Source of the DNA: a virus
Lineage: Duplodnaviria; Caudoviricetes
Length of the DNA: 48,095 nucleotides
IMG/VR virus record: IMGVR_UViG_3300005764_000025
Location: 1 to 48,095 of that record
Strand: one strand, 5' to 3'
Shown: piece by piece, positions 1 through 48,095 of the stretch
Layout of the letters: every line of letters starts with the position of its first letter
How positions within the stretch are numbered: the first letter of the stretch is position 1
Translations under genes and position numbers: made by a program
The notes under the pieces: model-generated
Database searches by the model: none
Told to the model about the DNA's origin: nothing
What the model saw: the letters and a program-made list of their open reading frames with translations, nothing else

Positions 1-67
1 CGCGCTGAAATCCGCGATGTATACTGAGATCGCGTAGTCGAGAAGCGTTGAACCTTGCAGAGCGCAG

Positions 68-114
68 AAGAGCCTACAGCACATCCCATTTCCGGCTGTA
101 GGCTCTTTCTTTTT
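68..114 (+). terminator. Intrinsic terminator-like hairpin
   Basis: 13-bp stem AAGAGCCTACAGC (68-80) / GCTGTAGGCTCTT (95-107) followed by TCTTTTT; the 14-nt loop is long for a terminator. Confidence 0.6.
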
Positions 115-315
115 CCCGCCGCAATCGGCTATCCTACCTCCGGTAGCGACTCGGTTGTTCCTTGAATTCGGCTCGGCGCTCCCGTGCTTGGGATCTCGCT
201 GGACCGATTCCCCACTCTGTGGGTTTTGCCGCCTTACTGCGGTGGGGCACACGGGCGGTTCGCCTCTCCCGGCAGACCGCCCGTTCAAAATCTCTCCCGC
301 CAGAGGAAATCTCTT

Positions 316-738
316 ATGACGATTGACTCCTTCGCCGCTGACCGGCGGCTCAGAATCCGTCAGGACGATTGCGGCGACAAGATCATCCCCGGTAAACGCG
401 GCCACCTGTACGTGGATGACGGGCGGCTATGCCTGATGGTCACGGACGGCGCTCCTGCCAATCGAAGCCGATGGGAAGCGCTGGGCGGAAAACTCTGGAT
501 GGGTGATATTTCCCCGCATCCGAAGACCGGACGGCGCGTTCAGGACGTGAAGATCGCCGGCATCCCGGTCGAGAACGCCAAAGCGGCCATCCGCATGATC
601 CGTGCGTTCCCGAAGCGTGTTCTATCGCCGGAAGAGCTTGCCATGCGGCAGGCCCTCGTCCGTAAAAACTTCCCGGCATCGACCAGAAGGCCCTCCCCGG
701 CGCCAGAATCGAACGAGCCGGGGCTGGACGATGGATAG
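316..738 (+). CDS. Hypothetical protein (140 aa)
   Basis: ATG at 316 preceded by GAGGA; protein-like composition (MTIDSFAADRR...). Confidence 0.6.
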   Translation: MTIDSFAADRRLRIRQDDCGDKIIPGKRGHLYVDDGRLCLMVTDGAPANRSRWEALGGKLWMGDISPHPKTGRRVQDVKIAGIPVENAKAAIRMIRAFPKRVLSPEELAMRQALVRKNFPASTRRPSPAPESNEPGLDDG

Positions 739-1057
739 GACCGGACCCGTCCCGTCGATGCGAAACGGCGCAAACAGATCGACATGTTCATGTTTTCACG
801 AACTACACACTTTTCGACCGCAAATGAGGGAGAAAAACGAGTAGTGGCTCGTCCGGTGAGCCTCTGGGTACTGCACAGATGGGCAATACGCCCCAAAAAG
901 AATCGAGGACCGCATCTCTAGGGAAAATGCGGTCCTCCGAAAGGTCGAAAGGAAACGAACTCCTTCAGAATAGCACGAAAACGCCAGAAAATGTCATTTT
1001 TCGCCTGTTTTTGCCTGAAAAACGCGGTTTTTCAGCGATTTTGAGGCTCTGGCGGGC

Positions 1058-2134
1058 TCAATTCACCACCAGCCCGCTTTGCTGAACGACGAACTTATAG
1101 ACGTATGCCGCGCTTGTGGTGGAGGTTCCGTCATTCGAGACGGCCACGCCCGTCTTCAGTTGACTGCTGGACGGTATCGCCTTGCTGATTACAGTGGGCG
1201 TTCCGCCATCCATCGCCATCGAAAAGGAGCCGGCCGCAGTCCAGGTCAGCGTGACCCGGTGGATGTTTGTGTCGAGCGTCCCGGCCAGAGCGGACACGGT
1301 TTGCGCAGCGCTATCCGAACACGCCGCCATCCATCCGGTGTCCGGTGTTCCAAGGCTGGTGTCATAGCGGAGCCAGCAGCCAGCCGTGGAGTTTCCCAGA
1401 CTCACGGAGTATGGCGCCGCCGAAAGGAATGACAGGTAAAACTTGATGTTCGATGTGCTCGAGATCTTGAAGTGATACTCAATCGTCGTAGGCCTTAAGC
1501 TGCCAGCCGCCATTGCGCTGGCAAGAACGCCGCCGAACAGTTCAAGATACGATCCATTGCCCGTGCTGGCGGGACTGACCAGCTTGACGCCGCAGGGGTG
1601 ATTCGCATCCAGATCCGTTCCCAGTAGATTCGAAATGCTCGCGGAGCCCGCGTTCGTTACTCCCAAATGCCAGCCCATCTCGCCCACAACGTCCACGGTG
1701 GTCGAGGGAAATTCGCCGCCGCAGAAATTGTCGATCTTCCAGAACACCGTCCGGTCGAGCGGATTGAAAGCTGGTCCCGCCGCGCCCGCAGATCCTTGCG
1801 GCCCCGCGCCGCCGTTGATCGCCACGTAAAAGCTCGTCGCCGCCGAGAACCGCACCACCACATCGCACGTGACCGGATCGACTGTGACCGGCGGGGAGCC
1901 GTTGGGAGTGAGCAACTGTCGCGGAGTCGAATTGTCGTACACCATTACGACAAGGCCGCAGGGAGCAGCCGTAAACCCGTGCGTGGCGCCGGGAACGGTC
2001 GCGGAGGACACCGACGAAAACAGCGACGAGTAATAGGGCGCTTTGCCCGATCCCCCTCCGCCGCCGATTACGGAGGTCTGCGCGATTGCGCCAGCGACGA
2101 TCAGCGCCGCCGCCGGAACCAGGCGCCGCATCAC
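1058..2134 (-). CDS. Signal-peptide-bearing, beta-rich (lectin/fibre-like) protein
   Basis: N-terminus MMRRLVPAAALIVAGAIAQ, short G-X-Y stretch (GPQGSAGAAGP), Ser/Thr/Gly-rich C-terminal domain; start overlaps the upstream stop. Confidence 0.7.
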   Translation of the reverse strand: MMRRLVPAAALIVAGAIAQTSVIGGGGGSGKAPYYSSLFSSVSSATVPGATHGFTAAPCGLVVMVYDNSTPRQLLTPNGSPPVTVDPVTCDVVVRFSAATSFYVAINGGAGPQGSAGAAGPAFNPLDRTVFWKIDNFCGGEFPSTTVDVVGEMGWHLGVTNAGSASISNLLGTDLDANHPCGVKLVSPASTGNGSYLELFGGVLASAMAAGSLRPTTIEYHFKISSTSNIKFYLSFLSAAPYSVSLGNSTAGCWLRYDTSLGTPDTGWMAACSDSAAQTVSALAGTLDTNIHRVTLTWTAAGSFSMAMDGGTPTVISKAIPSSSQLKTGVAVSNDGTSTTSAAYVYKFVVQQSGLVVN

Positions 2135-2478
2135 TGCACCCCTTGATATTGCGCATCGACTGATCCGCCCGTCAGCGTGATCACGAAAGCCCGCACGGAT
2201 GTTATGGGCTTGTCGCTAATGTGGAACATCACCGGACTGGTGCAGGTCTGCGGGCCGCTCAGATCGAAGTAATTCGTCCCGTCGATACTGCCTTCAATCC
2301 GCGCCGAACAGGCGCTGGGGGAACTGGCAGGAATGAACGTCACCGTGTGCCTGGACGCCACGAATTGCAGGTTTCGCGCCACGCCCGTCCCGGTGTTTGT
2401 GAAATGCCCCAGAGATCCGTTGAAGGTTGTTGGAGCGGCCATCGCCGTCATCGCGACCAAAACGAGAAAGCGCCTCAT
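2131..2478 (-). CDS. Small signal-peptide-bearing protein (115 aa)
   Basis: Start MRRFLVLVAMTAMAA at 2478 with GAGG upstream; IEGSIDGTNY motif resembles phage beta-sandwich proteins. Confidence 0.65.
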   Translation of the reverse strand: MRRFLVLVAMTAMAAPTTFNGSLGHFTNTGTGVARNLQFVASRHTVTFIPASSPSACSARIEGSIDGTNYFDLSGPQTCTSPVMFHISDKPITSVRAFVITLTGGSVDAQYQGVQ

Positions 2479-2503
2479 TGTTCGCGCCCTCCTTTGCCGT
2501 AAT

Positions 2504-4552
2504 TTATCGCAGAAATCCGCCGCGCACGGGCCGCAACTGCCCTCCCGGCGCCGGGGAAACCGGGACGCCGGCGGGCATCGGCGCTTCCGGACGAGCGGCC
2601 GGCGGCGTTTCCGGCTTCTCCAGCGGCTCGACGGCGGTTTCGAGCTTCCTCCAGGCCTCTTCCGTGAAGCGGTCGATGCCCACAATCGACGCCGCGCCGC
2701 GGTTATAGACCGCCAGATCGAGCGGCTCGTTGCGCTTGTAGCGCTGTTCGTACTCCACTTTCCCGGCTTCGGTCACGATCCGGACCTCCGCAGTCAGGCC
2801 TTCGAAGTAGACCATGTCGTAGAGCGGGAAGTGGTGGCATCCCGGCGACGGCGAATCGTCCGGATGCGGGAGCGCGTGCCGCAACAGATCGAAGATCTCG
2901 CCCTTCGCGCAGTGCGTGCCGATCCCGATGATGCGGATTCCTTGCCGGCGGCGGGCCGCGTCCTCTTTCGAGATCGATGCGATGATCCGGAGCGCATCCG
3001 GCGTGCCTTTGACCGGGACGATGGTCCGGTGCGCGACGAGCTTGATCCCTCCCGGCCCGTAGTGCAACTGGCGGTGACCAGGCCGGCGCGTGAACTCGTA
3101 CACGGGCTTCGGATTCCGTCCGGTGTCGATGCACATCGCGAGGATCGGCAGGTAATGCCCGCTGGCGTGGAGCCAGTCGCGCTGAAGCAACTCCTCAAGC
3201 TGGTCCCACAACTCCGCGGAAGTGACCGGAAGCTCCTGGCCGTTCGACGCGAACGCCTGCAGAACCCAGTAGCCGATGCTCCAGTTCTCTCTTCCTCGGC
3301 CCCACGCCTTCACTTCGACCTCGAGCCGCGGCGGATGCTCCTGAACGTCAGCCGCCGCCGTCAGGAACAGGCCTCTCTGCGGAATCACCGCCGCATCCCC
3401 GAACGCATACGCCTCGCGCCGCGCAAACAGCTTCTCTTTTTCCGGGGCCTCGCCTTCCTCGACCCATTCCTCCGCGAGAACCGTATTGATGAACGTCTTC
3501 AGGTTCTGCCGGTCATCCTTCGCCGTCAGGAAGTGCCGGGTGATATCGGAGCACCGCTTCCATTGCGGCGGCACGTACAGGTGATTCACCCAGAATCCCG
3601 CCACCTTCCCGTCCGTCAGCGGATTCTCGACGCGCCATTCCACGTCGTTCACGGCCCGCCAGCGCTCCTGTTCCGTCCACGGGCGGTCGCACTTCACGCA
3701 GTGATACCGCGCCGTCGCCGGCCGCATCGATTCCGACACGCTCGAATCCCACTTCACGTGGTAGCCCGTCTTGTCGCGGAACCGCAGGACCTGGCGGAAG
3801 CCGCAATGCGGACACGCGGCATACGGTTTCCTCTGATCGCTCTGCTGATACGCCTTCCCGATCCGGCTCACTCCCGCGACCGTGGGGCTGCACGCCATCA
3901 CGCGCTTCCGCCGGCTCCCATACGTCATGGCGCGTTCCCACGCCAGATCCACGGCATCGCCTTCGCCCTGTCGCTGAACGCTCCCGCCTACATCCTCGCT
4001 GTACTTGTCGATCTCGTCGCACACCAGATAGCGGATCGTATGCTGCGCGAGGTCAATCGGCGTGCGAGCTGAGACGATCAGCAGATTCCCGCCGGGAAAT
4101 TCTTTCGACAGCGTCGTTGACGAACCTTCATGCACACTGTCCGAGAGCTTTCCCTTCAGCGCAGGGCAATCCCGGCTCATCGGCGCGAGTCTCCGTTTGC
4201 TGAACTGAGTCGCCGCGTCCTTCTTCGGCTCCACCAGCAGAATCGGACCCGGATCTGTGACGATCCAATACGCGATCGCGCACATGATCGCGAGACTCTT
4301 CACCAACTGAGTCCCGCTCATGATGATCACCTGTTCGATCGACGGATCGCTGATCGCGTCGAAGATCCCCCTCTGCCAGCCGTAGAGTTGCAGATTGCCC
4401 GTCGCCGCCGAATACTCGGGCGAGAGAACGATGTTCTTCTCGCTCCACTCAGCCAGATTCAGCCATCTGTGAACCTTGAATACTTCGCGGAATTCCTGAA
4501 AGAGAGGCGGTGGATACGGGAAACCGATCTCCTGAAACTCCTCGATCGTCAC
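2504..4552 (-). CDS. terL: Terminase large subunit, GpA family
   Basis: DPGPILLVEP, EFPGG, Walker B YLVCDEID, CSPT, CPHCG...CVKC zinc module, FINTVLAEEW, NEPLDLAVY; GTG start overlaps terS stop (GTGA). Confidence 0.93.
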   Translation of the reverse strand: MTIEEFQEIGFPYPPPLFQEFREVFKVHRWLNLAEWSEKNIVLSPEYSAATGNLQLYGWQRGIFDAISDPSIEQVIIMSGTQLVKSLAIMCAIAYWIVTDPGPILLVEPKKDAATQFSKRRLAPMSRDCPALKGKLSDSVHEGSSTTLSKEFPGGNLLIVSARTPIDLAQHTIRYLVCDEIDKYSEDVGGSVQRQGEGDAVDLAWERAMTYGSRRKRVMACSPTVAGVSRIGKAYQQSDQRKPYAACPHCGFRQVLRFRDKTGYHVKWDSSVSESMRPATARYHCVKCDRPWTEQERWRAVNDVEWRVENPLTDGKVAGFWVNHLYVPPQWKRCSDITRHFLTAKDDRQNLKTFINTVLAEEWVEEGEAPEKEKLFARREAYAFGDAAVIPQRGLFLTAAADVQEHPPRLEVEVKAWGRGRENWSIGYWVLQAFASNGQELPVTSAELWDQLEELLQRDWLHASGHYLPILAMCIDTGRNPKPVYEFTRRPGHRQLHYGPGGIKLVAHRTIVPVKGTPDALRIIASISKEDAARRRQGIRIIGIGTHCAKGEIFDLLRHALPHPDDSPSPGCHHFPLYDMVYFEGLTAEVRIVTEAGKVEYEQRYKRNEPLDLAVYNRGAASIVGIDRFTEEAWRKLETAVEPLEKPETPPAARPEAPMPAGVPVSPAPGGQLRPVRGGFLR

Positions 4553-5142
4553 GCGACCTTCTCTTCTTCCCGGCCTTCGCCCCAGAGTGTCTCCAACTCG
4601 TACAGCTTGTTGAGCACGCTCTCGACCCAAACCTGGAGAATGGCGCCGCACTTCTTCGGATCGTTTTCGAGCGACAACTTGTCCTGTAGCTCGGACGGCC
4701 CTTTCTCAAGCGTGTCCCGACTGGCTTGCAGAAACTTGATCGCCCAGTGCCGCACATAGACCACCGGAACCAGTTCGCTGCGCTTCTGCCTATTCGTGAT
4801 CTCCTGCCCTTCCGCCAGCGCCTTGGCGCGGCGCAATTTCATCGCCTCGGTCTGATCGCGGATACCCTGCAAGCGGAGGAGAGCCTCATATTCGGTCTTC
4901 TCCTCTTCCGTCTCTTCGCCTGTATCCGGCTTCGAAGCGGTCTGCTGCTTCCTCGCCGGCGGCAACGCTTCCGCCATCTCCTGTTTTGCTTTGCTACGGA
5001 TTTTGGCATACGCCCTGATCTGATCCGGCGTCTCACCTTTTCGCATGTGATCGCTGATCGTGGAAGCGGATAATCCCGTCTCCCGCGCCAACGCGCTCAC
5101 GCCCACATTCTCGATCCGTTGCCGCGGCGAACGCTTTCCCAT
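4549..5142 (-). CDS. terS: Terminase small subunit (Nu1-like)
   Basis: N-terminal HTH (VSALARETGLSASTIS), coiled coil and ELVPV motif; coupled to terL. Confidence 0.75.
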   Translation of the reverse strand: MGKRSPRQRIENVGVSALARETGLSASTISDHMRKGETPDQIRAYAKIRSKAKQEMAEALPPARKQQTASKPDTGEETEEEKTEYEALLRLQGIRDQTEAMKLRRAKALAEGQEITNRQKRSELVPVVYVRHWAIKFLQASRDTLEKGPSELQDKLSLENDPKKCGAILQVWVESVLNKLYELETLWGEGREEEKVA

Positions 5143-5249
5143 CGCAAAACCTCTTTTATACGATGGCTCTGTTCAACTGGCCTACCCCTCTAGGAGACTG
5201 CACAACTGAGTACCGACGACATACAGAGCCATCGCTCTTGCATTGTCGA

Positions 5250-5462
5250 TTACTCTACCACTGGCGTAGCGTCGAGCCAATCCTGGCCGTCCTGCATGAA
5301 TGACCAGATATACCCCTCGCCGCGCTCCTTCTCCCGCCGCTCCTGGTTCTGAAAGTCCTCGTGCGTGTACCCGTGCTTCTTCATCGCGTGCTCTTGCAAT
5401 ACGACGAGATCATTCGTTTCGAAACGCTTGCAGATTGCGCACCGTAATTGCCATCCGGACAT
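5250..5462 (-). CDS. Small C2H2 zinc-finger-like protein
   Basis: CAIC...HAMKKH motif; 70 aa. Confidence 0.55.
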   Translation of the reverse strand: MSGWQLRCAICKRFETNDLVVLQEHAMKKHGYTHEDFQNQERREKERGEGYIWSFMQDGQDWLDATPVVE

Positions 5463-5483
5463 GTTGCGATACTATACCCGCAC

Positions 5484-5705
5484 GTGACCAAGAGCATAAT
5501 TTTATTCGCCAACGGCAATGCCGGCGTCTTCCATGACTCGCGCCAGGTTCCGTCCCTTCAATCCAACGGCTGGCTCCCCGCATACCTCGCGGATCTCGCG
5601 CGCGCCGGCGTCGATCCCTCCGAATATCAGATCATCATGCCCAACGGCGCTGTCGCCCGCGCCTTCCGCACCAAAAGCGGCTGGAACTGGGAAATCCGCC
5701 CCTAA
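5484..5705 (+). CDS. Hypothetical protein (73 aa)
   Basis: GTG at 5484 avoids overlap with the divergent gene; protein-like sequence. Confidence 0.5.
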   Translation: MTKSIILFANGNAGVFHDSRQVPSLQSNGWLPAYLADLARAGVDPSEYQIIMPNGAVARAFRTKSGWNWEIRP

Positions 5706-5789
5706 AACTCCCGGCGACTAATAATAGTCAGTCCTGCCCTAGTACGAACAACCACAGAAACGGCCCAGTTAGTACTTACGGTACTCGGT

Positions 5790-5848
5790 CAAAGCGCGAA
5801 CTGCGGACACCGGCGCGCCGACATACCCCATACACCAAGGACCCGTGG
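5790..5848 (-). other. Candidate cos site (cosQ-like GGGTCCT at 5844-5838, cosN expected near 5795-5820)
   Basis: Minus strand reads ACGGGTCCTT as at lambda cosQ, in the non-coding gap upstream of terS, followed by a GC-rich GCGCG...CGCGC segment. Confidence 0.55.
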
Positions 5849-5850
5849 CA

Positions 5851-5950
5851 CTCGAGGTTACTCGAGGTTACGAGCCGCGCCAGGTCCTTCATAACAAGAT
5901 ACTTACCTCCGTTCGCGGCCGGCGGGCGGCTCTTGAGGTTACGAATCGCG
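5851..5950 (+). repeat. Short direct repeats next to the putative cos
   Basis: CTCGAGGTTA tandem x2 (5851-5870); GAGGTTACGAnnCGCG at 5864 and 5935. Confidence 0.7.
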
Positions 5951-6074
5951 GCAACCCCAAGCAACCATTGGGCTTATTCGCTGACGGCCCGGCGTGGGGC
6001 GAATGCGGCCCGAGTTAGAAAGTGCATGGTAGGCTGAAGCTTCGCGAACGGCACGAACGAAACGGAGAACGGAC

Positions 6075-6308
6075 ATGACAACGAGCACGATGTGGGATTC
6101 GAGATGCAAGAGCGGTTACCAGTGGGATACAGGGCGCCGCACACGCCTACTCAAGCGCACGGTTTGGAAACAGTGCAATCAGATGACGGCTCGTGGTGAA
6201 GTCTTATGCCATGACTGCCATGCGCTGTTAGAGGTATCTCTTAGTGCGACTCACAATGCGGCTCACGCCAGCGAAAATATTTTCGTCGTGATCGAGCAAT
6301 TCGCTTGA
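6075..6308 (+). CDS. Hypothetical early protein (77 aa)
   Basis: GGAG SD and GAAC-rich leader; CHDC motif. Confidence 0.6.
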   Translation: MTTSTMWDSRCKSGYQWDTGRRTRLLKRTVWKQCNQMTARGEVLCHDCHALLEVSLSATHNAAHASENIFVVIEQFA

Positions 6309-6333
6309 TTCGTGGCACGAATCATGAGACGAT
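6305..6333 (+). promoter_or_regulatory. Sigma70-type promoter with palindromic operator, copy 1
   Basis: TTGATT-17 nt-GACGAT (TGn extended); perfect palindrome TGATTCGTG-G-CACGAATCA at 6306-6324. Confidence 0.7.
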
Positions 6334-6352
6334 CATAGAGTCAATGGAACGA

Positions 6353-7156
6353 ATGAACATGACGAACACGAAAGCAACCACGAAACGCAAGCGCAAGACC
6401 ACGGTCCTGATTCGGCGCCCAAAGGGCTATCGCGCCGTTTTAACTTGCGACAATGCCAAAACGAGCAAGGGTGAAGCGTTAGGCTACCGGACGGGTATCT
6501 GCTATCTGGCGCCTGGAAACGAAAGCGGAGTCATCAATACTTGCACGTATGCCAGCAAGGGTTGTCTTGAGGCTTGCCTATTTCGTGCTGGTAGAGGCGC
6601 CTTTCCAAAGACCATTCGCCAGCGCATTGCAAAGACACTTTTCCTCGTTGAGAATCGCGAGTTGTTCTTAGCTTCGCTTCGCACGGACATTCTCGCCTTG
6701 ATTCGAGATTCAGCCGATATGGGGATGATTCCAGCCGTTCGTATGAATGGCACCTCTGATCTCGCATGGCTAGGAATGCAGATGAGTAAAGAGTTTCCAT
6801 CCGTCATGTTCTATGACTATACGAAGCTTCCGAAACCCTATCTGCGTCAACGAGCCAACTATCGGCTCACGTTCTCTTACTCCGGGCATAACCTCAATGA
6901 TGCATTGGATGCGCTGAAACATGGCGTGAATGTCGCCGTGGTCTTCGATACGCGCAAAGGTCAAGACTTGCCTGTTTCGTGGAACGGGTATCGCGTGATT
7001 GACGGCGACACGCATGATTTGCGTTTTCTGGACACCGAGTCCGTGGTAGTTGGACTCCGTGCCAAAGGGCCAGCCAGGAAACAGGATTCGGCTTTCATTG
7101 TGAAGACTAACGGCACGGCTCCACTGTCGAATCCGTTCGTGGTGCTAGTCGCCTAA
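6353..7156 (+). CDS. Phage GP88-like protein (Fe-S/radical-SAM-like Cys motif)
   Basis: CTYASKGCLEAC, AVRMNGTSD, FYDYTK, LTFSYS, IDGDTHDLRFLD, VVGLRAKG motifs; start at 6353 or 6359, downstream of the promoter. Confidence 0.75.
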   Translation: MNMTNTKATTKRKRKTTVLIRRPKGYRAVLTCDNAKTSKGEALGYRTGICYLAPGNESGVINTCTYASKGCLEACLFRAGRGAFPKTIRQRIAKTLFLVENRELFLASLRTDILALIRDSADMGMIPAVRMNGTSDLAWLGMQMSKEFPSVMFYDYTKLPKPYLRQRANYRLTFSYSGHNLNDALDALKHGVNVAVVFDTRKGQDLPVSWNGYRVIDGDTHDLRFLDTESVVVGLRAKGPARKQDSAFIVKTNGTAPLSNPFVVLVA

Positions 7157-7213
7157 CTCCACTGATGAGCCGTTGCGACCACGGCGAAACGGCGCGAACG
7201 GCGCCGTCTGGAG
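7157..7213 (+). ncRNA. Type I hammerhead ribozyme HH1
   Basis: Stem I CTCCA/TGGAG, core CTGATGA, stem II GCCGT/ACGGC, GAAA, stem III ACGGCGC/GCGCCGT, GUC cleavage after 7208. Confidence 0.95.
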
Positions 7214-7223
7214 ACACCGAAAC

Positions 7224-7508
7224 ATGCACACAACAGACGAACAACGCAAAAGCCTTCAGCCATACGCATGGCCTGGAGGTTATCCCGTCATGTATATGGC
7301 TGTAGGTGGCTGGCGTGATGAGGAAACGGGAAAACTGGAGGTCAATGACCGTGAAGAGTTCGTCTGTTGCGCGAAGTGTGCGGTTGATACTCAACAATGG
7401 CCTGATTTGGTGATTATCGGTCACTACGTCCACTATGAAGGTCCTCCTGAAGAGTGCGAGTACTGTAATTCGTTCACGGAGTCCGCATACGGCGACCCAA
7501 ACGAGTAA
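7224..7508 (+). CDS. Small phage protein with YAWPGGYP motif and CxxC pairs (94 aa)
   Basis: ATG 7224, about 10 nt after the GGAG in HH1 stem I; TAA abuts HH2. Confidence 0.8.
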   Translation: MHTTDEQRKSLQPYAWPGGYPVMYMAVGGWRDEETGKLEVNDREEFVCCAKCAVDTQQWPDLVIIGHYVHYEGPPEECEYCNSFTESAYGDPNE

Positions 7509-7564
7509 CTCCACTGATGAGCCGTGGCGCGGCGAAACGAGCGGCCAATCCGTTCGTCTTGAAG
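7509..7564 (+). ncRNA. Type I hammerhead ribozyme HH2 (stem I mismatched)
   Basis: CTGATGA, stem II GCCG/CGGC, GAAA, stem III ACGAGCGG/CCGTTCGT, GUC cleavage after 7558; stem I is CTCCA versus TTGAA, only 3 of 5 pairs. Confidence 0.8.
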
Positions 7565-7574
7565 GTATCGAATT

Positions 7575-7778
7575 TTGAAGGTATACGGTGAAACACTCCG
7601 TGAATTGACCACGGACGAATTGAACGCGCTACGCAAGTACGCCAGCATTCACGGTCGCAATTGGAAGTCCGCACTCCGTGACCAGTGGGAACGTGCAAGC
7701 GCCATAGGCCCGTTGCATGCGCTCCGCAATTCGCATGGGCCTACATGGCTGGTCCGTTTCCGCTTGCCTAAAGCGTAA
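7575..7778 (+). CDS. Small phage protein (67 aa)
   Basis: TTG start after GAAGGT; YA..HGRNWKSAL...W...LRNSHGPTWL motif recalled from phage proteins; TAA abuts HH3. Confidence 0.75.
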   Translation: MKVYGETLRELTTDELNALRKYASIHGRNWKSALRDQWERASAIGPLHALRNSHGPTWLVRFRLPKA

Positions 7779-7839
7779 CTCCACTGAAGAGCCATTGAAA
7801 CACTGGCGAAACGGCGCGGCGGTATCGCGCCGTATGGAG
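7779..7839 (+). ncRNA. Type I hammerhead ribozyme HH3
   Basis: Stem I CTCCA/TGGAG, core CTGAAGA, stem II GCCA/TGGC, GAAA, stem III ACGGCGCG/CGCGCCGT, GUA cleavage after 7834. Confidence 0.93.
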
Positions 7840-7847
7840 GAAACGGA

Positions 7848-8028
7848 TTGACGCTCCAAAAGGCAATCGAGTATGCGCAGTTTTGCGCGAACACTTCGAA
7901 GCGGCTCACTCCGCACGAAGCTTATGAGATCCGTATCGCGCCATGAAGTTTACGGGTACGGTGGCGCCATGCATCGTAGTTACGCTTTGCGCACCTTGCG
8001 TGATGCGATAGAGCGGAGTGCGCAATGA
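7848..8028 (+). pseudogene. Small gene apparently split by a frameshift
   Basis: TTG 7848 after GGAGG gives 32 aa (stop 7944-7946); the +1 frame (ATG 7924 to TGA 8028) continues and ends overlapping the next ATG. Confidence 0.4.
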
Positions 8029-8243
8029 AGGCGCCGTCTATCGTCCGTCAGATTGTAGGCCGCTGTCATGTTGGACAATCAGACCGTGCCGTGACCCGGT
8101 ACTTCGTGTCCCGTTTGAAGCGAGGATACGCCACGTGGCACGCCATACCGCGCCACGAACGGCGCCAATGGCTCCAATGGGTGATAGCGGCTCATGCGGA
8201 CAATCGGCGCCTGTATCGCGCCGTCATGAGCGGGCGCCTGTAG
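8025..8243 (+). CDS. Basic hypothetical protein (72 aa)
   Basis: GGAG SD and ATGA overlap; Arg-rich. Confidence 0.65.
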   Translation: MKAPSIVRQIVGRCHVGQSDRAVTRYFVSRLKRGYATWHAIPRHERRQWLQWVIAAHADNRRLYRAVMSGRL

Positions 8244-8413
8244 GCTCGAATCGGACACTGGCGTGAGAATGCGTCAAGAGAAATTTTCGCCGTGTTTTCA
8301 ATGGGTTGACTTAGAGCGCACGATAGGGCGGTTCGATCCCCCGGAAACGGGCTTAAGCCCAATGCGCTGTAAGGGTTAGGCTCAAACCAGCCGCCGGCCG
8401 ACACTTTGACGAG

Positions 8414-8550
8414 GTGCGTTACGGGTAGCGCCCGAAAACCTGGCGTGTGTCTGGACGTTGTAGGCCCGTGGGGGGCTTTTTGCGGGCCTGGAAAATCGGG
8501 CTGGCCGTTTCCTCGAAAAAGGAGGGCCGGAAAAGAAAGTCGAAAAAAAG
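8414..8550 (+). repeat. GTAGG-N7-GGGGCTTTTT repeat, copy A
   Basis: Core at 8460-8481, then AAAATCGG and phased A-tracts. Confidence 0.8.
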
Positions 8551-8553
8551 ATC

Positions 8554-8582
8554 TTGATTCGTGCCACGAATCATGAGACGAT
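8554..8582 (+). promoter_or_regulatory. Sigma70-type promoter with palindromic operator, copy 2
   Basis: TTGATT-17 nt-GACGAT; TGATTCGTG-C-CACGAATCA at 8555-8573; near-identical to copy 1. Confidence 0.7.
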
Positions 8583-8611
8583 CTAAGAGAAGTCGGGAGG
8601 AAACGAAACGA

Positions 8612-9262
8612 ATGAACAACAAACAGCATAAGGCTGGCGACAGAGTCTTCATCAACGGGTATCAGGGCAAACCGTTCACCGTTGACGGGAAGACTTTTTC
8701 AGGGACGCTGTTTGCAACGCGAACGGCTGAATACAAGACGCGAGTCATGCGTGGCACGGTGCTCTCGCATGACGGTGACAACGTCGAATTAAAGCTCGAT
8801 TCCGGCGAAGCGGCGGTCTTTACTGCGGACGTAGTCTATGCGGTCGCAAAGGACAATGCCGCCATGAAGGCGCGGATTAAAGAAGCGGTCGAAGCGGCTC
8901 AAGATGCGTTCTGGGCGAAAGTGGTTGAGTTGTTTCCGGAGTCCGTAAGCGGCGACTTCGACCCTATGTTCTCGCATCGTTGGGACACGGAGTGCGAGGG
9001 CGCCGTGAGCCATTGGGTTTACTGCAACGTGCCGGGAATGGCGGATGAAGACAAGCAATACACGTATCGGCTCAAGTTGGACGTGCCGCACACGGTCCTG
9101 AACACGGACGGCTATAACGTGTATGACTTCTTTACGTGCGACTTCAATGAACTCGATTCCGTCTATTCGCGTGAACAGTGGGAAGAGATCCTGAGCGGCG
9201 CCTATAAGGGCCGTGACGAATACGGCGTAGGTATCACGTGGACTCTGACGGAGGTCAAGTAA
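8612..9262 (+). CDS. Hypothetical early protein (216 aa)
   Basis: GGGAGG SD and AAACGAAACGA leader before ATG 8612. Confidence 0.75.
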   Translation: MNNKQHKAGDRVFINGYQGKPFTVDGKTFSGTLFATRTAEYKTRVMRGTVLSHDGDNVELKLDSGEAAVFTADVVYAVAKDNAAMKARIKEAVEAAQDAFWAKVVELFPESVSGDFDPMFSHRWDTECEGAVSHWVYCNVPGMADEDKQYTYRLKLDVPHTVLNTDGYNVYDFFTCDFNELDSVYSREQWEEILSGAYKGRDEYGVGITWTLTEVK

Positions 9263-9490
9263 ATGAGACTCACGGAGCGGCAAGCGAAGTACGTCCAATA
9301 CCTGTTAGATCGTTGCGCCAAAGACGATTACTATCCGGCAAAGCTTGACGGGCGTACCCTGACGTTCACGGACCATGAGGGGTATGCGGACTTCCTCCAA
9401 TTGGTTCGCGATGAAGCGTCGTATGACGCATCGTGCGGCATGCGCACGGCTGGATTCATGCTGGCGGCGAAGCTGGAACGGGAATATTAG
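9263..9490 (+). CDS. Hypothetical protein (75 aa)
   Basis: GGAGG SD; abuts the previous stop. Confidence 0.7.
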   Translation: MRLTERQAKYVQYLLDRCAKDDYYPAKLDGRTLTFTDHEGYADFLQLVRDEASYDASCGMRTAGFMLAAKLEREY

Positions 9491-9503
9491 GCGCGTTTGC
9501 CAC

Positions 9504-9547
9504 GGGCGTAGGGTTTGCCGGGGCTTTTTGGCGGATCGAAAAATCGG
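9504..9547 (+). repeat. GTAGG-N7-GGGGCTTTTT repeat, copy B
   Basis: GGGCGTAGGGTTTGCCGGGGCTTTTTGG...AAAAATCGG. Confidence 0.85.
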
Positions 9548-9562
9548 AACGAGGACGAACGG

Positions 9563-9973
9563 ATGGAACAGACAACGACATATCGGTGGGAGAAGGTTTG
9601 CCTGGACAACCTCACTGGCGACGGGTACACCGTGCCGCCCACGGACGCATGGGTGATCACGGAGTACGCATGGAATGGCTGGCGCATCCCATACTTCACA
9701 CGGGAGGGGGCCGAAGCGGTAATGAAGGCGTGGAACGAGAGCGCGGCGAAGGATTACGAAACGGACGGCGACAAGGCGTGCGAACCGCCGGATATGTACT
9801 TTGATCCGCAACGCGACGGGTATCTGGTGAGCTTTCCCGAAGCTCAGGAAACGGAAGTGTACGAAGGCGAGGATATCGAAGTGGAGCCGGGAAAGACGGT
9901 CCACGTGTACGGTATCGGAGCGATGGCGTGGGTTTGGGACGAACCCATGCCGGAACAGAACGAAGGTCAATAG
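9563..9973 (+). CDS. Acidic conserved phage/plasmid protein (136 aa)
   Basis: WNGWRIPYFT and YGIGAMAWVW motifs; GAGG SD. Confidence 0.75.
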   Translation: MEQTTTYRWEKVCLDNLTGDGYTVPPTDAWVITEYAWNGWRIPYFTREGAEAVMKAWNESAAKDYETDGDKACEPPDMYFDPQRDGYLVSFPEAQETEVYEGEDIEVEPGKTVHVYGIGAMAWVWDEPMPEQNEGQ

Positions 9974-9986
9974 AGGACGAACGAAC

Positions 9987-10250
9987 ATGGAAAAAATGTA
10001 TAAGGTTACTTTGCCGAAGATAGCGGCGAATTGTTGCGAATGCGGGCGCAAGCTGGATTCGAGGATGGTCGATAATCCCTTTGGCTCGTGGTCGATTCCG
10101 ACTATCGACGGCGATAAGACGTATTGCTCATACTGTCACATGAAAATCTCCAAAAATTGGGATGCTCAGACGCAGTTGGCTCGTGGCTGTGAATCTCTCA
10201 AAAAACTTTGCCACTGGCTGGCGCAACCGAAAGCGAAGGTGACGGAGTAA
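9987..10250 (+). CDS. Small zinc-finger protein (87 aa)
   Basis: CCECG...YCSYC; GAGGACGAACGAAC leader. Confidence 0.7.
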   Translation: MEKMYKVTLPKIAANCCECGRKLDSRMVDNPFGSWSIPTIDGDKTYCSYCHMKISKNWDAQTQLARGCESLKKLCHWLAQPKAKVTE

Positions 10251-10924
10251 TGGAACAGGTGATGTTTAGAGATTGGGACACGATTGAGTTTCCGCAATTT
10301 CTGCGGGACCTCGGTTTCGAGGATTGGAGCTATCACAACGATTCATGCGGACGTGCGCAAAAGCCGCTTAAAGGATTCACGGAAGACGCCGAAGCGCCTT
10401 GCATCGTGGTCTGGTGTGAGCATGAGCAGTTGGAAGAGCGCGAATATCGCGATTCTGATTTTCCGGAGAATGCCCGCTATCACGCATACCTTCATGCGGT
10501 GTCTGGTCCCGGCACGGACCCTCACCCAATCCGGCTCTATGCGGGCGACGATCCCGTGGCGTGCGAAGCCGCTATCCGCGCCTTGAACGGGCGCGTGCTG
10601 GCGTCCGTCGATGAAGGCGCGGCGCTAGGCTCCATCGTGGAATCCGGCGAGGGTTTCATGTGGGTTCTCTTTGATAAAGAGGACTGGCGGTCTTATGAGC
10701 GTCCGGACGGCGCCATCCGGTATACGTTCACGGGCGAGTATTGGGGTAACGATATCGCCAACGATGCGGGCCGAAATTCTGGAGGTCCGCTAGGGCACGA
10801 AGGTGCCGTGCGTTACGAGTCAGGCCGCGGAACAGAGCGTGTTTTGGAGGGGCGTAGGGCCGGCGGGGGCTTTTTGCCGGCCGCAAAAACCTGGCCGTCC
10901 CAAAAAAACGGAAAAACGAAATGA
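10250..10924 (+). CDS. Acidic hypothetical protein
   Basis: GGAG SD and TAATG coupling; FEDWSYHND motif; the 3' end reads through repeat copy C. Confidence 0.7.
   Translation: MEQVMFRDWDTIEFPQFLRDLGFEDWSYHNDSCGRAQKPLKGFTEDAEAPCIVVWCEHEQLEEREYRDSDFPENARYHAYLHAVSGPGTDPHPIRLYAGDDPVACEAAIRALNGRVLASVDEGAALGSIVESGEGFMWVLFDKEDWRSYERPDGAIRYTFTGEYWGNDIANDAGRNSGGPLGHEGAVRYESGRGTERVLEGRRAGGGFLPAAKTWPSQKNGKTK
10808..10920 (+). repeat. GTAGG-N7-GGGGCTTTTT repeat, copy C
   Basis: Core at 10854-10875; shares GTGCGTTACG (46 nt upstream of the core) and downstream CTGGCCGT with copy A. Confidence 0.8.
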
Positions 10925-11094
10925 CACTTCAACAGATGTTTCGAGATTACCGAAGGCTATACCATCCAGGCGAAGCATACGTACACGCCCGTTCGCTTTG
11001 GATGAAGCGGGAACTGATCAACGAGACATGGTCTTCAATGACCACGTGGCTTTTGATTGAAAGGCCACGGGCGATTATCGCATTGCCCAACTGA
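10921..11094 (+). CDS. Small hypothetical protein (57 aa, not in ORF track)
   Basis: MTLQQMFRDY...IIALPN*; AAACGAAATG leader; fills the gap between neighbours. Confidence 0.5.
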   Translation: MTLQQMFRDYRRLYHPGEAYVHARSLWMKRELINETWSSMTTWLLIERPRAIIALPN

Positions 11095-11100
11095 ACGAAC

Positions 11101-11370
11101 ATGAATCGCGCCTCATTCAGCCGCTATCGGGATGCCCAAATCGCCCAATGGGAAAAGCAGAATGCTGGTAAGACGCATAAGCTCACGAAGCGTCAAACGG
11201 AGGTTCTCTTGAAGCTTCAGAGCCGGGGGCCAATGCCAGCGGGAGCGGACGGCTCCGTGCTCTTGGCTCTTCAGCAAAAGAATCTGGCGCGATGTGTCTC
11301 GCACAATCCGCCCTACGCATGGGCGATTACTCAAACGGGCGTTGATCATTTGAGGGAGTCATCAAAATAG
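11101..11370 (+). CDS. Small winged-helix-like protein (89 aa)
   Basis: LTKRQTEVLLKL...LLALQQKNL...WAITQTG pattern; GAACGAAC leader. Confidence 0.6.
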   Translation: MNRASFSRYRDAQIAQWEKQNAGKTHKLTKRQTEVLLKLQSRGPMPAGADGSVLLALQQKNLARCVSHNPPYAWAITQTGVDHLRESSK

Positions 11371-11373
11371 TTC

Positions 11374-11402
11374 TTGCTTTGTGTCACGAATCAAGATAGG
11401 AT
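11374..11402 (+). promoter_or_regulatory. Sigma70-type promoter with degenerate operator, copy 3
   Basis: TTGCTT-17 nt-TAGGAT; keeps the CACGAATCA half-site. Confidence 0.7.
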
Positions 11403-11456
11403 TGAGAAGTAGTCGATGACGCCGCGAAGACGGCGGATCGAAAGGAGCGAACGAAC

Positions 11457-11786
11457 ATGACGAAGATTGAGCAGTTTTTCTACGACAACGGCGCCACTAG
11501 TTGGAATCCACAAACCGAAACGCAAGAGCAAGGGCGTGAGCGTGGCGCGAAAGAACTCGCGGCGGCTGAACAGCACGCCTTGGAACAGAACTGGCACTTC
11601 GATTGGGATGCGGATGATCCTTGTGATCACGAAGACGGTGTCTGCTCCCGCGAACCGGAATACTGCCAACTGTGGGATGCGGAGCGAGAAAACTTACTGG
11701 CTTCGTTATCGATGATCTGCGATGCGGATGACAACTATCGGCGCGTGGTTCAGGCTGAACTCGCGTTGGAAGCGATGGGACGGTAG
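11457..11786 (+). CDS. Acidic hypothetical protein (109 aa)
   Basis: AGGAG SD and CGAACGAAC leader. Confidence 0.75.
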   Translation: MTKIEQFFYDNGATSWNPQTETQEQGRERGAKELAAAEQHALEQNWHFDWDADDPCDHEDGVCSREPEYCQLWDAERENLLASLSMICDADDNYRRVVQAELALEAMGR

Positions 11787-11813
11787 ATCCCAACAAACGG
11801 GAGACGAACGAAC

Positions 11814-11966
11814 ATGACGAAATTCACTGAGATCGTACAGGCAATTCAGCACGCCATGCACATCAGCAAACCGCTGATCTTCGAACTGGTGCTCTTCATC
11901 TGGGCCGTGATTGAAATGGGCAAGTTCATTCTGACCGTGGCCTTCGGCGGCGCGGAGGGGGCGTAA
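11814..11966 (+). CDS. Small hydrophobic membrane protein (50 aa, not in ORF track)
   Basis: GGGAG SD and CGAACGAAC leader; MTKFTEIVQAIQHAMHISKPLIFELVLFIWAVIEMGKFILTVAFGGAEGA; TAATG coupling. Confidence 0.65.
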   Translation: MTKFTEIVQAIQHAMHISKPLIFELVLFIWAVIEMGKFILTVAFGGAEGA

Positions 11967-12370
11967 TGGTCGATCAGGAGCTAGCCGCCGTGGTGGCGCG
12001 GGCGAAAGTGGAAATCATCCACGATACGGTGACGGGCGCCGTTCCCGCCACCATCTGTGATTTCTCAGGACTGCACGAGCATGTTGATGCGAACGGGTAC
12101 GGTGGCGCTTTCGAAGATGACGCGCACACCGTGTCAGACGTGGAGTTCTGGAATTCCGTCCAATGCGAAGTGGACACCTGGATCTGCGGTGGGGGATTGA
12201 AACCCGTGCAAGCGTTGCGGACGCTGGCGGTGGCGATTGAAGAGGGCACGCTGGAACCGCGCCACCTGAGCCGGGAAGGCGTCTATTTGAGCATCATCCG
12301 GTATTTGCAGGAACACGTCACGGACGAGGTCCGCAACCGTGCCAACGGATTCCTGGGGATGGTCGCATGA
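11966..12370 (+). CDS. Hypothetical protein (134 aa)
   Basis: FSGLHEHVDANGYGG motif recalled from phage proteins; coupled start. Confidence 0.75.
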   Translation: MVDQELAAVVARAKVEIIHDTVTGAVPATICDFSGLHEHVDANGYGGAFEDDAHTVSDVEFWNSVQCEVDTWICGGGLKPVQALRTLAVAIEEGTLEPRHLSREGVYLSIIRYLQEHVTDEVRNRANGFLGMVA

Positions 12371-12597
12371 AATCCCTTCAGATTGGTTCGCGAGTAAAGC
12401 ACGTCCGAATGCCAGAATACTGTGGCGTAGTCATCGCGGCGCACGGTGATGCGCTCGTATCCGGCAAAGAAGTGACGCTTTATGAAGTGCATTGGGCGCC
12501 CAATGGCGAAATTGGCGTTCCCTATGCGTGGAAGGACGAAATGAATTTCAAACGCGAAGGCTATTTGCCTTCAGACCTGAAGGTGATGGAACAATGA
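12367..12597 (+). CDS. Small SH3/KOW-like protein (76 aa)
   Basis: IGSRVKH...GVVI...YEVHW pattern; ATGA coupling. Confidence 0.65.
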   Translation: MKSLQIGSRVKHVRMPEYCGVVIAAHGDALVSGKEVTLYEVHWAPNGEIGVPYAWKDEMNFKREGYLPSDLKVMEQ

Positions 12598-13040
12598 CAG
12601 TCGCGATTTATACAGCCACGCCGGATGGAATGCTCCGCGTTGGCACATTTCGAAGCCGCTACACGGCCATCAGAGCTATCAGCGAAGAGTTCTGCGACCG
12701 TCACCCGAATGCGGACCCTACGATGCACTACATGGCATACCGCCGGAAGCTCATGGGCAAGTGGGTCGATGGGGAGCGTATCGCCTTCGATTGCGGGAGC
12801 TATCAGATCAATTGGGACAACGGCCACGCTTGCGGCGCCTTGCCGGGACACTATCACAGTGAACGCGCCGCAGAGCGGGCTGGCGCGGAGTGGAAGCGCG
12901 AAATGATGGCGATAGAAACTACCGCCGCTGGCCGTAGAGAAGCGAACGAAGCGTATCAGTGGGAAGTAGTGGAGATCGAACCCGTCGCGGAGGTCGATCC
13001 CGAAGCGGCGCCGGATAATCCAAGACCGGAGTGGGCGTGA
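12594..13040 (+). CDS. Hypothetical protein (148 aa)
   Basis: ATGA-coupled start at 12594. Confidence 0.65.
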   Translation: MTVAIYTATPDGMLRVGTFRSRYTAIRAISEEFCDRHPNADPTMHYMAYRRKLMGKWVDGERIAFDCGSYQINWDNGHACGALPGHYHSERAAERAGAEWKREMMAIETTAAGRREANEAYQWEVVEIEPVAEVDPEAAPDNPRPEWA

Positions 13041-13264
13041 TGAGGCCGTACATCGTGATCTGCAAGGCGCTATACCCAACGGACGGGCGCCCGTTTGAAT
13101 CGAACCGTTCGCAGTATTTCGAGACGGTGGAGGAAGCCACCGCATGGATGATGGCTCATTTGCGGCGTTATGAATCCGCTGAAATCATCGACGTTCGCGG
13201 GAATGACGGTAAGCGAGTTGCTTACGTCGAAGGCGCGGAATACAAGCTGAAGGGAGTCCGGTAA
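13040..13264 (+). CDS. Hypothetical protein (74 aa)
   Basis: TGATG coupling and GGAG SD. Confidence 0.65.
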   Translation: MRPYIVICKALYPTDGRPFESNRSQYFETVEEATAWMMAHLRRYESAEIIDVRGNDGKRVAYVEGAEYKLKGVR

Positions 13265-13515
13265 TGGCGGCAAAGAAGACACAAGCGGTGGCGTTGTATT
13301 GGGCGCATCTGGAGACTTCGTATTTCAGCTTCGATGCCTTCGGCGTGACGAAGAAAGAAGCTCTCGCAAACATGAAACGGGCCTGGAAGGTTCATAGCGA
13401 AAGGACTGGCGCCGAAAGTTGGGACGAATACCACGGCGACGATGAAACGAACGTGATGCGCGTAGCGGCTAGCGAATGCTGGTTGGATGGTAGCTACAAC
13501 TATCTGGGGGAATGA
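13264..13515 (+). CDS. Hypothetical protein (83 aa)
   Basis: TAATG coupling and GGGAG SD. Confidence 0.65.
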   Translation: MAAKKTQAVALYWAHLETSYFSFDAFGVTKKEALANMKRAWKVHSERTGAESWDEYHGDDETNVMRVAASECWLDGSYNYLGE

Positions 13516-13721
13516 GCATGTCGAATCTGACGAACGAAGAACTGGCGGTAGTCATCGAAGGGCTGAAGGTGGCCGCTCAGAATCGTGAGGATGTAGGCGT
13601 GCCGGAAGCGGCGGCGAAGCTGGAAGAACTCGCCGGGAAGCTTGAAGCGGTCCTCAAGTACAACGAGAACGGGCGGCATCGCCCCATGCTACGGGATGCC
13701 CGTAAGCTTCTGGGGCTGTAG
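13512..13721 (+). CDS. Helical hypothetical protein (69 aa)
   Basis: ATGA coupling. Confidence 0.65.
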   Translation: MSMSNLTNEELAVVIEGLKVAAQNREDVGVPEAAAKLEELAGKLEAVLKYNENGRHRPMLRDARKLLGL

Positions 13722-13777
13722 CCACCGGGGGCGCGTGCCGTCGCGCCGCGCCCGTCGATCCGCCCCGTGTTTTGGGA

Positions 13778-13822
13778 GGGCGTAGGGTTTGCCGGGGCTT
13801 TTTTGGAAGTTGGAAATTCGGG
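13778..13822 (+). repeat. GTAGG-N7-GGGGCTTTTT repeat, copy D
   Basis: GGGCGTAGGGTTTGCCGGGGCTTTTT identical to the copy B core. Confidence 0.85.
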
Positions 13823-13872
13823 ACGGGCCTTCCGCCGGGAGGGGAGGGCCAGGCCTGAAAAAAGGAAAAAAA

Positions 13873-14106
13873 ATGAGCACGAAGCAGACGGTATTCAGAA
13901 TCGAAGCAATCTGGGATAAGGATCATGGCACGGTCAATGAGGGCTGGTATGCCCGCGTTCACCTGAGTGACGGCCAGGAACGGGATCTCCCGTTCGCCGG
14001 CGGGCAGTCGATATCGAGCGTAAGTGTCACACAGAGGGCGCGGCGGGCCGCTCGTGAAGACGGGTGGTATGAGCCGCGTTATCCAGATGTGAGTATCAAA
14101 CGCTAA
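13873..14106 (+). CDS. Hypothetical protein (77 aa)
   Basis: AAGGA plus A-tract before ATG 13873. Confidence 0.65.
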   Translation: MSTKQTVFRIEAIWDKDHGTVNEGWYARVHLSDGQERDLPFAGGQSISSVSVTQRARRAAREDGWYEPRYPDVSIKR

Positions 14107-14130
14107 CCGGAGAGGGAGAGGAGGTTTCCA

Positions 14131-14304
14131 GTGCGTAAGAGAGCAGTAGTAGAAGCGCCAAAGCATGGCGGCTATCGCGCCAATTCCGGTCGCAAGCCTG
14201 GAGTCCGGATGCGATGCGGCGAATGCGGCGCCGCTCTGACGGCGCGGGAATGGCGGGATCACTTCACTGAGTGCCCGAATCGTCCGAAAGAAGATGCGGC
14301 ATGA
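14131..14304 (+). CDS. Zinc-finger microprotein with GGxR..GRKP DNA-binding motif (57 aa, not in ORF track)
   Basis: AGGAGGT SD and GTG start; HGGYRANSGRKP plus CGEC...H...C. Confidence 0.65.
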   Translation: MRKRAVVEAPKHGGYRANSGRKPGVRMRCGECGAALTAREWRDHFTECPNRPKEDAA

Positions 14305-14480
14305 AGAGCCTCTCCGAAACGACGCGATTGACGAATCTGTATCGCCGGGAAGCGGTCGAACTATGGGATCTTCGCAGTCCATTTCGGCAGAGCCTTTATA
14401 TTGAGGCTCGATTGGCGGGAAAAACGCCACGGGAGAGCATCGACCGTTCGCGAGGCAATCTGCGAAAGAAGGGCTTTTAG
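14301..14480 (+). CDS. Small basic protein (59 aa)
   Basis: ATGA coupling. Confidence 0.5.
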   Translation: MKSLSETTRLTNLYRREAVELWDLRSPFRQSLYIEARLAGKTPRESIDRSRGNLRKKGF

Positions 14481-14525
14481 GAAGTGAGGCGCAGTGGCAA
14501 GCGGCCCGACGGCGGAAATCCGGCG

Positions 14526-14578
14526 AGGGTTTGAGAGGGCGTAGGGTTTGAGAGGGCTTTTTCAGGAGTCGAAAAATG
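14526..14578 (+). repeat. GTAGG-N7-RGGGCTTTTT repeat, copy E
   Basis: Core at 14541-14562; internal duplication AGGGTTTGAGAGGGC x2. Confidence 0.8.
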
Positions 14579-14824
14579 GAACGAACGAAAGAACAAATGA
14601 ACGAAAGACCGGCTTATAAAACGGTTCTACAACGGGCGCGGAAGGCCGTTGAAGCTGAAGCAAAATGCCCGCACGGCTGGTCTTATAATCGACAGGCCGT
14701 CGAGCATGAAATTCTGAACAGCTTCGCTGGCCTGACGAACTCAGATGCGGATTACGAGTTTATTGTTGACGCCATTCGCGAAGCGGAACAGGAATACAAC
14801 GAGCGTCATGACTGCGAACTCTAG
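14576..14824 (+). CDS. Hypothetical protein
   Basis: AGGAG SD; alternative start at the second Met. Confidence 0.6.
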   Translation: MERTKEQMNERPAYKTVLQRARKAVEAEAKCPHGWSYNRQAVEHEILNSFAGLTNSDADYEFIVDAIREAEQEYNERHDCEL

Positions 14825-15029
14825 ACCTTGCCTCTCGCTTGAAGTGGCATTGGTTCTGATCTCAGAGACAGTCCGTTTCTGGAGTGATGAACAAACGGGC
14901 GTGAGTGGCGAGAAACTCCCGGCCCGTTGTCTGAATCCTGAGCGGTTGGCTGAACTTCGGCAATCGCTGATTGAGATCGACTCGTATTGCAAAACAGCCC
15001 TGAAGAAGGCCGAAGCGGAAAAGGTCTGA
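14808..15029 (+). CDS. Hypothetical protein (73 aa)
   Basis: ORF fills the gap; start uncertain. Confidence 0.45.
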   Translation: MTANSRPCLSLEVALVLISETVRFWSDEQTGVSGEKLPARCLNPERLAELRQSLIEIDSYCKTALKKAEAEKV

Positions 15030-15050
15030 AATAAAAGGAACGAACGAACA

Positions 15051-15413
15051 ATGCCACGCTACGAAGTGAAATTCTTTATCGACTGCAAGAAGGAACTCTC
15101 GCCGGCGGAAGAAACGAATCTGGCGCATGACGTTCACGCCCGCATGGATCAGCGGGGCTGGATACCGAAGCCGGTGGACCGGAAGATCTACGTGCGGCGC
15201 GAATACCAGGAGCATGAGAAGGTTGAACTAATCCATAGACACGCCAAGGTTGATTGGGATGCCGGCCGCGACTGGAACGTGCGCGGACAGGGTTGCAGTT
15301 GCGAGGTTTGCCGGGAATACCGGGATGGCGGCGCGACGGTTAGCGGAAGAGCGGATGGCATCGATGCGGTAATCCCGCTTCCCAGTCAGCGGAGGAAACG
15401 GAGCCTAGTCTGA
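15051..15413 (+). CDS. Hypothetical protein (120 aa)
   Basis: AAGGAACGAACGAAC leader; CSCEVC motif. Confidence 0.65.
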   Translation: MPRYEVKFFIDCKKELSPAEETNLAHDVHARMDQRGWIPKPVDRKIYVRREYQEHEKVELIHRHAKVDWDAGRDWNVRGQGCSCEVCREYRDGGATVSGRADGIDAVIPLPSQRRKRSLV

Positions 15414-15655
15414 TGCCACGCCACATCTACAAACCACTGCTACGTCCTGCGGCATTCGCGGGACTCCCGAAGGGTTGGGACTACATCGCGGCGCCACCGG
15501 ACCTGGCACACAAGCGCCCGGATATCCCGGTGTCGAGTCATATCCACGGTGTGATTGGATATCACCGTCAGCTTCGCCAGGATGAAGTGAAGAGCCATGA
15601 CCTGGAGTATCTGGGCGAGATCATCTGCCAGTGCCCGCAGTGCGGAGGGAAGTAA
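15413..15655 (+). CDS. Stand-alone DarA C-terminal-like (defence against restriction) domain protein
   Basis: Y..LLRPA....LPKG...HGVIGYHRQL..DEV..HDL pattern matches the remembered DarA_C domain. Confidence 0.6.
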   Translation: MPRHIYKPLLRPAAFAGLPKGWDYIAAPPDLAHKRPDIPVSSHIHGVIGYHRQLRQDEVKSHDLEYLGEIICQCPQCGGK

Positions 15656-15710
15656 ATCACCGTTCGTGCGTGCCCAAGCCCCGCGACCCTGAAAGCGCCT
15701 CTCTTTTCGA

Positions 15711-15755
15711 GGGCCGTAGGGTTCAGCGGGGCTTTTTTGCGTTTGGGAAAATCGG
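15711..15755 (+). repeat. GTAGG-N7-GGGGCTTTTT repeat, copy F
   Basis: Core at 15716-15737, then GAAAATCGG. Confidence 0.8.
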
Positions 15756-15757
15756 TC

Positions 15758-15766
15758 TGATAGAAT
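15758..15766 (+). promoter_or_regulatory. Extended -10 element ahead of the morphogenesis operon
   Basis: TGaTAGAAT, 13 nt before ATG 15780. Confidence 0.45.
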
Positions 15767-15779
15767 TCCCGGCAAGGGG

Positions 15780-16115
15780 ATGGGCGCCGCAAAAGCCAAT
15801 CTCGATTTGTATCAGGGCGATGACTACTTTGCCACGGTCACCGTTTCCAATGGCGGGACGCCGCCCGATCAAGTCCTCGCCGGGTACACGGCTCAGGCGC
15901 AGATCCGACTGGGGCCGGCGGATACGAACGACGTGCTCTATGAGATCGCGGCGGCGGTGAACTCGCCCTATATCGACCTGACGATTCCGGCGACGATCAC
16001 GGCGACGATGCAAGGCCTCTACGTCTGGGATCTGCAGGTCACCGATTCCAATGGGATCATCACCACTCTTCTGGCGGGCGCCGTGACCGTCACGCCAGAG
16101 GTGACGCGGGAGTAA
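15780..16115 (+). CDS. Virion beta-sandwich protein (BppU N-terminal/LtfC-like)
   Basis: LYQGDD...YVWDLQVTD...TLLAGAVTVTPEVTR motif. Confidence 0.7.
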   Translation: MGAAKANLDLYQGDDYFATVTVSNGGTPPDQVLAGYTAQAQIRLGPADTNDVLYEIAAAVNSPYIDLTIPATITATMQGLYVWDLQVTDSNGIITTLLAGAVTVTPEVTRE

Positions 16116-16119
16116 GAGG

Positions 16120-16536
16120 ATGCCGCCATCCCCTCCTCCCGCGAAACTCTCGGTCAGCTTCGCTCACGGGCAGCAGTTCCACGCCACGCTTTCGCAAGGC
16201 CAGCCTGGACCGCCGGGGCCGGCGGGACCACCCGGAGTCACTGTCTCGAGCCAGAACGATCTCACCGCCACCTATGCTGCAGATACGGTCTATCAGAATC
16301 CGTATCCGCACGCCATCTACGTGCTGACCTCCTGGCAATTGAACGGGAAGGCCAGCATGGTTGCGATGTGCGATGCGAATAATCCGCCGTCCACGCCGAT
16401 CGCTGAGATTGCGGAGCCCGTAGGCGGAACCGGGATGACGGCGCCGCTGACGCTTCTGGTTCTCCCTGGCTACTACTACGTCTTCGCGGTCATGAGCGGG
16501 ACGCCCGCTTTGGTGCATTGGATCGAATATCATTGA
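16120..16536 (+). CDS. Short fibre-like protein (collagen triplets plus fibre C-terminal domain)
   Basis: GQPGPPGPAGPPG; YQNP...VLPGYYY. Confidence 0.65.
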   Translation: MPPSPPPAKLSVSFAHGQQFHATLSQGQPGPPGPAGPPGVTVSSQNDLTATYAADTVYQNPYPHAIYVLTSWQLNGKASMVAMCDANNPPSTPIAEIAEPVGGTGMTAPLTLLVLPGYYYVFAVMSGTPALVHWIEYH

Positions 16537-16539
16537 GCC

Positions 16540-16776
16540 ATGACTCCCGGTTTGCCATATCCGAATCCGTTGTTGCAACAATACCTGGCGCTACAGCAGG
16601 CTATCGCGGGCGGCGTGGTCGAGGTCCGGTTTCAAGACCGCACCGTTCGCTATGCCTCGATGGCCGAATTGATCGTGGCCTCAAACAGGCTGTATCAGCA
16701 ACTGGCGGCGACGGGCGCTCTCGGCGGCGGTGGCATGAACCGCACCATCCGGTGCTACACCACGAAGGGTCTGTGA
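16540..16776 (+). CDS. Head-tail joining protein, gpW-like
   Basis: LQQAIAGGVVEVRFQDRTVRYASMAEL; lies upstream of the portal. Confidence 0.8.
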   Translation: MTPGLPYPNPLLQQYLALQQAIAGGVVEVRFQDRTVRYASMAELIVASNRLYQQLAATGALGGGGMNRTIRCYTTKGL

Positions 16777-17129
16777 GCGCTCAACCCAGCGTGCTACCGT
16801 CCCGCGGCAAAGCAGTCATCGATCAGCGGGCCGCTCTGACTTCGATCCTCCGGACCTGGCTGGTCTACCGCGACGATGCGCTCTGGGCGTTCGTGGGCGG
16901 CGTCGAGGCCTCTGATCCGGTCGAAGAGATTACGCTCGATGAGACTGTTCAGGAGCACATCAGCCGTTGCAATGAAGCGCGGAAACGCGCATTGAAACTC
17001 GCGGAGCGGATGGCCGAAGAGAGCGAACAGAAACCCTCGCAAGTGATCCGGCGTGCGCTCGATGACCTACTCGCGACCGAGACGCCGCAGTTCCTTTTGT
17101 CACACCCGAATATCCCCGGCTCGTTTTAG
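16773..17129 (+). CDS. Hypothetical protein (118 aa)
   Basis: GTGA-coupled start; helical. Confidence 0.55.
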   Translation: MSAQPSVLPSRGKAVIDQRAALTSILRTWLVYRDDALWAFVGGVEASDPVEEITLDETVQEHISRCNEARKRALKLAERMAEESEQKPSQVIRRALDDLLATETPQFLLSHPNIPGSF

Positions 17130-17163
17130 AGCATATAATTCAAAAAAACGAGGAGGATCGTTT

Positions 17164-17301
17164 ATGTTGTTTTCGGTCCCGTGGTTCCTCTATCTGATCG
17201 CGTTCATTCTGGTTCTGGTCAACGGATTGAGCAATCGAGTGCCGCTCTGGATTGCGGTGCTTCTGATCGCGATAGGCTTATTGGTCCCGGTCAAGGTCTA
17301 G
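17164..17301 (+). CDS. Two-TM small membrane protein (45 aa), possibly holin-like
   Basis: GAGGAGG SD; two hydrophobic segments; TATAAT at 17134-17139. Confidence 0.6.
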   Translation: MLFSVPWFLYLIAFILVLVNGLSNRVPLWIAVLLIAIGLLVPVKV

Positions 17302-18972
17302 ATGGCATCGGCCCGCTCCATTGCGCGTCTGCACAGTTCGGGCGGGACTCCCGGCATCCTTCCGCGCCGCGCCGATTACGGTCCCTATCCCGGCTACGTG
17401 GGTGGAGGGCCAGCGTATGAAAGCTCGGCCGGCGCGCGCCGCCTGGCTCCGTGGAATCCGTCCCGGCTTGGTCCCACTACAAGTCTCTGGGCCACGCGGG
17501 ACCTCATGCTGGCGCGATGCCATGACGAGGTCCGCAACAATCCGCTGGCGACGAGCGCCGTCGATAATTTCGAATCGCAGATTGTCGGAAACGGGATCAA
17601 GCCGAAGTGGAATCTCGCTGACGAAGAGAAGAAGCTGACCATCGAGCGGGAGTTCCGGTTCTGCGCGGCGTCCAAGGACTTCGACCAGGCAGGGCTCTGC
17701 GACTATTACGGGCTTCAGGCGCTGGCGGCGCGAGAAATATTCGAAGGCGGCGAGGTCTTCGTCAGACGCCATATCCGGTCGAACTCCTGGCAACCGAACC
17801 CGAATATCCCGCGCACGATGCGCGTGCCGCTTCAGGTGCAGTTGATCGAAAGCGAACAATGCCCGATCTGGCTGAACATGGTGGGCGCGGGACCGGGGCC
17901 GGCGACGGCTCCAGTGGGTTCGCAGATTCGGACGGGAAAGGAATTCGACTCGGACGGGCGGCTTGCCGCCTACCACATGTTTCGGGAGCATCCCGGCGAG
18001 ACGATGTTTTTCTCCGGAGCGCCGCTACAGTTCGTCCGCGTGACGAGCGAGAACGTGCTCCACTGCTATAAACCGTTCCGCGCCGGATTGTTGCGCGGCC
18101 AGCCGCATCTGTCGAGCGTGCTGGTCCTCCTGCACGAACTCAGCAAGTACACGGACGCGACCACGGTCGCAAAACAGATCCAGAGCATGTTCGCGGCGTT
18201 CATCACCAAGACGGTTCCGGAGAGTGACGTGATCCCCACCGATATCGTGCCGAATGTCCCGGCGGCATCGCCGGCGTTCGGCTACGCTCCTCCAGGCATC
18301 CGCTACGGCCATCTTGAGCCAGGATCGTTGAACGAGCTTTATCCCGGCGAGGGCATCACCTTTCCGAGTCTGCCCCAGAACAATGACCTGCAGACGTTCA
18401 TGAACGTCATGCTTCACCAGTTCGCCGTGGGCATCGGCGCGACCTACGAACAGATCACGGGCGATCTCCGCGGCGTGAACCTGTCGAGCATCCGCGCCGG
18501 CGTGCAGGATGCGCACCGGAAATGCGAACAGTTCATCTACAACGTGCTGATCACCCAGTTCTGCGAACCCGTGCTACGGTGGTGGCTCGATGAAGCGGTG
18601 ATCAGCGGGCGCCTCGATCTGCCGGGATATGCGGAGGAGCCGGATCAATATCTCGATGTGACGTGGTCTACGAGTGGCTGGCCCTGGCTCGATCCGACCA
18701 ACGATATCGAAGCAAAGATGAAGGCCGTCCGGTGCGGCTTCACCAGCCGCGAAAAAGTCTGCGCCGAATCGGGCGAGGACGTGAGCCAGATCGACGCGCA
18801 GCAGGTTCTGGACAACAAGCGGGCAGACGCGGCCGGCTTGGTTTACGATTCCGATCCGAGAAAAATCCTGGTGGGCCGCGAAGCCAATCCGCAGGTTCAG
18901 GAGGAAGGCGCTCCTGAGGGCCAGGAAGAGGAAAAAGCGGCGCTCGCCGGAAGCGAAACAAAAGCGGGATGA
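17302..18972 (+). CDS. Portal protein, lambda family
   Basis: RNNPLA...IVGNGIKP, GEVF, LQVQLIESEQ, TYEQITGDL..VNLSSIRAG, WLDP. Confidence 0.95.
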   Translation: MASARSIARLHSSGGTPGILPRRADYGPYPGYVGGGPAYESSAGARRLAPWNPSRLGPTTSLWATRDLMLARCHDEVRNNPLATSAVDNFESQIVGNGIKPKWNLADEEKKLTIEREFRFCAASKDFDQAGLCDYYGLQALAAREIFEGGEVFVRRHIRSNSWQPNPNIPRTMRVPLQVQLIESEQCPIWLNMVGAGPGPATAPVGSQIRTGKEFDSDGRLAAYHMFREHPGETMFFSGAPLQFVRVTSENVLHCYKPFRAGLLRGQPHLSSVLVLLHELSKYTDATTVAKQIQSMFAAFITKTVPESDVIPTDIVPNVPAASPAFGYAPPGIRYGHLEPGSLNELYPGEGITFPSLPQNNDLQTFMNVMLHQFAVGIGATYEQITGDLRGVNLSSIRAGVQDAHRKCEQFIYNVLITQFCEPVLRWWLDEAVISGRLDLPGYAEEPDQYLDVTWSTSGWPWLDPTNDIEAKMKAVRCGFTSREKVCAESGEDVSQIDAQQVLDNKRADAAGLVYDSDPRKILVGREANPQVQEEGAPEGQEEEKAALAGSETKAG

Positions 18973-19002
18973 TATGATTTTTCGGAAGGAGGGCGCGATG
19001 GG

Positions 19003-20838
19003 ATGAAACCGCTGATTCACCTCGCTTCCACAGTTTTCAATTCTCCCTTGGCAATACTCCCCGAAAAATTAGAAGCCATCCTTCGCCTGGTAGGTCCGCG
19101 CTTCGAAATCGATCAGGCCGCGGTAGACCAGTTAGCGAGCTCGCGTGTGATCCCGGCGAACGGGAATCTTCTGGTTGTGCAGGAGGGGATAGTCGCCAGA
19201 TTCGAGGACGATTCGGAGGAAGAGAGCAAGCCGTATAAGCTGACGCCTCAGGGCGTGGCGGTCCTGCGGATCGCGGGGCCGCTCGTCAAGCGGCACTCCT
19301 GGTTGTCTGCGGCGTGCGGCATGTCATCCTACGCGAACGTGGGCGACAACATGCGCGAGGCGCTCTCCGATCCGGCGGTGAAGGGTCTGCTCCTCGATAT
19401 CGATTCCCCCGGCGGCGTCACGCACGGCTGCTTCGAACTCTCGGACGCGATCCGGGGGATGCGCGGCGAGAAGCCGATCTGGTCCGTCGCCAACGATCTG
19501 GCGACGAGCGCTGCCTATGCAATTGCCAGCGCCACTGACCGCGTCTATGTGACGCGCACCGGAGGGATCGGCTCTATCGGCGTCTTCGCCGTGCATGTCG
19601 ATCAATCCGGAGCGGACACCCAGGAGGGCGTGAAATACACCTACGTGTTTGCCGGCGACCGCAAGGTGGACGGAAATCCGCACGAACCGCTCTCGAAATC
19701 CGCCCGCTCGGATATCCAGGCGGAAGTAGACCGCGAATACGGAATGTTCATCGCGGCGGTGGCGGCGAACCGGAACGCGGAGCCGGGGGAAGTCGCCAAG
19801 ACGCAGGCGCGTGTTTACTACGGCGATAAGGCCCCGAAATTACTAGCGGATGGAACTAGGAGCCTCGAGGAAGCCACGGCGGAATTGGGGGCGCGGACGG
19901 GCCAAAAACAATTCAGCGTTGTTGCGTTGGATACAAAGTCAGGCAATAATGCTGAAAAACAGGGGGCAGAAATTATGCCCGCGACACCTCAGGAAACCGC
20001 TGCCGTAAATCTCGAACAACATCTGCGCCAGGGCGAGGCCGCGAGTTATTACGCGGCGGCGCTCGATGAGGCGGCGGCGACCAACGATCACGAGCTATAT
20101 TCCCTCGCGCTCAAATATCTTGTCCTGACCGGCGCGAGTATCGAAACCACCGGAAAGGAGAATGCCATGCCAAAGGGCGAGAAGGAAGAATTGAAACGCG
20201 CCAAGAAAGACGACGACGAGGACCTCCAAGCCGCCGATCCGAAAAAGGACGACGAAGAAGAGGAGGAAGAAGAGGACGGCGAGGATAAGGCCGAAGGCGA
20301 AGAGTCGAAGAAAAAGGCTCTCGCGACGGCCAAGCGCGGCCACGTAACGGAGTTGCCGCGCTCCGGCCGTTCACCGGAACAGCGCATTGCGGAACTCTGC
20401 ATGATCGCGGGCGCCCCGGAGCTTGCGGCGGACTACATCACCAAGGGCTACAGCGTCAGCCGCGTGAGCGATCTGCTCATGGACCGGCGCTCGAAAGCCT
20501 CTGCGGAGAATCCGACCAACTCCTACGTTCCCGGCGACAAGGGCGTAGGCGGATCGACTGCCCAAAGCAGTATCGACCAGGCCGTCCAGCAGGCGCTGAC
20601 CATGTCCGCGAATTCCGGCGGGAAGCTCAACCGGAGTCAGGCTCTGGCGGCGATTCTCCGCTCCAATCCGCAGATCTACCAGAACTATCTGGAGGAACGT
20701 GACCGCGTGATCGCTCAGAGTCCCAGCGGCGCGGGCCGCGTGCTCACCGAGTGGGTCATGCACAATCAGCGGCGCTATCTGGGCGCATTGGGACTCGGGA
20801 CCACCATCGACGTGGTTCCCAGTGGACGAGGAATGTAA
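19003..20838 (+). CDS. S49 head maturation protease fused to a scaffolding region
   Basis: LLLDIDSPGG, ATSAAYAIAS, GSIGV, KVDGNPHEPL; acidic low-complexity C-terminal half. Confidence 0.9.
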   Translation: MKPLIHLASTVFNSPLAILPEKLEAILRLVGPRFEIDQAAVDQLASSRVIPANGNLLVVQEGIVARFEDDSEEESKPYKLTPQGVAVLRIAGPLVKRHSWLSAACGMSSYANVGDNMREALSDPAVKGLLLDIDSPGGVTHGCFELSDAIRGMRGEKPIWSVANDLATSAAYAIASATDRVYVTRTGGIGSIGVFAVHVDQSGADTQEGVKYTYVFAGDRKVDGNPHEPLSKSARSDIQAEVDREYGMFIAAVAANRNAEPGEVAKTQARVYYGDKAPKLLADGTRSLEEATAELGARTGQKQFSVVALDTKSGNNAEKQGAEIMPATPQETAAVNLEQHLRQGEAASYYAAALDEAAATNDHELYSLALKYLVLTGASIETTGKENAMPKGEKEELKRAKKDDDEDLQAADPKKDDEEEEEEEDGEDKAEGEESKKKALATAKRGHVTELPRSGRSPEQRIAELCMIAGAPELAADYITKGYSVSRVSDLLMDRRSKASAENPTNSYVPGDKGVGGSTAQSSIDQAVQQALTMSANSGGKLNRSQALAAILRSNPQIYQNYLEERDRVIAQSPSGAGRVLTEWVMHNQRRYLGALGLGTTIDVVPSGRGM

Positions 20839-20841
20839 ACC

Positions 20842-21246
20842 ATGCCGTACAACGAAGGACTACTGAACACCATCAGCGCCCCGGCGGGCGCAGACCTGAG
20901 CGCCAAGCAATTCTACGGTGTCTCTCTGGTCAACGCCGGCTCCAACCCTCCCGGCGTCACCGCCGTCGTCGCGACTGCGGCCAAGGCAGTCGCCGGCGTG
21001 CTGCAGAACAATCCGATCGCGGGGCAGGCCGCAACCATCCAGACGACCGGAACCACGAAAGTCGCCATCTCCGCAAGTCAAGTGATCACGGGCGGGACGA
21101 CTCTGCTTGAGGTCGATGCCGGCGGAACTTTCAAGCCGGTTGCCACGGGAACGGCGGTGGCGCAAGCTCTCGAAAGCCTTGCCTCGACCACCGCAATCGG
21201 GATCATCAGCGCCCGTCTGCTGCCGTCGAATGCGGTCCTCTCGTAG
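20842..21246 (+). CDS. Head decoration/cement protein
   Basis: AGADLS..QFY, GVLQNNP.AGQAA; lies between protease and capsid. Confidence 0.7.
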   Translation: MPYNEGLLNTISAPAGADLSAKQFYGVSLVNAGSNPPGVTAVVATAAKAVAGVLQNNPIAGQAATIQTTGTTKVAISASQVITGGTTLLEVDAGGTFKPVATGTAVAQALESLASTTAIGIISARLLPSNAVLS

Positions 21247-21276
21247 GACCTCTTTTTTCTTAGGAGTTGAATCGCC

Positions 21277-22353
21277 ATGCCGCAACCAACGATGAGCGAT
21301 GTACACGTCAATGCGCTACTCACGGACATGAGCGCGATGTACTCGCAGGACCAGACCAATTTCATTGCGCGGGACGTATTCCCCATCGTGCCGGTGAGTA
21401 AAATCTCCGACAGGTATGCGGTGTATTCACGCGCCGACTTCAACCGCAATCAGATGGCGAAACGGGCACCGGGAACCACTGTTCACAATATCGGCTACCG
21501 GATCGACAATGCGTCGTATCTGTGCGACGTATGGGCGCTCGGCAAACCCATCGATGATCAGATCCGCGCCAACGCGGATTCCGTCTTCAACTTGGATTTG
21601 GAAGCCACCCGGCTCCTGACCACCCAGTCATTGATCAATCGCGAGTATATGTGGTTCAGCGCGTTTTTCGTGCCCGGTATCTGGTCGAACATGTGGACCG
21701 GGGGCGCGACCGCCAGCGGAGCATATCCCACGGCGCCCGCAACTTCGCCCGCGTCGAGCTACACGTTCGTTAAATGGAGCCTCGCCAATTCCACTCCGAT
21801 TCAGGACATTCGTCAGCTCGCAAGCATCGTACAGTTGACGACGGGCTTCCGGCCCAACCGGATGGTGATCGGCCGGCAAGTCTACGACATGCTACTCGAT
21901 CATCCACAGACGGTGGACCGCGTGAAGTACGGCGCGACCTCGGCGGAACCGGCGAAAGTGACGCTCGACGCTCTCGCATCGCTCTTCGAAATGAACCGGA
22001 TACATGTGGCCCAGGCGATCTATAACACCTCAAGTGAACTCGCCGGCCCGAATTCCGGCGCGGCCTATGTTCCGCCGGGATACAACGTGGGCGTCAACGC
22101 GGGCGAGGCAAATTCGTTCTTCGCCGGCGCGAACGTCTGGATCGGCTACACACCGGAAGCTCCCGGCCTGATGACGCCCGCCAGCGGATACACATTCGCC
22201 TGGACGGGATATCTCGGCGCCACCGAAGGCGGCGAACGGATCTCGAGCTACTACTTCCAGCCGGATCGCTCGACCCACGTCGAAATCGAGTCTGCATACG
22301 TCCACAAGATCGTTTCCGCCGATATGGGCGGCTTCTTGCAGAGCGTTATCTAG
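21277..22353 (+). CDS. Major capsid protein
   Basis: VHVNALLTD...FIARDVFPIVPV, TPIQDI...GFRPNRMVIG, PASGYTF; AGGAG SD. Confidence 0.85.
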   Translation: MPQPTMSDVHVNALLTDMSAMYSQDQTNFIARDVFPIVPVSKISDRYAVYSRADFNRNQMAKRAPGTTVHNIGYRIDNASYLCDVWALGKPIDDQIRANADSVFNLDLEATRLLTTQSLINREYMWFSAFFVPGIWSNMWTGGATASGAYPTAPATSPASSYTFVKWSLANSTPIQDIRQLASIVQLTTGFRPNRMVIGRQVYDMLLDHPQTVDRVKYGATSAEPAKVTLDALASLFEMNRIHVAQAIYNTSSELAGPNSGAAYVPPGYNVGVNAGEANSFFAGANVWIGYTPEAPGLMTPASGYTFAWTGYLGATEGGERISSYYFQPDRSTHVEIESAYVHKIVSADMGGFLQSVI

Positions 22354-22362
22354 GAGGTAACA

Positions 22363-22734
22363 ATGCCGTTCGAATACGATACATCCGACGCGGAAGCGCC
22401 GGAAGAGAAGAAGCCCCTCGACAAGCAGACCGTCCTGCAATACGTGCGGGACGCCGTGATCGGCTATCGCGCCGCGAATTATGTGACCGGGGAAGCCAGA
22501 CAGGCCCTCGACCAGTTCGTGGACGAGACGCATGTGGACCTGCAGAAGAGTCCCGCGAAGACACCGGACGTAGTTCCCGATCCGACGATGCCGCCCGCGC
22601 CCGTATGGCCCCCACCGAGAACCACGGAGGGAGCGCCCACGCCGCCGGCGTCATATCAGCCCGGTTCCGGTTCGCACGGTTCGCATACCGAATCGAAGAC
22701 CTCGCCTTCCGGCAAGGAGCACAAGTCGAAGTGA
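22363..22734 (+). CDS. Pro-rich hypothetical protein
   Basis: AGGAGGT SD. Confidence 0.65.
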   Translation: MPFEYDTSDAEAPEEKKPLDKQTVLQYVRDAVIGYRAANYVTGEARQALDQFVDETHVDLQKSPAKTPDVVPDPTMPPAPVWPPPRTTEGAPTPPASYQPGSGSHGSHTESKTSPSGKEHKSK

Positions 22735-23114
22735 CCTCCGGTTGGACAAGACGGGCGAGCTGGAATGACCTGACACGCCACGGAACTGCGATCCCCCAGT
22801 TCCGGGTGGCGGGGCGTCCGATGGTCTTTGGGGATCACACACTTTCGGTGGGCGCAGCGGTCGATCCAGAACTCTTTCAGCCGATGATCCGGATAGAACG
22901 TTTGCGCCAGTTTTACGAACAGAGGCGGCTGGAGCCTTTCGGGCAGGATCTTCCCGCTCCTATTCGTCCCGTGGCCTCGCAGATCATCGCGACCCATGAG
23001 GAAGCGGATCTGCCGGCGGTGGAGATCCCGGTCGAGGAATCCGCGTTACTCGACCCTCCTCCGCCGCCGCAACGCCGCGGGCGCGGAAGGCCACGCAAGT
23101 ATCCAAGGACATGA
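22731..23114 (+). CDS. Hypothetical protein with C-terminal AT-hook (127 aa)
   Basis: AAGGAG SD and GTGA coupling; ends PPPPPQRRGRGRPRKYPRT. Confidence 0.7.
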   Translation: MTSGWTRRASWNDLTRHGTAIPQFRVAGRPMVFGDHTLSVGAAVDPELFQPMIRIERLRQFYEQRRLEPFGQDLPAPIRPVASQIIATHEEADLPAVEIPVEESALLDPPPPPQRRGRGRPRKYPRT

Positions 23115-23117
23115 CCG

Positions 23118-23471
23118 ATGGACTTCGACGCGCTAGTCGGAACAATGGACGATATCGTGACGGACACGTTCCAGAAGGTGGTGGACGGCCAGCCGCTCGA
23201 ATTGATCGTGCATCCGAACGATGGCTCATCCGACTTCAGCGTCCCATGCGTGGTCAAGAATCCGGCGATGGAAGAAGACTACGTTCCCGGCTCCGCGAAC
23301 GGAACCGCCATGCTGATGCTCTTTTGCCCGTCGTACCTCGGAGTGGTGGGATTTTTGGGGAATACCGCGACCTATGGTGGCGTCGATTACGACATTGTGC
23401 AGTCGGACGCTGACCGATGCGGTGGTATGCATCTGCGATTGCGGGCGCGGATGCTGCCGTGGGACCAGTGA
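23118..23471 (+). CDS. Head-closure (FII-like) protein
   Basis: Size, position and C-terminal Y.IV...D..G...L.L pattern. Confidence 0.55.
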   Translation: MDFDALVGTMDDIVTDTFQKVVDGQPLELIVHPNDGSSDFSVPCVVKNPAMEEDYVPGSANGTAMLMLFCPSYLGVVGFLGNTATYGGVDYDIVQSDADRCGGMHLRLRARMLPWDQ

Positions 23472-23477
23472 GGAGCC

Positions 23478-24017
23478 ATGCTCGATCCCGATCTGGTAAT
23501 GAATTCCGTGCTCGATTCGTTCCGGTCGATCCCGCAACTGGTGACGGAGGTTGGCGGCGCCCAGAACATCACGGGCCACTACTACTACAGCGGCGAAGAG
23601 AATTCCCTCATGAAAACTCTGGGCCAGATGCGGGCGCCGACCATCCTGCTTGCCTACCTGGCGATGCTCGGCGGAAATTTCGACGGCCAGACGATGTGGA
23701 AGCATCAGATCAATCTCTACGTGCGTCCGCGCAATAAGGCCTCTGATGCGCTCAACGGGCGCAACTCGGCTTCGGCGCCGCATCTCTATTGGATGGCATT
23801 AAATCTTCCAATAACGGTCCCGCGGCCGGCGGATTCGATCCGGTATATCGATCTGGTGGACGAGAATCTCATGCTGATGGAGACGCCCTCGCTTCTGCAT
23901 CAGGTCGATGAATTGGGCCAGGACTTCTTCTATTCGACCCTAACGTTTGTCGAGAAGGGCGACGTGGGACCGGGTCTAGCGGAAATGAACTGCGCGAAAG
24001 TGGTTATGCCTGTATGA
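23478..24017 (+). CDS. Probable tail terminator protein
   Basis: Position directly before the tail tube; GAGGAG SD. Confidence 0.5.
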   Translation: MLDPDLVMNSVLDSFRSIPQLVTEVGGAQNITGHYYYSGEENSLMKTLGQMRAPTILLAYLAMLGGNFDGQTMWKHQINLYVRPRNKASDALNGRNSASAPHLYWMALNLPITVPRPADSIRYIDLVDENLMLMETPSLLHQVDELGQDFFYSTLTFVEKGDVGPGLAEMNCAKVVMPV

Positions 24018-24025
24018 GGTGAAGT

Positions 24026-25069
24026 ATGGCGACGAGAATTCAAAACAAAATCCTCGGTCTGGGACTGGACGCCCAAGTCGATATTGAAACGGCGTCCACA
24101 AATTACCTCCGCTTTCGGCAGTTGAACGCGGAGATCGCGCCTACCGCTTTCACTACGGAAACGGACGCGGCGGAAGTTGGCAAAGGCAACGAATTTGCCA
24201 CGCAGGTTTATCCGGTAGCCTGGTCCGCAGCGGCGCGGATCGACAAGTACGCATCCGCCGAGTTCATGACGTGGGCCTTCGGCTTCGGAATGGGCAATGT
24301 CAGCGAAACCACGGGCACGTACACGATCAAGCCGATCGATCCATGCGTCACGCTCGAGCTTCCCTATTTCAGCGTGGTCGAGCAGATCTGCGAAGGCGGC
24401 GGTCAGGCGCTCGATAATGCGTTTCTCGGATGCTCCGTCGAGGATGTGCTGTACGAGTTCAACTACGGGCCGGGACGCCAGAGCGGACGATGCACCGTGA
24501 ACTGGGTAGGCTCCGGTCGCATGACCACGCCGTCCGGTGTCACGCTTCCGCCTCTGGTGTCGGAGAACTATCTGCTTGCGTCCTCGATGACGTTGACCAT
24601 CGGGACCACGGATTACATCACGGCCAAGACCATGTTGAGCGGCTCGATTGGCTGGAAGAACAACATGCTGCTCGGCCCCGGCTATTATCCCGGCAGCGGA
24701 GTGCAGGACAACGCGGCAGTTCGCGGACGCCAGGAGATCGGCGCGAGGGCCTGCACCTTCACCTTCACGGCGCGGCTTCTGAAGAATTCGGACGAATACG
24801 CGAAGCTGAAAAGCCAGATCAGCGAACATGCGGTCCTCAAGGTCCAGTTCGATTCCACGCATTGGGTCAACTTCGATTTCCCGGCGGTGAAATTCGAGAC
24901 TGTGGTCAACGGAGAACAGGACGGCATCGTGAGCGTCACCTGCACGCTGGCAACGATCTGGGATACCACCGCAGGGACCGTGCTCACCGTCACGAGCCAG
25001 TGCGGAGTAGCCGGGATCGCGCAAAGCACCGGCGCCAAGAAGGAAGAGAGTGGAGAGAAAGCGGCGTAG
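24026..25069 (+). CDS. Major tail tube protein
   Basis: 347 aa, beta/Thr-rich, upstream of the chaperone pair and tape measure. Confidence 0.75.
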   Translation: MATRIQNKILGLGLDAQVDIETASTNYLRFRQLNAEIAPTAFTTETDAAEVGKGNEFATQVYPVAWSAAARIDKYASAEFMTWAFGFGMGNVSETTGTYTIKPIDPCVTLELPYFSVVEQICEGGGQALDNAFLGCSVEDVLYEFNYGPGRQSGRCTVNWVGSGRMTTPSGVTLPPLVSENYLLASSMTLTIGTTDYITAKTMLSGSIGWKNNMLLGPGYYPGSGVQDNAAVRGRQEIGARACTFTFTARLLKNSDEYAKLKSQISEHAVLKVQFDSTHWVNFDFPAVKFETVVNGEQDGIVSVTCTLATIWDTTAGTVLTVTSQCGVAGIAQSTGAKKEESGEKAA

Positions 25070-25072
25070 TCT

Positions 25073-25774
25073 ATGTACGGCGAACTGCAAGGCATCAGGG
25101 CGCAGGACGGCAACGAATATCCGGCCTTCCCGGTGGTCATCCACAATCCGCTCAAGACCGCCGCGCTACGGCTTCCGACTTCGGAGGAGATCTCGACGTA
25201 CACCGGGAGCATCCGACAGTTGATCCGGCGGCTCGGCCGGCGGCAATCGGAAGATCAGGATGTGCCGAACGAAGCTGCAGAGCGGCGTTTCTTCGACGCC
25301 ATCCGGCTGGACAAGTCCGGAGAAGAGTTCGACGCCGCCGAGATCAAGAAGGCGATCGACCAGATCCTTCTGCACCAGATCACTGATTGCCAACGGGACG
25401 GCGACCGCTATGCCGTCACGATCCGGACGCTCTGGGGATCGACCGTGCATACCGTCCGGACGCCGCTCACACGGGAGATCCAGGTTTACCGCGAAGGCGT
25501 CATCCGGTCAAGGGAACTCCCGCACAATGTCGAGGAGCGGCGCTTCCCGCCTGAGGTCCCGGCGGCGCTGTATGATGCCATCGTGCTCCGCGTCGAAGGC
25601 TATACGCCCCAATTCAACGTCATCGCCGGCGGCAACGGCCAGCCGCATGTCTATGAAGGCGGCGAACTGAAGAGCTTTCTGCCCACGATCCCGCCGCATC
25701 ACAAGCGCAGTGTCGCCGGCGAGATCTCCTCGCAACTCTACGAACTCGATCCGTCGCTCGACCCAAACGGATAG
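25073..25774 (+). CDS. Tail assembly chaperone (gpG-like)
   Basis: Position; ends at slippery heptamer C CCA AAC. Confidence 0.75.
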   Translation: MYGELQGIRAQDGNEYPAFPVVIHNPLKTAALRLPTSEEISTYTGSIRQLIRRLGRRQSEDQDVPNEAAERRFFDAIRLDKSGEEFDAAEIKKAIDQILLHQITDCQRDGDRYAVTIRTLWGSTVHTVRTPLTREIQVYREGVIRSRELPHNVEERRFPPEVPAALYDAIVLRVEGYTPQFNVIAGGNGQPHVYEGGELKSFLPTIPPHHKRSVAGEISSQLYELDPSLDPNG

Positions 25775-25810
25775 CGCCGGATGAGTGGTGCGAACCACTG
25801 CCGATCCGGC
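25762..25810 (+). other. -1 programmed ribosomal frameshift signal
   Basis: C-CCA-AAC (25762-25768), 7-nt spacer, hairpin GCCGGAT..AGTGGT-GCGA-ACCACT..ATCCGGC (25776-25810); the -1 frame stays open to 26256. Confidence 0.85.
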
Positions 25811-26256
25811 TTCTGATCTACCGATTGCTCCGCGCTGATGAGCTTTGCCGCGGCGGTGAGGAGGACGGCGCCACCGCCTGTCCACTTGCAGATACGGCCC
25901 GATGCGTGGCGTGCGAGTTCCGCTGGCGACCGGAGGATATCGGCGTTCCCGGCAGATGCCCATCCTGCGAACAGAGAGGCGTGGTGATCGAGCGGTGCGA
26001 ATCCTGCCCAACTGTGGAGGTCGAATACTACCGCGCCGTCACGCGGGCTGGTCAGCTATTGGACCGTGTGCTGGAGCATGACTTTGACACGAAGCATTAT
26101 CGGATCGATCCCGGCGAGGTCCCGGCGGATGTGCGTGTAGGCCTCAAAGTGCTGGAACAGGAGCGGACGAAGTGGGAGAAGGAGACGCGGGAAAAGATGG
26201 AGCAACGACAGGAGGAACAACGCCGGATTCAGGAGATGCAACGGCGCGGACGCTAA
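25762..26256 (+). CDS. gpT-like frameshift extension, Cys-rich
   Basis: -1 frame relative to gpG with no SD of its own; CVAC, CPSC and CESC motifs. Confidence 0.75.
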   Translation, partial: PKRIAPDEWCEPLPIRLLIYRLLRADELCRGGEEDGATACPLADTARCVACEFRWRPEDIGVPGRCPSCEQRGVVIERCESCPTVEVEYYRAVTRAGQLLDRVLEHDFDTKHYRIDPGEVPADVRVGLKVLEQERTKWEKETREKMEQRQEEQRRIQEMQRRGR

Positions 26257-26585
26257 AGGCCTTCGGCGGCACACGCCTTCATGAGACGCAGATCATTGAT
26301 GGAGAGCGAAGACAGGGGCTTGCTTTCATTGACCGTCCGGACAGCTTTGCAAAGCTGAACCACTTCATTCCGGTTTGCTTCATGTAGCCGGCGATTCGCA
26401 TTAATGACGGTCTGCGGGACCGGGGCCTGCAGAGCTTTCTGATATTCCTCGCCCTGATCTTCATTCATTGCCTGGACTTTGGGGAGGGCATCCGCCCGTC
26501 TATTCGCGTCTCTGATCTCTAACGCTATCTTGGCGATACTAAACAAGATAAGCGCCGCCAGAATAAATTTCGGCAGTTTTCGCAT
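26253..26585 (-). CDS. Opposite-strand membrane-anchored/exported protein (moron-like)
   Basis: N-terminal hydrophobic segment and two Cys; looks lower in GC; interrupts the tail operon. Confidence 0.65.
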   Translation of the reverse strand: MRKLPKFILAALILFSIAKIALEIRDANRRADALPKVQAMNEDQGEEYQKALQAPVPQTVINANRRLHEANRNEVVQLCKAVRTVNESKPLSSLSINDLRLMKACAAEGL

Positions 26586-26668
26586 AGCCCCTCAGGGTAG
26601 CAAACGGCGCTCCATCCACCCAGATCTAGGGGTACTCCCCGCAAACGAAGGTATTGCAGAATAGCCTT

Positions 26669-27151
26669 ATGGCGATGTTTCAGGCCAAGATCACGCATTC
26701 GACTTTGACGTTCTCGCCGTTCACAAGCGAAAGTATGATGACCATCGGCCAGGTTGCGTTGGATCATATGAAGCAACGCATCCAATCGGTATCAAACAAT
26801 GAAGACAATCAGGCCAGACCGCTGAAGGAAACCTACGCGCAGGAAAAGCTCAAAGGCCGGCGCGTGGCGATGAGCGGGCCGCGGATATACAGAGGTCTTC
26901 CGGTTCGTGATTGGACGCTTCGCGGATGGACATTGCAATCCTGCAAGGTGAAAGTTGCCAGTGAAGAGCGCGTGGTCATCGGGCCAACCACGCAGCAAGC
27001 CTCGATGATCATCCTGACGCGAAACAAGCTCGACAAGATGTGGGGCCTCTCGCCCAGTGACAAGCAGGCCATGTATGCCGTGATCCGCGAGATTCTCGTG
27101 CGCGTTAAATCCGTCCGCGTAATAAAGAGCGGCTTTGCAAAAACTGCCTGA
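26669..27151 (+). CDS. Tail completion / virion morphogenesis-like protein
   Basis: Basic; RPLKETYAQEK...RDWTLRG.TLQS pattern of the gpS/gp10-like family. Confidence 0.6.
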   Translation: MAMFQAKITHSTLTFSPFTSESMMTIGQVALDHMKQRIQSVSNNEDNQARPLKETYAQEKLKGRRVAMSGPRIYRGLPVRDWTLRGWTLQSCKVKVASEERVVIGPTTQQASMIILTRNKLDKMWGLSPSDKQAMYAVIREILVRVKSVRVIKSGFAKTA

Positions 27152-27167
27152 GTGATAGGATTACTGC

Positions 27168-30100
27168 ATGTTCCCTTCCGGGGCTGATATCGAGATTGTC
27201 TTCAATCCAAACTCGATCATCGAGGGATTCCGGAAGATCGACCGCGCCCGCCAGGAGATGGAAAAGGGCGTAGGCGGCTCGGTTGAGAAATTCAACCAGG
27301 CCTTCACCAGTTTCTCCGAACAGATCGTCAAAGTGAGCCAACGCGCCCAGCGGGCGCAGGAAACCTATCTCCGTTCGATCGAGCGTCAGGCGGATGTATA
27401 CGGCAAGAGCGGCGTCGAGAAGCTAATCGCCCAACGGGACTCGATCATCAAGCGGCTTGGCACAGAAGAGGAAGCCGTGAAGCGCGTCACCGCCGCTTAC
27501 CAGAAGATGATCGACGTGGAGAAGAAGCGCGAAGAGGAACGCGACAAGCACGGCGGCGGATTACTCGGCAGCGGAACTACAGGGCTGTTTGTTCGCGGCG
27601 CCCGCGACATTTTCGAAGGCCGCATGGCCTACGGCGAAATGGATATTGCCAGAGGCTTGGCTTCGCTCCGTGGCGCTCCTCTCATTATCGGCGGCGCGGT
27701 CGCGGCGTTTGCCGGGTTGACAGCGGCTTCTTACGAAGCGGCGAAATCGATGGGAGAAGCCGCTTCGAGAATTCATGAAATCCAACTTGTCACCGGCATG
27801 AGCGCTCGCGAGGTGCAGCAATTCGATTATGCGGCCAAGGTCACCGGCCAGGATATCGGCGTGGTGGATCGCATGATGCGCGGATTGACGCAAGCGATCA
27901 CAGATACGGGATCGCAAGGCATTAAAGCGCGGGAAACCTTGGGGAAGATGGGAATCGATCTGTTGAGCCTGCAGACAGGCGCTACCGGAACGATGGAACT
28001 CTTCAAACAGATATCGACTGCGCTGGAAGAGCAGCCCAATCTCTGGTCAAGGAACAAGGACGCCATTGAATTGTTCAAACGGGCTGGCATTACCAGTTTG
28101 CCCATGCTGATCGAACTGAACAAGTCTTTGAAAGAAACGCAAGGCATTCAGTTCATGTCGAACGATCAGATTACTCGTCTCAACGAAGTCCATCATCAAC
28201 TCGAATTGCTCGGAACTGAATGGGATCAGTTCATCAATCAGGTAAAGGCTTCCCTAGCAAAACCGTTTATCCTCACCGTAAAGATCGTCCGCGAAGGCTT
28301 GTTTGCCCCTAGCGCCGCGCCCTTTGGTCCATTGATCGGCGGTAAGGAGCGTCAGGAAACCATCGATATTATGACCGGCTATCATGGCGCGGGGCCAGTT
28401 TCGGAATTGCTTGAGAGAAGCCGGGCCGGCATTGAAGGTCGCACTCTGGAAGTGACCCGTCGAGCCATGCCCCAGATGGAATATCGCGGCGCTCAGGACT
28501 ATCTCTATGAACAGCGGAGAAGTAATCTCGAATTCGCTACGCAGTACGAGGGTGAACTAAAAAAGAAGCTGAACGAGGAGATCGCAGATCGGACCAGAAC
28601 CGGCGCAGATTACGCCAAGGCAGTCAGAGAAGCCACCAAAGCCTACGAGGATCAGCACAAGATTGTCGAAGCTCTGCGCAAGGCTGATGCCGACCGTCTC
28701 TCTCTAGCGCAGGCGATGGCGCGATTGCAGGAGGAAGCCGCAGAGAAAGCGGAACACCCCTATGGAATGCTTCCCGCCGAACAGGAAATGATGCGGATGA
28801 TGAAGGAGCATCCGACTGCGGATCGGGCTGAAGTGGCCCGCATCCTCCGACCGCAACTGGATCGTGAGGTCGATACCATTCTCCGCCGCGCCGGCCTACG
28901 AGGAATGCCTGATGGCTCGATCCAACGCGACGAGATGCAATTGAAGTTGACCGGCGGCGTCACTCCATCAGGCGATATCGGCGCCAAGGAACAGGCTGCT
29001 CTAGCCGCCGCTGGCCGCTTGATGCTCGATAATGCGAAACGGGAGAACGAGGAACTCCGCGAGAAGATCCGCCTTGAGGAATCCATCCTGAAGAATAATC
29101 GCGAGATCGTAGCGACCGCTGACAGAGGCGCGGCGAGGATTCAGGAGATCCTGGCGCCCAGCACGGTAGAGAGCCGCCTACGCTTCGCGCAGCAGGAACT
29201 CGATATCGCCCGAAGGAATGCGGAGGAGGAATATCGCGATCGCGCCGCGAAAATCGCGGACGAGTATGGCGATGCGGAAAGCCGCGCCCTCGCCTATAAA
29301 AATCTGCGCCTGGAGTACAGCCGCGAAGTTTACGATGCGGAGATGCGCTACCTCGAGGAAGTGGCGCAAGAACGGCGGCGGCAACTGGACGAGATCAAAG
29401 ACGCCGTTGAGCCGCTCTTCCATACTCTGTTTACGCAACCATCCAAGTTCGGGGAGCAACTGAAGAGCACGCTACGCGAGGCCACGCTCAAACCGATCAC
29501 GAGCGGCCTGAGCGAGATGACAGCGCAAGCCCTCCATCCGATGATCTTCGGCGCGACCGGGACGGGCGGAATCGCCGGCGCGATGCGAGGCATGTTCGGC
29601 GGATCGACCGGACGGCTGAATGATGTGAAGCTCACGTCGAACGGCGCGGTCCCGGTCCATATCGTCAGTACGTCTCTGCCTACGGGCGGAACAATGCCCA
29701 CGAGCACCGGGATCTACTCTATCGGCGGGCCTTCCGGCGGCGGCGGGACCGTGGGCGGTATCCCGATTCCATCCATCGTCACGCCGCCAACCTTCCCCTC
29801 CAATTCGGTCATCCCCCTTGGCGGCTTCGGCCCTCTGGCACGAGCGGCCGGCCTCGCCGGCGGTGGTGGAGGAGGTGGCGGATGGAATCCGTTCGGCGTT
29901 CCCACCATGAGCACCTACTGGGGCGGCGGCGCGGCGGCTCTGAGCGGCGGGATGCCAACCACTCAGGAACTGGCGAATCTTCCGCCCTCAACGAACCCGT
30001 GGGGCAGTTTGGCCGGGACGCTGGCGATGGCGGGATTGGGAGGAGCGCCGATTGGCGCGGGAGCGCCGGGACGCTCCATGATGATGACGAATCCGCTACA

Positions 30101-30971
30101 GGCTTACATGTCGAAAGCCTTCGGCTGGTTCGGCGGCTCTTATTTCGGTAGCGGCGGTCTGAGCCGGGTAGGGACGAATATCGGCCAATACGGCGGCGCA
30201 ATCACTTCGCAGACCGCCACCACGTCCGCGAGGCTACAGGCATTGAGCACGGGGCCATTTGCGGGCACGCCAATCGGACCTGCCGTGGGCGGCGCGGGCA
30301 CGATGCTAGCCGCTTATGGTTTGTTGGGCGAACCGCGAGGGACCGTTGGCGGCGTGGTGGCTGGCACGGCAGGAGGGTTCCTGGTGGCTGGTCCTATCGG
30401 CGCGGCAGTAGGCTTTGGCATCGGAGTTGGCGAGATGATCGCCGGCGTCGAGTCTCCGCGGCGCGAGGCGAAGCGCCTAGTCCGCGAGATCTACCACATC
30501 GATATCAACAATTCGACAGCGGACCAGATTGTCGCCATTGCCAAACAAAATTACGCCAGCCATGTTTCGCTGGCCGTCCGCGCCCCGGAAGTGCGCCAGA
30601 TGCTCGGCCTGTACGCGGCCGGCACGGGACAGGCAGACCGATTCCCGCAATCCGCGACAACGCCGCACGGCGCCTCGCTCGTGGAATCCGGCGGAACCCT
30701 GTTCCAGCAAGCGACGTATCAGTACGGCAACCCCTACACCTATCAGTCGAATCTTCCGGTCTACGGGCCATCAGGTGGAAGCCTGCCCACTCCCGGCGGG
30801 AACCTCTCGCTCTCGCTGAATATCGGGGGCCAGGACGCGGCCCGCTTCATGCAGGGCAACGTGGTGACTCCGGACGTGATCCAGACGCAATATGCCGCCG
30901 CCATGCAGGGATCGAGCGGGCGCGTGGATCAGGCCTTAACGCTTCAAAGTCCCGGCATGATCGTCGCATAA
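27168..30971 (+). CDS. Tape measure protein
   Basis: 1267 aa, long helical/coiled-coil region, Gly-rich hydrophobic C-terminus; follows the chaperones. Confidence 0.85.
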   Translation: MFPSGADIEIVFNPNSIIEGFRKIDRARQEMEKGVGGSVEKFNQAFTSFSEQIVKVSQRAQRAQETYLRSIERQADVYGKSGVEKLIAQRDSIIKRLGTEEEAVKRVTAAYQKMIDVEKKREEERDKHGGGLLGSGTTGLFVRGARDIFEGRMAYGEMDIARGLASLRGAPLIIGGAVAAFAGLTAASYEAAKSMGEAASRIHEIQLVTGMSAREVQQFDYAAKVTGQDIGVVDRMMRGLTQAITDTGSQGIKARETLGKMGIDLLSLQTGATGTMELFKQISTALEEQPNLWSRNKDAIELFKRAGITSLPMLIELNKSLKETQGIQFMSNDQITRLNEVHHQLELLGTEWDQFINQVKASLAKPFILTVKIVREGLFAPSAAPFGPLIGGKERQETIDIMTGYHGAGPVSELLERSRAGIEGRTLEVTRRAMPQMEYRGAQDYLYEQRRSNLEFATQYEGELKKKLNEEIADRTRTGADYAKAVREATKAYEDQHKIVEALRKADADRLSLAQAMARLQEEAAEKAEHPYGMLPAEQEMMRMMKEHPTADRAEVARILRPQLDREVDTILRRAGLRGMPDGSIQRDEMQLKLTGGVTPSGDIGAKEQAALAAAGRLMLDNAKRENEELREKIRLEESILKNNREIVATADRGAARIQEILAPSTVESRLRFAQQELDIARRNAEEEYRDRAAKIADEYGDAESRALAYKNLRLEYSREVYDAEMRYLEEVAQERRRQLDEIKDAVEPLFHTLFTQPSKFGEQLKSTLREATLKPITSGLSEMTAQALHPMIFGATGTGGIAGAMRGMFGGSTGRLNDVKLTSNGAVPVHIVSTSLPTGGTMPTSTGIYSIGGPSGGGGTVGGIPIPSIVTPPTFPSNSVIPLGGFGPLARAAGLAGGGGGGGGWNPFGVPTMSTYWGGGAAALSGGMPTTQELANLPPSTNPWGSLAGTLAMAGLGGAPIGAGAPGRSMMMTNPLQAYMSKAFGWFGGSYFGSGGLSRVGTNIGQYGGAITSQTATTSARLQALSTGPFAGTPIGPAVGGAGTMLAAYGLLGEPRGTVGGVVAGTAGGFLVAGPIGAAVGFGIGVGEMIAGVESPRREAKRLVREIYHIDINNSTADQIVAIAKQNYASHVSLAVRAPEVRQMLGLYAAGTGQADRFPQSATTPHGASLVESGGTLFQQATYQYGNPYTYQSNLPVYGPSGGSLPTPGGNLSLSLNIGGQDAARFMQGNVVTPDVIQTQYAAAMQGSSGRVDQALTLQSPGMIVA

Positions 30972-31023
30972 CACCGCAACGTGGCACTGGTAAAATGTTT
31001 TTGATTCCAGAGGGCCTGTCGCC

Positions 31024-31464
31024 GTGCCAGCGAACCTTGCAGCCGCATCGGTTGCCCCCGGCGCCGTATTACCGCAGTCTCTGAGCACGTCCTATGTCGA
31101 GATGTGGTCCTATCCCATTCTCGGGGTGAACTACAATGACGGGACCAACGAGCGTTCGCTGATTCAGGACGGCGTCAATCCGCCGCTTCCGCTGCGCACC
31201 TGGACGCTGGCAAGACGGCTGACCACGGCGCAATTGAACACGCTCCTGAACTTCTGGCGGAACACAACGAAGGGCGGTTTGAACCCGTTCTACTATTACG
31301 ATCCTTTCGACGTGCTTCCCGGTCACCAGCACGGGAGCAATTACGATCCGGCCGGCAACAATTCGCAAGGCCGCGTGATCTGCTTTTTCCGGGGCGATTG
31401 GGGCCACCATACCGAACTCGGAAGGCACGTAGTGCCGAACCTTCTGCTTGTCGAGGTCCGCTGA
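31024..31464 (+). CDS. Distal tail (Dit/gpM-like) protein
   Basis: RTWTL...LLNFW....GGLNPFYYYDP; directly after the tape measure. Confidence 0.65.
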   Translation: MPANLAAASVAPGAVLPQSLSTSYVEMWSYPILGVNYNDGTNERSLIQDGVNPPLPLRTWTLARRLTTAQLNTLLNFWRNTTKGGLNPFYYYDPFDVLPGHQHGSNYDPAGNNSQGRVICFFRGDWGHHTELGRHVVPNLLLVEVR

Positions 31465-34400
31465 TGGCGGATAGCATTGGTCGCATCCCGGTTCCGACTC
31501 CGACACCATCGAATCTCGTCTTCGGCCAGCGGGCCGATGGGTCGATGATGCGTAGCGAGTATGGCTACGGCATGACGCAGGATTGGAAAGTCATCGAGCA
31601 TCGGTTCGGTGAGCTCGCGACTCTCGGCACTCAGCGCTACGGCATCGGTAGCGGCGCGCGCCACTTTCAATACGTGAAGAGTTCGCTCTCCTACATGGAC
31701 CGCGACTACCTGCAGAATTTCTACAATGCCGTGCAAGGCTCGTATCAGAGCTTCCTCTATCCGGTCCCGAACCCGGATCGGCAGACGTTCACGAACTACC
31801 GCGTCATCTTCGACGCGCCGCCGCTCTCGGTGACCGATCTGTCGAATCGCTGCCAGACCGGCATGACGTTTATCGAGGTCATCGATCCTGCTTCAGTGAA
31901 CCCGTTGAACGTAACGAGCTACTGCACGCGCTTCCCCTCAAGCGCTCTCCAAACCGCCCTTGCCTCGCAAGTCCAGATCATCGTCCCGCTCGTACATATC
32001 AAAGTCCGCAATACCGCCGTGCCGGATATCTGGCTCTCCGACCGCCGCATCATTCTCAACGGCGTTCCGAACGCTCCCAGCCAGGTCACCTACCTGCCGC
32101 GGCTTCTCTCCGTGGGCGTGCCTGGAACCAACGACGTGATCATGTCGCAGTCCATCGATGGGCGGAGCGACAACGTGCGTTTCGTTTTCGGCAATGCGGA
32201 TCGCGTGATGGCGAAGCTGGTGAACGACTGTTCTCTCGAATTCGCGGAGATCGATCTTTGCCTCTATCACGTGAATTCGGGCATCCTGCTACAGCTTTGG
32301 CAGGGAATCATTCTCTCCTGGCAACTCGACGGCTCGGCGCAGTTCTCGATCCAATGTTCGGACGGCCTCTATCCGATCACGCAATCCTATCCGCGGCGTG
32401 TGATCAGCCGGCAATGCTGGAAACCGTTCAACCAGGACACGGTTCCCGGCTTCCGCCCGTGTCCGTGGTCTACCGCCGGCGGCGGCAAGGGCAATCCATC
32501 GAGTTGCGATTACTTCTACAACTCGACCAACGGATGCCTCTCGCACGGCATGAGCAATTATTTTGGCGGGCATCCGGAGCAGCCGCAGAGCGTTGTGATC
32601 AAGGATCAGGGCGGGATGCACATCATGGGATTCGGGCGCGACTGGGTGACTGCGACCTCGATTCTCTCGGACTCGATCTGGGGCAAGCCGCTGGCCGAGA
32701 TCTGGTGCAATGACGGCGGCACGCCGCAGAGAGCTTACTGGTCGAACTGTGATATCGCCGCCGTGCGCGAGGAGTCCGACTATTACGACATTCTCGGGAT
32801 CGTGGGCGCCGGTCCCATTGGCGCTTATGAAGGCATGTCTGTGCAGACGAATGCGGATGGATACAAATTCATCGTCGCGCCCACCGCAGACGGCTTTCAT
32901 CCGCAGGGATTCGAGACGGACTCCGATCTGAATATCACGGGCTACCATCCCACGCTGGGCTTGCGGCAATCGGTTGGCTACGATCCCGCAATGCTCGGGG
33001 CCGATCCGACTCAAGGCGTGGACGCTTTCTCGCTGGGCGCTGGAAGCCCGCAGAGGTGGGATCTGCCGGATGCGAACTATTCCAATTGCGGCGTGCCCAA
33101 CCGGATCATTCCCTATGCGGCCGGCACGGCGGTGTGCGAGATCCGGTATCCCAAATCCGCCGGCCAGGGCGTCACACCCACCACGGCGGAATCGCACAAC
33201 ATGCAAGTGCCCATCTCCAAGGGCCTGTACGGTTCGACCTTCGATCCCGCCGGAACGCGCACCTATGCCCCCGGCGTCACGAATCCGTTCTGGGTCGCGG
33301 CGAACACGTATCTCCGCGCTCTGGGAATCGACCATGCCGATCCCGCCACGCAACTGCGGTATTTGCTGCTCGATTCGCTCACACGCTCGGACGGCATGGG
33401 ATGCGCCGATATCGCGGACCTCTGGGTCGATCCCCTCGTGCATGGCCCGGTGATGTACACCTACGACATAAGCCCCACGGGCGCGGCGCTCACCAGTTTC
33501 AACCTCGACCACAACAACAATACTTTCTCCTGGCAGGACTCCACCGGAAAAACCCAGACGATTCCGGTCTACGATGCGATCCAGGCCGGGTATGTCTCGA
33601 TCGTCTCCCAACCGGACAAGGAGCGCCAGTTTCAATTCCAGGGTCAGCTCGCGGACTTCAAGCCCTTCCGCGATTGGTTGACCGAGATCCTCAATTGCGC
33701 TCTCGGTTATTTCTGTTTCGAATTCGGAAAGCTGAAGCTCGGCATCCGCTATTCCGCGGTCCCGGTGGACACCTATGGACTCGGCTCGATGCTCTACCAG
33801 TCGCTGAATCTGGCGCCCATCTCGAGCACCTTCGAATACCTGAAGCTGACGTTCGCGAATGTGGCGCTCCAATATCAGCAAGATCTTGCGGAGTATCAGG
33901 ACAAGGACCACGCCGCCTACTATGGCCGCGCCGGCGCTCCGCTGACTTCCTCGATGCGTTCCGTGGGAACGGCTTCGCTCTCGCAAGCGCTGCGCGTGGC
34001 CGTGAGCCGCACACGGGAGGAGATCGGCGGCATCCTGCGGACGGATCAATCGAATCCGTACATCGAGTGGGATAACAACAAGCGGGCGGAATTCAAGACC
34101 ACGCTCCTCGGCCTGTCGAACGAGATCGGACAGGTCATCTCCATCACGCATCCGGATCTGCCCACCTATCCCGGCGCCCATCCCGGCTCCCGTCCCGGCA
34201 GCAACGGCCCGTTCCAGGCGAACACCTGGCCGTTCCGCATCAAACGCTACATGCTCCATTCCGACTGGAGCGTCACCATTCAGGCGGATTCATGCGTCGA
34301 TTCGATGTATGACCTGGAAGTGGGGCCGCAACCTGTAGGCGCGGTCCCGCAACCGCTTCCGGTCCTGTTCTACCCGGAGCCGCTCGGCCAATGGGCGCCA

Positions 34401-35678
34401 TATCAGGTCAGGTATGCGTTAACGGATGCGCTCTATCCCGGCGATCCCGGCGATGCGCTCTATCCCGGCGAATACACCTTTGACCTCGCGCAGAGCTACT
34501 CCTACCGCGCCGATGGCACGCTGATGACGTTCGCCGTGCTTTCCGGCAAGCTTCCGTGCAATCTGTTCATCCCGAATTGCGGCGCCGTGGGCGTGAAGAA
34601 GGGCAATATCACGCGCTCCAGCACGGGCGGCTCGATCCCCGGCGGGACCACGCTCTATGCCCAAGTCTGCGCCGTGGATGCGACCGGACGCTACAGCCCT
34701 CCCTCGGAGGTCCTCGTCCTCAAAGTTCCGGTGGGCACGGATACCAATACGATCACGCTCAATGGGATTCAGTGGCCGGCGTTCACGGGCCTCACCGGAT
34801 GGGTCCTCTTCGCCAGCGACACGGAAGACCTGATCTGCGGTCAGGCAAACGGCACGGGCCAGCCGGCGTCGATCACGCTCACCGGGCCGCTCCAGCGGTC
34901 CACCTATGCGGTTCCCGATTTCGATCTGATGACGCTCCGCTTGCGAGCTCAGGTGCTCATCCACGGCGGCGTCATCGGCGCTCCGGTGACCGGAACGACG
35001 GACTCGATGATCATCTCTTCCGATTGCGTGGATGCCGCCGGGACCGACGATTGGACCGGCCGCGTGCTCACGATCATCGGGCGGCAACTGGGCGACGGGC
35101 GTGCGCCATATCGCAACTTCAATATTCGTGGCTTCGATCCGACCAATGGCGAATTCAGCGTGGACTGCAATCCGGAAGCGGCCGGCGTTCAGGTGGGCGA
35201 CGTGTTCGTGGTCTGCATCAAGGGCGTGGACAATTCTGCGAATCCATATGTGGTGAGCGATCCAGGCCTGAGCAATGCGACCAACATTCCGCCGCACACC
35301 GGAGAAGCGCTTAACGATCCCACCAGAGTGGGCCAGATCGTGCGCGTGATCGCCGGCAAGAGCCGCGGGATGCAGGCGAAAATCATATCGAACGGCGCGA
35401 CCGATTACACGCTCGATCAGCCGCTTCCGATTGATGCGACCTCGATCTGGATCGTCACGGACCACGGCTGGGCGTATTCTAAGAACATTCCGGTTACCAA
35501 CGCTGACCCGACCCAGATGACGATCTCGGCGCTCGAGATCGACAACTTCCTGGGCATCTCTCTACTGATCGAGGGGATCACCATCGATGAAGAAGCCATC
35601 GAGGTGGACGACACCAACGCATGTGTGAGGATGCTTTACATCCCCGGCGTGCAGGGCACGAACACGGTAGCGACGTAG
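31464..35678 (+). CDS. Tail tip/hub protein (fused gpM/gpL/gpJ-like domains)
   Basis: TGATG coupling; C..C..C..C cluster (RQCW...CPW...SCD...GC) like the gpL Fe-S motif; TNPFW and GKLKL segments. Confidence 0.75.
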   Translation: MADSIGRIPVPTPTPSNLVFGQRADGSMMRSEYGYGMTQDWKVIEHRFGELATLGTQRYGIGSGARHFQYVKSSLSYMDRDYLQNFYNAVQGSYQSFLYPVPNPDRQTFTNYRVIFDAPPLSVTDLSNRCQTGMTFIEVIDPASVNPLNVTSYCTRFPSSALQTALASQVQIIVPLVHIKVRNTAVPDIWLSDRRIILNGVPNAPSQVTYLPRLLSVGVPGTNDVIMSQSIDGRSDNVRFVFGNADRVMAKLVNDCSLEFAEIDLCLYHVNSGILLQLWQGIILSWQLDGSAQFSIQCSDGLYPITQSYPRRVISRQCWKPFNQDTVPGFRPCPWSTAGGGKGNPSSCDYFYNSTNGCLSHGMSNYFGGHPEQPQSVVIKDQGGMHIMGFGRDWVTATSILSDSIWGKPLAEIWCNDGGTPQRAYWSNCDIAAVREESDYYDILGIVGAGPIGAYEGMSVQTNADGYKFIVAPTADGFHPQGFETDSDLNITGYHPTLGLRQSVGYDPAMLGADPTQGVDAFSLGAGSPQRWDLPDANYSNCGVPNRIIPYAAGTAVCEIRYPKSAGQGVTPTTAESHNMQVPISKGLYGSTFDPAGTRTYAPGVTNPFWVAANTYLRALGIDHADPATQLRYLLLDSLTRSDGMGCADIADLWVDPLVHGPVMYTYDISPTGAALTSFNLDHNNNTFSWQDSTGKTQTIPVYDAIQAGYVSIVSQPDKERQFQFQGQLADFKPFRDWLTEILNCALGYFCFEFGKLKLGIRYSAVPVDTYGLGSMLYQSLNLAPISSTFEYLKLTFANVALQYQQDLAEYQDKDHAAYYGRAGAPLTSSMRSVGTASLSQALRVAVSRTREEIGGILRTDQSNPYIEWDNNKRAEFKTTLLGLSNEIGQVISITHPDLPTYPGAHPGSRPGSNGPFQANTWPFRIKRYMLHSDWSVTIQADSCVDSMYDLEVGPQPVGAVPQPLPVLFYPEPLGQWAPYQVRYALTDALYPGDPGDALYPGEYTFDLAQSYSYRADGTLMTFAVLSGKLPCNLFIPNCGAVGVKKGNITRSSTGGSIPGGTTLYAQVCAVDATGRYSPPSEVLVLKVPVGTDTNTITLNGIQWPAFTGLTGWVLFASDTEDLICGQANGTGQPASITLTGPLQRSTYAVPDFDLMTLRLRAQVLIHGGVIGAPVTGTTDSMIISSDCVDAAGTDDWTGRVLTIIGRQLGDGRAPYRNFNIRGFDPTNGEFSVDCNPEAAGVQVGDVFVVCIKGVDNSANPYVVSDPGLSNATNIPPHTGEALNDPTRVGQIVRVIAGKSRGMQAKIISNGATDYTLDQPLPIDATSIWIVTDHGWAYSKNIPVTNADPTQMTISALEIDNFLGISLLIEGITIDEEAIEVDDTNACVRMLYIPGVQGTNTVAT

Positions 35679-35679
35679 T

Positions 35680-38600
35680 ATGCCGCTCGACTACACTTTT
35701 CGCAAGATCGACCGGCTGATCCGATTCGACACCACGAATCAGGGCGCCGTCGCGACTCTATTGCCGTTCGCGCAGACGCCGAACCAGGAATTCGAAGTTC
35801 AGAAGATTTCCGCTGACACGAACACGGTTATCGTTCAGGTCGATCCCACTACGAGCGATTTCTTTCCCGGCAATACCTCAAGCGTCACGCTCACGGACAA
35901 TACGACGAACTACATGGTCCGAATCAAAATCCCCGGCGATGGTAGTTCGCCAGCTCTGGTGACCGGAGGGCTTCCCGGCGGATCAGTTCCTCCACCGCCC
36001 GCCGCCTTTCCTGAACCGCCGCCCGTGACGATCGGGGATAGCTGGTCCGGTGAGACGGAGGACGAGCAGATCGAATGCGTAGTGAAGTGGATACCGGATG
36101 CCACCGCCACGGTGGACAATTTCTCGGGCCTGAAGATCTACGTCGAAGACCCGGATATCTCCGACAAGGGCAACGCGCCGCTCGACGGCACTACGCCGCT
36201 CGACGGCACGAGCGGCAAAGCCGGAACCTGGAACCCGGTTCGATTTGCCGACAATGATGAATCGCCGGTCGATATTACGATTCCCGGCAAACCTGTCTGG
36301 CGACCCGTTCGCATCTATCTGCTCTCCTATAGTCCCAACAAGACCGCGAAGTTCGTACAGGCTAACAGACCGAGTCCGACGCCTAGCGTGCGTCTCGGCA
36401 TCGGCGGCGTAATCGGGGAATACGTCAGCGGCGCCGAACATGCGTGGCTCGTGACCAACGTTTCCGCTACGGATACGGACAACTTTGACGATCCCGCCGG
36501 CCCTACGTATCATCTCGATTTCAGTTATGACAAGCCGGATTCCTCCATCCCCCTGCCGAAGGGGCTGAAGCCGTTCGGCGGCGTCCAGATCACTTACGAA
36601 TACGATGATGGGAGCCGTGAACAGGGGCCGTTCCTGCCGGTCGATAAGCAGGAGGAGTGGCACACCAAGCAGATCGCAATCGGCTCCACGCAGCACTACA
36701 TCGTCTGGTTTCGCTCCGTAGATATCGACAGTAACGTCAATACCATCGTCAAAGGCCTCACGCCATCCGTGGAAGTGACGGTCATCTATCCGCCCGCGGG
36801 ACAGGCGACCACGCCGGATGTGACGGGTTTTGCGCTCTCGAATTACCGTCACGAAGTGGAAGCAGACGGCACGGATTTTGCGCTGGCGGATCTGACATGG
36901 ACGCCGCCTGACAGCGTGCGCTTCGCATCCGTTTCGTTCTATCGCGTCGATCAGCAGCCGCCGCGCCTCTTTCCTCCGAGTCCTCTGCCAGCGAATGTCA
37001 CTCACACCACGCTCTGGGTCAACGACTGGCCGAAGACCACGCAACCGTGGACGATCGCCGCGATCTCGACGGACTACAACGGCAAGATGAGCGCGGACCC
37101 GACGAAACCGTTACCAGCTCGCGTGCCAACGGTCGTCTGGAATATCGGGCCACCGGGGCTTGGCTCGACCGGCGGCGAATACACCACGTTTGTGGGGATC
37201 GCCGGCGTCACCATCGTCACGGAGCAGCAGATGAGCAACGATGGCGTACAACTGATGCGCCATCACATCAAGGGGTGGACGAATCCCACGGACAATTCAT
37301 TCGGGGGCGTCAGCATTGCGCGAGTGATCGCAGGAACGCTCTCTGATTCCTCGCTCGCCGGCACGGGACCGAAATATTGGGACGCCGCCAAGAGCGACAC
37401 CAGTCTCGACACCGAATGGGAAGCGGCGCCGGGAGCGCGTTCGTGGGACTTCTATTTCGTCTCACGCGACATGGCCGGCCACAAGAACACGATCCTCCCC
37501 GGCGTCACGCCACGCATCACGCATCCCTTCACGCCAATACCGGGACAGATCGTGCCTTCGCGCCTGCCTAGCGGATGGTGGAACGAAGACGAGTTCTCCT
37601 GGCCGTCGCAGACCGATCCGGCGGTGGACTTCAGCGTGAAGGCCATCGTGTCTCCCAAGATTTTCGTAGGCTCGATCCTGCGCGTAGGCGGCGGCAACAT
37701 TTCCGATACGGGAACGGCAGATAAACCAGGATACGTGCCGGGAACCAAACCCAGTTTCGGCGCCGCCCAGAACGGCCAGATCGCGGTTTACAACAACGCG
37801 AACGTGCTTCGCGCCTGGATGGGCCAGCAGGATCACACGACACCGCCAGCCGAAAGTTCCCCGCGGTCTGTGTATGGCGGTTGGTTTGCGGAACTCTATG
37901 TGGGCGGCAACGGTCCTGACACCGCGCCGATTTACGCGAATCAAGCAGGAACCGTGATTGTTGGCGGCTGGGATGTGAAAGGCTCCAGCTACCCGTACAT
38001 CAGCATTCGCGACAATACCAACCTGGAAGTCGGACGCATGGGCGCGAAGGTCGCGCAAGGCGTGCCGGGAGTGGGGCCGGAAGCGGTGAATCTGGCTGGC
38101 GCCTGGTTCCAGCAATTGGGCATCGGAGGGCAAAACCTTGCGGACTGGCGCATCCTGGCCCGCTATGATTCGACCGTCGCCGGCAACAACAACGTGAGTC
38201 TGCGCCAGATCAACAAATTCACGATCGATTATCAGCAGAACTACCCGTCGAGCACGAATCCCACAAACTACCCGGTGCATCTCGAATACGGCTATGACGC
38301 CTTTGTGGCGGAAGCGGCGAATACTTCCTACTGGAAACATCCCGGCATCAGCCTGAGCGATAGCAACAAGCCAAACCAAAAACTCGCCATTATCACACGC
38401 GGCATCATCGCCTACGGGCCTGATGGCTACCGCAAGTGCGCCATCTACGCCTGGAACGGCGACCAGTTCGGCTCCGACAGCGGATCGCAGTGGTGGGGCG
38501 AGATGACGCTCTATTCAACCTCGAATAATCCCGTGGTCCTGATCTCCGCGAACGACGGCGGTCACGCGAACAGTAGCTACCTGAAGATGTACGACAGCAC

Positions 38601-39171
38601 GGCCAGCCCTTCCGGCCTCAACTTTTCTGTGGATGGCGTGGGAAACGTCTTTGTGCGCGGCGGTCTTCAGGTAGGCGGAGCGCTCCAACTCACCGGCCCA
38701 TCTGCGTCATTCTCCGTGGTGGGTCCGATTTCCGGAACGAGTTTCACGGCCATCGGCGGCGGCGCTCTTGTGGGCGGTTCGCTCAACGTGGGATCGGGAA
38801 ATATCACATGCGGCAACGTCAACGCCGCCGGCTATACCATTGCCTGCTACCAGATCAATGCCACTAATCGGTTTCAGGGCGGCGACTTCTATGGATCGAA
38901 TGTCAACGTCTCCACGGTCACGTCGAGTGGGCTGGTCAAGGGCAGCAGTTTCGCCACGAGCAGTCTGACAGTCATCGACACGAGCGGCAATTTTGTAGGC
39001 AACAGTGTCGATATCGGGACCGGCATCATTCGGGCAGGAACGTATCGGGCTTTCATCGGAGGGATCACCTATAATCCCGTGAATTACGATTCCTTTATGA
39101 CCGGAGACGGGAGATACGTTCATGTGCGGGCAGGAATCATCGTCAAAATCGGGGATGCGACTCCCCCATAA
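35680..39171 (+). CDS. Tail fibre / host-specificity protein
   Basis: 1163 aa; FN3-like repeats and Gly/Asn/Ser-rich beta C-terminus. Confidence 0.7.
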   Translation: MPLDYTFRKIDRLIRFDTTNQGAVATLLPFAQTPNQEFEVQKISADTNTVIVQVDPTTSDFFPGNTSSVTLTDNTTNYMVRIKIPGDGSSPALVTGGLPGGSVPPPPAAFPEPPPVTIGDSWSGETEDEQIECVVKWIPDATATVDNFSGLKIYVEDPDISDKGNAPLDGTTPLDGTSGKAGTWNPVRFADNDESPVDITIPGKPVWRPVRIYLLSYSPNKTAKFVQANRPSPTPSVRLGIGGVIGEYVSGAEHAWLVTNVSATDTDNFDDPAGPTYHLDFSYDKPDSSIPLPKGLKPFGGVQITYEYDDGSREQGPFLPVDKQEEWHTKQIAIGSTQHYIVWFRSVDIDSNVNTIVKGLTPSVEVTVIYPPAGQATTPDVTGFALSNYRHEVEADGTDFALADLTWTPPDSVRFASVSFYRVDQQPPRLFPPSPLPANVTHTTLWVNDWPKTTQPWTIAAISTDYNGKMSADPTKPLPARVPTVVWNIGPPGLGSTGGEYTTFVGIAGVTIVTEQQMSNDGVQLMRHHIKGWTNPTDNSFGGVSIARVIAGTLSDSSLAGTGPKYWDAAKSDTSLDTEWEAAPGARSWDFYFVSRDMAGHKNTILPGVTPRITHPFTPIPGQIVPSRLPSGWWNEDEFSWPSQTDPAVDFSVKAIVSPKIFVGSILRVGGGNISDTGTADKPGYVPGTKPSFGAAQNGQIAVYNNANVLRAWMGQQDHTTPPAESSPRSVYGGWFAELYVGGNGPDTAPIYANQAGTVIVGGWDVKGSSYPYISIRDNTNLEVGRMGAKVAQGVPGVGPEAVNLAGAWFQQLGIGGQNLADWRILARYDSTVAGNNNVSLRQINKFTIDYQQNYPSSTNPTNYPVHLEYGYDAFVAEAANTSYWKHPGISLSDSNKPNQKLAIITRGIIAYGPDGYRKCAIYAWNGDQFGSDSGSQWWGEMTLYSTSNNPVVLISANDGGHANSSYLKMYDSTASPSGLNFSVDGVGNVFVRGGLQVGGALQLTGPSASFSVVGPISGTSFTAIGGGALVGGSLNVGSGNITCGNVNAAGYTIACYQINATNRFQGGDFYGSNVNVSTVTSSGLVKGSSFATSSLTVIDTSGNFVGNSVDIGTGIIRAGTYRAFIGGITYNPVNYDSFMTGDGRYVHVRAGIIVKIGDATPP

Positions 39172-39180
39172 AGGAGAACC

Positions 39181-39489
39181 ATGCAAAAAGCATTTTCACT
39201 ACAACCGAATGAACTTCAGCAGAGTCAGGCGCTCGAAAGCGAACGGCTCGAGCTTTTGGCGCAACTCGGCTCGATGCAACTTGAGAACGAGCGCATCCGC
39301 GCACGGCTCCCGCAAGTGATCGAACTACAGAGAAAACTGGTGCAAGGGGCGGTTCAGCGCCTCGGCATTGAGCGGTATAACGTGGCGCATATCGACCGGA
39401 CCAACGTGATCGTGGACCTTCCGGACGAGCAAGCGTCTCTTCCGACAACTGATGAGAACGCGCACCCCAATGGCGTAGCGAAACTGTAG
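39181..39489 (+). CDS. Coiled-coil fibre-associated protein
   Basis: AAGGAG SD; Gln/Leu-rich. Confidence 0.65.
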   Translation: MQKAFSLQPNELQQSQALESERLELLAQLGSMQLENERIRARLPQVIELQRKLVQGAVQRLGIERYNVAHIDRTNVIVDLPDEQASLPTTDENAHPNGVAKL

Positions 39490-39498
39490 GAGGTTCCC

Positions 39499-42400
39499 GT
39501 GCCCCCAACGAGCAAAGTCGTCTCGACCACGCCGCGGGCAACTCCCACCAGCACGAGTTGGCTCTCGCGCATCGATTTCGCGCCCAGCGATTACCTCCAT
39601 GCGAATGACCTGAACTCTTTAGGCCTGGACATTAGAAACTGGGGCGGCGACGTGAATGCCGGCGGCTATCGGCTCACCAACGTGGTGTTCGATGGCTCGG
39701 GCTCATTCCAGTACTACACAAGCCCCGTCGAGATCACGCCGGGAACGGATTCGCAATCGATCACACAATACGCCGCTGCGGGCTCACCGAATCCCGTAGT
39801 CCGCTGGAGCGCAGGCAAGGACGCCACTGCCGAGAGCGGCAGCAATGCGGGCAGCAACTATGCCATCAGCCGCTACTCGGACACGGGCGTTCTCATTGAC
39901 AAGCCGCTCTCGATCGATCGCGCTTCCGGCGTCATCTCGCTCGGCCAGCAACTCTGGACTGCCCCGATCAACGGCAACGGCCAGACCCTCAACAACGTGG
40001 TAATCCCCGGCGTGCTCACCGATCCGACCTCCGCCAAAGGTGAAATGCTCGCGCGCGGCGCCACCGCACTGATGAAGGTCCCGGTTGGGGTGGACGGCTA
40101 CGCTCTCTTTGCCGATTCGAGCCAACCGATGGGCGTGCGCTGGGCGCCGAATACCGGAGCGGTGAGTTCGGTATTCGGGCGAACCGGGGCCGTTGTCGCG
40201 ACCGCCGGCGATTATACCGCGGCGCAGATCACCAATGCCATCTCATCGGCGCTCTCCTACGCGGACCCGGCCTGGATCACCAGTCTCGCCTGGTCGAAGA
40301 TCGCGGGCGCCCCCAGCTTTGCTCTGTCCGCAACCCATGTATTCGCCGGCGCTGGCATGAGTGGCGGTGGCCCCATCAGCGCGGACGTGACACTCAACGC
40401 GAACGTGACGACCGTCTTTGGGCGAACAGGCGATGTGGTTTTGACCTCGGGCGATCTCGCTGGCGCGGGCGGCGTCCCTTCAACCCGACAGGTGATTGCC
40501 GGGGCCGGCATGACTGGCGGCGGCGCGCTCTCCGCGGATGTGACGCTGAATGCGGCAGTGACCTCTGTATTCGGGCGAACCGGCGCGGTCACACTGACCA
40601 GCACGGATATCACCACGGCAGGCGGCGTGCCCACAACGCGCACACTGACTGCCGGAACCGGCCTCACGGGCGGCGGCGATCTGAGCGCGAACCGGAGCTT
40701 CGCGGTAGTCGATGACACCACTACCCAGAAGATCCGCGCGAGCCAGAACGGAACCTTCGCCGCGAATCGGCGCGAGATCAACTTTATCGCCGGCTCGAAT
40801 ATTTCGATCAGCGTGAGCGATATTGCGGCAAACAACCGCATGGACGTGTCGATCTCGGCTTCCGGCGGCGTCTCGCCGGGGCCAATCGATCCGACGACCA
40901 CATTGGGCGACATGATTGTCCGCAGTTCGACGGCGCTTTCGCGACTTCCCGTGGGAACGGACGGCCAGGTTGTAACCGCCGATTCTACTCAGCCACTGGG
41001 CGTGCGCTGGGCAGTTCCTACCACCGGGATGAGCCAGAGTCCGTGGGTGAGCGATATCGATGCGGCAGGCCATTCGCTAGGTAATGTTGGCTCGATTACT
41101 GCGAGCGGTTTGATTAAATCCACGAGCGGCGGCATCGGCTTTCCGGATGCCACCATCCAGATGACGGCTGGCGTGCTTCCCTCGCGACAAGTGATTGCCG
41201 GCAGCGGTATGACCGGCGGCGGCGCACTCACAGCAGATGTGACGCTCAACGCCGCCGTAATATCAGTCTTTGGGCGAACCGGCACGGTCACATTGACCTC
41301 TGCGGATATCACAGCAGCCGGCGGCGTGCCTTCAACCCGCCAAGTCCTCGCTGGCAGCGGTATGACCGGCGGCGGCGCGTTGACTGCCGATGTAACGCTC
41401 TCGGCCAACGTGACGAGCGTATTCGGACGAACCGGCGCAGTAGTCCTGACCACGGGCGATATTACCGGCGCTGGCGGCATGGTAGACCCGACCACGACAA
41501 AGGGCGATCTGATCTCGCGAAGCTCAAGTGCCGTCTCACGATTGCCGATCAGCGCCACTGATGGACAGGTCCTGACTGTTGATTCAACGCAGACCTTGGG
41601 GATGAAGTGGGCCACCCCTGCAGCCCAACCACAAACACCGTGGACTGTCGATCATGATGCGGCTGGATACCGGCTGATTAATACCGGCAATGTCGGTCTG
41701 GGAACCTCCTCGCCTACGGCGCGACTTACCGTCAGCACAAATGCGGCTACGCTTCCAGGGCCACCGTCTGGAACCGTTGTGCATGTCGGCGCAATCGACT
41801 CGGGAACGCCGCGCATCGTGCTCGACGGGTTCGGCGGCATCCCCACGTTCGCGGCCCGCATGGCACTCGGGACGGCGGCGTCACCGTCCGCTGTTACGTC
41901 TGGGCTCACGCTCGGGATATTCGGCGCTCTGGGGCGCGGCTCTGCGACTTATGCGACCTCAAGTCGCGGCCACATGAGCGTGTTCGCGGCGGAAAACTGG
42001 AGCGATAGCGTACAGGGGACGTATCTCACGTTTTCGACGACGGCGGCTACGACGTTGACCACTACGGAGAAAATGCGGATCACGGATGCGGGCAACGTGG
42101 GGATCGGAACAAGTATAGCGCCGACTGGGTTTCCCCAAACGGGCACATCCTATCTCACGGTGAAGGGTTCCACGACCTTTGGCGCACTTGAAATGATGAC
42201 GGGAGAGGCAGACGCGGATGGTTCTGTGATCGGCGCTCTAACTTTTACAGATCCGGTTAACAACCAGACCGATAAGCGCCTTGCTCTTATTGTTGGATCA
42301 CGAAGCGGATCTGCGGCTAATAATCGGGGCAGTGTCCTTAGCTTCCATACGCGGGCAGACGGCACAGCCGCTGTGTCGGAGCGGATGCGGATTAGCAACA

Positions 42401-43089
42401 CGGGCTTGGTTGGTATCAACAACAACGGTCCAGGGCGTCTACTCCATGTGCTTGGCTCGGGAACCGCTTCAACCGCCAACCAGATCACAATGCAAGGTTA
42501 TCGGGCGGCATTTGAACTGATGAACGCTGCGGCGAACCAAAACTACTATTTCGGTATCGATGACGCGGACGCAAGCAAGCTGAAGATTGGCATCGGTTAC
42601 TCGGTGAATCAGGGGCTTATACCGACTATTACGATGACTCCCGGACAGCCCGGCAATGTTGGAATCGGCGTTTCGCCGTCTTACAGGCTCGATATCTCGG
42701 GCGATGTGAACATTACGGGGACCTATCGTGTCAACGGCGCGGCGCTTGCGACGGGCGGCGGCGCGATCTCGTTTGCCAATTCGCGGAATCGCGCCACATC
42801 TGGTTACGGCGGCGATGGCACAGGAAACTGGGATGCGGCTTTTCAGAATGTCACCGGAAAGTGGCTATGGCTTGCGATTAGCGCATCCATGACCAATAAC
42901 GGATCGTTGAAATTGTTGGTAGGGGCCGGAAGCGCTCCTGACGCAAACACCGATCTCGTGAGTTGGTTCACGGCGCCTACGGCCTATGGCATCACAGTCT
43001 CGCTATTCGCGTGGGTGCCCCCGAATTACTACTATCGGCTTTTGCAAGGCAATGGTGGGAGTGTTTTCAGTTGGCGGGAATTTTGGTAG
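39499..43089 (+). CDS. Long tail fibre with internal repeats
   Basis: Repeated VTSVFGRTG, AG.GMTGGG.L, DPTT.KGD, GNVGIGT and MRI motifs. Confidence 0.85.
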   Translation: MPPTSKVVSTTPRATPTSTSWLSRIDFAPSDYLHANDLNSLGLDIRNWGGDVNAGGYRLTNVVFDGSGSFQYYTSPVEITPGTDSQSITQYAAAGSPNPVVRWSAGKDATAESGSNAGSNYAISRYSDTGVLIDKPLSIDRASGVISLGQQLWTAPINGNGQTLNNVVIPGVLTDPTSAKGEMLARGATALMKVPVGVDGYALFADSSQPMGVRWAPNTGAVSSVFGRTGAVVATAGDYTAAQITNAISSALSYADPAWITSLAWSKIAGAPSFALSATHVFAGAGMSGGGPISADVTLNANVTTVFGRTGDVVLTSGDLAGAGGVPSTRQVIAGAGMTGGGALSADVTLNAAVTSVFGRTGAVTLTSTDITTAGGVPTTRTLTAGTGLTGGGDLSANRSFAVVDDTTTQKIRASQNGTFAANRREINFIAGSNISISVSDIAANNRMDVSISASGGVSPGPIDPTTTLGDMIVRSSTALSRLPVGTDGQVVTADSTQPLGVRWAVPTTGMSQSPWVSDIDAAGHSLGNVGSITASGLIKSTSGGIGFPDATIQMTAGVLPSRQVIAGSGMTGGGALTADVTLNAAVISVFGRTGTVTLTSADITAAGGVPSTRQVLAGSGMTGGGALTADVTLSANVTSVFGRTGAVVLTTGDITGAGGMVDPTTTKGDLISRSSSAVSRLPISATDGQVLTVDSTQTLGMKWATPAAQPQTPWTVDHDAAGYRLINTGNVGLGTSSPTARLTVSTNAATLPGPPSGTVVHVGAIDSGTPRIVLDGFGGIPTFAARMALGTAASPSAVTSGLTLGIFGALGRGSATYATSSRGHMSVFAAENWSDSVQGTYLTFSTTAATTLTTTEKMRITDAGNVGIGTSIAPTGFPQTGTSYLTVKGSTTFGALEMMTGEADADGSVIGALTFTDPVNNQTDKRLALIVGSRSGSAANNRGSVLSFHTRADGTAAVSERMRISNTGLVGINNNGPGRLLHVLGSGTASTANQITMQGYRAAFELMNAAANQNYYFGIDDADASKLKIGIGYSVNQGLIPTITMTPGQPGNVGIGVSPSYRLDISGDVNITGTYRVNGAALATGGGAISFANSRNRATSGYGGDGTGNWDAAFQNVTGKWLWLAISASMTNNGSLKLLVGAGSAPDANTDLVSWFTAPTAYGITVSLFAWVPPNYYYRLLQGNGGSVFSWREFW

Positions 43090-43097
43090 GAGGAAAT

Positions 43098-43391
43098 ATG
43101 GCCCTGACTTACGATGAATCCGCGCAATTAATGAAAGACGCAACATTCATCGGGCGCGTGAAGGTGGCGTGTCTGAAATTCGCGGAATCAATTTTAAACG
43201 AAGCGACCAACGTCACGGCGCACAATGCCCGCGTGCGGTGGGCGCAAGAGTGCTACCGCAACCCGGATTATCAGGCGAATCAGATTACGCCGCCAACCGT
43301 GATGGACCCGAACGTTCAAGGCACAGGCTCGGCGGTGACTGATCCCGTGCTACAGGGCGCGGTCGAGGCAGTAATCAATCAGATTGTCTAA
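43098..43391 (+). CDS. Conserved phage protein (97 aa)
   Basis: AGGAGG SD; F.GRVKVA...H.AR..WA motif often seen after fibre genes. Confidence 0.7.
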   Translation: MALTYDESAQLMKDATFIGRVKVACLKFAESILNEATNVTAHNARVRWAQECYRNPDYQANQITPPTVMDPNVQGTGSAVTDPVLQGAVEAVINQIV

Positions 43392-43402
43392 CGGAGGTCT
43401 TC

Positions 43403-43831
43403 ATGCCGCTATCCAACCGTTTCGCCGCAATGGGCGAGTACTCGCGTTCGCCAGTCGTCCGCGACCGCAACTACGGCGGGCTCGCCGCATGGGCCGCAGG
43501 GCAGCTTCAGCAGCCCTCGCCACCGAATCCGGATGACACCTGGATACGGCTCCGCATTCTGGCGGAGCGCATCCCACAGACACCGGACGCCTATGTCCAG
43601 AAGCTCGGGCCGTACCTGCTCCAGACGAGCGATGTGGTCGATCACATTGCGGATCACCTGGCACCGTACCTCGAGGATGATCGAGCCGATGCGGTGCATA
43701 CGCAGATCACCGCCGCGATTCAGGCCGTGATGCCGCGGCTGGCCGCTTTCGAAGTTGGTAGTCCACAAATCGACCAGTGGCGCAAGGACAACGGCTTCCC
43801 CGCGCCGGCCGCGAACGGCTCCAAACCCTGA
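43403..43831 (+). CDS. Hypothetical protein (142 aa)
   Basis: GGAGGT SD. Confidence 0.65.
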   Translation: MPLSNRFAAMGEYSRSPVVRDRNYGGLAAWAAGQLQQPSPPNPDDTWIRLRILAERIPQTPDAYVQKLGPYLLQTSDVVDHIADHLAPYLEDDRADAVHTQITAAIQAVMPRLAAFEVGSPQIDQWRKDNGFPAPAANGSKP

Positions 43832-44090
43832 AGTGTCCACAATGGGGCAACGTGCCTGATATGGGCCAGGACTCTGTCTGCCTGCCTCTTGCCTCTCGCC
43901 TACCGCAGTTCAATCGGATGCGAAATTTACGGACGCGATCCTGTCTGCATAAACCCGATGGCGCCCCAGTTGCGATGCGGAGCACAGATACTCGGCTTTG
44001 GTGATCGTGTTCCCCTTCGGGAATCCAACAGAGATTTTCTACTCTGAAGCCGTGCGCCAATTCCTTGTAACTATAAGAGTCATAAGAATT

Positions 44091-44124
44091 TCTCGTTGAC
44101 AAACGAGAGTGCCAGGACTAATAT
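44091..44124 (+). promoter_or_regulatory. Strong sigma70 promoter with overlapping palindromic operator
   Basis: TTGACA (44096-44101), 17 nt, TAATAT (44119-44124); TCTCGTT-GACA-AACGAGA at 44091-44108. Confidence 0.75.
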
Positions 44125-44636
44125 TACGTTACAGAGCGCGGCTCCTAGTCCAAAGGGATTCACCTTAGTCTGAGGCGAGGACAAGCCGCCTACTCCCGTG
44201 CTGGTCACATCTCGTGGGGGAGATGTGTTTGCGCGAGAAAGCACACAGAGTTTTGTTGCAAATCTACCAGTATTGCCGTGCGCTCAGAAACGAAACGAGA
44301 CGTTCCTGGTTCCCTCTGAAGCGTGGCGCTGGATCGAGGAGGGAGCGGTGAATATCCTTTTAAATCACGGCTCGGATGGCTCCGGATAACTCCGCGTGTC
44401 ATTCGGAGTGATATTTCGAATGATATTTTCTCTGCCATTTATCGAGATACTGCGAATGTCACCATCAGTGACATAACTGCAAGCGCATCTGCCATTTAGA
44501 CCTCTTGACCCGTGCCCCCGAACGGATTTAGTATTCAAAACTGACGGCGCCATGAAGGCGGCATTTTCCCGATAACGGCGCCGGCGATCAACAACATGAC
44601 CGGCTTCGAAAAGCAAACCGCTCGGAGTGTGTCCGG

Positions 44637-44918
44637 ATGATTCAACGAAAGATCGTATTTCGCGTCGAAGAATGGGAGTATCTCAGAACTCACCAACGCT
44701 TGAGGCAAAAGCAGGAAATCTTCGGCCCCAGCTACACGCTACAGGACATGTTTCGTGATGAATTCATCAGCAAGCTTGAGGAGCATCCCGATGAAGGCAT
44801 CACCGTCTCCTCGCCTACCAAAGGATACGTGGCGAAGCGAGAGCCGTTGCCAGTCACTGAATCCGTCGCCAATTCTCCGGAGCGCACCGGACGCGGCCGG
44901 CGGAAGGGGGCCGCATGA
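44637..44918 (+). CDS. Small putative DNA-binding (ribbon-helix-helix-like) protein
   Basis: RKIVFRVEEWEY...TLQDMFRD; first gene of the right-hand operon. Confidence 0.5.
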   Translation: MIQRKIVFRVEEWEYLRTHQRLRQKQEIFGPSYTLQDMFRDEFISKLEEHPDEGITVSSPTKGYVAKREPLPVTESVANSPERTGRGRRKGAA

Positions 44919-45067
44919 ACGTGAACAAACACGATTGCGAACTGTGTCATGCCGCGCCGGGTGTCCGGTGGGCGGATCGACACTGGGCGTGCGAATGGTG
45001 TTTCCGAAACTTCTGTCGCGAACTGACGGCGCGGGAGTGGGCACCATCGCGGAGGGAACTCCGATGA
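44915..45067 (+). CDS. Zinc-finger microprotein (50 aa, not in ORF track)
   Basis: CELC...CEWC; ATGA overlaps at both ends. Confidence 0.55.
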   Translation: MNVNKHDCELCHAAPGVRWADRHWACEWCFRNFCRELTAREWAPSRRELR

Positions 45068-45339
45068 ACGAACTTGAAGCCGTGGACAAGATTATCGATT
45101 CATTCGTGGCCGCGGAGAACAAGCGGCTGATGGCGGAGGTCGAGCGGCTACAGGCGAACATTGCTCGGCTTCTGCAGCTTGTGGGGGCGCGGCCGGCGGT
45201 CTGCTCCGGATGCAAGGCCAACGTGGTCTGGGTCCGCTACTCTTCCGGCAAGAGCGCGATGCACAACCACGATGGCTCAAGCCACTTCAGCACTTGCCCG
45301 TTCGCGAAGGACTTCCGGCACAAGCACGGAGCGGCATGA
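45064..45339 (+). CDS. Coiled-coil plus zinc-binding protein (91 aa)
   Basis: CSGC.A.VVW...SGK...SHFSTCP motif. Confidence 0.7.
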   Translation: MNELEAVDKIIDSFVAAENKRLMAEVERLQANIARLLQLVGARPAVCSGCKANVVWVRYSSGKSAMHNHDGSSHFSTCPFAKDFRHKHGAA

Positions 45340-46457
45340 TGAGCACGCCATCCACGAACCTGGCCGTGATCCCGCCCGCGCCGAATCCGGAAGCGGAACG
45401 GTTCCTTCCGGTGATGGCCGTATTGCAGGCCATTCAGCGCCGCGATGCCGTCGTTGGTTTCACGAAGAGCATCATGCGCGAGGGGAAGGATTTCGGAACG
45501 ATCCCCGGCGTGGACCGCCCGTCGCTTCTGAAACCTGGGGCAGAGAAGCTTTGCAGTTTCTTCGGCCTCGCACCGCAATTCGAGGTGGTCGAGAAGATCG
45601 AGATCTGGGAGGGCGACGAGCTTCTTTTTTACTTCTGGTACAAATGCAAGCTCTTCCGGAACGGAATCCTGATCGCGGAGGGCGACGGCTCCTGCAATTC
45701 CCGCGAGTCGAAATACCGTTATCGCTGGGTGGCCGAAGATCAGATCCCGAAGCATCTGAACAAGGCGCTTCTCCTGAGCCGCGCCGGCCGCATCTCGGAA
45801 TTTGACTTCGCGATCGAGAGAGCGGAGACGAGCGGCAAGTACGGCAAGCCAGCCGCCTACTGGCAGGCTTTCAGGGATGCGATCAAAACCGGGAAGGCCG
45901 TTCGCATCCAGAGGAAGACAGCCCGCGGCATGAGTCCCGGCTGGGAGATCGATTCGACAGTGTACCGCGTGCCGAATCCGGATATCGCGGACCAGATCAA
46001 TACGATCCAGAAGATGAGTCAGAAGCGGGCGCTCGTCGCCGCCGTGCTGGTCGCGTGCAATGCCAGCGAGTTCTTCACCCAGGACGAAGAGGACCAGGAC
46101 GAACAGCCGGATGACGCGCCGGAACCACCGCTGCCGCCACAGAATTTCGACGGGCCACCGCCGGCCAATGATGCGCCGCCGCCAGCGCCATCACAGAAGC
46201 CGCAGATGACGCTCGATCAAGTCCTCGCGACGTTCACGAGCACGAAGGTGATCGAGAGCGCTTTCCAACAGATGAAGGAACACTTTTCGCGCTTCTATAC
46301 CGAAGACGTATATGACCAGATCCTACTGGAGAGCGGACTTGGGCCGGGAGAGGATCGCACAGTAGGCAAAGCGAAGCGGGCGTTCACGGCCCTCTGGCAA
46401 TCGCTCCATAAGGCGATGGAGGAACAGGCGCAACGCGAGAAGGAGCCAGCGGAATGA
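45336..46457 (+). CDS. Putative phage single-strand annealing/recombination protein
   Basis: DFGTIPG..RPSLLKPGAEKL, GSCNSRE.KY, NTIQKMSQKRALVAA; adjacent to Gp157-like gene. Confidence 0.6.
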   Translation: MMSTPSTNLAVIPPAPNPEAERFLPVMAVLQAIQRRDAVVGFTKSIMREGKDFGTIPGVDRPSLLKPGAEKLCSFFGLAPQFEVVEKIEIWEGDELLFYFWYKCKLFRNGILIAEGDGSCNSRESKYRYRWVAEDQIPKHLNKALLLSRAGRISEFDFAIERAETSGKYGKPAAYWQAFRDAIKTGKAVRIQRKTARGMSPGWEIDSTVYRVPNPDIADQINTIQKMSQKRALVAAVLVACNASEFFTQDEEDQDEQPDDAPEPPLPPQNFDGPPPANDAPPPAPSQKPQMTLDQVLATFTSTKVIESAFQQMKEHFSRFYTEDVYDQILLESGLGPGEDRTVGKAKRAFTALWQSLHKAMEEQAQREKEPAE

Positions 46458-47107
46458 GCGAAGAATTTGCCAGCACAAACCAGACATTCTTCGCTATCGC
46501 GGACGAACTCACGATTCGCGACGAAATGAGATCGATGTATGAGGGCCAACTCGGAATGGGTTTGCCGGATGAGGACCGCGAAGAAGTGCTGAAGAAGATC
46601 GCGGAGTTGGACGCGCAAATCGAGCAGATCACTGGCGATCTCGTGCGTAAGGTCGATGGGCTGGCGCACGTCCTGAGGCGTCTCAGCGCCGAAAAGGATT
46701 TCATCCACGATGAACGCGACCGGCTGAAGCAGAAGGAACTCGCGTGTGAACGGGCAGAGAAACATCTGCGCGAGTACACCGTCCGCGTCATGCAGCAGAA
46801 CGGCTGGAATAATTTGAAGACCAGCTTAAATACTCTTTTCATCCGCGGTTCTGAAGCCGTGGAGATCACAGACGGTGGCAAGCTCGATCCCCAGTTCCTG
46901 ATCGCGGAAATGAAGATGCCGCTTTCGCTCTGGCTCTCGATTATGAGCACTCTCCAGCAGTTCGCGCCGGCCGCAGTCGCGCAGGATGCGGCGCTCGTCC
47001 GTGTGAAGACGGAAGCGGCAGTGGGCGCGATACGAAAGGCGCTGAAGAGCGGCATGGATGTGGACGGCGCCGACCTGGCCTTGCATAGCCATTTGGTCTG
47101 TCGCTGA
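46454..47107 (+). CDS. Siphovirus Gp157-family protein
   Basis: KVDGLA.V...E..RL coiled coil; IRKALKSG.DVDGA.L C-terminus. Confidence 0.75.
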   Translation: MSEEFASTNQTFFAIADELTIRDEMRSMYEGQLGMGLPDEDREEVLKKIAELDAQIEQITGDLVRKVDGLAHVLRRLSAEKDFIHDERDRLKQKELACERAEKHLREYTVRVMQQNGWNNLKTSLNTLFIRGSEAVEITDGGKLDPQFLIAEMKMPLSLWLSIMSTLQQFAPAAVAQDAALVRVKTEAAVGAIRKALKSGMDVDGADLALHSHLVCR

Positions 47108-47280
47108 TGAGCGGCCAGAAACAAGACGAGAGCGATGAATGCTCAGTCTGCGGCTGGCGTTGCCTGGAAGCCGTCGCGGACATGCTTCCGACTGGTGTGA
47201 CCTCGCCGGATGGCGGGCTGGAGTGGCGATGGTTTGAGGGCGTCCGCTGCCGGCATTGCGGAGCGGTGGAGGAGAGATGA
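47107..47280 (+). CDS. Zinc-ribbon microprotein (57 aa, not in ORF track)
   Basis: CSVC...CRHC; coupled at both ends. Confidence 0.55.
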   Translation: MSGQKQDESDECSVCGWRCLEAVADMLPTGVTSPDGGLEWRWFEGVRCRHCGAVEER

Positions 47281-48089
47281 TACCGGCCATTGTTGATCAA
47301 ACAGAAGAACGCATCGGCAACTATCGCGTTCATCCGGTGGCAGCAATGTTCCCCCTGATGGAAGGCGAGGCTTACGAAAGCCTAAAGGAATCGATTGAGA
47401 AGAACGGCCAATTGGTGCCTATTGTCCTTTTGGGAAATGTACTACTCGATGGTCGCAATCGCCTACGCATCTGCCTGGAACTGAATAAACAACCGAAGGT
47501 GGAACAGTATCAGGGCGCTTTGGTCCCCGGCGAGTATATATGGCAGATGAATTATGAGCGGCGCGACCTCGATGATGATCAGCGCTTTGAGATCAGCCAA
47601 AAGGCTGCGCCGGTGATTCGGGCGGAGGCGCTTGAACGGCAGCGGACGGCGGCGGCGCAAGGTGGTAAGACGGCGGGACGGGGCCGTCCCAAAAATAGCC
47701 TTGTGACCGAACGATCACAAGGCTATTCGATAAAGATCGAGGATGACAAACCCGCGCCTCCGCCGAAGCCGAAACGGGCTCCGCCTGCTCGGAAGCAACT
47801 GGCCGAGAAGATGGGCGTTTCAGAGCGCAAGGCGCAGCAGTTCCTGAATGTGATGGAGAGCGCGCCGGAATTGCTGGATGACGTTAAAGCGAAGAAGGTG
47901 CCACTGGCGAAAGCTGCGAGAGTCGCTGCAGAGCGGCGCCCCAAGCGGCGCAAACCAAGCTGGAATCTTGACCGCGCAGTGAAGAATGCGCAGAAGTATT
48001 TTACTCGCCTATTCGCCCAGTGCCCCACTGATCAATTGACTCAACTCAAGAAAGCTCTGAAGGAGGTGATCAATGCCACAACGAATTAA
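47277..48089 (+). CDS. ParB/Srx N-terminal domain protein with HTH
   Basis: HPVAAMFPLM...LKESI..NGQLVPI...LLDGRNR...N.ERRDL; LAEKMGVSER. Confidence 0.8.
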   Translation: MIPAIVDQTEERIGNYRVHPVAAMFPLMEGEAYESLKESIEKNGQLVPIVLLGNVLLDGRNRLRICLELNKQPKVEQYQGALVPGEYIWQMNYERRDLDDDQRFEISQKAAPVIRAEALERQRTAAAQGGKTAGRGRPKNSLVTERSQGYSIKIEDDKPAPPPKPKRAPPARKQLAEKMGVSERKAQQFLNVMESAPELLDDVKAKKVPLAKAARVAAERRPKRRKPSWNLDRAVKNAQKYFTRLFAQCPTDQLTQLKKALKEVINATTN

Positions 48090-48095
48090 ATGCCC

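What the first reader, a model, noticed from the sequence alone, without database searches (positions are those of the whole stretch)
7148..7850. Ribozymes are wired to translation on both sides: stop codon, pseudoknot and sequestered SD
Each hammerhead starts at the base after a TAA, so a terminating ribosome would cover stem I and the catalytic core. In HH1, loop II GCGAC (7175-7179) can pair with GTCGC (7148-7152), the last codons of the upstream gene. The 3' strand of stem I holds the next gene's SD (GGAG, GAAGGT, GGAGG). Cleavage or upstream translation would expose the SD, making a natural translation-coupled ribozyme switch.
Basis: partly seen in the sequence, partly recalled or inferred. 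Interest (0 to 1): 0.75.

Follow-up and report, generated by a model that had tools for sequence, protein, structure and literature searches.

The report
Phage hammerheads that hide ribosome sites
Three hammerhead ribozyme motifs sit between early genes of a phage, each directly after a stop codon, and two of them pair the next gene's ribosome-binding site into their closing helix, so self-cutting would likely free that site; the layout recurs in other phages, but a true translation-controlled switch is not supported.

Summary
The anatomy is real: three copies of one type I hammerhead (7157, 7509, 7779) each follow an in-frame TAA. HH1 and HH3 are intact and pair the next gene's GGAG in stem I. 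HH2's stem I is broken (3 of 5 pairs), so it masks nothing.

In other phage and metagenome type I hammerheads, GGAG in stem I goes with an ATG 10-17 nt after the cut (21 of 26, against 1 of 81 otherwise), so SD masking is a recurring design. A stop abuts 74 of 112 ribozymes, but equally often with or without SD masking (17/26 vs 57/86), which fits compaction rather than one wired switch.

The HH1 pseudoknot is weak: absent in 27 relatives and at the orthologous GP88 junction, and synonymous codons give it one time in three. Cutting and ribosome passage are both predicted to open the SD, so no lasting OFF state exists at HH1. HH3 has an unnoticed 10-bp helix from upstream codons over the ribosome site.

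Clustered phage hammerheads are known (Perreault 2011), and this scan noted SD-masking hammerheads on other genomes before. Verdict: new variant of a known kind; cleavage untested.

The parts
6304..6334 (+). Repeated palindromic promoter/operator-like element that likely starts this transcript (other copies near 8553 and 11373)
   Evidence: Repeat family D3 and inverted repeats I1-I3; promoter role inferred, not found by the sigma-70 scan
6359..7156 (+). GP88-family gene, ends Val-Leu-Val-Ala-TAA
   Evidence: Pfam PF17338 E 3.6e-36; phrog_1617
7148..7152 (+). GTCGC (Val-Ala codons), possible pseudoknot partner of HH1 loop II; doubtful
   Evidence: 5 WC pairs; chance 0.33 under synonymous recoding; not pairable in orthologue L186
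7157..7213 (+). HH1, intact type I hammerhead: stem I 7157-61/7209-13, core 7162-68, stem II 7169-73/7181-85, GAAA 7186-89, stem III 7189-95/7201-07, predicted cut after C7208; SD GGAG 7210-13
   Evidence: Descriptor; folding, (hammerhead fold -25.4, competing inactive fold -26.0 kcal/mol)
7224..7508 (+). 94-codon gene (YAWPGGYP, Cys-pair family), ATG 10 nt after the GGAG
   Evidence: 89 homologues among 98 candidates; start position matches homologues
7509..7563 (+). HH2, degenerate copy: core, stem II (4 bp) and stem III (8 bp) intact, predicted cut site after C7558, stem I only 3 of 5 pairs; followed by a 10-nt duplication (7559-68, 7575-84)
7575..7778 (+). 67-codon gene (HGRNWKS family); TTG start uncertain
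   Evidence: 5 homologues besides itself
7751..7760 (+). Coding tract complementary to the RBS spacer and start codon behind HH3 (7840-7849); predicted to extend stem I by 10 pairs (8 WC + 2 GU)
   Evidence: chance 0.013 against genome windows, 0.022 under synonymous recoding; not a family feature
7779..7839 (+). HH3, intact type I hammerhead: stem I 7779-83/7835-39, core 7784-90, stem II 7791-94/7804-07, GAAA 7808-11, stem III 7811-19/7825-33, predicted cut after A7834 (GUA); SD GGAGG 7836-40
   Evidence: Descriptor; the hammerhead fold is the predicted minimum-energy fold
7848..7946 (+). 32-codon ORF with TTG start behind HH3; unverified as a gene; holds CTCCA 7854-58 that can re-pair with the SD
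   Evidence: No family hit, no Atlas hit; folding

Best explanation
HH1 and HH3 are intact type I hammerhead motifs that likely cut the phage's early polycistronic mRNA constitutively into single-gene pieces, and because the next gene's Shine-Dalgarno is one strand of stem I, cutting would free it at the new 5' end. Each downstream piece would begin 5'-OH-UGGAG, with the start codon 13-15 nt from the cut; the upstream piece would keep stems II and III as a structured 3' end. A ribosome ending at the abutting stop would melt stem I for a moment, which would slow the cut and open the same SD. Both routes lead to ON, so the element acts as punctuation with a short delay and a fail-safe that uncouples each gene from its neighbour, not as a two-state switch. 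The stop abuts because spacer DNA is lost up to the ribozyme's edge. HH2 is a decayed or weak copy that no longer masks its SD. Shown: sequence anatomy, recurrence, independence of the two overlaps. Inferred: cleavage, its effect on translation, the ribosome effect.
For: Core and stems meet the criteria of Perreault 2011 for HH1 and HH3. A search with the 5' half only brought up the matching stem III, UH site and stem I in 94 (type I) + 11 (type III) of 115 distinct viral matches and in 29 of 33 other metagenome loci. Clustered prophage hammerheads cleave in vitro and in E. coli (PMC3088659). ATG at 10-17 nt from the cut in 21 of 26 GGAG-stem ribozymes vs 1 of 81 others; CUCCC/GGGAG variants keep both pairing and GGAG (L145, L164). 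Median SD unpaired probability 0.23 in precursor, 0.56 with the upstream strand blocked, 0.58 in the released product (n 26). Stop-abutment is independent of SD masking. At ordinary junctions of the same loci the SD overlaps the upstream ORF in 42 of 88 scored (168 examined, 80 unscored; crude). Ribozymes come and go at junctions: L164 has one behind the 76%-identical homologue of 11457-11786, where the window has none; 85 of 88 loci of the two enclosed gene families have none.
Against: No cleavage or expression data for this phage. HH1 has an inactive fold of equal energy (hammerhead stems II and III only 0.27 probable without the pseudoknot), so it may cut slowly or depend on the pseudoknot. 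For HH3, cutting alone is not predicted to open the SD (0.25) and the products would stay paired by about -11 kcal/mol. Masking is predicted to be strong (<0.2 unpaired) in only 12 of 26 relatives. The stop peak is very sharp (52 stops at 4-5 nt from the core among 112 ribozymes), which selection for ribosome contact would also give. The relatives are not phylogenetically independent.
Confidence: 0.55

Rival explanations
1. Translation-sensing switch: ribosomes ending at the stop keep the ribozyme unfolded, so the mRNA is cut only when upstream translation fails; the pseudoknot with the last codons (HH1) and the 10-bp helix with upstream codons (HH3) are the sensing arms.
For: 74 of 112 ribozymes have a long-ORF stop 3-10 nt before the core vs 1-4 of 112 at shifted anchors; all three stop codons are used. 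Ribosomes near a stop can mask terminator hairpins (PMC7858274). Holding the pseudoknot bases out of other pairings turns HH1's predicted fold into the hammerhead fold. The HH3 helix is unlikely by chance (0.013-0.022). In one lineage three different genes read in frame through stem I and the core to a TAA in loop II (L163, L171, L176).
Against: Stop-abutment is not linked to SD masking (p = 1.0). 5' pseudoknot absent in 0 of 27 relatives of the class and at the orthologous junction. Upstream-to-RBS pairing is not enriched in the family (763 of 2000 permutations as strong). Both inputs open the SD, so there is no distinct OFF output at HH1.
Confidence: 0.2
2. Economy only: the SD merged into stem I by compaction and masking does not matter, because cutting is faster than initiation or the 30S subunit outcompetes a 5-bp helix. 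The benefit of the ribozyme lies in mRNA stability or in cutting nascent RNA away from upstream Rho or nuclease entry.
For: Most type I relatives (81 of 107 after removing duplicates) keep the SD outside stem I, as do the 9 type II motifs. UGGAG differs from the common UGGG/UGGC strand by one or two bases. HH2 has lost the masking. A synthetic ribozyme insulator raises mRNA about twofold and protein two- to tenfold (PMC6206723).
Against: Predicted masking at HH1 and HH3 is near complete (0.00, 0.03); engineered hammerheads that release an SD by cutting do control translation (PMC5367253).
Confidence: 0.2
3. The copies are inactive relics or act mainly as DNA repeats for shuffling gene cassettes, like the other repeated modules of this early region.
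For: HH2 is degenerate; HH1 may misfold; the region has several other repeat families; genes change position relative to ribozymes (L164, L183).
Against: Core bases are intact in all three copies while stems III differ yet pair; the shared identical stretch is only about 18 nt.
Confidence: 0.05

Closest known systems
Clustered hammerhead ribozymes flanking single genes in prophages (Perreault et al. 2011, PMC3088659; passages and parts 2, 4, 5 of 8 read)
   Same: Several hammerheads flank short genes in a phage operon; same core consensus; loop II pseudoknots predicted in about 40% of hammerheads; proposed processing into single-gene mRNAs; one halovirus hammerhead lies 13 nt before a start codon.
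   Different: The main text has no occurrence of 'ribosome binding', 'Shine' or 'stop codon'; SD pairing in stem I and stop-abutment are not discussed in the parts read. Figures and supplements were not seen.
Engineered hammerhead aptazyme and thermozyme ON-switches in bacteria (review PMC5367253, passages read)
   Same: Cutting liberates an SD sequence and starts translation.
   Different: Those carry an aptamer or thermometer in stem III; here stem III is a plain hairpin with no sensor, and the design is natural.
RiboJ ribozyme insulator (PMC6206723, passages read)
   Same: Cutting separates a gene from upstream context and changes its output.
   Different: RiboJ is synthetic and leaves a hairpin at the new end; here the SD starts one base from the predicted new end.
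[quoted passage not shown]
   Same: Type I hammerhead filling a small intergenic gap with the cut a few bases before a start codon; linked to translation.
   Different: Eukaryotic hosts, no SD; the paper set DNA phage hits aside.

Membership tests
Hammerhead ribozyme, type I | Core C3-U4-G5-A6-N7-G8-A9, G12-A13-A14-A15, U16-H17 | tested here: met
   All three copies; criteria as in PMC3088659
Hammerhead ribozyme, type I | Core-adjacent pairs of stems I, II, III intact; stems II and III closed by loops, stem I open | tested here: met
   All three copies keep the core-adjacent pairs by sequence
Hammerhead ribozyme, type I | No multiple mispairs in short stems (HH1, HH3) | tested here: met
   Stems 5/5/7 and 5/4/9 pairs
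Hammerhead ribozyme, type I | No multiple mispairs in short stems (HH2) | tested here: not met
   Stem I 3 of 5 pairs, not formed in the ensemble; 108 of 115 relatives with a stem III have the first 4 pairs intact
Hammerhead ribozyme, type I | [quoted passage not shown] | tested here: inconclusive
   HH1 5-bp complement not beyond chance, none for HH2, a distant one for HH3; non-canonical contacts cannot be tested
Hammerhead ribozyme, type I | Site-specific self-cleavage | not testable with these tools
   No RNA reads available
Rfam hammerhead families (clan CL00010) | Score at or above the gathering threshold | tested here: not met
   No match at gathering; only partial matches to RF00008 at 20 and 19 bits vs 48.5
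Cleavage-gated SD (aptazyme-like) | Functional SD of the next gene paired in stem I | tested here: met
   HH1: GGAG 10 nt before a homologue-supported ATG; class-wide 21 of 26. HH3 depends on an unverified ORF; HH2 does not qualify
Cleavage-gated SD (aptazyme-like) | SD accessible after cleavage | tested here: inconclusive
   Predicted yes for HH1 (0.63), no for HH3 (0.25); above 0.5 in 16 of 26 relatives
Regulatory switch (riboswitch or attenuator type) | An input that selects between two lasting states with opposite output | tested here: inconclusive
   Both predicted inputs open the SD; stop and SD overlaps are independent; kinetics untested

The most novel reading that the evidence does not exclude
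A recurring class of phage type I hammerheads is the natural counterpart of engineered SD-releasing ribozyme switches, and upstream translation is its input: at HH1 the last codons hold the ribozyme out of an equally stable inactive fold, and at HH3 upstream codons clamp the whole ribosome site so that the next gene needs both a cut and a passing ribosome (an AND gate).
Probability: 0.2. Interest if true: 0.75.

Novelty: new variant of a known kind. Interest (0 to 1): 0.45.

Why it matters
What hammerheads do in phage operons is still open (PMC6765202: 'additional work is needed'). An SD inside stem I gives a concrete, cheap test: a core-dead mutant should silence the next gene. The comparison here also shows which part of the idea is worth testing (SD masking, recurrent) and which parts are weak (pseudoknot, joint wiring with the stop). 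The genome offers a natural series: an intact copy, a copy that lost masking, and a copy with extra clamping.

Tried and rejected
Rfam at gathering: nothing. Exact motif with TAA in viral contigs: 0. 19 GP88 loci from viral contigs: no hammerhead core with a stem II. Host assignment: the genome scan gave 2 matches, both without stems II and III, taken as chance; GenBank phages gave no match; host unknown. Sequencing runs: no RNA holder listed; one DNA contig covers 6300-8300 without differences but may be the source of the window. The fourth core-like match at 39449 fails the descriptor. The idea that TAA is a structural triplet, not a stop, was rejected: 52 of 64 stop triplets at 4-5 nt close a long frame vs 14 of 127 at 11-40 nt. 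The apparent match of longer SD with longer stem I (7 of 8) was set aside, because these share a short stem II type that also has 6-bp stems I without an SD. The 32-codon ORF behind HH3 could not be verified: no family or Atlas hit, no homologue of the overlapping 51-codon frame; the profile search of protein representatives did not run. Ten literature searches listed no paper on a natural SD inside a phage hammerhead stem; the library lacks most subscription papers, and no supplements were read.

Full report
Setting. The window is a whole 48,095-nt contig of a tailed phage: terminase large subunit at 2504-4651, portal, protease, capsid and tape measure at 17-31 kb. The finding lies in a run of short plus-strand genes with repeated promoter-like and leader modules, likely the early region. 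The host is unknown.

Observation. TAA-CTCCA-CTGANGA-GCC occurs three times (7154, 7506, 7776; 0.04 expected), and each TAA ends the upstream ORF in frame. HH1 and HH3 pass a strict type I hammerhead descriptor that none of 100 shuffled genomes passes; predicted cuts are after C7208 (GUC) and A7834 (GUA). HH2 keeps core, stem II and stem III, but CUCCA faces UUGAA (3 of 5 pairs) and stem I is not formed in the ensemble; 108 of 115 relatives with a stem III have four intact pairs there. A 10-nt duplication follows its cut site. No Rfam model reaches its threshold. The three copies descend from one element with the TAA included, so the window alone gives one event, not three.

Comparison set. 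Patterns covering only the 5' half of the ribozyme were run on viral and metagenome contigs. The unsearched 3' half was present in 94 type I and 11 type III of 115 distinct matches and in 29 of 33 metagenome loci other than the window's own contig L177, which was left out throughout. This gave 169 type I motifs, 112 after removing near-identical upstream flanks and 107 after removing near-identical downstream flanks. They are biased to a CCA stem I by the pattern and are not phylogenetically independent.

SD in stem I. Where the 3' strand of stem I reads GGAG, an ATG opening a long frame lies 10-17 nt from the cut in 21 of 26 cases; otherwise in 1 of 81, most lying 19-40 nt away behind a separate leader (Fisher p 1e-16). 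CUCCC/GGGAG copies found beside the searched ones keep both pairing and GGAG (L145, L164). For HH1 the ATG at 7224 matches the starts of homologues and the 10-nt spacing is like other leaders of this phage. Median predicted SD unpaired probability in the class is 0.23 before cutting, 0.56 with the upstream strand blocked and 0.58 in the released product; masking below 0.2 holds in 12 of 26 and opening above 0.5 in 16 of 26.

Stop codon. A stop closing at least 45 open codons lies 3-10 nt before the core in 74 of 112 ribozymes, against 1-4 of 112 at shifted anchors; the peak is at 4-5 nt and all three stop codons are used. A ribosome with the stop in its A site would cover stem I's 5' strand and the start of the core (footprint recalled, from no call), and ribosomes near stops can mask terminator hairpins (PMC7858274, passages). 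But abutment is the same with and without SD masking (17 of 26 vs 57 of 86, p 1.0), and 7 of 9 type II motifs found without pattern bias, whose SD lies outside, also abut a stop. At ordinary junctions of the same loci the SD overlaps the upstream ORF in 42 of 88 scored junctions (168 examined, 80 without a scored stop; crude calls). Compaction against a boundary that cannot be crossed explains the peak without a switch, though selection for contact is not excluded.

Pseudoknot. GCGAC pairs with GTCGC, p 0.03 for one loop and flank. Against it: 0 of 27 GGAG-class relatives and 11 of 92 others (9.9 expected) have 4 or more pairs with the 5' flank, whereas pairing with the 3' flank is enriched in the others (20 of 79 vs about 10). 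All 8 ribozyme-free GP88 homologues whose ends were read finish in Ala-Ala or Ile-Ala-Thr, and synonymous recoding of Val-Leu-Val-Ala yields the 5-bp match with probability 0.33. L186 carries the orthologous GP88-TAA-CTCCA junction and still has GTCGC upstream, but its loop II cannot pair with it. For it: HH1 has an inactive fold as stable as the hammerhead (-26.0 vs -25.4 kcal/mol) that uses loop II, and holding the pseudoknot bases aside gives the hammerhead fold. Such pseudoknots are a known tertiary contact in about 40% of hammerheads (PMC3088659). I put the chance that it matters in HH1 at about one in three.

Unnoticed feature at HH3. Coding bases 7751-60 can pair with 7840-49, covering the spacer and most of the TTG (8 WC + 2 GU); chance 0.013-0.022, with three ribozymes examined. 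The cut products would stay paired by about -11 kcal/mol, against -8 for HH1 and -5 for HH2 (ensemble differences). The released product can also re-pair its SD with CUCCA 7854-58 (unpaired 0.25). So cutting alone is not predicted to open HH3's SD. The pairing is not enriched in the family and the 32-codon ORF is unverified, so this is a local lead.

Mechanism. Most likely the intact copies cut the early mRNA into single-gene pieces, as proposed and shown in vitro and in E. coli for other clustered prophage hammerheads, and the cut frees an SD one base from the new 5' end, as in engineered designs (PMC5367253, passages). A terminating ribosome would open the same SD briefly and delay the cut. 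Since both routes give ON, the element is a delay and fail-safe, not a two-state switch. Ribozymes are optional at these junctions: 85 of 88 loci of the two enclosed gene families and 19 of 19 GP88 loci fetched by protein have none, and L164 has one where the window has only a 4-bp hairpin over GGGAG.

Novelty. Clustered phage hammerheads and their pseudoknots are known (PMC3088659: passages and parts 2, 4, 5 of 8 read; no supplements or figures); their purpose is called open in PMC6765202 (passages). PMC6206723 and PMC13725137 (passages) give analogies. Ten searches listed no paper on a natural SD inside a phage hammerhead stem; the library is incomplete and Perreault's alignments and figures may show it. 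This scan has noted the same layout on other genomes several times; those are unchecked notes and not independent support. Verdict: new variant of a known kind, interest 0.45.

Noticed in passing
L163:1506, L171:1182, L176:1506 (core position on the ribozyme strand): Three different upstream frames (93, 72, 103 open codons) read in frame through stem I, the core and stem II and stop at a TAA in loop II, all ending PPLTSR; the ribozyme supplies the stop for whichever gene precedes it.
   Followed up: partly
window 11784-11803: Stop codon followed by a 4-bp hairpin over GGGAG (-4.8 kcal/mol) at the junction where the related locus L164 has a full hammerhead; may be a ribozyme-less masking hairpin or a relic.
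   Followed up: partly
window 7142-7156; L001, L002, L006, L007, L018, L019, L186: GP88 homologues mostly end in a hydrophobic residue plus Ala-Ala, which resembles the ssrA/ClpX degradation tag (recalled).
   Followed up: no
window 6304-6334, 8553-8583, 11373-11403: Three copies of a palindromic promoter/operator-like element ahead of early gene blocks.
   Followed up: no
window 8472, 9496, 10842, 13770, 14529, 15704: Repeat family of about 50 nt (GGCGTAGGG...GGGGCTTTTT...AAAATCGG) between early gene blocks; function not examined.
   Followed up: no
window 6046, 6342, 8601, 9976, 11440, 11803, 14574, 15033: Repeated GAACGAACGAAC-type spacer directly before start codons, a start-associated leader motif.
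   Followed up: no
window 7559-7600: 10-nt duplication behind HH2; the second GAAGGT is followed by a GTG that is out of frame with the 67-codon gene, so this junction looks recently rearranged.
   Followed up: partly
L223:737-3105: Seven type II hammerheads in 2.4 kb, two of which flank a homologue of the 7224-7508 gene; SD outside the ribozyme.
   Followed up: partly
L022, L028, L041, L020 and others: Many non-SD type I hammerheads pair loop II with the 3' flank just behind stem I (20 of 79 vs about 10 expected).
   Followed up: partly

Follow-up and report, generated by a model that had tools for sequence, protein, structure and literature searches.

Tandem type I hammerhead ribozymes between small genes of a tailed phage, with Shine-Dalgarno sequences placed in stem I

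Introduction

What do ribozymes do when several of them stand in a row between the small genes of a phage? Prophage hammerheads are known, as an earlier note on the DNA described here also said; they flank one gene or a short block of genes at a time, an arrangement first described by Perreault et al. (2011, PMC3088659). Three triple arrays were tested in that work and all expected cuts were seen in vitro, for one array also in E. coli (PMC3088659). The role of the ribozymes between small genes of bacteria and phages, which number thousands of copies, is described as still open (PMC6765202, PMC6155905).

The locus lies in a 48,095-nucleotide stretch of viral DNA (IMG/VR record IMGVR_UViG_3300005764_000025), called the window throughout. 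The window comes from a tailed phage, and its record is 68% complete; it has a lambda-type terminase and portal, protease, capsid and tail genes. The sequencing runs in which it occurs carry the label soil metagenome, and no RNA run is among those listed. Three hammerheads, HH1, HH2 and HH3, alternate in it with small genes (Table 1). The array is an ordinary example of the layout published in 2011. The best explanation, with a probability of roughly 0.55, is that HH1 and HH3 cut their own RNA, which would split the message and expose the Shine-Dalgarno sequence (SD) of the next gene.

Table 1. Features of the hammerhead array and its surroundings in the window
Feature	Position	Strand	Remarks
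Putative promoter upstream of GP88	6305..6333	+	palindromic operator-like core; repeat; promoter role inferred
GP88-family gene (PF17338)	6353..7156	+	ATG 6353 or 6359; TAA 7154-7156 abuts HH1 stem I; Pfam E 3.6e-36
Candidate pseudoknot partner of HH1 loop II	7148..7152	+	GUCGC vs loop GCGAC; within last GP88 codons
HH1, type I hammerhead	7157..7213	+	predicted cut after 7208; stem I CUCCA/UGGAG; 48.6 bits
orfA, 94 aa, unnamed phage family	7224..7508	+	GGAG ends 10 nt before ATG; 89 matches including own record
HH2, type I hammerhead	7509..7563	+	predicted cut after 7558; core and stems II/III intact, stem I broken; 30.3 bits
orfB leader	7559..7584	+	10-nt direct duplication (7559, 7575); weak GAAGG SD; TTG start
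orfB, 67 aa, unnamed family with HGRNWKS	7575..7778	+	TAA abuts HH3; 5 homologues besides itself
HH3, type I hammerhead	7779..7839	+	CUGAAGA, GUA triplet; predicted cut after 7834; 32.9 bits
Candidate orfC, 32 aa	7848..7946	+	TTG start 7 nt after GGAGG; gene status unproven
orfD, 72 aa	8025..8243	+	sub-threshold OmdA match, E 0.0027; no hammerhead before orfD

The three hammerhead motifs

With the type I core consensus as in PMC3088659 (CUGANGA ... GAAA ... UH), three complete cores are found in the window, beginning at 7162, 7514 and 7784. The residues C3 U4 G5 A6 N7 G8 A9, G12 A13 A14 A15 and U16 H17 are present in each, and TAACTCCA lies directly 5' of each core. Stem II has 5, 5 and 4 bp in HH1, HH2 and HH3, and stem III has 6, 7 and 8 bp (A15.1-U16.1 excluded). 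In both stems the sequences differ and the pairing is kept, as the earlier note had observed. Stems II and III are closed and paired beside the core in all three motifs and stem I is open, the type I arrangement. Each repeat opens with a TAA that ends the gene before it, namely GP88 at HH1, orfA at HH2 and orfB at HH3; this stop codon stands 5 nt 5' of the core each time. The predicted cuts follow the triplets GUC, GUC and GUA and would release pieces of 350 and 276 nt.

A covariance model trained on 46 hammerheads from other viral contigs, the E-values of which are rough, matched all three motifs. The next-best match of this search in the window scored 12.8 bits; thus no fourth type I hammerhead was found, and a script candidate at 15000 had no match to the model. 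No such motif occurred on the one strand searched of 100 simulated 48-kb sequences with the same dinucleotide make-up. The claim of three type I hammerheads at these positions is thus borne out by complete cores, model matches and simulation. The Rfam search that had been proposed as a check did not confirm it: HH1-HH3 were unmatched at gathering thresholds, and below threshold there were weak Hammerhead_3 matches to HH1 (E 3.6) and HH3 (E 6.5) only. The motifs share the catalytic core and three-way junction with Rfam clan CL00010 (Hammerhead_3, RF00008, and relatives), but they fall below all its gathering thresholds, with 19-20 bits against 48.5 for RF00008, and the matches are aligned in the wrong permutation.

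Stem I of HH1 and HH3 has 5/5 pairs with a predicted probability of 0.72-0.99. HH1 does not take the hammerhead shape in its local minimum-energy fold, and its stems II/III have a probability of ~0.27 in a fold computed without a pseudoknot. The candidate pseudoknot of HH1 loop II has 5 bp and a duplex energy of -8.1 kcal/mol. Equivalents of 4 bp are seen at the GP88-terminal hammerheads of two related phages described below (GTCC/GGAC in G001, ATCC/GGAT in G002). Such short matches are common, and the indication from all three is weak. No loop II partner was found close by for HH2 or HH3.

Genes of the array

Each interval of the window holds one small ORF, as had been claimed, and both of these, orfA and orfB, have homologues. 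The GP88 protein of the window is 55-57% identical to the GP88 proteins inside the four-hammerhead arrays of G001 and G002. Its best match among named phages is an Acidobacteria phage at 48.6%, too weak to name a host.

orfA carries the motifs WPGGYP, CxxC, YEGPPxxCxxC and SAYG with four invariant cysteines, and it is predicted to bind zinc. Its structure model is confident (pLDDT 93.8) and had no match among PDB folds at E<=0.001; in the Atlas its matches are unnamed, and zinc-ribbon families appear only below 0.9. Searches against Pfam and PHROG gave no family for orfA, nor for candidate orfC. The orfA family is widespread in phages, with 201 viral stretches confirmed; a metagenome scan with orfA returned the window's own record only. 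orfD is likely the last gene of the unit before a promoter-like repeat at 8554.

HH2 as a damaged copy

Read in register, stem I of HH2 is A-U, CxU, C-G, U-A, CxA, or 3/5 pairs (CUCCA vs UUGAA), and its pairing probability is ~0. For comparison, viral contigs were scanned with a pattern blind to stem I. This gave 127 stretches from 2/64 parts of the collection (the whole is estimated to hold ~4700), and a structure filter kept 77 of the 127 loci with 102 distinct type I motifs. Stem I is complete (5/5) in 94 of these 102 and 4/5 in the other 8; none has fewer pairs.

The damage coincides with a 10-nt duplication of the orfB start, which takes in the post-cut arm of HH2 where HH1 and HH3 have UGGAG. 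An assembly artefact is unlikely, a second assembly of the same sample agreeing letter for letter: a 10-kb contig from it, not independent of the first, is identical over 6900-8100. In sequencing runs X3 and X4, HH1 and HH2 had no coverage.

HH2 is thus likely a decayed copy that would cut slowly or not at all. The mismatch nearest the core is at the second pair, and the pair 1.1-2.1 is intact. Werner and Uhlenbeck are said to have reported in 1995 that the innermost stem I pair counts most for catalysis; this pair is intact, so HH2 may cleave slowly. All three cuts named in the earlier note are predicted at its positions, but the one after 7558 is doubtful because stem I is broken. Likewise the 350-nt and 276-nt RNAs with one gene each have lengths that fit the predicted cuts, but both depend on the damaged HH2. 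If HH2 does not cut, orfA and orfB would likely stay together on one 626-nt two-gene RNA.

Shine-Dalgarno sequences within stem I

In HH1 the UGGAG directly after the cut is both the 3' arm of stem I and the SD of orfA. HH3 has UGGAGG directly after the cut, again as the 3' arm of stem I, placed before the start of candidate orfC. HH2, unlike these two, has no SD paired in stem I.

Scanning for hammerheads that carry GGAG close to the cut site gave 118 stretches and, from these, 52 structured motifs in 34 loci; the GGAG class was defined by GGAG among the first 6 nt that follow the cut. Of the 29 motifs whose stem I arm contains GGAG, 20 have an ATG at 9-19 nt from the cut that opens an ORF of at least 30 codons, against 2/23 other hammerheads in the same loci and 7/103 in the sample blind to stem I. 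Merged by contig by hand, the counts are 10/16 for GGAG in stem I and 7/103 for the blind sample (p 1e-6). Thus the SD is paired in a ribozyme stem at a working start distance in HH1, in HH3 and in these 20 of 29 from other contigs, and the remaining 9/29 have no ATG at SD distance. In the blind sample most genes begin 19-42 nt beyond the cut, and their SD is not part of the stem.

The layout of stop codon, cut and ribosome binding site (stop-cut-RBS) is seen in at least 10 other viral contigs. A group of 17 members with the SD in stem I, three of them from the window, has 95% of cells paired and double changes in 10/14 pairs. Covariation spans all three stems, the counts being inflated by related sequences; the double changes include A-U to C-G at 2.1-1.1 with GGAG kept. 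From these comparisons of sequence, stop-cut-RBS is a recurrent subtype of the known array layout, and the array described here belongs to it. GGAG reads as a working ribosome binding site where it is present; selection for gating is conjectural. GGAG in stem I is rare, found in 1/102 unbiased phage hammerheads where ~1.2 are expected by chance. Most arrays therefore work without SD masking, and the arrangement may be simple compaction.

Folding predicts that cutting raises the accessibility of GGAG from 0.01 to 0.40 in HH1 and from 0.00-0.44 to 0.49-0.95 in the eight G001/G002 copies. The SD of HH3 is predicted to stay paired after the cut (0.04 to 0.08), apparently with a CUCCA inside orfC. 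The folding models thus favour cleavage-raised translation for HH1 and for G001/G002, not for HH3.

Related phages and turnover of the genes

G001 and G002 are complete related GP88 phages with terminases 34-35% identical to that of the window. Each has four hammerheads, all of the form TAACUCCC-core-GUA/GGGAG-ATG and homogenised within each phage. One of them directly follows the GP88 stop codon, as HH1 does in the window. GP88 is all that the two phages share with the small-gene region of the window. A 66-aa gene lies between two hammerhead copies in G001 and is missing from G002. A 79-aa gene lies between two copies in G002, where G001 has an unrelated 84-aa gene; since no hammerhead follows the latter, one G001 interval holds three ORFs. 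The survey of related phages suggested in the earlier note thus found four-copy arrays with variable cargo, but one gene per interval is no rule.

A script scan of loci with homologues of the cargo genes found hammerheads at 0/80 orfA, 0/8 orfB and 0/19 GP88 loci (0/107 together); the 19 GP88 loci exclude G001 and G002, whose arrays do hold GP88. The covariance model, applied to 98 of the 107, also found none. A fixed link between ribozyme and cargo is rejected by these counts. Together with the gene differences between G001 and G002, the hammerhead-free homologues point to the ribozyme as a portable spacer with turnover of its cargo. Named phages gave no DNA match to HH1. A scan of genome contigs gave 119 stretches; one passed the stem II/III filter, lacked stem I and was treated as chance.

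Two further observations concern the relatives. One viral contig (G004:C1:19564-28034, locus L527) has eleven type I hammerheads in 8.5 kb; stem I includes the SD in several of them, and stem II has 2 bp in some. In G001 the first hammerhead is preceded by a 285-aa gene with an SGGKDS motif (L524, 9094-9951), which may encode a PAPS-reductase-type protein; G002 has a 74-aa hydrophobic ORF there.

Function of the array

By the preferred explanation, a phage transcript from the promoter-like repeat at 6305 would fold HH1 and HH3, which would cleave themselves after 7208 and 7834 and give short messages. Stem I, with its 5 bp and about -5 to -7 kcal/mol, would then come apart and unmask the SD. 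The product would be a 5'-OH RNA that starts U-GGAG and whose translation need not depend on the gene before it. As a repeat, the ribozyme sequence likely doubles as a crossover point for the gain and loss of gene cassettes.

RNase III processes T7 early mRNA. As in T7, a polycistronic message would be cut between genes; unlike T7, no host enzyme would take part, the predicted ends are 5'-OH and 2',3'-cyclic phosphate, and early timing is by analogy only. Protein-free processing of the small-gene transcript by tandem hammerheads, which the earlier note had proposed, is the best reading and is partly supported; it is also the published one, the layout having been described before (PMC3088659).

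A more elaborate version, possible though tentative, would combine three things: a translation switch gated by cleavage, in which a 57-nt stop-ribozyme-RBS module keeps genes silent until cut, an exchange point for cassettes, and a 350-nt coding circle closed by the HH2 arm and the HH1 end. Less likely than the preferred explanation is a simpler scheme in which the cuts only set the stability of the pieces, a compact spacer is all that brings the SD into stem I, and cleavage is so fast and constitutive that masking is never limiting. The chance-level frequency of an SD in stem I agrees with this scheme, as do the later, unpaired SDs and gene starts of most phage hammerheads. In addition, a 5' UTR ribozyme with a free SD leaves expression unchanged (Felletti et al., PMC5052635). 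Against it are the compensatory changes that keep the layout in several unrelated arrays and the predicted burial of the SD in uncut RNA, but both are weak objections that fit compaction too.

An improbable variant assigns the unmasking to the ribosome: on ending at the TAA it would melt the anti-SD arm, and cleavage would act mainly on untranslated RNA as a switch or decay signal. The nearness of the stop codon in HH1-HH3, and within 12 nt in 22/29 SD-type hammerheads, fits this variant, but a nearby stop is also found in 49/103 hammerheads without an SD in stem I. When the upstream arm is occluded or removed in folding, as by a terminating ribosome, GGAG is freed about as well as by cutting. 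Coupling of this kind could do without a catalytic core, but the cores are perfect. It is hardly credible that the repeats matter mainly as DNA, as short boundaries at which cassettes recombine, and that their ribozyme activity is a relic. Cassette gain and loss at the repeats with homogenisation within each phage, as in G001 and G002, and the absence of hammerheads from the cargo homologues elsewhere would suit such a role, but stems II and III diverge and stay paired, which points to selection on RNA structure and not on DNA identity.

If self-cleavage of HH1 and HH3 does gate translation, a dead core should give less downstream protein with no drop in mRNA, a loss that an opened stem I should make good. 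The SD-in-stem-I subtype thus gives a sharp prediction within reach of a plain reporter. Eight intact copies occur naturally in G001 and G002, and HH2 could serve as a natural control for loss of pairing.

Circular RNAs

The earlier note also called coding circular RNAs possible, with the cut ends as RtcB substrates; the pieces would be ligated by the ribozyme itself or by RtcB. In one variant the 5' arm of HH2 and the UGGAG freed by HH1 would close a 350-nt orfA circle. The free 5' end of the linear 7209-7558 piece is predicted to pair with the HH2 arm with a probability of 0.66-0.91, which would rebuild a perfect stem I. The same pairing of ends is 0.00 in the 276-nt piece and 0.27-0.37 in the 626-nt piece, and the circle requires the doubtful HH2 cut. 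Circular folds of the cut pieces are only ~65% paired.

In other arrays stem I is fully cross-compatible in 19/26 adjacent pairs, from 14 loci, against 3.6% between arrays. The non-circle direction is about as often compatible (17/26). In a per-locus test on 13 loci, one near-duplicate being dropped, stem I did not significantly exceed either stem III (p 0.42) or stem II (p 0.06). With no significant excess at stem I, duplication and homogenisation explain the cross-compatibility, and selection for a circle-compatible stem I is unsupported. No RtcB was found in the window's record (68% complete) or in four further viral records that have arrays (0/5); a host could possibly supply it. The circle idea had been raised for the published arrays, where spliced or circular products were looked for and none is reported as detected (PMC3088659). 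Coding circles are thus very improbable and the suggestion is left unsupported, with no RtcB in the five records, no end pairing in the 276-nt piece and no significant excess at stem I.

Comparison with known systems

The published arrays of Clostridium scindens, Azorhizobium caulinodans and Agrobacterium tumefaciens likewise have three same-strand hammerheads between small variable phage genes. Gene-length mRNA processing was proposed for them, and a type I member has a loop II pseudoknot (PMC3088659). The features of these clustered arrays (same-strand hammerheads, a phage genome, inconstant cargo) are found in the window. Unlike the published arrays, the window's has a damaged middle copy, carries GP88 and two unnamed families where the cargo there includes ardA, and places the next gene's SD in the stem I 3' arm; the word "Shine" is absent from the main text and searchable supplements of PMC3088659.

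Masking of the SD by ribozymes is an engineered design (PMC5052635, PMC12192606). The hammerhead and twister switches of this kind (Wieland and Hartig 2008, as described in PMC5052635) likewise hold the SD in a ribozyme stem and free it by self-cleavage; cleavage raises expression, 5- to ~100-fold for twister constructs (PMC5052635). HH1 and HH3 differ in being natural and free of an aptamer, in lying between cistrons and not in a 5' UTR, and in having 5 bp with an adjoining stop codon; their effect is a predicted one. In a search of mainly the open literature no description of a natural SD within stem I of a hammerhead came up, and members may be present but unremarked in published alignments. 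The stop-cut-RBS variant with a natural SD in stem I thus appears to be unpublished, and in sequence it resembles the engineered SD-masking aptazymes. Retrozymes and viroid-like circles also have two hammerheads in direct orientation that bound a ligatable unit (PMC6155905, PMC6765202). The units of the window differ from these as they are described, being protein-coding cassettes of a dsDNA phage that are not identical to one another, with circle geometry in the 350-nt piece only.

Phage context

Promoter-like copies at 6305-6333, 8554-8582 and 11374-11402 head blocks of small ORFs. Those at 6305 and 8554 have the palindromic core TGATTCGTG-2 nt-CACGAATCA; a sigma-70 consensus scan did not pick the element at 6305. 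The repeats are likely phage promoters bound by a repressor. Between orfD and the next promoter-like repeat, 8244-8553 is a 310-nt ORF-poor, GC-rich segment with long predicted hairpins and no Rfam or tRNA match. A tRNA/tmRNA search of the window found none.

About 2 kb separate the array from the start of terS, and the records of two cultured phages have GP88 homologues close to their left end. By analogy alone, the array would fit an early module, which the earlier note had put as a putative first-entry region. The small-gene region is placed between the lambda-type terminase genes (2504-5142, minus strand) and a portal-protease-capsid block on the opposite strand, which begins at 17302 (plus strand), ~12 kb off. 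In G002 the array and terL share a strand, with the array upstream. The tail region of the window (31398-43089) encodes three consecutive proteins of 1160-1430 aa, two of them without a PHROG match. The contig end has a Mu Gam-like gene (46454-47107) and a ParB-like gene (47256-48089).
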